Shown in pieces: positions 1 through 40,405 of a DNA stretch of 40,405 bases. Source of the stretch: Prasinococcaceae sp. CCMP 1430. Taxonomy: Eukaryota; Plantae; Prasinodermophyta. The stretch lies in the NCBI GenBank assembly GCA_013416795.1, contig RQSC01000678.1, positions 38,116-78,520 of the forward strand, given 5' to 3'. A model generated the notes under the pieces. That model worked only from the letters and a program-made list of their open reading frames with translations. It was not told the origin of the DNA and searched no databases. Position numbers and translations under genes: made by a program. Each line of letters begins with the position of its first letter. Positions within the stretch are counted from its first letter, which is position 1.

Positions 1-96
1 CGCGTCGCGGCGATGTCGTCGCCGTCCGCCCCGCCCTGCCCGCGCCCGCGCGCCCGTGCGTCCGCCCACCCCGCCACGCGCGCGCGACGCTGCAGC

Positions 97-1503
97 ATGA
101 AGAACAAGCTTGGCGGGGGGCGCAAGGCCGCCAAGCCCGAGGGCTCGGGTGGCTCCGCGGGGGGGGCGGGGAGCAGCGGCGTCTCGCGCACGATCAGCGC
201 CGTGATGCCCGAGGGCGGGCCGATGGCGCTCTATCGCGACCCGCCGCCGTCGTTCCGCGACGTGGCGGTGGTGGATCGCCAGGCGCTCTTCTGCAGGAAG
301 CTGCAGCTGTGCTCGGCGACCTTCGACTTCAACGACGCCACCCAGCACGTGAAGGAGAAGGAGCTGAAGAGGCAGACGCTGCTGGAGCTGGTCGATTACG
401 TCAACACGGGGTCGGGCAAGTTCGTCGAGGCGGTCTTCGACGACATCGCGAAGATGCTCGCGGCCAACCTGTTCCGCGCGCTGCCGCCGACGGAGCGCCT
501 GAGCAGCGGCAAGGACAGCGAGTCGTACGATCCGGAGGAGGAGGAGCCCACGCTGGAGCCCGCGTGGCCGCACCTGCAGATCGTGTACGAGTTCCTGCTG
601 CGGTACATCGTGAGCAACGAGACGGAGGCGAAGCAGGCCAAGAAGTACATCAGCACGACCTTCGTGCTCAAGCTGCTGCAGCTGTTCGACTCGGAGGACC
701 CGCGCGAGCGCGACTACCTCAAGACCATCCTCCACCGCATCTACGGCAAGTTCATGGTGCACCGTCCCTTCATCCGCAAGGCGATATTCAACATCTTCTC
801 GCAGTTCATCTACGAGACGGAGCGACACAACGGCATCGCCGAGCTGCTGGAGATCCTGGGCTCGATCATCAACGGCTTCGCGCTGCCGCTCAAAGAGGAG
901 CACAAGACGTTCCTGCTCAAGGCGCTGCTGCCGCTGCACAAGCCCAAGTGCGTGAGCATGTACCACCAACAGCTGAGCTACTGCGTGTCGCAGTTCGCCG
1001 AGAAGGACCCGAAGCTCGCCGAGGTGGTGATCATGCAGCTGCTCAAGTACTGGCCCGTGACCAACAGCCAGAAAGAGGTGCTCTTCCTGGGCGAGCTGGA
1101 GGAGATCCTGGAGCTCACGCAGGCGGCGGAGTTCCAGAAGGTGATGGTGCCGCTCTGCCAGCAGCTGAGCCGCTGCATGAAGAGCAGCCACTTCGGGGTC
1201 GCGGAGCGCACGCTGTTCCTGTGGAACAACGATTACATCTGGAGCCTGGCGGCGCTGCAGAACAGGCAAACGGTGCTGCCCATCCTCTTCGACGCGCTGG
1301 ACACCAATTCGACCTCGCACTGGAACCAGCAGGTGCACCAGCTCACCAATAATGTGGTCCAGCTCTTCCAGAACATCGACCAGGCGTTCTGGGACGAGTG
1401 CAAGGCCAATCATGAGGCGGAGAAGAGGGCCAAGGCGGAGCAGGCAAAGCAGCGAGCCGTCAAGTGGGAGCGACTCGAGGAGGCGGCGGCGAAGCGGCGC
1501 TAG
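97..1503 (+). CDS. PPP2R5: Protein phosphatase 2A regulatory subunit B' (B56 family), intronless
   Basis: B56 signature blocks: [75 protein letters not shown]. Stop TAG at 1501-1503. ATG 97 (MKNKLGG) is preferred to ATG 13, whose extension is low complexity; the start is uncertain. Confidence 0.97.
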
Positions 1504-2115
1504 CACACGCCACCTGTACTATCACGCGGCCGCGCGCTAAACACGCGCCGCACATAATCGTCCTCTCTGATTCACCCGCGGCACTCCCTAGGCATGCGCG
1601 CGTCCACGCCCTGCGTGCCGTCGCCGCCCCCCGGCCCAGCGTCGCCACCCGCCACCTCCGATGAGCGCGTTTGTCCGCCCCCACCACCCCCAGCTGCCGT
1701 GAGCGCGGCACGCCTCGCCGGGAAGGCCGCCTCGATGGCCCGCCTGTCGGCGTGGTCAAAGGGCGCCGGCAGCGACTTCTGATACTCTTGCGACCACGGC
1801 AGCGCGCGCGCCGCGGGCTGCGCGCGAGCCGTGTGTGCTGCGCGCGCGCAGCCAGGCAGCGCCATGAAGGCTTCGAAGTCGTCCGCGCTCTGCATGCAGC
1901 ACGACCACGAGCGGCAGCCGTCATGGAAGACGGGCGGGCCTGGGTGGTACACGCAGTCCTGCGGCAGGCTCGCGTCTGCGCGAACGCGGACGCGCGCTCG
2001 CGAACGCGTTCCACGCAGGCCCGTGCAGCGCGTCAGCTGCTATCGCGACAGATGTACGCCGCTCTCTGACACGCGCGCGAGAGCGCGCGCGCCTGTCACG
2101 CGCGGCAGACACGCA

Positions 2116-2145
2116 CGCTCGCTCGCTCGCTCGCTCGCTCGCTCG
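2116..2145. repeat. (CGCT)n tetranucleotide microsatellite, about 7.5 units
   Basis: Read directly from the sequence. Confidence 0.9.
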
Positions 2146-2893
2146 AGACGCGCATCGAGGCATGCGGACCCGCACATCGGGGCGACCTCACGCACCGTCC
2201 GCCTCCCCGACCTTGCCGCGCGCGGGCGCCGCGAAGACCTGCCCGCAGCCGAGCCGCGCGCACACGAGCTGTCGTCGCCCGCGCACACGCCGCGGCTGCC
2301 GCTCGCGGTCGGCCGCGCCGCCCAAGCGCGCCCCTTCGCGCGGCGCCGCGGGGCGCCGAAGCGGCAGCCGCGCGCCCTCAAAAAGAGGGTTTACAAAATA
2401 CCCCAAATACCACCAGGGCTTGCGCGAGGACGGAAGTGCCATCACCGCGTCGTGAGAGCGAGCCCCACGTGACACACCCCGAACCCCGCTCGGAGATCCG
2501 GAGGCTCCGGAGGAGACACATTTTAGACCCTATGTACGCGCGAACCCTTCAGGGGTGAAAAGGGGGATGCGGGCCGCGTTGTGGTTTCGCGCGCGCGCGG
2601 GCGCTCGCCGTTGGGAGAATCCGTGTCAAATGGCACGCGCGTGATGGGTGGGGGCGGGGGTAGGGTTTGGGGTGTGAGCTGTACGTACGTGGAGTACAGC
2701 ATCATGATGGTAAAAATGCATTGCGATATAGTATCAATGAATAGTGACTATGGGATGTGCTCTTCACGCGCGCGTGCACGTGCGCGTGGCAGAGGGTGCC
2801 CGCGGGACGTCACCCCCTTGCCCCCCCCCCCACCCCACCCACCCCACACACGCCCTTGGCCTGCGCGAGCGCACGGTCCTGCTGGCTGGTGCG

Positions 2894-3922
2894 ATGCGCG
2901 CGGCCGTGCGGGCGGCGGCGGCGGCGCGCGCGCGCNNNNNNNNNNNNNNNNNNNNNNGATACGGCCGCGGCGGCGGCCGCGGCGGCGGAAGCAGGGAGGG
3001 GCGCGCGGGCTACGGGGGCGCCCCGGGCGGCTACGGAGACGACGCGCCCCGCTACGGCGGCGGCGCTGGCGAGTACGGGCGCGAAGCTGGCGACTACCAA
3101 CAGCAGGCGCCCTCGCTGAGCCGCGCAGCGCTCGTGGGCGAGGCGGTGTACGGCTTGTCGTCGGTGGACGCGGCGCTGTCGCAGTACTCGCGCCGTCCCG
3201 CAATGCACGCGCTCTACGTGCAGGACAGCTCCTCAGCGCGCGCCGAGACGGCCGCGGCGCGCGCGCGCTGCGTGCGCGCCGCGGGCGAGCGCGGCGTCGA
3301 CGTGCTGCCCGCGTCCAAGCACGAGCTGAACCTTCTGAGCTCGGATAGGCCGCACCAAGGGGTGGTGCTGGACGCCGCGCCGCTCGAGTTCGACACCATT
3401 GACTGCCTTCCGCCGGCGGCGACTCAGCCGCCAGGCACCGTGTGGTTGGCGCTCGACGAGGTCGTCGACCCGCAGAACCTCGGCGCCATGCTGCGCACGG
3501 CGCTCTTCCTCGGCTGCGGCGGCGTGGTGACGTGCGCGCGCAACAGCGCGCCGCTGAGCGCCGCCGTGTCCAAGGCGAGCGCTGGCGCGGCCGAGACAAT
3601 GGAGCTGCATGCGTGCCGCTCCATGCCGCGCTTCCTGGGGCGCTGCAACGATGCCGGCTGGACCGTCCTGGGTGCCGCCGGCGAGGCCGGGGCGGTGCGC
3701 GTGGGCGACGTCCGGCGTGGCACGGGTGCCACCCTGCTGGTCATGGGCAACGAAGGGGCAGGCCTGCGCGCGGCGGTGCGCTCGCAATGCAAGGGTGGAC
3801 TGGTGGCTGTCGATGGCGGCGCGCCCAGTGGCTCGGGCGTCGACTCGCTCAACGTGAGCGTCGCGTGCGGCGTCCTCCTCCACAGCCTCCTGCACGGCGG
3901 CGAGCGCAGCGGGGCCGAGTAG
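2894..3922 (+). CDS. MRM1: SpoU/TrmH (SPOUT) rRNA 2'-O-methyltransferase, MRM1/RlmB-like, probably organelle-targeted; spans an assembly gap
   Basis: Motifs RPHQGVVLD, LALDEVVDPQNLGAMLRTALFLG, LLVMGNEGAGLR and VDSLNVSVACGVLL. Arg/Ala-rich N-terminus from ATG 2894, then a Gly/Arg-rich stretch. The frame across the N gap at 2936-2957 is unverified. Confidence 0.85.
   Translation: MRAAVRAAAAARARXXXXXXXXYGRGGGRGGGSREGRAGYGGAPGGYGDDAPRYGGGAGEYGREAGDYQQQAPSLSRAALVGEAVYGLSSVDAALSQYSRRPAMHALYVQDSSSARAETAAARARCVRAAGERGVDVLPASKHELNLLSSDRPHQGVVLDAAPLEFDTIDCLPPAATQPPGTVWLALDEVVDPQNLGAMLRTALFLGCGGVVTCARNSAPLSAAVSKASAGAAETMELHACRSMPRFLGRCNDAGWTVLGAAGEAGAVRVGDVRRGTGATLLVMGNEGAGLRAAVRSQCKGGLVAVDGGAPSGSGVDSLNVSVACGVLLHSLLHGGERSGAE
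2936..2957. other. Assembly gap (22 N)
   Basis: Run of N in the sequence. Confidence 1.
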
Positions 3923-4136
3923 GGGCAGCAACAGCAGTACCGCCTGCAAGGCGCCTGCGCCGCGAAGTTCTGAATACGTTGCGATAGTTATTACTTGAGA
4001 ATTGCGGCTCTCGCGCCGCGCCGCCGCGCCTCTGCGGGCGAGCGCGGGGGGGCGCACAGTACAGCGCCGCACCCGCCCGCGCGCATAGGCTCACGACGGC
4101 ATTTCCGCGCCGCGCCCCTCCTCCCGCCCTTCTTCT

Positions 4137-7100
4137 CTACCTATTATCAAGCGTCGGCAAGACGCCGCTGGGCGTTGCCGGCGTCGCCGCCAGGACGTCC
4201 TCCGCCCGCGCTGCCTGCGCCCTCGCGGCCTCCTCAGCCAAGCGAGCCGCGACCTCGCCATCCGGCGCCAGTGCGTTCGCGTTTTCAGCGTCGACGACCT
4301 CAAGCGCCCCCCCCCGGGCCTCCACGCCCCCCCTTTCTGCCTGCGTGGTGTGGACCTTGTACCTCGTGAGGAATCCGCGCACGGCCGCCTGCACATACTC
4401 TGCCGCGTGGTAGTGCCCCGCCGTATATTCTGTCTCGGCCTGTGCTGACACCTTGAAGTAGTCCAGCTTTTTCAATATCTTGATGCGAACCTCCTGCTCG
4501 ACGGTCGTGGGCAGCGGGTGCGCCGCGACGCGCGCGGCCAGACTGTAGAGAGTCTCGTGGAAGTTGATCTTCCCATTGTGCACGCTTATGTCGAGATGCC
4601 GCAGCATGGACATCAGGGTGCTCGAGCTCACGCCGGTGCCACGAATGCCCAGCGGCGGCTCCAGCCTGGTGATGAGCTTGGGCAGCAGGCGCCGCTTGAT
4701 GAAGTACGAACCCTCCGTGTCGAGCTCCTGCCAGACTTCGATGAAGCGGTCCATGTGGGCGGGCACCACGGGCAGCGTCTCGGCGTCTGAGCTTGCGATG
4801 ATTTCGTCGAGGATGACGCCGATCACCAGATTGAGCACGATGAGCGCGCACACAACAACAAACGAGGAGAAGTAGAGGATCGCAGCGCCCTCCCATGGGG
4901 TGCAGCGGTTCTCCACGGCCCGGCTGCCGTACCACTCGCGCGCCATCTGGATGCACGGGCTCGACGAGTCAAAGTACACCTCCTCGGCCGTCTGGTCGAC
5001 GCGCTCGCAGATCGTGCCGTCGGCAAGTGTCAGCCGCAGCCAGCGCAGGCCGGTGTCGTCGTCGTCGTAGGGCTCGCACGTGGGCGGCGCGTCGGCACCG
5101 TACTTGACCTCGAGAGCCGCGTTGACCGCCGCAGCGCTCGCAAAGGACGCCACCGCGCTTGTGGCTTGCTGCGCGATGCCTCGGGGGAACAGGGCGTCCA
5201 CGGGGCACTTGAGCGGGCTCAGCACCAAGTCGACGTCGACTATCGTGCCGTCCCCCGACACCTGAGGCATGGTGTAGTCAAGCTGGTAGTAGGCCTCCGA
5301 GAGCGAGTGGCACTCCTGGGTGACCATGGCATCCCACATGATGCCGTTCCACGACTCGCCGGTGGCCATGCGGAAGAGAGTCATCATGGCCGCAGGGAAG
5401 TCTCGGAAGTTGGCGTACCTGTTCAGGTTCTCGCCGTAGCGCACGGAACCGAAGAGGTTCATGCCCATGATCGAGTAGATGAAGAAGAACAGCAGGAGCA
5501 CGCTGCCAACGTTCACGAGCGCGGGCAGCGAGAACAGCAGCGTGTGAAAGAGCGTCTTGAGGCCCTTCGCACGCGGCACCAGCCGGAAGATGCGCGCGAC
5601 GCGAAAGACGCGAAGCAGGCTCACCACGGGGATACCGCCCCCGGTGAACGCATCAAGGCAGAGTCCAATGATGGAGAATTGCACCACCACGAAATCGAAC
5701 TTGTTCCAGGGGTTTCCGAAGTAGTTGCGCGGGCCGAGCGCCCAAATCTTGAAGACCATCTCGAGGAAGAAGATCGTCGTGAAGACGAAGTTGGCCCAGA
5801 AGAGCACGGCCACCCACTCATCCGTCATGTCAGCCGTGCGCATCGACATGAACACGATGTTCGCCATGATGCAGGACATGATGAAGCCGTCGAATGCGTC
5901 CGATTGCACGACGTGGAAGGTGCGCGCGCGCCACTCGCCGTCGGGCGGGCTCAGCCGCACGAGAGGCTTTACGCCGGAAATGATGCGCTGGATGTTCACC
6001 CATGCCTGCTGCTCCGAACTGAGAAACACACTCACGCCGTCGTCCGACTTGTGCTTCATCTCGTTGAACTTGTCGATGGTCACGCCAACGAAGAGGTTCA
6101 TCACGAAGAACGAGCCGATGATGATGAAGGACGCGAAGTACAGCGCCAGCGCGGGGTTGGTGTCGCGGATGGGTTGCGTGGTCGACCCCGTGGAGTCGAT
6201 GCCCTGGTACATGGTATCGAGGAACATCTCGAGCGTGGCCATCTCGAAGAGCGTCAAGATGGACGCGAAGATGTTGTCGAAGTGCTTGTCGCGGTTGTTC
6301 CACGAGGTCGGCAAGTTGTAGTAGTCGAGGCTGGCAGCATGCGTGACCATCGCGGCGGCAGCAGGGCTCTCCACGGCGTTCACGCCGCTGTCGGTCCACA
6401 ATGCCCACGCAGCCGCGAAGCCATCCGCGTCGTCGCCGAAAGCCACCTCGAAGAGCGCGCGCGCGGCGACCATGTCGGTGTGCACGATGCACGACGCTTT
6501 CTCACGCCCCTCTGCGTCTGGAGCACACGCGACGCCACTGCGGACCTCGAAGCCATTCTGCGCCCACCATGCGAGCGCATAGTACTTGGAGCCGGCAAAT
6601 TCGGGCAGGTCGGTGAAGGGCGCGACGTTGGGCATGCTTGGGATTTCGCAGAAGTCCTTGTCAAGCTCCATGGGCTGCAGGCCAAGTGGCCCTCCATCGG
6701 CGTCCACGAAACCTGGCGGGTAGAGCGCAGCCGGGACGTCGAGCTTGCCCGCGCGCGGGCCGAGCATCGGAAAGTCGTCGACCTCCAAGCTCTCGCCGCA
6801 CTTGCCAAACGAGTCGGGCAGCGACATGCCGTTGATCTGCGCGACGTGCCAGATGTCATCGCCGCAGTCGAAGCCGCAGTAGCGCAAACGGCCCAGAAGC
6901 AGGTTGAGGCCCAGGATGCCAAAGATGAGGTAGAAGAGCGCGCACACCAGCAGCACATTGCCGATGGCGGGGATCGCCTTGAAGAGCGCATTCACGATGA
7001 CCTTGATGCCCGTGGCGCGGCTGGCCATGCGCAGGGGGCGCAGCGCGCGGAAGGTGCGCAGCGCGCGCAGCGCGTCGAGCGCGCCGCCGCTCGCGGCGAG

Positions 7101-10100
7101 TCCGACAACGCCAACAATGACGATGAGGAAGTCGAGGACGTTCCAGCCATTGCGAAGGTAGGCATCCTTGTGGGCGACGAATCCCATGGTGATCACCTTG
7201 AGCACCATCTCGACAGCGAAAAGCGCCACAAAGAGGACGTCCAAGCCAAAGAGCGCCGCGCGCAAGGCCTTGCCACTCGACGAGTTGTCGTTGAGCAGCG
7301 CGTTGCTGTCGAGCGCGAGCAGCATCGAGCTGATCAGGATGGCGGCGATGATGCCCAGCTCGAACTTGTTGTGAGACACCACCCTCGCGCAGGCCACGCG
7401 CACCGCGTTGTCCGGCGGGAACACGAAGAGGGAGTTTGCCTCCGGCACGAGGCTAGACAGGAGCTCATCGATTGAGCGCTCTGTCTGCGACGCGTTCGAC
7501 GCGTTCGACTCAGACAACAAGCGGCGAAGTGACGGGCCGCCGGGCTTGTCCGAGAAGCTCTGGCTCCTGGGAATTGAGTTGGCGTCACCCTTGGCGCTCG
7601 GAGAAGCCTTGCTCACCTCGGACGATGCCAGCTTGGCGTCCTCCTCGTCCTCGCCCTTGACGTCGTCCTCGTCCTCGTCATCGTCGTCGTCGTCGGCGGC
7701 AAAATTGTCTAGCAGGATCGCCAGGAAGAGGTTGAGGATGATGTAATTGCCGATGGAGAAGAGCAGCAGGAAGTAGAGCGCGAGCGCGTCGGACGTGGCG
7801 TACATGCCGTCATACATGACCTCGTTCCAATTCTCCCCGGTGAGCACCTGGAAGATGGTGATGATCGACCAGTAGACATCGTCGAAGTTGTGCCGCGGGC
7901 GGTAGGGCCGGCCCACGTAGCGCATGGCGGCGATCTCGAAGACATCGCCGTCACCGTCCTTCTCGCCCGCGAACATCATGCAGCCTTCGACGCCATCCGC
8001 GCGGCGGTCGGATACGAGGCTGGCGACGTCTGGAGAAAACGTCACGGTTGCGCGCTGCTGGGTGTTCAGGCCGGCGTAGATGTCGCCGGCGAGGAAAACG
8101 TCGCAGGGTTCAGTTGCGAGCCCGAACGTGCAGTCGAATTTGGACGCACAAGCGACGCCGGCGTCGTCGACGGACGCGTAGCACTCTCTGTGGTCCGAGC
8201 ACTTGCCTCCGCCACTGAGGAAAGCAGGCACGCCTTGCACCGCGCCTCCTGGGGGGCACATTTGGCCGCCATCGTCACAGAACTCGTAGCGGTAGCCGAA
8301 GAGCTGCATCCCGAGCAGGGCAAAAACGAAGATGAAGAGCACCAGGATGAGGCTGAGGTACGTCACCGAGGCCACGCTCCTGAAGACGGTGGTGATGATC
8401 GAGTTGAGCTCTTTCCACGACCGCGCGAGCTTGAAGACACGCAGCAGGCGGAAGGCGCGCAGCACGGAGAACATGCCGCCGCCGCCCGAGCCGCTCGCCA
8501 AGGTGACGACAATCTCCACGATTGACAGCACCACGATGACGCCGTCGAAGACATTCATGGGGTCCTTGCGGTAGCCGCCCGGGCCGAGCGCGGTGATCTT
8601 CAGGACCATCTCGACGGCGAACGCCGCCGTCAGGATGTAGTTAATGGCGTCGAAGGCAGTGAACATAGCATCGGGCATGCCGTCGAACTCGGCCGCCATG
8701 ACTATGGTGTTGATGACTATGAGGGCGACGATGACGTACATGAACGACTCGTGCTCGACGATGCTCTGGCAGGTGCGCACAAGCTTGCTCGAGCTCTGCA
8801 CGGGAACATCGCCGGGCATGCGCCCACCGTTGTCGAACGCCTTGGCATCGCTGGTCACCTTTTTATCACCAGCGTTGTCCTGAGCGGACTCCGCTTCTTC
8901 GTCGTCGTCGCGCCGGGTGAAGTACAGGTACAGCACAGCCAGCGCCAGGTTGATGGCGTAGAACGAGCCGACGATAATCAGGAAAAGGAAGTAAATCCAT
9001 ACCCAGGGGCTCTTGCCGTCCTGCAGGTCGTACATCACGTCGGTCCATCCCTCCATCGATACGCACGTGAAGATCGTCAGCCACGCCCACAGGATGTTGT
9101 CAAACGAGATGGCGTTGTGCTTCGGGTTCTCGCCGCGCACGCAGGTCAGCTGCACGCCGTCGCCATCCCGCGGACACACGCGCCCCGCGCCACTCCTTCC
9201 GCTGTACGACGCCTTGCCCCACTCGTCCAGCCCCTCCCACGGGCCCTCGACCACTCCCGCATCCTTCAGGAGGTCCCACTGTGCCTCGCGCGCGGCCTCG
9301 ACGTCCTTGGCTTTGCCACCGGCGGCCTTGATCACCTCCAGCCACTCGCACGCCCCGCCTGCCCCACCAGCGTACGCGAGCGCCTCCTCAGAGCACAGGT
9401 GCGGGTGCTGCGCATACAGGGCGGCGAGGTCCCGCTCTTCGTAGTCACCCATCTCGAGAGGCATTGGGTACATCGGCCCCGAGCACAGGTCGCCCTCGGG
9501 GTCCTCGAGCACGTACGTGAGCAGGCCCGTGGCGGTGTCAAAGCCCTCGTAGCCGCACCTGTTGCGCATGCGCTCCGCAAAGGACTGGATGCCCACGATG
9601 CCCAGTATGAAGAACAGGAAGCCGCAGAGCAGCAGCACGTTCCCGAGCATGGGAAGCGAGCTCATGAGCGTCACCACGAGCTTTCGCAGCCCCTCGACAG
9701 AGGTGAGCGTGCGCAGCGGGCGGAGCACGCGCACGGTGCGAATGGACGTGTAGTTGCCGATGAGTCCACTGCTCGCGATGATGCCCAGCAGGACCACCAG
9801 AAAGTCCATCACGTTCCAGGGGTCGCGCAGGTAGGCACCCTTGCCCAGGAAGAAGCCCATGCCCAGGACCTTGAGCATCATCTCAATGACGAAGAGAGGC
9901 GTGAAGACCCACTCGCTCACAGCGAGGAACTTCCCCAGCCGGCTGCTCTCAAAGTTTGGCGCGTTCGAGCCCATTGCCAGCGTGATGCAATTGAGGAGGA
10001 TGAGCAGCAGGATGGCGTTGTCGAAGAGCTTCGAGACGATCGCGCGCATAGCAGCCACCCGCACAGGGTTGCCCTTCGTGAAAACGAACAGCGAGCGCTC

Positions 10101-10376
10101 CGAGAAAGTAGACACGCGCTTGATGCCCTGCGGCGTGAATGACTTGATCGTCGCCTCCGTCATGTCGCCCAATTGTATTCGCCAGTCAACCCCTTCACTG
10201 CCGGCGTCGCCGCCGCTGTCACCGCCGCTGTGCTGCGAAGGGTCACCGGCGCTCGAGCCGTTGGAGCCGCCCCCCACGGCGAAGGGCCCCACAGCATCGC
10301 CGCCGCCGCCCGCGCCAGCCTCAGCGTCCGCACCGCCCGCCTCCTTGGCAGGCGGCATCCACGCGTCCTCGGCCAT
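4137..10376 (-). CDS. Four-domain voltage-gated cation channel alpha subunit, Ca2+-type EEEE filter, intronless, about 2079 aa
   Basis: Four 6-TM repeats with S4 segments IRTVRVLRPLRTL, LRAFRLLRVFKLAR, LRALRTFRALRPLR and LRVFRVARIFRLV. Pore motifs SMEGW, TGENW, TLEMF and TGESW. C-terminal EF-hand-like segment (FIEVWQELDTEG) and IQ motif (EYVQAAVRGFLTR). ATG 10376 (MAEDAW) is preferred; the ORF is open to 10424. Confidence 0.96.
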   Translation of the reverse strand: MAEDAWMPPAKEAGGADAEAGAGGGGDAVGPFAVGGGSNGSSAGDPSQHSGGDSGGDAGSEGVDWRIQLGDMTEATIKSFTPQGIKRVSTFSERSLFVFTKGNPVRVAAMRAIVSKLFDNAILLLILLNCITLAMGSNAPNFESSRLGKFLAVSEWVFTPLFVIEMMLKVLGMGFFLGKGAYLRDPWNVMDFLVVLLGIIASSGLIGNYTSIRTVRVLRPLRTLTSVEGLRKLVVTLMSSLPMLGNVLLLCGFLFFILGIVGIQSFAERMRNRCGYEGFDTATGLLTYVLEDPEGDLCSGPMYPMPLEMGDYEERDLAALYAQHPHLCSEEALAYAGGAGGACEWLEVIKAAGGKAKDVEAAREAQWDLLKDAGVVEGPWEGLDEWGKASYSGRSGAGRVCPRDGDGVQLTCVRGENPKHNAISFDNILWAWLTIFTCVSMEGWTDVMYDLQDGKSPWVWIYFLFLIIVGSFYAINLALAVLYLYFTRRDDDEEAESAQDNAGDKKVTSDAKAFDNGGRMPGDVPVQSSSKLVRTCQSIVEHESFMYVIVALIVINTIVMAAEFDGMPDAMFTAFDAINYILTAAFAVEMVLKITALGPGGYRKDPMNVFDGVIVVLSIVEIVVTLASGSGGGGMFSVLRAFRLLRVFKLARSWKELNSIITTVFRSVASVTYLSLILVLFIFVFALLGMQLFGYRYEFCDDGGQMCPPGGAVQGVPAFLSGGGKCSDHRECYASVDDAGVACASKFDCTFGLATEPCDVFLAGDIYAGLNTQQRATVTFSPDVASLVSDRRADGVEGCMMFAGEKDGDGDVFEIAAMRYVGRPYRPRHNFDDVYWSIITIFQVLTGENWNEVMYDGMYATSDALALYFLLLFSIGNYIILNLFLAILLDNFAADDDDDDEDEDDVKGEDEEDAKLASSEVSKASPSAKGDANSIPRSQSFSDKPGGPSLRRLLSESNASNASQTERSIDELLSSLVPEANSLFVFPPDNAVRVACARVVSHNKFELGIIAAILISSMLLALDSNALLNDNSSSGKALRAALFGLDVLFVALFAVEMVLKVITMGFVAHKDAYLRNGWNVLDFLIVIVGVVGLAASGGALDALRALRTFRALRPLRMASRATGIKVIVNALFKAIPAIGNVLLVCALFYLIFGILGLNLLLGRLRYCGFDCGDDIWHVAQINGMSLPDSFGKCGESLEVDDFPMLGPRAGKLDVPAALYPPGFVDADGGPLGLQPMELDKDFCEIPSMPNVAPFTDLPEFAGSKYYALAWWAQNGFEVRSGVACAPDAEGREKASCIVHTDMVAARALFEVAFGDDADGFAAAWALWTDSGVNAVESPAAAAMVTHAASLDYYNLPTSWNNRDKHFDNIFASILTLFEMATLEMFLDTMYQGIDSTGSTTQPIRDTNPALALYFASFIIIGSFFVMNLFVGVTIDKFNEMKHKSDDGVSVFLSSEQQAWVNIQRIISGVKPLVRLSPPDGEWRARTFHVVQSDAFDGFIMSCIMANIVFMSMRTADMTDEWVAVLFWANFVFTTIFFLEMVFKIWALGPRNYFGNPWNKFDFVVVQFSIIGLCLDAFTGGGIPVVSLLRVFRVARIFRLVPRAKGLKTLFHTLLFSLPALVNVGSVLLLFFFIYSIMGMNLFGSVRYGENLNRYANFRDFPAAMMTLFRMATGESWNGIMWDAMVTQECHSLSEAYYQLDYTMPQVSGDGTIVDVDLVLSPLKCPVDALFPRGIAQQATSAVASFASAAAVNAALEVKYGADAPPTCEPYDDDDTGLRWLRLTLADGTICERVDQTAEEVYFDSSSPCIQMAREWYGSRAVENRCTPWEGAAILYFSSFVVVCALIVLNLVIGVILDEIIASSDAETLPVVPAHMDRFIEVWQELDTEGSYFIKRRLLPKLITRLEPPLGIRGTGVSSSTLMSMLRHLDISVHNGKINFHETLYSLAARVAAHPLPTTVEQEVRIKILKKLDYFKVSAQAETEYTAGHYHAAEYVQAAVRGFLTRYKVHTTQAERGGVEARGGALEVVDAENANALAPDGEVAARLAEEAARAQAARAEDVLAATPATPSGVLPTLDNR

Positions 10377-11268
10377 CGTGGCTCTGTGAACGTCCGCGCC
10401 AGCGCTTGTCGCCGGCTCCCACACCCCCGTCCCCGGACCGCAGCCCGTTGCGCTAAAGCTTCGGCCTGGGAGACATCGGTTCGCTCCGGCCTGTGCGCGT
10501 GCCGGCGCGGCGCAGATGGCGGGTCAGCGTCGTCCACGCACGGAGCGCTACCACGCAGAGGCATTGCGCGGCGGCGAGTGCGATGCTGCCAGCTACGTGC
10601 ACGCGTCGCCATCCCCAGCCACGTCAGGCATCTCGCGCGGCGCGCGGAGGATGCGCGGCGCAGCGCCGCGGACACGCGCCCTCGCGGCGTTCGCGCATCC
10701 GCGCGCCTCGGGATAAAAAAAAATGCCTTCGGCTCGGCGCCGGCTGGCGGCGGCACAGCCAGCGCGCTGCTCGCCCACCTGCCCCCTCCCCGCACGCGCG
10801 CGCGGGCGTGAAGCGCGGCTGAGGGGTCTGCGGAGTCACCCGCGCCGAGGGAAATGACATAATGCGAGGGTCCGTTCCCCTCGCCCCCACTGACCACGCA
10901 CGCCTCTCGCCCCCTGAGTACACAGCGGGGGAACCAAAAAAAAAATGCAGCGACGAGGTCAACGCCGCCGGCGTGCGGCCCGCGTGCTCCGCGAGGCTCG
11001 CGAGCGAGCTCCCGCGGTGGTGGGGCGGGCGGCGATGAAATACAGGGGGGTCGATTGCGCGCCCCACCGCGCGCCGCGAGCCCCGACCTCGGCGCCGCCG
11101 CAGCGGCAGGTGCCTCAACTGCTGCGGGCGTGCCGCTGGGCCGAACGGGGCCAAAAAAAAAAAAGGGGGGGGGGACCCCACCCCACCCACCTGCCGCGCG
11201 GCGCGCGGTGTGGGGCGCCCGCTGCGACGCCTATTCCGGTCCGCGCGGCGCGCGTGTTGAACGCAGCC

Positions 11269-11596
11269 CCCATCAAATCGCATGCGCCTTCGCGCGTACC
11301 CGCGTTTCGGTACGGGCGATTCTCCCATCAAATCGCATGCGCCTTCGCGCGTACCCGCGTTTCGGTACGGGCGATTCTCCCATCAAATCGCATGCGCCTT
11401 CGCGCGTACCCGCGTTTCGGTACGGGCGATTCTCCCATCAAATCGCATGCGCCCGCGGGCGCGCGCGCGTTTCGGTACGGGCGATTCTCCCATCAAATCG
11501 CATGCGCCCGCGGGCGCGCGCGCGTTTCGGTACGGGCGATTCTCCCATCAAATCGCATGCGCCTGCGGGCGCGGTGCGTTTCGGGACGGGCGATTC
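11269..11596. repeat. Minisatellite: 6 tandem copies of a 55-bp unit with internal dyad symmetry
   Basis: Unit CCCATCAAATCGCATGCGCCTTCGCGCGTACCCGCGTTTCGGTACGGGCGATTCT starts at 11269, 11324, 11379, 11434, 11489 and 11544. Copies 1-3 are identical, copies 4-5 are an identical variant, and copy 6 is diverged. Confidence 0.97.
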
Positions 11597-11892
11597 GCCC
11601 GCGCCGCCGCGCGCGCCCGCCCTGCCACGCGGGCAGAAAAAAACGTGCGGACGCGCGCGCAAATGCGCGAATCTCCGCGGAATTCGCGCGAGGTACGTAC
11701 TGAGTGCGCGGGGAAGCGCGGCGGTCGCGCCGCGCCCGCGGCCCCACGCCTCCCGCCCCCTTCCCCTTCTTGCCTGGAAGGGAGCGTGCCACACGTCGGG
11801 CGCGAGGAGCCCCTCCTGCCCGCCGCCCCGCTCTGCCACGCCACGCCACGCCACGCGCGCGCGACTGCGCGACCGTGGCAGCGGCCGCCGCC

Positions 11893-13361
11893 ATGCCGAC
11901 GTCGGCGCCGTCGCAGACGTTCGCGGACCTGTTCGACGCGCTCAACAAGTGCTACGAGGCGGGCGTCAGCGATGAGCCCTTCTGCTGGGGATGGCACTCA
12001 TTCGTCGGCTTCGCCGTGTACTGGTGCGACAGCGCACGGTGGCGGCCCGCGCGCTTGGCGGCGGCCGCCGGCCCTGGCGCCGCGTGCCGCGGACGGGCGC
12101 TCGCCCCCACCGTCTCCTGCGCGCAGCACTGCGCACGCTGAGCCAGCTCGGCTCGCGACGGGCTCGCCACGTTGCTGACGCCTCCCAATCCCCCCCCGCC
12201 CTTTCCCGCGCGGACTTTGCCGCTACGTCCACGCGCAGCGCGGCCGCAGCGGTGCTCACTGGCAACTACTCCCACACGGACCGCCTGTGGAGCATCACGC
12301 CTGTGGTGTACGTTTGGATTTGGGCGGCTGCTGCGGGCTTCGATGCGCGCACGTCCATCATGGCCGCGCTCTCACTGTACTGGGGGGCTCGCCTCAGCTT
12401 CAACTTCTGGAGGAAGGTGCGTGCGGGGCGAGTGCCGTCGCCCTGCGCAAGGGCGAGCCATGCCAGGCGTGCTGTGGAGCGCCGCGAGGGCGCCACTCTG
12501 ACGTGCCGTCTCCGGCGCCTGGCGACACCGCTCCGTCCACCCTGCCGCCCTGCAGGGTGGCTACTCGAAGGGCGAGGAGGACTACCGCTGGCCCGTGCTG
12601 CGCGCGCACCCCCTCCTCAAGCACCCGCTCGCATGGCACGCGTTCAACGTGTTTTTCATCGCCGGCTATCAGCACTTTCTGCTCTTCCTCATTGCGTGCC
12701 CCGCGTACGTCGCCTACACGGGCAAGGACGAGCCGCTCAACTGGGCGGATGCCGTGGCCATCGTGCTCATGGTGGGCGCTCTGGCGCTTGAAACGGTCGC
12801 TGATCAGCAGCAGTGGAACTACCAGGAGGCCAAGGTACGCCGGCGCGCTGGCAGAGGCGCCTCCGCGCCAGGCGCGCGCGCGCCGCCGACGCGAGCTGAC
12901 CCCTGCCGACCCTCGCGGGCGCACGTGCTGCCTGAACGCACGGCCGCGCGCACCACTGCGCGCCCCACCAGTACGGTCGCAGGCCCAAGTGCTCGCAGCG
13001 CGTCGCGAATGGCGACTACGAGCGCGGCTTCAACACGGGCGGGCTCTTCAGGTACTCGCGCCACCCCAACTTCTTCGCTGAGCAGAGCGTGTGGTGGAGC
13101 TTCTTCGTGTTCGGCGCTGCGGCGCTCGGTCCCGACAGGTGGGAGTCGTGGACGAATTGGACGCTCCTTGCGCCCGTGCTGCTATCGCTGCTCTTCCAGG
13201 GCTCCACGCCCTTCACTGAGAGCATCACGACCAAGAAGTACCCGCTGTACAAGGAGTACCAGCGTGTGACCTCGGCGCTTCTGCCGCTGCCGCGCTTCGG
13301 CCAGCCCAGCTGGGAGACCGGCGAGAGCACGCCGCTCAAAACGGGGACCAACAGGAGCTAA
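11893..13361 (+). CDS. DUF1295 / steroid 5-alpha-reductase-like membrane protein, 4 exons, 325 aa
   Basis: Exons 11893-12023, 12239-12416, 12556-12834 and 12972-13361 join in frame across GT-AG introns (donors GTGCGA, GTGCGT, GTACGC). Family motifs: GNYSHTDRLWSITP, WGARLSFNFWRKGGY..GEEDYRW, ETVADQQQW, GLFRYSRHPNFFAEQSVWW and YPLYKEYQ. Confidence 0.9.
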
Positions 13362-13725
13362 TGGGCCCGTCGCGGTCCTTCGCGTGAACCTGCTGCCACG
13401 CGCACGGCGCGGGCACCAAGGGAGCGCGGCGCGGCGCCGCCCGGAATCCCGAATCGCGCGACCTCCCGGCACGGCGCGCGGTTGTGGCGGGCACGGGGCG
13501 ACGTCGCCGGGGCGATGCTCAGCGACTAATGACAACGCGCGCGGCGCGCGCTGCCGCCTGCGTGCGATCCTACAAGCTATTTTGACGTTCATGGTGCGAG
13601 GCCCCGCTGCGCGCGCGCACACCAACGGCCTGCCTTGGCGCGCCGAACTGGAGCCACGCACCCGAGGGCCTCTCGCTCCCCGCGAGCGCACCTGCGCGCA
13701 CGGGCGCGCGCGCATTGTCGCGCTC

Positions 13726-14301
13726 CTATCGCAGGTGTTTCAGCTGCTCCTGCGCCGCCTCCTTGTTGCGCACGTCGGCAACGGTCGTGCGGTACGTCGA
13801 GCGCGTGACGAATGTCTTCGCGGCCTCGTCCATCATCTCCACCTCCTTGACGCGCTTGTTGTGCTCCCTGACCTGCTCGTTGCTCATCTTCTTCTCCTTT
13901 TCCTTCTTGGCCGCAGCTGCGCGCGCCTCGGCGGCCTCTGCCGCGCGCTTCGCGGCGTCCCGCTGGCGACCGGCAGCCGCGCGCTCGCGCGATCGCGCGT
14001 TCTTCGACTGCTTGCTGCGCGGAAGGCTGCTGCCGCTCCCGCCGCCGCCGCCCCGGCCGGCGTTGCTCCCCTTGCCCTGTTCGCGCGCCTTGGCGGCCTT
14101 GGCCGCAGCCTGCTTGGCGCCCTTGGCTGCCGCTGCGCGGCGCTCCTGCCGGCTCGGCTGCTTGGACGACCCTCTGCCGAAGGCGAACGGCGAGCGCCCG
14201 CCCTTGGCGCCCTTGCCCGTGCCGCCGAGGCGCCTGCCCTTGCCCTTGCCGAAGCGGCCGCGAAGCCACAGCGCGCCCGCGACGAGCGCCCGCGCGGGCA
14301 T
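13726..14301 (-). CDS. Hypothetical basic Lys/Arg/Ala-rich protein, about 191 aa, with a coiled-coil-like C-terminus
   Basis: ATG 14301 to TAG 13726. The C-terminal half (KKEKEKKMSNEQVREHNKRVKEVEMMDEAAKTFVTR) reads as real protein, unlike the overlapping frames. No family recognised; 5' end uncertain. Confidence 0.55.
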   Translation of the reverse strand: MPARALVAGALWLRGRFGKGKGRRLGGTGKGAKGGRSPFAFGRGSSKQPSRQERRAAAAKGAKQAAAKAAKAREQGKGSNAGRGGGGGSGSSLPRSKQSKNARSRERAAAGRQRDAAKRAAEAAEARAAAAKKEKEKKMSNEQVREHNKRVKEVEMMDEAAKTFVTRSTYRTTVADVRNKEAAQEQLKHLR

Positions 14302-14382
14302 GGGCCGCCCCCCCGCCCTCCGCGCGGTGTGGGGCGCCCCTCCCCTTTCCCTCTCTTCTGTCTCCCTTATCGCCCGGCGGCC

Positions 14383-14645
14383 GTGTGTGTGTGTGTGGTG
14401 GTGGTGGGGGGGGCGGGTGAGCATCCGCTCGGGCTCGCGCTCTCGTCTCTCCCTCGGCCCTCCCCCCGTGCGTCTGCCGCCGCCGCCGGCGCGCCGCGCG
14501 GCCGCGCACACCCGTTATCCGCCGCCGCCGCCTCCGCGCGGCGCCGCGCCCGGACAGGCGCATACGGGGTGGGACACACACACACAGCGCCGCGTCCGTG
14601 GGTGCGGTCTGGTTTGGGTTGGGTCGGGTCGGGTCGGGTTGGGTT
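14383..14645. repeat. Microsatellite cluster: (GT)7 at 14383-14396, (AC)n at 14574-14586, (GGGTY)6 at 14616-14645
   Basis: Read directly from the sequence; lies between two divergent genes. Confidence 0.85.
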
Positions 14646-17600
14646 GGTTGGGGGCGCGCGCCGGCGGGCGGGCGCGTTGCAAGACTTGAGCAGGCTCGCA
14701 GCAGCGGTGTGGAAGGTTTGGGCCAGCTGCCGCCGCTGCCTGCGGGCGGCGTGCTCAGCGCCGCAGCGAGCGCGTTTGCCGCCGGGGAGGAGAGCAATGG
14801 CGCGTCGGACGCCGCGGCTGCAGCGCTGTGCGCAATGGTAGGATCGGAGGTGCTTCGCCAATCCTTTCGTCCTGCCACAGAGCACGTCGTGCGGCTCGCC
14901 GAGGCCGCTTTTGCTCCTGGCGCGCGCGACGCAGCGGCAGGGGCCGCCGCCACAGTGCTGACAGCACACGCGGGCATGGCCGCGGCGCCGCGCAAGCTAT
15001 TCGAGCGCTTCGTGGACAGGCTGCTCATGCCTGCAATGCGCCGGAGGGAGCGCGCCTCGCAGGAGCTCGCGGACGAGCTCGATGCTGCGTCGCGCGCCGT
15101 GCTCTTTCACCGCGCGCACCTGCCAGGATTCGCTGCTATGCAGCCAGCGTTTCAGGCCAACCCGGCCGATGGGGGTGGGCGCACCGAGGCCAACGGTGGC
15201 ACAGGCGATGGCGGCGGTGCCGACGACGACGTGGCTGCAAACGGCGGTGGCAGGCCCGCAAAGCAACGCAAGCAAGCTGATGTAGACGCCACCGCGGGTG
15301 CGAGAGCGCAGAGCGCCGGTGTGCAGGCAGGCTATCAGCGCGCGCTCTTCGCCAAGCTGGCGGAGAGCATGGTCGCAGGAGACGCTGCCGCGGCCGCGGC
15401 CGCAGTGCGGCTATTGGCTGAGTATAGCGGGGGCGCGGGCGGTCTGGACGGAGCTGCGCCACCACCAGCCGCCGTGGTTGCATTCATGAGTCGCATAGCG
15501 CAACCCGCACTGCTTGCGATGCGCAGGATCGACGGCAGCGCACGTGCGAAGGATGGACCGCATGCAACCGCAGACTCGCTTTCGACGGCCACACTGGTCG
15601 CCCAGACGCTCGCACGCCTTTGCGAGATCTGCCGCGGTGCTGATGCGTACTCACACGCCCACGCGTTGGCGCGCGAGGGCGGACCGCACGCCAGGTGTGT
15701 CGCTGAGGTCGCAAAGCTGGCCGTGAGTATGCACGACTCGGTGCTCCTCGGGGCTCATGGGAGCAGCGACTGCGACGATGCAGTCGCCGTGACGCGAGCA
15801 GCTGCTGCTGCGTTGGCTGCGCTGCGTGCTGCATTGCTACTTGACCACCGCGTAGCAGATGGCTTGATTGAATGCGACGAGCATGCCGACCTCGTCGTCG
15901 GCAGCAGCCGCAGTAGCATCTGGGACTCGCTCCTCCTGGCGGCACACTCTGCCCTGACGGCAGATGTGCAGGGGGCGGGCGGTGAGCTACTTGCAGCCGC
16001 GCAGGATGTCGCTTGCGGATACCTGGACACCGCGCGCGAGCGCAGATCGCTGAGCGATTTCGTCACTGAAATGCTTGAGTCCATCCAGCGGCAAGGCTGC
16101 GCGGGATGTTCCACGCCTTCGACGAAATCCGCCATTGCCGCTGAGCACAAGGGAAAGAAGCGGGCGCGCGAGTCGCGAGCCGTTGCAGCTTCAGGCACCG
16201 GCAGGCTGACGGTGGAGGGTGGCCTGGGTACGCCCACGGCTATTCGTGCTCTGTTATGCGGGCCTAAATTTGCCATGGCGCTGCGTGGGGCTCTGCATGA
16301 GATGCTGGGAGCCCAGGCGCCGGTTGTCGCCCAGGCCGCAGTGGCGGCGGCTGGGCGCTACATGGCGGAGCTCGTGACCTTGACGTCTGCTACGAGTGAC
16401 GGCCCCTCGCGTGCTTTGGTATCGGCTGAGGTGATCGCAATGTGCCTTGACGGTGTGCGCGTGGATGCGCACAATGCGGCCGGGCTACAGCGCGAGTGCA
16501 GCAAGATGCTGGGTGACACGCTGGCGCGCGTGCTCGGTGCCGCAACCGCCGCGGCGGCGCGGAAAGAGCGTGTTGACAGCGGCAATGCAAGCCCGGGTGC
16601 CGCAGAGCTCGTGTTTAGCCTGAGGCTTTTCGTGGCTGCCTCATGCCTGAAGGGCGAATGCACCGGCTGGCTGTCGACACACGCACTGGAGAGCGAGGGC
16701 GAGGGCGGTAGTGAGCTGCCTTCAACGTGGGCGAGCGTCGCGCCTGAGAGCAGCCTCCCTCTCGGCACCTTCGTTCGCTGGGCGATGCGCGAGCACGGTG
16801 GCGCGGATCTGTCGCCGCAACAGCAGCGAGCAGCCCAGCGACAGCTGGCATTCGCGCTGGATGGGCTTGCGCTATGGCGCATGCGTGACCTCCAAAGTGT
16901 GGACGCACCAGAGGCCGTCTCGCGCGAGAGCTGTGACCTTTGTGAGTGGCTCATTGCTGCTGATGACGAGCCTGCAAAGGCAGGCGAGGCCGGTGCCGGC
17001 GCCGACGCCGCGATGTGGATGTCCGCGCCTGCACGTGCATCGCCGGTGATCGTCCCACCCTTCACAGGCACCGAATATGCGATGGCCCGGCAGGTCATGC
17101 TGGAAGCCGCGGCACACGTGTGGAGCCCGCATGCAAACGCTGCCGCCATCGACGTCGTTGCGCAGAACGCCGTCAGAAACCTTGCTCGCGGCGCCGGCAC
17201 GGCTGCCAGCGGATCGCTCGCTCAGTGGCCCCCGCAGATGTTCGAGGTGCCCGGCCTTAACGTGGCCCTCGCCCGGCACTTGGTCACCATGGCGCTTGCC
17301 AATGCGTGCTTGGCACTCGAGGAAGTCGACGAGGGCACCTGCGGGAAAGCCCGTGCGAAGCTCTCCAAACACATGCGCAAGGAGCTCAAGGGTGCAGCCA
17401 AGGCACTCAATGCAGCGGGCACACTCTCTGCGGACACTGTTTCCGTCCTCACAGACAAGCTCGACATGGGCCGCGTACTGGAGGCGCTGCGCTCGACCAA
17501 TGATCGGCTGGTCGCACCCGGGGACGCGTGTGCATTTGCCAGCGCAATCTTTGAGTGTGCGGCCTCGCTGCCGCGCGGCTTCATTGGTGACTCGCACGCC

Positions 17601-19922
17601 GCAGCCGCGCTCTTGTGTGCGGCCGCCGCGTGCGAGGGTGCGTTTGCCCTGGCAGGCGCGCCCACCGTGGCATTGTCTGCGCGACGAGCTTGCATAGCGA
17701 CGTTGCACAGCGCCGTGGCGAACGCGCGCGCTGCAGATGTGCTTGCCATCGACGCGAGCTCGTCCGAGTCACCGGTTTGCTTCGCGAGCGACTGCGAGAG
17801 TGACACGCTGCTGAGTGTCCTCAGCGGAGAGGGATTCGCCGCGTGGCTGGTCGCCGTGCGAGGCTCCCCTGCAGTTGATAGCGACGGGCGCATGGGCAAG
17901 TTGCACGGGGAACTCGCCGAAGAGGGCTGCCGCTGCGCAGCGATGATTGCACTGGCGAGGCCTGGCGACGAATCCTGCTGTGCGTTGCTGCGCGCAGCCG
18001 CGGAGCTGCATGAAGCCGGCGCAGGGGGAGAGGCGCAGGGCACACATGCAACGCTCGCCGCAGCTGGCGCTATGGCTGGGATCGCCGAGCGCGTGGGCGG
18101 TGATCCACGCCTGCGTAGAGTGCTTGCCGCTGCGCGCGTGCAGCAGGAGATCCGTGGGCTCCCGGCTGTGGACTACGCCCTCCCTGCGCGCAGTGTGCGC
18201 GTGCACGAGCTCGCGAGCAAGCTCGACGCATCGGTTGCAACGAGGCTCTCGCGTGCGCTGATCGCGACGCAATCGGCCCCAGGTTCCAAGGAAGTGTCGG
18301 TGGACGAGCTCGCTGCGGCATGTAAGGCAGCGGCGTGCGTGCTGCGCTGGCGTTTGGCGCACATGCAATGTGACGTCGACGATGCGACCCTCGATGATGC
18401 CGACGGGGGCCGTCCCGTTGCCGCTGGCACCGGGGCTGCCGCTATCGTGGCGGTGGACGGTGGCACCGATGGCAACGCGGCCAGTGCCGACGGTGGCGAG
18501 GTCAGCAGAGGAGCCGGCAGCGCTGAGGATGACGACGAGGCTTTTTCTTTGGAAAGCGACGGCGATGAGCCTGTCGCTGCAGCCACTGCCTCCGGAGCCG
18601 CCGAGCTCGAGGCAGCCGTGGCAGCACAGGATGCCATCGAGGAGACTGCTCTCTTCGCCATTGGTGGGTCGGAGTCCCCGTGCGTCGCGACGTTGGGGAC
18701 GAGCATTGCGTCGGTCCTCACCGTGCTGACACGTGGACAAGCGCTTCCGTCGGCCTCGCGCGACGCGTTATACGACTACCTCGCCGTCGCCATGGAGGTA
18801 GTGGTGCGCATTCGGCCTCTGCCCCCGCCGGGTGCGTTCTCCACGCTAGTTGCCGCGCATGTCGTCCTCGTGGCACGCTGTGGGTCCCGGGCCTTCCTTT
18901 CCGACGGACAGCTGGAGGCGGAGGTGGATCCGGAGGCGCTTGGCGCGCGAGCGTCTCTGCGTGCGATGCTGTCGCACTGCCGCACGTCACAGCTGCGGCT
19001 TGCATTCAATGCGCTCTCCGAGGGGCTGGCGACGCACCACCGTGGCGCGTGCCTGGCGTGCCTCGAGACGGCGCTCGCCGCGGCGACCGGCGGGAGGGCC
19101 ATAGCGGTGGCAGCAGCGGCGGGGCGAATCGCTCCCGCTCTTCTGGCCGCCGCGCGAGAGAGCGCCACAGGTGCGCAACTCGGCGCAGGTGATCGCATGG
19201 CCGTGTCGGTTGCGCGCGCGACAGTCACGGCGCTGTCGGCGCTCGCCTCGAAGCGGTCGGTGGTGCTCGGCGTATCCGAGGTGTCGGCCATACTTTCGGC
19301 GCCGTGCTTCGTCTACGCTGTGCAGGGCTCGCCCTCCGTGGATGAGCTTGCACTCGCCCTCCGTGACGATTCGCGGCGCGCCGAGGGCGTCGCTGCGCTC
19401 TTTGATGCCGCTGCTGGGGCGCTCCGAGCTGCCTTGCGCTTCCGGCGCGCGGAGACGCGCCGCCAGGCCGCGCTCGTCCGCGAGGCTTTCGCTTCATTGT
19501 TGCGCGTGCTCGACGTGCTAGCGGCCGCGGCGCTGAGGAGCGTCGAGGAAGACACTGCCAGCGGACCGGCCGCGTGGAGGGTCGTCACATCCTGCGCGAA
19601 CTCGCTGCGCGGTGCGTACGCAGAGGTTGAGACTCGCAAGGACACCTTCAGCAAGTACGCGCCACACATGCTGTCCGACCTTCTCGACGTGCTGGTGGGG
19701 CCCAGCGGCAGCGCCTCGCTCGCGTCGTCGCCCAGCGGCAACGGTCCCGCGGGAGCGGCCGCAGCCCTACGCGAGGGTGCGTTCTGCCTTCTGAGCACCT
19801 GCAGCACGCGCGAGCTGGCGCAGGCGCATGCAACGTACGGCTCGCAGACGGCCGCGGGCGCGGCGCTGCAGGGTCTCAGGACGGAGTGGCAGCGCACGCA
19901 CAAGTACACGGGCAAGGTTTAA
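14598..19922 (+). CDS. URB2: URB2/Npa2-like nucleolar ribosome biogenesis protein (large helical protein); true start unresolved
   Basis: Long Ala/Leu-rich open frame ending LREGAFCLLSTCS...LRTEWQRTHKYTGKV, which resembles the URB2 C-terminal Urb2/Npa2 domain and its terminal YxGKV. The first 30 or so codons are microsatellite and not credible. First in-frame ATG is 14835. Confidence 0.72.
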   Translation: MGAVWFGLGRVGSGWVGWGRAPAGGRVARLEQARSSGVEGLGQLPPLPAGGVLSAAASAFAAGEESNGASDAAAAALCAMVGSEVLRQSFRPATEHVVRLAEAAFAPGARDAAAGAAATVLTAHAGMAAAPRKLFERFVDRLLMPAMRRRERASQELADELDAASRAVLFHRAHLPGFAAMQPAFQANPADGGGRTEANGGTGDGGGADDDVAANGGGRPAKQRKQADVDATAGARAQSAGVQAGYQRALFAKLAESMVAGDAAAAAAAVRLLAEYSGGAGGLDGAAPPPAAVVAFMSRIAQPALLAMRRIDGSARAKDGPHATADSLSTATLVAQTLARLCEICRGADAYSHAHALAREGGPHARCVAEVAKLAVSMHDSVLLGAHGSSDCDDAVAVTRAAAAALAALRAALLLDHRVADGLIECDEHADLVVGSSRSSIWDSLLLAAHSALTADVQGAGGELLAAAQDVACGYLDTARERRSLSDFVTEMLESIQRQGCAGCSTPSTKSAIAAEHKGKKRARESRAVAASGTGRLTVEGGLGTPTAIRALLCGPKFAMALRGALHEMLGAQAPVVAQAAVAAAGRYMAELVTLTSATSDGPSRALVSAEVIAMCLDGVRVDAHNAAGLQRECSKMLGDTLARVLGAATAAAARKERVDSGNASPGAAELVFSLRLFVAASCLKGECTGWLSTHALESEGEGGSELPSTWASVAPESSLPLGTFVRWAMREHGGADLSPQQQRAAQRQLAFALDGLALWRMRDLQSVDAPEAVSRESCDLCEWLIAADDEPAKAGEAGAGADAAMWMSAPARASPVIVPPFTGTEYAMARQVMLEAAAHVWSPHANAAAIDVVAQNAVRNLARGAGTAASGSLAQWPPQMFEVPGLNVALARHLVTMALANACLALEEVDEGTCGKARAKLSKHMRKELKGAAKALNAAGTLSADTVSVLTDKLDMGRVLEALRSTNDRLVAPGDACAFASAIFECAASLPRGFIGDSHAAAALLCAAAACEGAFALAGAPTVALSARRACIATLHSAVANARAADVLAIDASSSESPVCFASDCESDTLLSVLSGEGFAAWLVAVRGSPAVDSDGRMGKLHGELAEEGCRCAAMIALARPGDESCCALLRAAAELHEAGAGGEAQGTHATLAAAGAMAGIAERVGGDPRLRRVLAAARVQQEIRGLPAVDYALPARSVRVHELASKLDASVATRLSRALIATQSAPGSKEVSVDELAAACKAAACVLRWRLAHMQCDVDDATLDDADGGRPVAAGTGAAAIVAVDGGTDGNAASADGGEVSRGAGSAEDDDEAFSLESDGDEPVAAATASGAAELEAAVAAQDAIEETALFAIGGSESPCVATLGTSIASVLTVLTRGQALPSASRDALYDYLAVAMEVVVRIRPLPPPGAFSTLVAAHVVLVARCGSRAFLSDGQLEAEVDPEALGARASLRAMLSHCRTSQLRLAFNALSEGLATHHRGACLACLETALAAATGGRAIAVAAAAGRIAPALLAAARESATGAQLGAGDRMAVSVARATVTALSALASKRSVVLGVSEVSAILSAPCFVYAVQGSPSVDELALALRDDSRRAEGVAALFDAAAGALRAALRFRRAETRRQAALVREAFASLLRVLDVLAAAALRSVEEDTASGPAAWRVVTSCANSLRGAYAEVETRKDTFSKYAPHMLSDLLDVLVGPSGSASLASSPSGNGPAGAAAALREGAFCLLSTCSTRELAQAHATYGSQTAAGAALQGLRTEWQRTHKYTGKV

Positions 19923-20042
19923 GCTATGCTTCGTGTCACCACACTCAGCGCACGTTGCCAGCGCTGTGCCGCGCTTGCTCCTCCGTCTTCTTGTCCCCAC
20001 CCCTTGGGGAACGCAGGCGATGATGCTACTGTGTGGCTATAT

Positions 20043-20599
20043 CTAGTCTTCGAGGATGGCCTTGACTGTGGGCGCGAGAGGCGTGTCAGCAAGCGCTCCT
20101 CGGCACCGGGGCGCACGACGCGCGCCTGTGCGCGCGGGCAACTTGTCGGCGAGCGTGTCTGCTCCCGCACCTGCATTGACCGCCTGGACAATTGTGAGAA
20201 TCCCAACGGCCGAGGCGCCAATCTTCACGGGGGGGCCACCGATGACGAAGAAATCGTAGCATAGGAGCAGGGTGGTGACAACCACACCAACGCCGACCGC
20301 ACTGGAGACGACGATGCCGCCGGGGCTGTTCTCCATTGCTGTCCTCCACTTGTTGGGCGGCTTGCTTGTCGCCGCCGCGAACTGCTCCTTCGTCACAAAG
20401 CGCTCGCTCTTGCGCGCGCCGAACGAGAGATCGTCGCGCGAGAGAGAGTACCCCCCGGTGCTGCTCGATGCCGGCGCTGCGTCCGCGTCCTCGGCGCCGC
20501 CCGCGTCCCCCTGCCCCTCGCCGCCAGCCGCTGCGCGCGGCGCTTCGACCCCGGCGCGCGCGTCGCCGCGCGCGCCACGAGCACCGTCGCTCTCGCCAT
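20043..20599 (-). CDS. Small hypothetical membrane protein (two hydrophobic helices, transit-peptide-like N-terminus), with one intron and an apparent 1-nt frame discrepancy
   Basis: The 3' part (YSLSRDDLSFG...GIVVSSAVGVGVVVTTLLLCYDFF...GILTIVQAVNA) is spliced across intron 20170-20066 (G|GTGCGG...GCTGAC...CACAG|) to VKAILED*. The ATG at 20599 (MARATVLVARAATRAPGSKRR) is in a different frame. Confidence 0.55.
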
Positions 20600-21037
20600 C
20601 GCCCCCGCCTCCGCCTGTGCCCGCGCCTCACCCCGCGCCTCACCCCGCGCCCGCCGCGCACTGTGGCGGCGACGACGCCAACCCAACCTAATCCACGAGG
20701 CCTGCAGCAAATCTATTCCCGGGAACTCGCCTCGCAGCCGGGCGGGAGCCCAAACTCAAACCTTGCCGCCTCCTCAACACATGCACAGCTTTGGGTTCGA
20801 AACGATGCATCGTCGTCTCTCTCCATCACTTACCATCGTCCGTCCGTGATGCTGCCGTGATGTCTTTGGGGTAGCTGTGTGCTTGACTGAGTGTAGAATG
20901 ATGAGTGTGGGTATGTAGGGTTTACGTAGTGGTTGGCGACCCGGCCGCCGCGCGTGCGTAACGGCAGCGCGGACGCCAGGCGGGCGCGAGCGTCAGAGGC
21001 GTCAGAGGCGCACCGGGCGGTGGCTCCCGCGCGGGGC

Positions 21038-22543
21038 ATGGAGGCAGCGACGGACGGTGGCGGTGATGATTGCGGAGGCGGCGGCGACGCGCCTCCCGCC
21101 GCGGCGCTGTACGTGGGCGCCGCCGTGCGCGTGTGCGCCGAGCGCGGCCGCGTCGAGGCGCACGCCGAGGCGTGCGTCGCGGTGGGCGCGGATGGTGACG
21201 TGCTCGCATCCGCGTTCGGTGGCGGGTCGGTGGAGGCGAGCGTGATGGCAGCGCTCGCCGAGCATGGCATTGACCGCGGCGCGTGTGCCGTCATCCGGCT
21301 CGGCCCGCGCGAGATGCTGCTCCCAGGGCTGATCGACGCGCACGTGCATGCACCACAGTACGCCTTCGCTGGGACCGGGACGGACAGGGCGCTGATGGGC
21401 CCCACGGGCTGGCTCGAGACGTACACATTTCCCTGGGAGCGCGCGTGCAGTGACGACGCCGCGGGGCTCGGCCGCCGCGCGTTCGACGCGTGCGTGCGCG
21501 CGACGCTTGCGGAAGGCACGACTTGCGCGAATTACTTCGGCGTTCTGAGCTCCGCTGGCTGCTGCGCTCTCGCCGATGCGTGCGCCGCCGCGGGCCAGCG
21601 CGCGTTCGTAGCGAAGGTGTGCATGGACCGAGCCTCCCCTGAGGATTACGTCGAGAGCGCTGAGGAGGGCGTGCGAGGCGCGCGGGCGCTCGCCGAGCAC
21701 TGCGCGACGCTGCCGCTGGTGCATGCTGCGCTTGCGCCGCGCTTCGTGCCGACGTGCTCGAAGGAGTCCCTCGAGGCCCTCGGCGCGCTCGCCGAGGAGC
21801 TCGGCCCCGCGTGCCTTGTGCACACGCACGTATCTGAGAGCCTGGACGAGGTGGAATACGTCAAAATTGTCGAAGGCAACGCCGCGGCGCGCGACGCGCC
21901 CATCCTCGATGCGGCGGGTCTGCTGAGACCACGCGCGACAGTCCTGGCGCACGGGGTGCACCTCACCGACTACGAGCTCCGCCTCCTGGCGCAGCGGGAG
22001 TGTGCCATCGCGCATTGCCCCCTGAGCAATTGGTTCTTTGCACACGGCGTCCTGCGAGCGAAGCGCTGCCAGCGGATGGGCGTGACTTTGTGCCTGGGCA
22101 CGGACGTTGCCGGTGGTTACTCTCCGTCGATGCTCAACGCGTGCCAGCACGCCGTCGCCGCCTCTCGCGCGGCGGGGTTTGTGGCGCGCGCCGCCAAGGA
22201 TGAGACGTGGAACGAGGAGGAAGAGCACCTCGACTACGCCGAGGCATTCTGGATGGCGACCGCTGGAGGTGCGGCGGCGCTTGGGTGCGCGCGCCGCCTC
22301 GGCCGACTCGAGGCGGGCTTTGCCTTCGACGCGCTCGTCGTCGACCTCTCGCGCCTCGAGGAGGACGTCGCGGTCGTCGTCGGCAGTACGGGGACGGGGC
22401 CGCAGACGACTGGCAACGCGCAGAGCCGCTTCGAACGATTCGTCAACCGTGGTTGCTCGTCCGACATCGCACACGTCTTCGTGCAGGGGCGTCGCGTGGC
22501 TGGGCGGGTGGGGACTGCCCCAGACGCCGCCGGCGCTCTGTGA
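21038..22543 (+). CDS. GDA: Guanine deaminase (amidohydrolase superfamily)
   Basis: Metal-binding and catalytic motifs LLPGLIDAHVHAPQY, HTHVSES, AHGVHL, IAHCPLSN and LGTDVAGGYSPSML, plus the C-terminal GRLEAGFAFDALVVD. First ATG is 21038. Confidence 0.92.
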   Translation: MEAATDGGGDDCGGGGDAPPAAALYVGAAVRVCAERGRVEAHAEACVAVGADGDVLASAFGGGSVEASVMAALAEHGIDRGACAVIRLGPREMLLPGLIDAHVHAPQYAFAGTGTDRALMGPTGWLETYTFPWERACSDDAAGLGRRAFDACVRATLAEGTTCANYFGVLSSAGCCALADACAAAGQRAFVAKVCMDRASPEDYVESAEEGVRGARALAEHCATLPLVHAALAPRFVPTCSKESLEALGALAEELGPACLVHTHVSESLDEVEYVKIVEGNAAARDAPILDAAGLLRPRATVLAHGVHLTDYELRLLAQRECAIAHCPLSNWFFAHGVLRAKRCQRMGVTLCLGTDVAGGYSPSMLNACQHAVAASRAAGFVARAAKDETWNEEEEHLDYAEAFWMATAGGAAALGCARRLGRLEAGFAFDALVVDLSRLEEDVAVVVGSTGTGPQTTGNAQSRFERFVNRGCSSDIAHVFVQGRRVAGRVGTAPDAAGAL

Positions 22544-22732
22544 TGAGCTAGAGTTGCCTTCCCGTCTGTAATTTTCCGCTTCGATTGTGTGGGTGCGCGT
22601 CGCCACCGGGCGATCTGTGCACGAAATGCTTCGAAGCAGGTCTCTTACGTTTCACTTCCGTGGGCACCACGCAAGAGTGCGCCACTTCATCCCTCTGGGC
22701 TTTGCTGCGGTCATCTTCGGCATCATCCTCGC

Positions 22733-22889
22733 GTGCGATGAGCTTCTTCGCGTGCTCGTTGAAGTTCAGAAGTCTGATCTCAGTGGGCCTGTTCTTTGCT
22801 GCCCTGTGCGTCGGCGCGTGTCACTTTATGTGCGACGAGCTTCTCAATGTGCTCTTTGAAGTTCAGAAGTCTTCTCAAAGTCGGCCTGT
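22733..22889. repeat. Two degenerate 60-bp direct repeats (22733-22792 and 22830-22889, 49/60 identical) in the 3' flank of paralog A
   Basis: Hand alignment; shared core GAAGTTCAGAAGTCT. Confidence 0.85.
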
Positions 22890-22929
22890 CGTGTCCTGCA
22901 CGTCGGCAAGGCCCCCAGCGGAGGCCTGT

Positions 22930-24153
22930 TCACAGGCGCGTGCGCTTCAGCAGCATACGCCTGTCGCCGTTCTCAGTGTCGTCTTCGCCATCGTCCTCGT
23001 CACCCTCTTCATTTCCGCCTCCTCCTCCTCCTCCTCCTCCGCCTTCACCTCCTCCGCCGCCGCCCTCGCCTCCTCCTCCGCCGCCGCCCTCGCCTCCTCC
23101 TCCGCCGCCGCCACCGCCATCGTCGTTGTCGTCGTCCTCGTCACCTTCTTCGCCTTCGCCTCCTCCTCCTCCTCCTCCCTCGCCTCCGCCTCCTCCTCCC
23201 CCTCCTCCTCCTCCTCCGCCTCCTCCTTCGCCTCCTCCGCCTCCTCCTTCGCCTCCTCCTCCGCCTCCTCCGCCTCCTCCTCCGTTCGAGACGCATTCCT
23301 TGTTCCACCAAGTGTACGGCCCTTGGGTTCCGGTCTCGTCGATCGGATCGGCAACGCCCGAGGCCATCACGCGCTGCACGAAGCAAGACCCATCGCCTTC
23401 TTCGCCTTCGTCCTCGTCCTCAAGGTCGAGAATGAGCACGTACGAAAGTGGGCCTATTCCGTCTTTGAAACTCTCGTCCTTGGGGAACGTCTGCTTGCAT
23501 ATCGCCTTGACGTCGTCGCCGTCGAGCCCGTCGTCAAACCCGTCGTCGTTATCGTCGCGGTCTGCGATCACGCACGCGAACCAGCCCAGTCCGACGCCGT
23601 CGTCGATCATCTGCCGCGTGCCGCGCACGCGCAGATGCGCATATCGCGCACATATTCGCACGCGCACACGTGCATCGCGCGGATTGTGTCTGTGTCAGCA
23701 TTTCGAGCGCAAAGCACGCAACGCTCGTAACGCTCATACCGAGCGTTTCGCTGTGTGCCCTCCATCCAGTGGGCCTCCACGCGCGGAGCAGGGTGCAGTC
23801 GCCCCCAGTGGGCGGGTACGCAACGCACTCGCGTGCGCTCGCATCGCATTCTACACGCGACGAGGCGGACACACCTGGAAGCCGAAGATGTACGGCTCGG
23901 TGAGCCACGCCATCGTCATGGTAAGGCCCTCAGGTACTGGGCCGTCGGGCTGCTGGACGACGGGGGGCGTCAGGCTGCCCGAGTTGGTGGGCGTCTGCAA
24001 GAGGATGGTAAGCCCGGCTCTCTCCGAGGGGGAGTAGGAGTCGCAAAAAGTCAAGTTCTGGCAGTCAGAGCGCACTCCGCGCGCGCCTCCCACGAGCGCG
24101 AGCACGCCCGCCAGGGCGAGCGCGCGCAAAGCACCATCCGTGCCGGGGGCCAT
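22930..24153 (-). CDS. Secreted acidic Cys-containing protein of unknown function, paralog A (2 exons, 319 aa, Gly/Glu-rich insertion)
   Basis: Exons 24153-23875 and 23610-22930 (intron GTGTGT...GGCAG). Signal peptide LRALALAGVLALVGGARG. Near-identical to paralog B in the coding regions. Confidence 0.85.
22981..23283 (-). repeat. Coding low-complexity GGN/GAG triplet tract (poly-Gly with Glu/Asp) inside paralog A
   Basis: Plus strand reads as (CCT)n/(CCG)n runs. The tract is absent from paralog B. Confidence 0.9.
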
Positions 24154-24731
24154 GTTGTTCTGCAGTCGTGTCCGCGGCCTCTGCGTGGTGGTGGTTGCTC
24201 CAAGGCCGCGGTGTGGCGCGCGCGCGTGGGTGGAGCGCTCTTCCCATTCCCCGCGCCCCGCCCGCCGCGCCTCAGCGGCGCCACCCCACGCGCTGGTCAC
24301 GCGCTGGTGTGCTCGAGTCACGCGCGCGCCGTTGTGCGCTGCCCGCATCGATGCCACGTAAGCATCGTATTCGAGCTGCTGTCAAGCGCCAGGGCTGCGC
24401 CATTGTGTGGGAGGCCCCACGAAGACCAACGTTGAAAAAAATCGCCACCACGTACCCACGCAATACTACCAGCGCTCGGTGTGAAATTCATCTAAAGACA
24501 ATTGGGTCGAATGACAGCGCGAACACGTTGTCGACGTGCGTTGACGATTATCTCACATCACATTGCAGCACTTGGATGCATTACATTACATAACCATAAC
24601 TCTAGTACCGTACATGCTTTTTTGCTTATGGCGAGGTGAAGTCCTTGATGACCCCCTCGAAGTCGTTGGTATGGCACGCTGATCTCAACAGGCCTGTCTC
24701 GCCCAGTGCGTCGGCGACAACGGCGGCCTCC

Positions 24732-25794
24732 TCACATGCGCGCACGCTTCAGGAGCATGCGCCTGTCGCCACCGTTGTCGGTCGTGCCGGAGGCGGAGTC
24801 ACATTTCTTGTTCCACCACGTGTACGGCCCTTGCGTTCCGCTCTCGTCGATCGGATCGGCCACGCCGCTAGCCATGACGCGCTGGACGAAGCAAGTCTCC
24901 TCTCCTTCGTCTTCTTCCTCCAAGTCCAGAATCAACGTGTACGAGAGTGGGCCGATGCCATCCTGCGAATGAACGACGCGCGAGGCAGCACGCGCGAGGT
25001 GAGGATGGGCGAGCGGCCGGCGTCAGCGCCAAATCGCAGAACGCCGACAGCGAGGGAGCCAACCATGCGAGTCTGCTCGGCCCCGCTGGCGAGCGAGCGA
25101 GTGCAGCGCAGAGCATTCGCGCGCAGAGTATTCGCGCACGTGCCTTGTAGCTCTCGTCCTTGGGGAACGTCTGCTTGCATATCGCCTTGACGTCGTCGCC
25201 GTCGAGCCCGTCGTCGAACCCGTCGTCGTCGTCGTCGCGGTCTGCGATCACGCACGCGAACCATCCCAGTCCGACACCGTCGTCGATCATCTGCCGCGTG
25301 CCGCGCACGTGCAGATGCGCAAGCGGCCACACCGCGCACATTTTTGCGCACGCGTGCGCGCGTCAGCATGCTGAGCGTTGGGCGCGTCCCCTCCACGCGT
25401 GGGCAGACGTAGGTAGTCGCATTGAGTGGGCGGCCACGCAACGCGCGCGCGTGTTCATCGCGCGCGCTCACGCCGCGATCTACCCAAGTCGAGGCGGACA
25501 CACCTGGAAGCCGAAGATGTACGGCTCGGTGAGCCACGCCATGGTCATGGTCAGGCCCTCTGGCACTGGGCCGTCGGGGGACTGCACGACGGGGGGGGTC
25601 AAGTTACCCGAGTTCGTCGGTGTCTGCAAGAGGATGGTGAGCCCGGCTCTCTCCGAGGGGGAGTAGGAGTCGCAAAAGGTCACGTTCTGGCAGTCGGCGC
25701 GCACTCCGCGTACGCCGCCGGCCAGCGCGAGCACGCCTGCTAGGGCGAGCGCGCACAAGGCACCATCCCTGCCGTGGCGGTCGCTGGGGGCCAT
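24732..25794 (-). CDS. Secreted acidic Cys-containing protein of unknown function, paralog B (3 exons, 222 aa)
   Basis: Exons 25794-25504, 25290-25144 and 24962-24732. Splicing restores colinearity with paralog A (DESYK|DGIGPLSY). Confidence 0.85.
24963..25143 (-). other. Non-canonical GC-AG intron (181 bp) in paralog B, absent from paralog A
   Basis: Donor AAG|GCACGT, acceptor TTCATTCGCAG|GAT. This is the only junction I found that keeps the frame and matches the uninterrupted paralog A sequence. Confidence 0.8.
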
Positions 25795-26181
25795 GGTCGC
25801 CTCGCTCTGCAGTCGAGTCGCCTCTGCGGTGTGTGTTCGTGGTGATGCGTGGTGGTGGTCGCTCCAAGGCCACGGTGTGGCACGCGCATGTGGGCGGAGC
25901 GCCTCTCCCCCAGGCTCGCCCCCCGCGCCCTGGCGCTGGGCTACAGAACCCCACGCGCTCGACACGCGCGCGCGCTGCGGGCTGCCCGCATCGACGAAAC
26001 GTTGCCACTGCTCGCTGCTGTCACACGTGCAAAATTGACGTATTTTTTGTTGATGGGTGTGATTGTCTGCCAGGTAGCCTGCGTTCAGCCAGTCCGAACT
26101 ACGAGCGACACAATGACACCTTGACCAATACTTTTTTCACATCGTCCGGTCCATTTAAAGGCAGTGTGAGTGTACTAAGAC

Positions 26182-27066
26182 CTAGTCGCGCGCTTTCGGC
26201 CTCCTGGCGACAAGCGCCGTGCAGTCGCCCGGCCCCTCGAGGTTGGCGAGGAAGGGTGGGTAGCCAGGGTGATGGCACAGCTCGGCCGACACGACCTCGA
26301 GGCCAGCTCGCCTCGCCGCGCCGGCGAGGTCGTTGGGCTCAACGAGCGTCATGCTCCTGGGCGCGCGAGCTGCGACCTCGCGCGCCTGCTCGAGCGGCGT
26401 ACCTTGTGCGAGCAGCTGTTGCTCGAGGCTGTCGCTGATCGCGAGCAGGTCGGCGCCAGGCCATGCGACTTTCGCCGCCTTACGCGCGCAGTACTCCGCG
26501 GTGAAACGCTCGCCCGCCTCGCATCGGCCCGGGGCACATGGGCCGCTGTGCGGGCTCATCGCGGTGGCGCAGATGACGCCCCCGGGAGCCAGCAGCTGGG
26601 CCAGCGCTGCGAGAGATGCGTCCACTTGGGCGGGCTCCAAGAAGTGCAGCACGTCCGCCACGAGGATCGCCCCTGCGTCGCGCGCCTCCGCCGTCGGCAG
26701 CTCGTCCGGCAGCTTGCAGTGTGCCGTCACGACGCCCGCCAACCCCAGCTTGTTCACTGCCTCCAGGTGGCCAACCTCCATGTCTGCCGCCACGACACGC
26801 GGCGGCCGCGCGCTGCCGGCGGAGAGCTCCCGCAGCGCGGCGCGTGCGTTGAGGCCGTACGCGCAGCCGCAGTCCAGCAGGAGCGGCGCCGTGCCCGCCT
26901 CGCGCGCAACAGCGAGCGCGCCGTCGACGCACGCTCGCAGCAGCGGGCTCTCCGCCCCCATCTCAAACCCCGCGCCGTTGAGCGTGGCGGTCGCCCCGCC
27001 GGCGCTGAGCGGCGACGAGAAGGCGGCCGCGCCCGCGCCACGCCGCTCGCTTGCGCCTGGGGCCAT
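26182..27066 (-). CDS. Class I SAM-dependent methyltransferase, intronless, 294 aa
   Basis: Motif I LLLDCGCAYG, acidic motif VVAADME, then ILVADVLHFL and LAQLLAPGGVICAT. ATG 27066 to TAG 26182. Substrate unknown. Confidence 0.85.
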   Translation of the reverse strand: MAPGASERRGAGAAAFSSPLSAGGATATLNGAGFEMGAESPLLRACVDGALAVAREAGTAPLLLDCGCAYGLNARAALRELSAGSARPPRVVAADMEVGHLEAVNKLGLAGVVTAHCKLPDELPTAEARDAGAILVADVLHFLEPAQVDASLAALAQLLAPGGVICATAMSPHSGPCAPGRCEAGERFTAEYCARKAAKVAWPGADLLAISDSLEQQLLAQGTPLEQAREVAARAPRSMTLVEPNDLAGAARRAGLEVVSAELCHHPGYPPFLANLEGPGDCTALVARRPKARD

Positions 27067-27924
27067 GCTCGACGCCCGCTGGGGGCGGGGCCACGCGCCG
27101 CACACCTCGTGTGTGCAGTGCGTTGCCCGCACCGCATTCATCGCAGGAGCGCAAAATGCCCAATGCGCGCACGAACTGCTGTATCGCGTGACATTGTTGG
27201 TGCAAAGAAAGACACCACTGCGACGCGACCCCCCATAAAAAGAAACGCAGGAAGTGATTTTTGGGGGCGCTCCGCGTCTTTTGACGTCACAACGAATGCT
27301 TTCGAATGCGGCACTTGCCAATTTCGGTATCCATAGCCACGTGTTCTCTCACTGCCTTTTTCCGGCGTCATTTCACGCTGCGAAGTTGCCAACTCGCGAG
27401 CTTTGACGGTGGCAAGGCCACATCCTCACCGGTACCAGCTTGCCGATCACGCGCACGGCCCGACACGATCACAGCCCCCACCCACGGGCACGCCACGCCC
27501 ACACGCCCCTACACACGCACGCGCAGGCGCACGAGCACACACGCACGCGCCGACCCGTGCGCGTGCACACACGCACGCACGCGCACGTGCACGCGCACAC
27601 GCCAACACCGCCACGCGCCATAGGAAGTCCAAGCCTTACCGTAAGAAGCTTAGTCTGTCTGGTACCTCGCGCGTTACGCGGGTCCCGTCCCACAAAGAGC
27701 ATCAAAGTGTGGGGGCGGAGATGCTCCCCCGCCTGGGCACGAGGAAGGGAGTGCATTCGGAGTCGGNGCGCGCGTGTGGGTGCGGGGTCCCAGCGCGCGG
27801 TCGGCGCGGAGGGCGGGCCCTCCGCCCCTCCTGGAGCGCGCGGCGCGCGCCGAACTTTACGCGCGATCGCCGATCGCGCTTTTCTCGCGCCTTGGGCCGC
27901 GGGACACACATTTGCGGCGCGCCA

Positions 27925-30900
27925 ATGCCGGGGCGGGGCGGCGGCCGTGCCGCGCGGCGGGCGGTGGCTTTGGCAGGGGGGGTGGCACTGGCCTTACTCG
28001 CCGCCGGGGGGCCGCGCGCGGCGCGCGGACAGGGCGACGCCGTGGCGACGCTCGCGCCTGACGTGCTCGATGGCGGGGCGCGTGTGGACGTGCGGCTTTC
28101 GGGGCATGGCAGGGCTGTGACCGGCATCCAGTTTAATCTCGCGAGCTGCGACGGCGATGAGCGGGTGGATGTCGAGGCGGCCACAGGGGGGCTCGCAGAG
28201 GCGGCCGGCCTGACGTCACAGGTGTCGGGCTCCACCGTTTTGTTCTTTAACTTCAACGACGGCGCGATCGAGACGACGGGCGTACTGACGACCCTGTCGG
28301 TGCTGCCCGACAACCAGCGCAGTGACGGGTACTGCCTCACTTCGGCGGTTGTCAGCGCGTCTGATGGGGCCCCCATCGAACTGGATCCGAGTGCTCTGTG
28401 TGCCTGCGATGGCTCCTCGGGTGCAACAGGGGCAAACGAGCAAGCGCCACCGCCGCCTCCGTCGCCCTCCTCGCCGTCGACCGGCCAGCCACCGTCACCG
28501 CCGAGCCCACCGCCGAGCGCCGGGGCAGCATCGAATTCGTCAGGCGTCCTGACGCCGTCGCTCGAGGTGTCTGATGGCGGAAGTCGGGTGGACATTACCC
28601 TCGCTGGGCTGAGCTCGGATCTTGGGGGGTTCCAGGCCACCCTCACGTCGTGTGACGGCGAGCCGGTACCCATCGACAGCGCCTCGGGGGGGGCCGCTGA
28701 GCAAGCGGAGATGACGGTGCAGGTCAACAACGCGACTGAGCTTGTGTTCAGTCTCATGGGGGCCACAATTCCCGCGAGCAAGGCTAACAACGACGTACTG
28801 TCGATACTGGCGATCGCCGACGCGGACGTCCAGGCGGGATACTGCCTGTCGAATGTCCAGGCAAGCGACACTGTGGGTCGAGCTCTCGACTTCGACGGGT
28901 CCGAGCTGTGTCGATGCGATCTCGATGAGCCGAACGCCGGGGCGGGCAGCACTGGCGAATCGCCACCATCGCCTCCACCCCCCTCGTCACCCCCCTCGCC
29001 GCCGAACTCTACAGACGGTTTCATCATCGACGAGGACGTGCGGCTCTTCGTAGGAGAGCTGACCGACGGTGGCGTGGACGTGGACATCATGAACCCAGAT
29101 GTGGCAGTGGCTGCCTTGCAATTTACTTTCATCGATCAGGACGGCAACCCACTGACAGTCGCCAGCGTGGGCCAGGAGGGCGCCGCGGCCGACGCGGCCG
29201 TACCTGCCACCGTGAGCGGGGATCTCGTGGCGTTCTTCAGCCTGGGTGGCGGCTCCATCCCTGCCGGTGGCCAGCGTCTGCTGGCTCGCGTCGAGTTCGG
29301 GAGCGCGAACGGCGTGACCTCGGTGTGCCTTGAGCAGTTCGTGGTCACGTCCGAGACCGGCGACGTTCTGACGGCCAGCACCGTGTGCGGCGGCGAGGAC
29401 AACGGCACGGACGTGCTGGCCAACGTGCGCGCACAGCACCGTGTGTGGCGGCACGCCGGCCGTCGCGGGCGGCGAGGACAACGGCACGGACGTGCTGGCC
29501 AACGTGCGCGCCGAGCCGGTGAGCGACGGCACCTTCGACGTACTGTACCGGTCGAAGGTGCCGCTGTCGAGCTTCCGATTCGAGCTGCGCACGCTGCTCG
29601 GCCAGGACGTGACCTTCGCAAGCGCGATGCCCGAGAGCGGCGCTGCTGGCGATGCAGGCTTCTCGGTGGTCGTGCGCTCGACGGGCGCCGTGAGTGGCTC
29701 GCTACTCACCAGCGACGGCCCGCCCGTCCCCCGGTGGTCGCCGCTGCTGATGCGACACGACTGCTGGTAGCGCCACTTGTTGTGGTGCCTGCCGTGCGTC
29801 GAGACCGCTGTCGGCCCCATCCTGAGCGCAGAGGACGGCACCTCCGTGGCCGTCGAGGAGGCGTCGTGCGAGGTCCCCAGCGAGGGCCCCGACGGCCCCA
29901 TCTCGGTTCCCCCGGGACCTGATGGTGCTGGAAACTTCGAATTCCTGCTGCGACCTTCTGAGACTGTCGCCGGGAAGATCGACGTGTACTACAGGTCGGA
30001 TGTTGAGGTGTCCGGGTTCTCTTTCACCTTGCTGAGCGAGGCGGGCACTCCCATCGCGCTCAATACCACGGTGAGGCCCATCGGCCGCGCTGTCGACAAC
30101 AACTTTTCAGTCTTCGAGGCGGGCTTCAGTGGGGGCGTCGTGGGACTGTACAGCGGCCTGGCCAGCCAGGTGCTGCCACAGACAGACTCCGAAGAGGGTG
30201 AGCTCCTCTTGGAAGTGTACACCGGGGCGGACGTCGTCGATGCCACCGCGTTGTGTATCGCAGAGGACGCCTTGGTGACCATCGCGGCGGCCAACACCAC
30301 GGGCGACACGACCGTCTCCGCGGGAGTGCCAGACTGCCTGCCGACTGCCGACGTTGTGCTGTCCACGCCCTCGCCGCGCGCTGTCCTAGGGTCCCTAAAC
30401 GTGAGCGTCGTCTCCACCGAGGCGATGAGCTCGGTGTTCTTCTACGTGCTCCAGGGCGGCTCTGGCACCCCGGCCCGCTTCGACAAGAGCAGGAAGGTTG
30501 CTGGTCTTGCTGTGGATAGCGGCCTGGTCGTCAACACGCTCGACAGCGGCCTGGTCAGTGCAACAGCATCGCAGGCGTCCACGAGCGTGCCAGCACAGGC
30601 TGTGTCGGCAGAACTCGTTTCGATCCCGGTGGCAGTCCCAGACGGCACTGACCTGTGCATCGTCGGGGTGCAGGTGACCGGGAAGGCCGGCGATGCGCTG
30701 ACTACGAGCGTCGTCAGTTCGAGTTTTTGCGACGGCCTCGTGCCACCCACAGTTGCGTCTCCTCCTCCACCTGTTTCGTCCCCCCCACCCCCCCCGGTCG
30801 TGGTCGCACCGCCTCCGCCGCCTCCTGTGGCCATGCCGCCCCCACCCGTCGCCGTTGGGGCGGTCGAGCTCTTCACGCCGACCGCCGTGACTGGCGGCGT

Positions 30901-32086
30901 GGTGGAGGTGTACTACACGGCCACGGCGCCGATCGGAGGACTGCAAATGCGCGTGGAAGTAGGCGGCAATGGCGCGACATTTGATTCTGACGCTGCCACA
31001 GTCGGTGGAGCGGCTGCCGACGCCTTCGAGGTCGTGACGGGTAGCGGTCTTGGACCGAACGTGGTGGCCATCGGCACCGGCGATCCGCTGGACAGGGCGG
31101 CCGGCCAGTCGCTGCTGCTGTCCCTGAAGCTCGCGAATGGCACCGAGGCCGAGGGCACGCTCCCTTGCATCGCCGACGCAATCTTCACCGACACGGAGAA
31201 TCCGCCGCGTGCCATGGACGTGACGTTGCCGGACTGCGAGCAGCAGCCGCAGGCGAACTCACCGCCGCCATCCCCACCCCCGTCACCCCCGCCCGCGCCG
31301 GCGATCCCAGAAACCACCGCCGTGGCGTTCAACATGCGCTTCCCCGGTACGCTGGTCGCGACTGATGCGGATGGCATCGCGGCGAAGTCGGGTCTGCGCG
31401 AGGCCTTCGGCGAGCTGTACAGCGTGCCGCCGACGGCCGTGTCGGTGTTCATGTCGTTCCTGTGCGCAGACGGCGTTGTGCATAGCACACCTCAGCCGTG
31501 CACAGGACAGCGATCCGCCGATATCCCTGTCGTGTCAGCCGACGTGAACGTGGGTCAGGTGGCAGTATCTGCGGCCGAGTCGGTCACGGTCGACGACATC
31601 CGCCAGGCGCTCGCGTCCTCTACGAATGCGGGCATGCAAACCCTCGTGGGCACCGCCGACGCAGACTCGATCGGCGTGTTCGAGGTTGGCACGCCGAGCC
31701 CCCCGCTCGAAGCACCGCCCGCAGCTGCGCCTCCACCGCCTCCGCAGGAGGCAAGCGGCAGCAGCCCTTCGTCGGGCTCCCAAAGTAGTGGCGGGGGTGG
31801 GTTGAGCGGCGGCGCGATCGCGGGCATCGTCGTCGGGAGTGTCTTCGGCGCCTTGCTGCTCGTGCTGCTCACCTGGTGGCTCTGCCAGCGCAGGTCGTCT
31901 TCGGCGGCGGCGCGCGGCGGCGGTTCGAACCAGTTCGCGGTCTCATCGCAGCGCTCACCCGCGCACGGCGGCAGTGCCTACAACGGCGCAGGTGGCAGCG
32001 CGGGCTCGCCGGTCGTCTCCAAGAAAATGTCAAAGAAGCAGCGCGCGGTGATGCGCCACCAGGAGTTCGTGGATGAGGAGGTTTGA
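27925..32086 (+). CDS. Type I membrane protein with at least 7 cohesin-like beta-sandwich modules and Pro/Ser linkers; interrupted by two assembly artefacts
   Basis: Signal peptide (VALAGGVALALLAAGGPRAARG|Q). Repeated modules of about 125-140 aa with a VDV/I...G(F/I/L)QF...G.A..A...IP...L pattern and C-terminal Cys pairs. TM helix AIAGIVVGSVFGALLLVLLTWWLC near 31814-31885, then a short cytoplasmic tail. Frame break at about 29433; spurious stop at 29768-29770 inside a complemented segment. Confidence 0.8.
29732..29805. other. 74-bp segment that is the exact un-reversed complement of the repeat consensus (probable assembly artefact)
   Basis: Base-by-base complement of GCCACCAGCGGC...GCAGCTCTG, as seen intact at 37189-37262. 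Confidence 0.95.
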
Positions 32087-32206
32087 GCGCTGCGCCACGA
32101 GAGAAGCGAAGAGAAAGCGACTGTGTACTTCGTAAGTGAATAGGAACGTGCAGGTCTGCCGTCCGTGCTGCATCGAGCCACGCAGAGGCGACCGAGCGCC
32201 AACGTT

Positions 32207-33745
32207 TTAAGCGGCCTGCGGCGGCTCCTCGGGAATCTCCCCGAGCTTGTACACCCTCGCCGCGGTCGGCGCGCACGCGGCTCCCGCGCCTGGTCCGAAG
32301 CCACTGGCGGCTCCGTGCTGAACTGCGGGCTGACCGAACGCCACCGTGGGCGAGCCCGCCGCGGCTGGTTGTCCAAACGCCGCCGCTGGCGAGCCGGCGA
32401 CGACGGGGCTGGCGGGAGCCGGCTGCCCAAACGCGGTGGCGGGCGACCCCGCGGAGGCGGGGGTCGCCTGGGGGAAGGCCGACCCCGGAGAGACCGAGCC
32501 ACCTAATCCACCAGGATGAGCCTGCTGCTGCTGCGGCGCCGGCGGCTGCTGCGCGCCGAAGTGGCTGGGCTGCCCGAAGCCGCTCGGCTGCCCGAAGCCT
32601 GCGCCTGCGCCAGTCTGTCCGAAGCCACTGCCAGCGCCTGCGCTCGTCTGCCCCAAACCCGCTCCGGCACTGGGCTGTCCGAAGCCCCCACCAGCGGTCG
32701 CACTGGGCTGTCCGATGCCAGCGCCGGCCGCGGCCGCCTGTCCGAAGCCGCTGGGTTGTCCGAAGCCGCCTGCCGCGACTCCGCCTTGCGCCTGCCCGAA
32801 CCCGCCACCTGCGGGGGAGGCGCTGGCGCCCTGTCCAAACCCGCCTCCGGTCGTTCCGGCCACGCCCTGTCCGAAGCCGCCTCCCGCAGGCTTGCCGAAG
32901 CCCCCGCTGGCAGGCATGCCGAACCCACCCGCAGCCGCACCAGCGGCGCCCTGCCCGAAGCCGCTCGACTGTCCGAAGCCCCCTCCCGTCTGTCCAAAGC
33001 CGGCGCTTCGTTGGCCGAAGCCTCCGCCCGTCTGTCCGAAGCCACCGGCGGCCTGCGCTTGGCCCGTGCCCGAACCGAAGCCTCCTCCTCCCCCGCGGAA
33101 CCCTCCCTGCTGCTGCTGCTCGCCAGCGGGCCGGCCGAACCTGAGCGGTACGACGCCCTGTGGCGCCGGTGCTGCGGTCGGCATGCCGCCGCGCGCCTTG
33201 GAGACGGCCATGAGTTCCTGCTTGCGCGCGTGCGACGCGCGCTGCCACTCCGCGGCGTACGCCTGGAGCGGCGTGCCCGCACGCGCCGCCTCCATCGCGG
33301 CGAAGCGGTCCTCCTCGAAGCTCCAGTCGCCCCCCACGGCGCTCTGCCCGCTGCGCAGCGGCGCGTAGCACGTGAGATGCCACCGTGGCATCTCGTTCTT
33401 GAGGTCGTTGTTCGCCTCGGTGCGCCAGTCGCCGCCGCCGCGCGCGCCGGCATTCGTGTCGCCCACGCGCCCCTGCAGCGCGCCGAATCGGTTGCCCCCG
33501 CCAGCGTGCCCGCCCCCGCCACCCCACCCACCCTGGCCGCCCCACGCGCCGCTTCCGCCCCTGCTGCCGCCGTTGCTGCTGACGCGTGGAGCGCGCGCTG
33601 TGGCCCGCGTCGCGCGCTGCTCGGCGCTCGGCTCGCTCGGTCGGGGCGCGCGCTCGGTCGGCAGCTTCCTCAGCCTCGTGAAAAGCAGGGGAAGGGGGGG
33701 GGGAGGCGGCAGGAGCGCGCTTTTCGGATCAAAATTGCGCTTCAA
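32207..33745 (-). CDS. NUP42: FG-repeat nucleoporin, NUP42/NUPL2/CG1-like; 5' end unresolved
   Basis: The block NDLKNEMPRWHLTCYAP...DWSFEEDRFAA resembles the NUP42/CG1 N-terminal conserved region. Many GGFGQ/AFGQ repeats follow. The C-terminal YKLGEIPEEPP resembles the Gle1-binding motif. No credible ATG upstream of the conserved block. Confidence 0.72.
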   Translation of the reverse strand: MKRNFDPKSALLPPPPPLPLLFTRLRKLPTERAPRPSEPSAEQRATRATARAPRVSSNGGSRGGSGAWGGQGGWGGGGGHAGGGNRFGALQGRVGDTNAGARGGGDWRTEANNDLKNEMPRWHLTCYAPLRSGQSAVGGDWSFEEDRFAAMEAARAGTPLQAYAAEWQRASHARKQELMAVSKARGGMPTAAPAPQGVVPLRFGRPAGEQQQQGGFRGGGGGFGSGTGQAQAAGGFGQTGGGFGQRSAGFGQTGGGFGQSSGFGQGAAGAAAGGFGMPASGGFGKPAGGGFGQGVAGTTGGGFGQGASASPAGGGFGQAQGGVAAGGFGQPSGFGQAAAAGAGIGQPSATAGGGFGQPSAGAGLGQTSAGAGSGFGQTGAGAGFGQPSGFGQPSHFGAQQPPAPQQQQAHPGGLGGSVSPGSAFPQATPASAGSPATAFGQPAPASPVVAGSPAAAFGQPAAAGSPTVAFGQPAVQHGAASGFGPGAGAACAPTAARVYKLGEIPEEPPQAA

Positions 33746-34575
33746 TTCGCGCCGTGGTTGTGCTTCTGTCTGCGGTCGCGGGTGCTATCATTTCCCGGCC
33801 GGCCGGCTTGGGGGGGTCGTTGACTTCCCTGATACTCTTCCCTGCGGAAGCAAAAGCGAGGCAGGCAGCAAACCACAAACCACTGCTGAAACCAGCCTGC
33901 CAGCCCGGCCGGGGGTGCACACACCCGGTGTCTTTCGATGGTCTCCCCCAGTCAGGCGCGCCATCGATCGATGCAGACGAACCAAATGCCATCGATGGAT
34001 CCATCGACGCGTGCGCGAGACTCCCCAGGGGGGATCCCCGCCGCGTGCGTGCGGGCCTGGTCTGGCCGGGGCAGCCCCAACAACAAACCCAACCAACAAC
34101 ACCAACCAACCAATCGCGTTTGTCACCCAAACGCGAAACGCACCGCCCTGCCGCGGATCCGGATCCCAATCCGTCGCCCTCCGACCAAACTTTAGATAGC
34201 TCGCCGTAGCTCGCGCCGCGCCCGGCCCGTGGCGCGCTCCCCGCGCGACCGACCAACACCCGGCCAGACATGCAGCCAGCCAGGCAGGCCAGCCGGAGAT
34301 AAACACGACCACCTCGGGCGTTTTTCCCCCCCTCCCCCTTCTTCTGCCCTGCACATCCGTGGTGGGTCGTTTTCTTCGTCGCGGGCCTTTTGGGCAGCGG
34401 GATCATCGGGATGCGTGGGAAAATTCAGGCAAGCGGGGATTCTTCATCTTCATCGGCGCGGCGTGGCTGGGGGGGACCTCGGGGGAGGTGTGGCGGGCCT
34501 CTCCTCTGTCCTCTCTCCCGCCCACTGCACGGCGCCCGCGGCGCGCGCGGCACACGCTGCGCGCGCGCGGCGCAG

Positions 34576-37500
34576 ACCGTGCCTGGCAACGCTGTGCTGA
34601 CGACCATCGCGGTGAACAACACCACGGACGGCACGCAGCTCTGTGCTGTCGGCCCCATCCTGAGCGCAGAGGACGGCACTTCCGTGGCCGTCGAGGAGGC
34701 GTCGTGCGAGGTCCCCAGCGAGGTCCCTGGTCAGACCCCCGCCGACAACGCCACCAGCCCCGACAATGCGACCGACAGCGGCGGCGGCTTCGTCATCGAC
34801 GAGGACGTGCGCCTCTTCGTGGGAGAGCTGACCGACGGCGGCGTGGACGTGGACATCATGAACCCAGATGTGGCAGTGGCTGGCTTGGAGCTCCACTTCA
34901 TCGATCAGGACGGCAACAAGCTCACCATTGGAAGCGTCGGTGATGAGGGGGCCGCGGCCGCCGCAAACCTGCCAGCACGTAGCGAAGGGAATCGCGTAAC
35001 CTTCATCGACCTAGCAGCCGGCACAGCATCCATCCCTGCCGGTGGCCAGCGCTTGCTTGCTCGCTTCGAGTTCGGGAGCACGAACGGCGTGACCTCGGTG
35101 TGCCTTGAGCAGTTCGTGGTCACGTCCGCGACCGGCCAGACTCTAGAGACCAGCACCGTGTGTGGCGGCACGCCGGCCGTCGCGGGCGGCGAGGACAACG
35201 GCACGGACGTGCTGGCCAACGTGCGCGCCGAGCCGGTGAGCGATGGCACCTTCGACGTACTGTACCGGTCGAAGGTGCCGCTGTCGAGCTTCCGGTTCGA
35301 GCTGCGCACGCTGCTCGGCCAGGACGTGAGCTTCGCGAGCGCCGTGCCGGACACCGGCGCTGCCGGCGACGCAGGCTTCTCGGTGGTCGTGCGCGCGACC
35401 GGCGCCGTGAGTGGCCTGCGCCTCGACGGCCCGCCCGTCCCCGCCACCAGCGGCGACGACTACGCGGTGCTGACGACCATCGCGGTGAACAACACCACGG
35501 ACGGCACGCAGCTCTGTGCTGTCGGCCCGATCTTCAGCGCAGAGGACGGCACCTCCGTGGCCGTCGAGGAGGCGTCGTGCGAGGCTCCCAGCGCCGCCAC
35601 GAGCGACAACGCCACCAGCCCTGACAATGCAACCGACAGCGGCGGCGGCTTCGTCATCGACGAGGACGTGCGCCTCTTCGTGGGAGAGCTGACCGACGGC
35701 GGCGTAGACGTGGACATCATGAACCCAGATGTGGCAGTGGCTGCCTTGCAATTTACTTTCATCGATCAGGACGGCAACCCACTGACAGTCGCCAGCGTGG
35801 GCCAGGAGGGCGCCGCGGCCGACGCGGCCGTACCTGCCACCGTGAGCGGGGATCTCGTGGCGTTCTTCAGCCTGGGTGGGGGCTCCATCCCTGCCGGTGG
35901 CCAGCGTCTGCTTGCTCGCGTCGAGTTCGGGAGCGCGAACGGCGTGACCTCGGTGTGCCTTGAGCAGTTCGTGGTCACGTCCGAGACCGGCGACGTCGTG
36001 GAGGCCAGCACCGTGTGCGGCGGCAGCTCGGCCGGCAGCCCGCCGAGCTCGAGCTCGCCGTTGCCGTGCCTGCACGACCGGTTGCACGCGCGCGAGCCGG
36101 TGAGCGACGGCACCTTCGACGTACTGTACCGGTCGAAGGTACCGCTGGCGGGCTTCCAGTTCGAGCTGCGCACGCTGCTCGGCCAGGAAGTGAGCTTCGC
36201 GAGCGCCGTGTCGGACACCGGCGCTGCTGACGCCGCCGGCTTTACGGTGACCGTCGGTCCGACCGGCATCGTGACTGCTCTTGGCAGCCTGGCCAGTAGC
36301 GACCAGCTGATACCGGCCACCAGCGGCGACGACTTGCGACACGACTGCTGGTAGCGCCACTTGTTGTGGTGCCTGCCGTGCGTCGAGACTGCTGTCGGCC
36401 CCATCCTGAGCGCAGAGGACGGCACCTCCGTGGCCGTCGAGGAGGCGTCGTGCGAGGCTCCCAGCGCCGCCACGAGCGACAACGCCACCAGCCCCGACAA
36501 TGCGACCGACAGCGGCGGCGGCTTCGTCATCGACGAGGACGTGCGCCTCTTCGTGGGAGAGCTGACCGACGGCGGCGTGGACGTGGACATCATGAACCCA
36601 GATGTGGCAGTGGCTGCCTTGCAATTTACTTTCATCGATCAGGACGGCAACCCACTGACAGTCGCCAGCGTGGGCCAGGAGGGCGCCGCGGCCGACGCGG
36701 CCGTACCTGCCACCGTGAGCGAGGATCTCGTGGCGTTCTTCAGCCTGGGTGGCGGCTCCATCCCTGCCGGTGGCCAGCGTCTGCTGGCTCGCGTCGAGTT
36801 CGGGAGCGCGAACGGCGTGACCTCGGTGTGCCTTGAGCAGTTCGTGGTCACGTCCGAGACCGGCCAGACTCTAGAGACCAGCACCGTGTGCGGCGGCAGC
36901 TCGGCCGGCTCGGGCGGCTCGAGCTCGAGCGGCAACGGCACGGACGTGCTGGCCAACGTGCGCGCCGAGCCGGTGAGCGACGGCACCTTCGACGTACTGT
37001 ACCGGTCGAAGGTACCGCTGGCGGGCTTCCAGTTCGAGCTGCGCACGCTGCTCGGCCAGGAAGTGAGCTTCGCGAGCGCCGTGTCGGACACCGGCGCTGC
37101 TGACGCCGCCGGCTTTACGGTGACCGTCGGTCCGACCGGCATCGTGACTGCTCTTGGCAGCCTGGCCAGTAGCGACCAGCTGATACCGGCCACCAGCGGC
37201 GACGACTACGCTGTGCTGACGACCATCGCGGTGAACAACACCACGGACGGCACGCAGCTCTGCGCTGTCGGCCCCATCCTGAGCGCAGAGGACGGCACCT
37301 CCGTGGCCGTCGAGGAGGCGTCGTGCGAGGCTCCCAGCGCCGCCACGAGCGACAACGCCACCAGCCCCGACAATGCGACCGACAGCGGCGGCGGCTTCGT
37401 CATCGACGAGGACGTGCGCCTCTTCGTGGGAGAGCTGACCGACGGCGGCGTGGACGTGGACATCATGAACCCAGATGTGGCAGTGGCTGCCTTGCAATTT

Positions 37501-40405
37501 ACTTTCATCGATCAGGACGGCAACCCACTGACAGTCGCCAGCGTGGGCCAGGAGGGCGCCGCGGCGGACGCTGCCCTGTCGCCAACCATCGGCGACGACG
37601 GCGTGATCTTCTTCGCCCTTGGCAGCACCTTCACCATTCCCGCGGGGGACCAGCGCCTGCTGGCCCGCTTCGAGTTCGGGAGCACGAATGGCGTGACCTC
37701 GGTGTGCCTGCAGCAGTTCGTGGCGACGTCCGCGACCGGCGACGTTCTGACGACCAGCACCGTGTGCGGCGGCGAGGACAACGGCACGGACGTGCTGGCC
37801 AACGTGCGCGCCGAGCCGGTGAGCGACGGCACCTTCGACGTACTGTACCGGTCGAAGGTGCCGTTGGCGGGCTTCCAGTTCGAGCTGCGCACGCTGCTCG
37901 GCCAGGCAGTGAGCTTTGCGACGGCCATGCCCGAGAGCGGCGCCGCTGGCGACGCTGATTTCGTGACGGTCGTGGGCCCGACCGGCGTCGTGAGCGGCCT
38001 GCGCCTCATCAGCGACGGCCCGCCCGTCCCCGCGACCAGCGGCGACGTCTACGCGGTGCTGACGACCATCGCGGTGAACAACACCACGGATGGCACGCAG
38101 CTCTGCGCCGTGGGCCCCATCCTGACCGCGGAGGACGGCGACTCCGTGGCCGTCGAGGAGGCGTCGTGTGAAGTCCCCGACAATGCGACCGACAGCGGCG
38201 GCGGCTTCGTCATCGACGAGGACGTGCGCCTCTTCGTGGGAGAGCTGACCGACGGCGGCGTGGACGTGGACATCATGAACCCAGATGTGGCAGTGGCTGC
38301 CTTGCAATTTACCTTCATCGATCAGGACGGCAACCCACTGACAGTCGCCAGCGTGGGCCAGGAGGGCGCCGCGGCCGACGCGGCCGTACCTGCCACCGTG
38401 AGCGGGGATCTCGTGGCGTTCTTCAGCCTGGGTGGCGGCTCCATCCCTGCCGGTGGCCAGCGTCTGCTGGCTCGCGTCGAGTTCGGGAGCGCGAACGGCG
38501 TGACCTCGGTGTGCCTTGAGCAGTTCGTGGTCACGTCCGAGACCGGCCAGACTCTAGAGACCAGCACCGTGTGCGGCGGCAGCTCGGCCGGCTCGGGCGG
38601 CTCGAGCTCGAGCGGCAACGGCACGGACGTGCTGGCCAACGTGCGCGCCGAGCCGGTGAGCGACGGCACCTTCGACGTACTGTACCGGTCGAAGGTACCG
38701 CTGGCGGGCTTCCAGTTCGAGCTGCGCACGCTGCTCGGCCAGGAAGTGAGCTTCGCGAGCGCCGTGTCGGACACCGGCGCTGCTGACGCCGCCGGCTTTA
38801 CGGTGACCGTCGGTCCGACCGGCATCGTGACTGCTCTTGGCAGCCTGGCCAGTAGCGACCAGCTGATACCGGCCACCAGCGGCGACGACTACGCTGTGCT
38901 GACGACCATCGCGGTGAACAACACCACGGACGGCACGCAGCTCTGCGCTGTCGGCCCCATCCTGAGCGCAGAGGACGGCACCTCCGTGGCCGTCGAGGAG
39001 GCGTCGTGCGAGGCTCCCAGCGCCGCCACGAGCGACAACGCCACCAGCCCCGACAATGCGACCGACAGCGGCGGCGGCTTCGTCATCGACGAGGACGTGC
39101 GGCTCTTCGTGGGAGAGCTGACCGACGGCGGCGTAGACGTGGACATCATGAACCCAGATGTGGCAGTGGCTGCCTTGCAATTTACTTTCATCGATCAGGA
39201 CGGCAACCCACTGACAGTCGCCAGCGTGGGCCAGGAGGGCGCCGCGGCCGACGCGGCCGTACCTGCCACCGTGAGCGAGGATCTCGTGGCGTTTTTCAGC
39301 CTGGGTGGCGGCTCCATCCCTGCCGGCGGCCAGCGTCTGCTGGCTCGCGTCGAGTTCGGGAGCGCGAACGGCGTGACCTCGGTGTGCCTTGAGCAGTTCG
39401 TGGTCACGTCCGAGACCGGCCAGACTCTAGAGACCAGCACCGTGTGCGGCGGCAGCTCGGCCGGCTCGGGCGGCTCGAGCTCGAGCGGCAACGGCACGGA
39501 CGTGCTGGCCAACGTGCGCGCCGAGCCGGTGAGCGACGGCACCTTCGACGTACTGTACCGGTCGAAGGTACCGCTGGCGGGCTTCCAGTTCGAGCTGCGC
39601 ACGCTGCTCGGCCAGGAAGTGAGCTTCGCGAGCGCCGTGTCGGACACCGGCGCTGCTGACGCCGCCGGCTTTACGGTGACCGTCGGTCCGACCGGCATCG
39701 TGACTGCTCTTGGCAGCCTGGCCAGTAGCGACCAGCTGATACCGGCCACCAGCGGCGACGACTACGCTGTGCTGACGACCATCGCGGTGAACAACACCAC
39801 GGACGGCACGCAGCTCTGCGCTGTCGGCCCCATCCTGAGCGCAGAGGACGGCACCTCCGTGGCCGTCGAGGAGGCGTCGTGCGAGGCTCCCAGCGCCGCC
39901 ACGAGCGACAACGCCACCAGCCCCGACAATGCGACCGACAGCGGCGGCGGCTTCGTCATCGACGAGGACGTGCGGCTCTTCGTGGGAGAGCTGACCGACG
40001 GCGGCGTAGACGTGGACATCATGAACCCAGATGTGGCAGTGGCTGCCTTGCAATTTACTTTCATCGATCAGGACGGCAACCCACTGACAGTCGCCAGCGT
40101 GGGCCAGGAGGGCGCCGCGGCCGACGCGGCCGTACCTGCCACCGTGAGCGAGGATCTCGTGGCGTTTTTCAGCCTGGGTGGCGGCTCCATCCCTGCCGGC
40201 GGCCAGCGTCTGCTGGCTCGCGTCGAGTTCGGGAGCGCGAACGGCGTGACCTCGGTGTGCCTTGAGCAGTTCGTGGTCACGTCCGAGACCGGCCAGACTC
40301 TAGAGACCAGCACCGTGTGCGGCGGCAGCTCGGCCGGCTCGGGCGGCTCGAGCTCGAGCGGCAACGGCACGGACGTGCTGGCCAACGTGCGCGCCGAGCC
40401 GGTGA
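34576..40405 (+). CDS. Second cohesin-like tandem-module coding array, partial at both ends
   Basis: Candidate acceptor GGCGCAG| at 34575. Frame 1 is then open to the window end, except for TAG 36352-36354 inside a complemented segment. Same modules as in 27925-32086. Confidence 0.8.
36037..36092. other. 56-bp un-reversed complement segment (probable assembly artefact)
   Basis: Exact complement of TCGGGCGGCTCG...AACGTGCGCGC, as seen intact at 36910-36965. Confidence 0.95.
36335..36389. other. 55-bp un-reversed complement segment (probable assembly artefact) creating TAG 36352-36354
   Basis: Exact complement of ACGCTGTGCTGACG...GCAGCTCTG, as seen intact at 37208-37262. Confidence 0.95.

Follow-up and report, generated by a model that had tools for sequence, protein, structure and literature searches.

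Could a green alga build on its surface the kind of scaffold that bacteria build from cohesins? The pairing of cohesins with dockerins is the textbook bacterial route to extracellular multi-protein machines, and a scaffoldin-like surface protein had been predicted at positions 27925-32086 of the DNA stretch studied here (40,405 nucleotides from Prasinococcaceae sp. CCMP 1430, hereafter the window). In eukaryotic ectodomains, the cohesin domain has been reported from TMEM132 and from the choanoflagellate and sponge 'coherin' cadherins; so far, eukaryotic cohesin domains are on record only singly, in adhesion proteins of holozoans, and vertebrates have no detectable homologues of dockerins (Sanchez-Pulido and Ponting 2018, PMC6030884). 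A membrane scaffold with many cohesins in an early-branching green alga would, if true, change this single-domain holozoan picture, and the use of the cohesin-dockerin assembly principle by eukaryotes would become directly testable.

Gene architecture and genomic setting

The segment 27925-32086 (forward strand, as are all features below) is a gene in the nuclear, GC-rich and intron-poor genome of a marine green alga. The window also encodes PP2A-B56, a four-domain voltage-gated channel and Urb2, in agreement with the eukaryotic source originally proposed. Bacterial contamination of the assembly deserves consideration in that the module family described below is predominantly bacterial, but it was rejected and is highly improbable: the gene has eukaryotic genes on both sides within a single contig, whose GC content is uniform (65-72%), while the named bacterial loci that were checked have only 34-59%. 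Furthermore, the protein is laid out as a eukaryotic type I membrane protein, its linkers are of extensin type, and its modules are only about 30-37% identical to bacterial ones. No dockerin is encoded in the window.

The gene encodes a type I membrane protein composed of seven tandem cohesin-fold modules, linkers, a membrane-proximal domain (domain X), a transmembrane (TM) helix and a tail. It opens with an ATG at 27925 and a predicted signal peptide of about 34 residues (27925-28026), recognised by inspection from an Arg-rich n-region, an Ala/Leu/Gly core and small residues before the first module. The modules are about 130 residues long, with pairwise identities of 17-38% in the M1-M7 alignment, and modules of the window match an HMM of the 126-sequence family with E-values of 1e-10 to 1e-25. 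M1 (28027-28443; E 1.8e-23) is alignable with the other modules, and is followed by M2 (28543-28959), the module used for structure prediction, for which cohesins were the best matches, by M3 (29020-29400; E 5e-21), and by M4 (29507-29935), which is broken in the assembly and matches the HMM with its first half (E 5.5e-10). M5 (29936-30352; E 7.6e-13), M6 (30353-30736; E 5.8e-10), the most divergent of the seven, and M7 (30860-31237; E 1e-16) complete the series. At least seven modules had been predicted, and the seven found here carry the shared motifs then listed.

Linkers had been expected between the modules, and extensin-like Pro/Ser linkers are indeed present, although the M4-M5 and M5-M6 junctions have no Pro-rich linker. 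Linker 1 (28444-28542) shows runs of the SP3-5 type, and the translation reveals a Pro/Ser linker 2 (28960-29019), a long Pro-rich linker before M7 (30737-30859) and a Pro/Ser linker with SPPP repeats after it (31238-31312). The remaining parts that had been foreseen, a further domain, one TM helix and a short tail, are all in place. Domain X (31313-31690, about 126 residues) lies between the SPPP linker and the TM helix (31802-31885), which holds a GxxxGxxxGxxxG glycine zipper and where hydropathy peaks for the whole protein (window value 2.68). The predicted cytoplasmic tail of 66 residues (31886-32086, including the stop codon at 32084-32086) has a C-terminal F-V-[DE]-[EL]-like motif and could be aligned with the tails of homologue P0002 and the P0060 cluster. 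With several modules on linkers, a TM anchor near the C-terminus and no catalytic domain in Pfam searches, the protein has the layout of a scaffoldin.

Domain X had no match in Pfam or NCBIfam and no homologue in protein searches, where the word-indexed ones were probably hampered by low-complexity Pro-rich words and carry no weight as evidence of absence, and its AlphaFold2 (AF2) model, built from a single sequence, was too poor for structure search (pLDDT 39.5). A guess that it could be a SEA-type domain was dropped as unsupported, given this low-confidence model and the lack of a Pfam SEA match.

Predicted fold of the modules

The structural model supports a cohesin-type fold for the modules. 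M2 was modelled by AF2 from the 126-sequence family alignment without templates, which resulted in a nine-stranded structure with a pLDDT of 88.6 and a pTM of 0.80. When this model was used in Foldseek, the top 19 matches were all cohesins, with E-values from 6e-5 and TM-scores of about 0.55, and in an independent all-against-all comparison with VIA-align the top 14 were all cohesins as well (Z 9.6-11.5; 112-124 residues aligned, rmsd about 3-3.8 Å for most). Identity between the model and the solved cohesins is just 8-18%. Common eukaryotic domains such as Ig, FN3 or CBM had been named as possible better matches, but FN3, CBM2 and most other beta-sandwich matches had Z of about 6-7, under all 14 top cohesins. 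Two YcnI-like entries, 7me6 and 3esm, scored nearly level with the cohesins in VIA-align (Z 9.5-9.6), and a reeler domain was also among the Foldseek matches; because of these matches, the fold alone is no proof of dockerin binding.

In regard to sequence, the best match of the family profile in the PDB was 5n5p_A, the ScaB cohesin of Ruminococcus flavefaciens. This match is marginal (E 0.0015), covers 96 profile positions, spans the GFQF motif and was the sole near-significant sequence match in the PDB. On the other hand, the proposed check against the Pfam Cohesin family did not bear out the assignment: pieces of the window gave no PF00963 match at E<1, and no module reached the gathering score. 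PF00963 is the Pfam family most often matched by members of the module family, yet only 3 of the 126 match it, weakly (best E 3.9e-4). The original description of the modules as cohesin-like can thus be kept in the sense that cohesins are their top structural matches and their best PDB sequence match, but not in the sense of the Pfam thresholds.

Compared to bacterial cohesins, both cellulosomal and non-cellulosomal (PF00963; 5n5p, 2xdh, 6kgc, 5nrk, 1ohz), the algal modules share the predicted nine-stranded beta-sandwich and a size of about 130-140 residues, and differ in their marginal sequence similarity and in a conserved disulfide-type Cys pair. Their cohesin likeness is based on predicted fold and marginal sequence similarity; dockerin binding is something that we only infer.

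A module family shared with marine bacteria

The profile of the modules matched 424 representative proteins in the database, 70 of them at E<=1e-10, and the repeat is therefore a real domain family. Its members come mostly from uncultured marine bacteria, namely Neomarinimicrobiota (SAR406) and Vicinamibacteria, with few algal ones, and a search with a 14-sequence alignment (A3) confirmed 129 loci in marine MAGs. Neither Pfam nor NCBIfam has a model that covers the module. At the level of profile comparison, the alga and marine bacterial surface proteins thus share a module family without a name, and recognition of such a large family, abundant in surface proteins of SAR406 and marine Acidobacteriota, would aid the annotation of ocean metagenomes.

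The likeness to secreted marine bacterial proteins, which had been proposed, proved correct. The bacterial relatives form giant tandem arrays, with as many as 13 matched stretches in a protein of 3321 residues; Dockerin_1 was found in members P0008, P0023 and P0052 and weakly in P0027, and a T9SS tail in P0010. In bacterial genomes the module mostly forms long arrays, and an ORF piece with the module also held a dockerin in 1 of 90 cases. The algal gene and the SAR406/Vicinamibacteria repeat have in common HMM-level homology, long tandem arrays, the Cys pair and a consensus of IAGFQF ... ASGGxAxxAGF ... TVLGFS ... TIPAG ... CL ... DC. The columns of the Cys pair are 87-88% conserved across the family, bacterial members included, so that the pair is not a eukaryotic addition as originally thought. 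The SAR406/Vicinamibacteria proteins differ in having T9SS sorting domains or dockerins at the end and Cys-rich spacers, where the algal chain carries linkers of extensin type and is closed by a glycine-zipper TM helix with a cytoplasmic tail.

Such a shared family raises the question whether marine bacteria and picoalgae exchanged genes long ago. In the module tree, the algal modules are set off from the bacterial modules by long branches and backbone support is weak, so that the tree does not tell which way a transfer went. Homologues that share the cassette of TM helix and tail come from marine eukaryote-like contigs and a Tara eukaryotic transcript set, and a related cluster includes a Prasinococcus entry. 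One of them, P0002, is a complete homologue with a signal peptide, at least seven matched modules, TM segment and tail, and the TM segment is conserved in P0002, in P0006 and in the P0060 cluster. No other recognisable domain was found in the eukaryote-like homologues. P0025, a low-coverage metagenome contig, was discarded as an orthologue, being identical over 86 residues only and unrelated thereafter.

Frame breaks and the second module array

The original reading of 27925-32086 as one gene holds for all of its parts, but the frame is interrupted twice in the assembly. At the M3/M4 junction, a 79-nt direct duplication (29389-29437 and 29468-29516; copies of 49 nt each, 96% identical, 79 nt apart) causes a +1 frame shift. 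Inside M4, a segment of 75 nt (~29731-29805) is complemented, not reversed, relative to six downstream sense copies, and introduces a stop codon. The plain complement of this segment was found at 37188, 38871 and 39744 and in other sense copies, whereas neither the reversed nor the reverse-complemented form turned up anywhere else in the window when k-mers were searched. A mirror repeat was dismissed as its origin, as inspection by eye showed that the segment is not its own reverse.

Complementing the segment in silico raises the family HMM score of M4 from 40.3 bits as assembled to 68.5 bits, and the complemented reading agrees with a second module array downstream (array 2) and with homologue P0151. 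The latter is 41-44% identical and continuous across both break points, and the array 2 counterpart of the M3/M4 junction is likewise continuous and intact. In regard to a possible intron at the duplication, no canonical GT-AG or GC-AG pair delimits exactly one repeat unit, and 58 other GT/GC-AG combinations would restore the frame, none of them outstanding. Such an intron is possible, but P0151 and array 2 are uninterrupted there. Judged from these alignments, the frame breaks of M4 are most likely assembly artefacts and not the native state.

Array 2 extends from 34588 to 40405 and comprises 13.5 modules of M3/M4 types with a period of about 873 nt, whose HMM matches are all in one frame. 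It has no start codon and no signal peptide and is still open at the window end. Its homology starts abruptly at about 34588, mid-module and exactly at a complement breakpoint, and two further complemented segments lie within it (36037-36092 and 36334-36389). According to blastn, the DNA of M3 is 96-97% identical to array 2 units.

Such an organization could also be that of a pseudogene or an assembly chimera, that is, a decaying locus or a much longer array that was collapsed and misjoined by the assembler, in which the gene at 27925-32086 and the region 34588-40405 would belong to one giant gene. The frame shift and the stop in M4, the three complemented segments all located inside these repeats, the truncated opening of array 2 and its run beyond the window, and the near identity of M3 to array 2 units would all agree with this. 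We nevertheless consider it unlikely. Apart from the two breaks, the frame is open from the modules to the TM helix and the tail, and all seven modules match the family HMM, and P0002 is a complete homologue of the same plan. The M4-to-M5 junction has a counterpart in P0151, and hence the module order looks native. Furthermore, we know of no biological origin for complement-only DNA segments, which for this reason point to an artefact rather than to decay.

Docking scaffold or stalk as possible roles

The best explanation, to which we lean with modest confidence, is that the gene encodes a cell-surface scaffold with cohesin-fold modules as docking sites, and that its frame breaks are artefactual. 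The linkers are probably glycosylated and would hold the modules off the membrane as a multivalent array, in which each module would be a putative protein-docking site, most likely for dockerin-tagged secreted proteins. In this way, enzymes or adhesive proteins could be presented at the cell surface or wall. By analogy with cellulosome bacteria, the alga may use the protein to attach other secreted proteins to its surface. A more far-reaching version, which we regard as doubtful, is that the alga runs a genuine cohesin-dockerin surface assembly, in which many-module membrane scaffolds capture its own dockerin-tagged secreted proteins. The scaffolds would then include this gene, the neighbouring array of at least 13 modules and paralogues, as a eukaryotic counterpart of the cellulosome principle built on a module family that SAR406 bacteria also have.

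Alternatively, the modules could bind no dockerin and form a passive stalk or adhesin, in which disulfides would make them rigid spacers, or in which they would serve a glycoprotein of the wall or matrix as adhesion units, homophilic or carbohydrate-binding, comparable to the Ig-like repeats of bacterial fibrillar adhesins. The giant bacterial arrays, ending in T9SS tails and mostly dockerin-free within their ORF piece, would fit this, as would the high divergence among the algal modules, the extensin-like linkers and the eukaryote-like homologues devoid of other recognisable domains. However, the best structural matches are cohesins and not Ig-like domains of adhesins, and a dockerin is fused to some of the bacterial members, an arrangement also seen in adaptor scaffoldins. 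We see the stalk or adhesin as a real possibility, though not a probable one.

Several observations count against the docking scaffold, among them the missed Pfam threshold, the near-cohesin scores of YcnI-like domains, the lack of a dockerin gene in the window and the interrupted frame. Furthermore, in classical scaffoldins, cohesins that share a specificity resemble each other more than the seven modules do, and the bacterial arrays mostly have no dockerin within their ORF piece, which would fit a stalk too.

Among known systems, the bacterial scaffoldins are a close parallel, with which the algal protein shares tandem arrays, Pro-rich linkers and a non-catalytic, cell-anchored plan; some bacterial members of its module family are fused to type I dockerins. 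It differs from scaffoldins in its eukaryotic host and in its type I TM anchor, with no SLH domain or sortase signal. TMEM132 and the coherins likewise carry a cohesin-type module in a eukaryotic type I ectodomain, and adhesion has been proposed for them. There, one cohesin domain stands among Ig or cadherin domains in holozoans, whereas at least seven modules form the whole ectodomain in the green alga. The Ser-Pro(3-5) linkers between globular domains of a surface protein, whose glycosylation we infer, also recall the secreted or surface-located hydroxyproline-rich glycoproteins (extensins and pherophorins) of green algae and plants, from which the protein differs in its membrane anchor and in globular domains of predicted cohesin fold.

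Architecture of the gene 1 product

Gene 1 of Prasinococcaceae sp. CCMP 1430 (27925-32086, forward strand) encodes a secreted, membrane-anchored and non-catalytic protein, whose ectodomain is built of cohesin-fold modules strung on extensin-like linkers. The ATG at 27925 is followed by an n-region rich in Arg and a hydrophobic core of Ala, Leu and Gly, which by inspection are typical of a signal peptide, as the original prediction had proposed. Seven modules of approximately 125-140 aa are found on the same strand: M1 (28027-28443), M2 (28543-28959), M3 (29020-29400), M4 (29507-29935, interrupted as assembled), M5 (29936-30352), M6 (30353-30736) and M7 (30860-31237). Six modules share 17-38% identity with M1, Gly, Ala, Leu and Cys positions are invariant in the alignment, and the motifs originally listed for the modules are present there. 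The modules had also been described as separated by linkers. Extensin-like Ser-Pro(3-5) runs do occur at the M1/M2, M2/M3 and M6/M7 boundaries and between M7 and the membrane-proximal domain X, but M4/M5 and M5/M6 are devoid of them.

The further domain, single TM helix and short tail noticed at the outset were likewise recovered. Domain X (31313-31690, forward strand) comprises 126 aa 3′ of M7, with predicted helix and strand elements in alternation, and is followed by a Ser/Gly-rich spacer; a homologue search detected no relatives of it, and structure prediction gave no confident model. The TM helix (31802-31885, forward strand) contains the 19-residue stretch whose mean Kyte-Doolittle hydropathy, 2.68, is the highest anywhere in the protein, and presents a GxxxGxxxGxxxG pattern after a Gly run. 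Glycine-zipper helices of this kind are linked to packing between helices. A tail of 66 aa extends to the stop codon at 32084-32086 on the same strand. With M4 read in silico, the ectodomain contains eleven N-x-S/T sequons, among them an overlapping pair in M4.

Cohesin fold of the modules

None of the modules was recognised by the Pfam and NCBIfam HMM libraries. The structure of M2 was modelled with AlphaFold2 on A2, the 126-sequence alignment of the module family, using no templates and no canonical cohesins in the alignment; the result was a confident nine-strand sandwich (pLDDT 88.6, pTM 0.80). In the Foldseek search of this model against the PDB, ranks 1-19 were all cohesins (E from 6e-5, TM about 0.5-0.59), including types I, II and III, the Archaeoglobus non-cellulosomal cohesin and Clostridium perfringens cohesin-like modules. 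VIA-align, run independently and widely against 48,161 chains, also placed cohesins at ranks 1-14 (Z 9.6-11.5, 112-124 of 139 residues aligned), followed by two YcnI-like entries (Z 9.5-9.6). The alternative folds, FN3 and CBM, and most other beta-sandwich matches had Z of about 6-7, below all 14 top cohesins. At the sequence level, the best solved-structure match of the family profile was 5n5p, the R. flavefaciens ScaB cohesin 5 (E 0.0015, across the GFQF strand). In a Pfam scan of all 126 A2 members, Cohesin was the family most commonly matched, yet in only three of them (best E 3.9e-4).

Taken together, the model, the fold searches and the sequence-level matches place the module within the cohesin fold group as a divergent member. 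The resemblance to cohesins claimed originally thus holds for the fold, but the module is not a member of PF00963 by the threshold of the Pfam model. Bacteria, archaea and eukaryotes all have known non-cellulosomal cohesins.

Frame breaks and the second module array

M4 had been counted among the seven modules, and the count stands, although the assembled frame is broken twice in or next to it. The first break is a +1 frame shift at the M3/M4 junction, produced by a 49-nt direct duplication with 96% identical copies at 29389 and 29468 (span 29389-29516), 79 nt apart. A 21-nt insert encoding TPAVAGG is missing from the first copy but occurs in the second and also in array 2, the second module array. 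An intron at this duplication is conceivable, although nothing favours one. The second break is a stop codon arising, as assembled, from 29731-29805, a stretch of 75 nt that, compared with the equivalent position in six repeat copies farther downstream, is complemented without being reversed. Once this stretch is complemented in silico, M4 scores 68.5 bits against the family HMM instead of 40.3; for an intact copy downstream the score is 74.6 bits. P0151, a homologue from another alga (41-44% identical), reads through both break points and agrees with the complement reading of M4 residue for residue. The seventh module, M4, is therefore genuine, and neither break represents the ancestral coding state.

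A k-mer scan revealed two further complemented segments of 56 nt each, 36037-36092 and 36334-36389, so that all three fall within module repeats; one of them, other than that creating the stop, silently garbles about 18 codons. Recent lesions could also account for the breaks, but we know of no biological origin or mechanism for complement-only segments, and for this reason we prefer assembly or polishing artefacts. A gap of 23 Ns lies at 2935-2957 and a lone N at 27767, 158 nt 5′ of the gene 1 start codon, marking the assembly there as draft.

Array 2 extends on the forward strand from approximately 34588 to 40405 and is open to the window end. It holds 13.5 near-identical modules of the M3 and M4 types, all in one frame and with a period of about 873 nt. 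At the DNA level, the counterparts of the gene 1 modules in this array share 96-97% identity with M3 and 84-88% with M4. The array has neither a start codon nor a signal peptide, and its homology starts abruptly mid-module at 34588, exactly on a complement breakpoint. The array could be either a giant paralogue, 5′-truncated or misassembled, or else the central part, now misplaced, of one giant gene, gene 1 itself. Since P0151 has an equivalent of the junction between M4 and M5, the module order of gene 1 looks native.

Distribution and history of the module family

Built from the six intact modules, a profile matched 424 of 1.84 billion representative proteins at E<=1e-3; 70 reached E<=1e-10, and many of the 424 have 2-14 matched stretches. 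The A2 consensus reads IAGFQF ... ASGGxAxxAGFTVS ... TVLGFS ... TIPAG ... CL ... SD ... DC, with G-F-Q-F and G-G-x-A conserved above 90%. The two Cys columns reach 87-88%, bacteria included, so the Cys pair is ancestral to the family and not the eukaryotic embellishment it was initially taken for.

The expected likeness to secreted proteins of marine bacteria was borne out: the relatives are secreted proteins of marine bacteria, some of them with T9SS or dockerin ends. A prokaryote scan with one genome per species confirmed 129 loci, the best 80 of which belong almost all to Candidatus Neomarinimicrobiota (SAR406), marine Vicinamibacteria or unnamed marine MAGs. These loci are tandem arrays with up to nine modules per truncated ORF piece, and a dockerin-like motif pair within the same piece is rare, occurring in one of 90. 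Among the protein matches, P0010 ends in a T9SS sorting domain, while Pfam Dockerin_1 lies at the end of P0008, P0023 and P0052 above threshold and matches P0027 weakly; P0023 and P0027 also carry a trypsin-like protease domain, above the Pfam cut-off in P0027 only. In SAR406 and marine Acidobacteriota, the module is a major component of giant surface proteins of the T9SS type, which reach 3321 aa and 13 matched stretches (P0001, P0003, P0010 and the bacterial loci L001-L080), and many members also have short Cys-rich spacers of the CGVCDGDGSSC type.

Eukaryote-like relatives include P0002, a protein of 1191 aa encoded on a Tara Oceans contig with 67.9% GC, which is complete with signal peptide, at least seven matched modules, TM helix and tail, as well as P0006 (2104 aa), members of the P0060 cluster, and P0151 and P0009, the latter from a marine eukaryote transcript catalogue. 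The P0015 cluster includes a Prasinococcus capsulatus entry. The glycine-zipper TM segment of gene 1 is common to P0002, P0006 and the P0060 cluster; its tail ends in an F-V-[DE]-[EL]-like C-terminus, and an F-V-E-L-like ending is common to P0002 and the P0060 cluster. The shared segments look like an anchor and sorting cassette. A quick maximum-likelihood tree was computed for 80 modules over 145 columns. In it, a weakly supported branch sets the bacterial modules apart, the algal modules have long branches, and M3 and M4 each pair with their equivalents in P0009/P0151 (95-98% SH-aLRT). Judged by this pairing of sequences, gene 1 is old and native to the algal lineage.

Docking scaffold or stalk

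The hydroxyproline-rich glycoproteins of the green lineage offer a precedent for such linkers; by analogy, those of gene 1 are probably rods that carry hydroxylation or glycosylation. The modules would be docking sites on a membrane-anchored string. As an overall explanation, we consider a docking scaffold somewhat probable. Dockerin binding proper by the modules is putative and less likely than not. The modules could instead serve as a stalk or adhesin, for which the strong divergence of the seven gene 1 modules from one another speaks, together with the bacterial relatives, which mostly resemble stalks of giant surface proteins. Both observations count against docking, as does the point that the cohesin fold by itself is no proof of dockerin binding; we consider this alternative less likely than the docking scaffold, but plausible.

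In PMC6030884, the eukaryotic cohesins described are single domains, in contrast to the multi-module ectodomain of gene 1, and vertebrate proteins have no detectable dockerin homologues. Among the journals covered, no full text linked Prasinoderma with dockerins, and of the few papers that combine dockerin, cohesin and phytoplankton, none appears by title and abstract to treat an algal cohesin-dockerin system. What is new here is a cohesin-fold family without a public HMM, which a green alga uses to build a type I membrane scaffold of many modules.

Host DNA and neighbouring genes

The DNA of the window is eukaryotic. Its GC content is 63-72% throughout, and it carries long unbroken ORFs for a PP2A B56 subunit, a four-domain voltage-gated cation channel, an Urb2-family protein and an amidohydrolase. 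The channel is encoded by one unbroken ORF of 2095 aa (4137-10424, reverse strand) with four Ion_trans matches and weak PKD_channel and GPHH matches. Between both module arrays, the reverse strand holds an ORF of 512 aa (32207-33745) with many GFGQ-type FG repeats; it had no match in Pfam and may encode an FG-nucleoporin-like protein.

Follow-up and report, generated by a model that had tools for sequence, protein, structure and literature searches.

A tandem array of predicted cohesin-fold modules in a green picoalga that may be the displaced interior of a neighboring surface-protein gene

Organization of the array

The window, which is the entire stretch of 40,405 nucleotides that was analyzed, comes from a green picoalga with a GC-rich genome. 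Gene 1 occupies positions 27925 to 32086 of its plus strand. As judged from the translation, it encodes a signal peptide, modules M1 and M2, one A and one B module, three additional modules, proline-rich linkers, a transmembrane helix, and a short tail. Unique DNA, extending from 33746 to 34588, lies between the start of a minus-strand FG-repeat gene and the array. The array itself runs from 34589 to the end of the window in frame 1 of the plus strand, and is composed of a partial B module, six complete A-B units, and a seventh A module. The tally for these 5.8 kb is thus seven A modules, six complete B modules, and one partial B module, in keeping with the at least 13 alternating modules claimed in the initial annotation. 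The claimed unit size of 291 residues is likewise borne out by the spacing of the module starts, with u1 (287 residues) and u4 (270 residues) as the exceptions.

The first segment, u0 (34589 to 34758, plus strand), corresponds to the final third of a B module, namely positions 716 to 873 of the canonical unit, and carries the variant tail CEVPSEVPGQTPADNATS. Homology starts at 34589, and there is a 55-nucleotide exact match to canonical positions 716 to 770; the identity to u2 and u3 is 94%. The six complete units that follow, all on the plus strand, are 861, 873, 873, 810, 873, and 873 nucleotides in length. The first of these, u1 (34759 to 35619), is a diverged unit with the linker TPAVAGGEDNGTD. 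Unit u2 (35620 to 36492) contains the sole stop codon of the array and two of the artefact blocks described below, and u3 (36493 to 37365) is canonical. In a second diverged unit, u4 (37366 to 38175), both the linker (GGEDNGTD) and the tail are short. Units u5 (38176 to 39048) and u6 (39049 to 39921) are again canonical. The former was taken as the reference unit and served both as the query for searches and as the input for the structural model. Finally, u7 (39922 to 40405) consists of an A module and its linker and is identical to u6 throughout. It is cut by the window end, and the array is thus still open there, as had been noted.

The array is real coding DNA. From 34576 to 40405, frame 1 of the plus strand contains one stop codon in 1,943 codons, whereas the other five frames contain between 6 and 90. 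That single stop, a TAG at 36352 to 36354, falls inside a complemented block, so that the 5.8-kb open frame previously proposed after artefact correction holds. Every insertion or deletion between units is a multiple of three. Comparison of the diverged units gave dN/dS values of 0.43 to 0.56, with an excess of synonymous changes (Fisher p values of 0.007 and 5e-5). As judged from these substitutions, the diverged units are under purifying selection. At the DNA level u3, u5, u6, and u7 are 99-100% identical, with no difference at all (100% identity) among the B modules of u3, u5, and u6; u1 and u4 are 83-89% identical to those four units. The array arose by recent tandem amplification of a 291-residue dyad built from two paralogous modules, A and B.

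An intact 291-residue unit contains the sequons NAT, NGT, NNT, NTT, and NAT, along with four cysteines, two per module, just as the initial annotation had listed. Each complete, undamaged unit has four or five N-x-S/T sequons. The sequon density of an intact unit is 1.7 per 100 residues versus 0.06-0.40 in three intracellular proteins encoded in the same window. Given the cysteine pair in each module and linkers rich in serine, glycine, and sequons, the dyad reads as the extracellular part of a glycoprotein.

Fold of the modules

An AlphaFold model of u5, built from a shallow alignment, had a pLDDT of 74.9. When compared with solved cohesin structures, modules A (residues 12 to 136) and B (residues 152 to 279) of this model gave Z-scores of 10.3-10.6 and root-mean-square deviations of 2.9-3.9 Å over 113-118 residues. 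The top 25 entries of the structure search were all cohesins, the best non-cohesin entry having a Z-score of 8.9, and Foldseek returned a probability of 1.0. At the level of the predicted fold, A and B are thus paralogous modules with the nine-stranded jelly-roll β-sandwich of cohesins. A profile of 14 modules searched against the sequences in the PDB found a Ruminococcus flavefaciens cohesin, 5n5p_A, as its best match (E = 0.009), with the next match at an E-value of 0.34. Pfam Cohesin was present in 31% of the members of the cluster of language-model neighbors.

The Pfam Cohesin model, PF00963, matched neither the whole units, gene 1, nor the 14 single modules, even at E-values of up to 1-10. 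Single units searched against Pfam, NCBIfam, and the PDB sequences yielded nothing meaningful, and a word-index protein search with a 1,350-residue open frame as the query gave no match. A single open frame contains at least 13 modules, a candidate scaffoldin arrangement, but this frame has neither a signal peptide nor an anchor of its own; the array would have both only as part of gene 1.

Relatives of the modules

An exhaustive HMMER search of 1.84 billion representative proteins returned 14 relatives only. None of these belongs to the organism carrying the array, and hence the locus is absent from that protein collection. Metagenome contigs were scanned twice, once with a single unit and once with an alignment that included the related alga, and no relative was found.

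Two of the relatives, P0015 and P0017 from an uncultured related alga, are colinear with the flanks of gene 1 (E-values of 4e-30 and 7e-15), and in this orthologue of gene 1 the A-B pair occurs twice. P0020 has the same ends and one A-B copy, and P0001 is cyclic. P0015, P0017, and P0001 are 45-50% identical to their counterparts here, the order of the A and B modules and the modules on either side of them are the same, and the repeat is tandem in both algae. The repeat unit of the related alga differs in that it adds a third, M2-like module and is seen in two copies only, whereas the unit here is A-B alone, in at least seven copies. Relatives of the A-type module are confined to the related alga.

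Additional relatives belong to uncultured marine bacteria of the FCB group and Marinimicrobia (P0003 and P0006-P0013; E-values of 1e-23 to 7e-4). Their cohesin-like GFQF modules are of the same sequence family as those of the array, and share with them the motifs DG..dV.Y.S...iaGFQF, GF.v, and IPAG, two cysteines, and a tandem arrangement. The bacterial proteins contain 2-12 modules and end in dockerins or in type IX secretion sorting domains; those carrying dockerins are P0006, P0009, and P0012. P0009 also shows a weak Pfam Cohesin match over the matched stretch (E = 8e-6), no individual segment of which passes the gathering score.

Complemented blocks and the break in gene 1

Three blocks in the window are complemented but not reversed, and all are confined to the A-B repeat family. 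Block 1 (36037 to 36092, in u2) is an exact 56-nucleotide match to the non-reversed complement of canonical positions 418 to 473. Block 2 (36335 to 36389), which holds the TAG codon, is 55 nucleotides long and corresponds in the same manner to canonical positions 716 to 770. When these two blocks are un-complemented, u2 matches the canonical unit. Block 3 (29732 to 29805) lies in gene 1 and is a 74-nucleotide complement of canonical positions 697 to 770. Reverse-only matches in the window amounted to nothing beyond low-complexity runs. Blocks of this kind are the mark of a systematic fault of the assembly at repeats, and gene models that cross them will be broken or assigned false introns.

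Gene 1 is itself interrupted. Its A module (28990 to 29432, plus strand) is read in window frame 1 and extends to canonical position 473, its linker being like that of u4. An orphan A nucleotide follows at 29433, and from 29434 the right piece resumes the unit at canonical position 387. This piece, comprising a linker and the B module (29434 to 29880, plus strand), is read in window frame 2; it resembles u1 up to 29731 and the canonical unit from 29732 on, and the tail CEVPSEGPDGP connects it to the next, different module. At the break a 44-nucleotide word occurs twice, 79 nucleotides apart, and shifts the reading frame from 1 to 2. An explanation of this stutter as an intron was rejected, since the repeated word contains no AG|GT and thus no 79-nucleotide GT-AG intron restores the frame. 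The A-to-B linkers of the two halves differ by a 21-nucleotide indel and a single-nucleotide polymorphism, the left being u4-like and the right u1-like. The halves must then derive from different units, such that gene 1 holds at least two units and has been collapsed at 29433.

The gene-1 A module is 96-97% identical to those of u2, u3, and u5, and its linker and B module are 94.7% identical to u1. The near-identity in DNA put forward in the initial annotation therefore applies to A and was slightly overstated for B. Note that the left piece of gene 1 ends at canonical position 473, which to the base is the end of block 1, and that the array begins at canonical position 716, which to the base is the start of block 2.

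Left edge of the array

The array opens inside a B module, directly after unrelated DNA. The region from 33746 to 34588 resembled neither the unit nor gene 1 in any of the four orientations compared (direct, complemented, reversed, and reverse-complemented), and the idea that it might be a transformed copy of either was accordingly rejected. A (GC)n-rich tract at 34530 to 34575 resembles the sequence beside both N sites of the window. The sole in-frame ATG, at 34412, would give a 55-residue leader that is rich in arginine and glycine and contains no signal peptide. Neither a 5' exon nor a signal peptide for the array left any trace between 33700 and 34588. Of the features of a stand-alone gene, the frame lacks a start with a targeting signal and a complete first domain, and its 3' end falls beyond the window.

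Placement of the array

The initial annotation had offered two explanations, namely a giant paralog of gene 1 or the misplaced middle of that gene. The linkers and the stutter at 29433 confirm that gene 1 is broken or collapsed. The array as a stand-alone gene in its assembled form does not stand, given the missing signal peptide, the start in the middle of a B module, and the unrelated upstream DNA. The absence of a gene start, together with the clear assembly errors around the array, suggests that it is probably the displaced middle of the neighboring surface-protein gene. The choice between paralog and misassembly leans to the latter, and to the array being the interior of gene 1, in one giant gene rather than a separate one, we assign a probability of roughly 0.5.

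According to this model, the array would be the interior of the repeat that belongs at the break at 29433, where gene 1 is split into its two halves. The repeat would have been assembled from small repeat contigs, with some of the overlaps written out complemented; gene 1 would have been closed across the resulting gap, and the array placed 4.7 kb downstream, beyond the next gene. The product would be a type I membrane protein consisting of the signal peptide, M1, M2, at least nine A-B units, three more modules, and the transmembrane helix, with more than 20 cohesin-fold modules projecting from the cell surface. It may function as a scaffoldin-like surface stalk, the modules of which either bind partner proteins or form a glycosylated fiber of the wall or coat. 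A misassembly is supported by the complement-only blocks, the linker mismatch and frameshift in gene 1, the exact coincidences of the breakpoints, and the startless array. The single gene is supported by the A-B repeat within the gene-1 orthologue of the related alga.

There is, against this, a case for two real loci, in which the array would be a longer paralog of gene 1 lying 4.7 kb downstream. Its 5' part (the signal peptide, the first modules, and the first half of the first B module) would be missing or misjoined at 34588, and the short array of gene 1 itself would have been collapsed at 29433. We regard this as unlikely, albeit the strongest of the alternatives. The contig is unbroken from the 3' half of gene 1 to the array, across the FG-repeat gene, with no N gap at 29433 or 34588. 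That near-identical 873-nucleotide units were resolved, each with its own polymorphisms, suggests that long reads lie behind the assembly, and if so, the order of the contig is probably real and the array a second locus. The gene-1 copies, at 94.7-97% identity, differ from every unit of the array, so that nothing physically ties the array to gene 1. The coincidence of the breakpoints can also be reversed, in that real junctions in the reads could have set the edges of the blocks. In addition, the likeness of the (GC)n tract to the flanks of the N sites means that a local dropout could have removed the 5' part of the array. Two loci, however, demand two separate assembly faults as well as two arrays of the same unit held 97% alike; the DNA from 33700 to 34588 retains nothing of the lost 5' part, and in the related alga the repeat lies inside the gene-1 orthologue.

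It is also conceivable, but improbable, that the number and order of the units largely reflect the behavior of the assembler, which might for instance have filled a gap by walking around the repeat cycle, and that the true array, wherever located, is much shorter or longer than seven units. The complete identity of the B modules in u3, u5, and u6, the identity of u6 and u7, and the patchwork of complemented overlap blocks in this region would be explained in this manner. The units, however, have their own combinations of polymorphisms, and the diverged u1 and u4 occur at fixed places; a simple loop would not yield such an array.

Least probable is an assembly that is correct apart from the complemented blocks. 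The array would then be a recent segmental copy of part of the gene-1 repeat, truncated at its 5' end and subsequently amplified. For want of a secretion signal, it would be untranslated, give a cytosolic product from the ATG at 34412, or represent a nascent gene. The clean junction at 34588|34589, that in-frame ATG, and the 99-100% identity between units, a sign of very recent amplification, are consistent with this view. However, the junction coincides exactly with a boundary of an artefact block, which for unrelated positions would happen by chance about once in 873 cases; sequons and cysteine pairs are sensible only in a secreted protein, the diverged units show purifying selection, and gene 1 would also become a frameshifted pseudogene.

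If the array is indeed the middle of gene 1, the public gene model is wrong for one of the largest surface proteins of this alga, and the true protein would be a membrane-anchored chain of very many cohesin-fold modules. Genes for the usual wall polymers were not found in these picoalgae (PMC7455551), and an abundant repeat glycoprotein of this kind is thus a candidate component of the wall or coat. The protein could also take part in a eukaryotic system of cohesin-dockerin display. A more specific proposal, which we consider rather doubtful, is that of a single surface protein of well over 3,000 residues and more than 20 cohesin-fold modules, whose A-B sockets dock dockerin-tagged secreted proteins onto the wall in the fashion of a cellulosome, and whose copy number varies by unequal crossing-over.

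Comparison with known cohesin systems

Bacterial scaffoldins such as CipA, ScaA, and ScaB contain tandem cohesin modules of types I, II, or III. The algal array shares with them jelly-roll modules of 125-140 residues that are arranged in tandem on flexible linkers; as part of gene 1 it would share surface anchoring too. The closest solved structures (Z-scores of 10.3-10.6) are CaCohA2, Coh6 of Acetivibrio cellulolyticus ScaB, and the cohesins of Clostridium thermocellum CipA; the algal modules are 12-20% identical to solved cohesins and give no Pfam Cohesin match. Unlike those of scaffoldins, the algal modules each have a conserved cysteine pair, and their linkers contain many N-glycosylation sequons. 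The organism, moreover, is a eukaryote, an alga, and anchoring would be by the transmembrane helix of gene 1. The likeness is one of predicted fold.

The TMEM132 proteins of animals (PMC6030884) are type I membrane adhesion proteins that carry cohesin domains alongside Ig domains. These have a fixed set of few domains and no tandem array, and the resemblance is one of architecture. What is common to both, for the array if it is part of gene 1, is a eukaryotic type I membrane protein that bears its cohesin-fold domains on the extracellular side.

Architecture of the array

A tandem array with a period of 873 nucleotides occupies the forward strand from ∼34.6 kb to the end of the window. Tandem Repeats Finder is blind to it because the period exceeds 500. 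Each canonical unit encodes two paralogous modules, A and B, and is 291 residues long; canonical positions refer to u5, the fifth complete unit. In frame 1 the translation opens with the final third of a B module (u0, 34589-34758, forward strand), continues through six complete A-B units, u1 to u6 (861, 873, 873, 810, 873, and 873 nucleotides), and closes with a seventh A module, u7, truncated at the window end. This tally of seven A modules, six complete B modules, and one partial B module agrees with the minimum of 13 modules claimed in the initial annotation. Its several sequons per unit and two cysteines per module were likewise correct, in that an intact unit contains five N-x-S/T sequons and four cysteines, two in each module. 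In sequon density the unit exceeds three intracellular proteins of the window 4- to 28-fold. DNA identity reaches 99-100% among units u3, u5, u6, and u7, whereas u1 and u4 share only 83-89% with them. Because the inner units are so nearly identical, their copy number can readily change by unequal crossing-over.

Over 5.8 kb there is one stop in frame 1 versus 6-90 in the other five frames. Every length difference between units is a multiple of three, and dN/dS between the diverged units is 0.43-0.56 with a significant synonymous excess (Fisher p = 0.007 and 5e-5). The array units have thus evolved as protein.

Fold of the modules

The unit was not recognized in sequence searches of Pfam, NCBIfam, or the PDB, and an exhaustive HMMER search of 1.84 billion representative proteins yielded only 14 relatives. 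The array locus was not among the protein collections searched, and two scans of metagenome contigs revealed no relative. One group of relatives is close (45-50% identity) and derives from marine eukaryote metatranscriptome and ENA assemblies. The other consists of tandem-module proteins from uncultured marine bacteria, several of which end in dockerins or T9SS sorting domains, and one of which has a weak Pfam Cohesin match over the matched stretch. Modules A and B, the bacterial modules, and the other modules of gene 1, a neighboring surface-protein gene, align as one family with a common DG, L, and two cysteines.

The AlphaFold model of u5 (pLDDT 74.9; ∼88 for module A and ∼78 for module B) contains two β-sandwiches. 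In this predicted model each module superimposes on solved cohesins with Z-scores of 10.3-10.6 and a root-mean-square deviation of ∼3 Å for 113-118 residues. The top 25 rows of the structure comparison are all cohesins, and Foldseek was concordant. The best match of the module profile to PDB sequences is a Ruminococcus flavefaciens cohesin (E 0.009). By language-model similarity the nearest clusters consist of Prasinodermophyta proteins, and in one of them 31% of members bear Pfam Cohesin. We conclude that A and B are predicted cohesin-fold modules of a rare, unannotated subfamily, which by sequence falls outside Pfam Cohesin.

Faults in the sequence record

Two blocks of u2, at 36037-36092 and 36335-36389, are complements without reversal of canonical positions 418-473 and 716-770, respectively, the latter base for base. 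A third, of 74 nucleotides, lies in gene 1 (29732-29805; canonical 697-770). After un-complementing, u2 and the B module of gene 1 equal the canonical unit exactly across the blocks. We know of no biological process that yields complement-only DNA, and the blocks are therefore faults of the record. Reverse-only matches within the window comprised nothing beyond low-complexity runs. The sole frame-1 stop (TAG, 36352-36354) sits in the second block, and the frame is, as had been claimed, open over 5.8 kb once the artefacts are corrected. An apparently intergenic tandem repeat at 11269-11600 (six copies, 95% matches) has a 55-nucleotide unit, the same length as the 55-nucleotide artefact blocks, which may be coincidence.

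Unit homology starts midway through the B sandwich, at 34589 (canonical position 716). From there back to the start of the FG-repeat gene (32207-33745, reverse strand), the DNA shows no relation to the unit or to gene 1, whichever orientation is compared. No signal peptide is encoded upstream of the array, and the sole in-frame upstream ATG (34412) opens an Arg/Gly-rich leader. Since a protein rich in sequons and cysteine pairs would here lack a secretion signal and begin mid-domain, the array as assembled is not a natural gene. The FG-repeat gene separates gene 1 from the array. Behind a short conserved N terminus its product carries ∼25 GFGQ-type FG repeats, and it resembles a Nup42-type FG nucleoporin; Pfam gave no match at E 0.001.

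The array starts, exact to the base, where the second block starts (716), and the left piece of gene 1 ends equally exactly where the first block ends (473), each coincidence having a chance of ∼1 in 873. Either the joins arose from one faulty step, or real read junctions set the block edges. The only N positions in the window, a run of 22 at 2936-2957 and a single N at 27767, both abut (GC)n-rich runs, and the array edge lies 13 nucleotides after a similar tract; such runs thus seem to be where this assembly breaks.

One gene or two

Gene 1 (27925-32086, forward strand) encodes a signal peptide, modules M1, M2, A, and B, three further modules, Pro-rich linkers, a transmembrane helix, and a short tail. 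The gene is broken between modules A and B: its left piece stops at 29432 (canonical 473) in a u4-like linker, an orphan A base occupies 29433, and its right piece resumes at canonical 387 with a linker of the u1 type. As a result, a 44-nucleotide word occurs twice, 79 nucleotides apart, and the reading passes from frame 1 to frame 2. A GT-AG intron was rejected, for the stutter is not removable in that manner. The two linkers differ by a 21-nucleotide indel and a SNP, and the pieces therefore do not come from one unit; gene 1 must hold at least two A-B units and is thus a collapsed array. In the right piece, u1-like sequence gives way to canonical sequence precisely at the left boundary of the 74-nucleotide block. 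The repeat region resembles a mosaic of small repeat contigs (canonical 418-770; u1-like 387-770) joined via 55-74-nucleotide overlaps.

Two proteins of an uncultured relative, P0015 and P0017 (834 residues), are colinear with the flanks of gene 1, matching the M2 tail, Pro-rich linker, and A (E 4e-30) and the B tail and head of M5, a further gene-1 module (E 7e-15). Between these flanks they carry A-B, an M2-like module, and A-B, an order showing that in the nearest known relative the A-B repeat is amplified inside the gene-1 orthologue. P0020 has the same ends with a single A-B, and P0001, another relative of gene 1, is cyclic. The repeated unit in the related alga (P0001, P0015) has three modules, M2-like, A, and B, its M2-like copy aligning to M2 of the window; the amplified segment thus differs between the two species. 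In P0002 (429 residues, ENA metagenome assembly), B and the beginning of the following module run into a multi-pass membrane protein that is unrelated; it looks like a chimeric metagenome contig rather than a real fusion.

The initial annotation had posed a two-gene family against one giant gene with a collapsed array. The differing linkers and 79-nucleotide stutter uphold the collapse at the gene-1 break, and as to the number of genes a single giant gene, of which the array is part, is favored with a probability of about 0.5. It jointly explains the frameshifted gene 1, the startless array, the edge-unit tails, the breakpoint coincidences, and the architecture in the relative. The tail of the first B in the array resembles that of the last B in gene 1 (both CEVPSE...), and edge units of one array often resemble each other. 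Against a giant gene, the contig is free of N from the 3' half of gene 1 across the FG-repeat gene to the array, and the presence of private SNPs in near-identical units points to the use of long reads, in which case the large-scale order would be trustworthy. A second locus that has lost its 5' part is a possible, if rather unlikely, alternative. That the unit count is largely a product of the assembler is improbable, and would be compatible with any of the three locus readings. An assembly correct as it stands, its array beginning mid-domain, is the least likely of all. The published assembly of Prasinoderma coloniale comprises 22 chromosomes and was built from PacBio reads (PMC7455551), whereas the genome here is in at least 203 pieces with N runs.

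Genomic context and function

The window has a G+C content of 68% and contains eukaryotic genes whose long frames are free of interruption, namely those for PP2A B56, a four-domain voltage-gated cation channel, and Urb2. The channel frame (4137-10424, reverse strand; 2,095 codons) encodes four Ion_trans domains (E 6e-241) together with a GPHH/IQ-associated tail. Its architecture, in a picoalga, is that of an animal-type Ca/Na channel. At 23014-23283, 90 copies of TCC form an extended, imperfect run, one strand of which probably codes for a poly-acidic or Gly/Ser tract; GC and AT skew is strong at 23-24 kb.

The array combines an open, constrained frame, a cohesin fold in the predicted model, and extracellular-type features. 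Its product may project from a membrane anchor as a long, glycosylated chain of cohesin-fold modules, with a putative role in binding partner proteins or as a wall or coat fiber. The new results are the extent of the A-B amplification, the evidence of gene-1 collapse, and the map of assembly faults. Cohesin-fold domains themselves are already known in eukaryotic membrane proteins, namely TMEM132 (PMC6030884).
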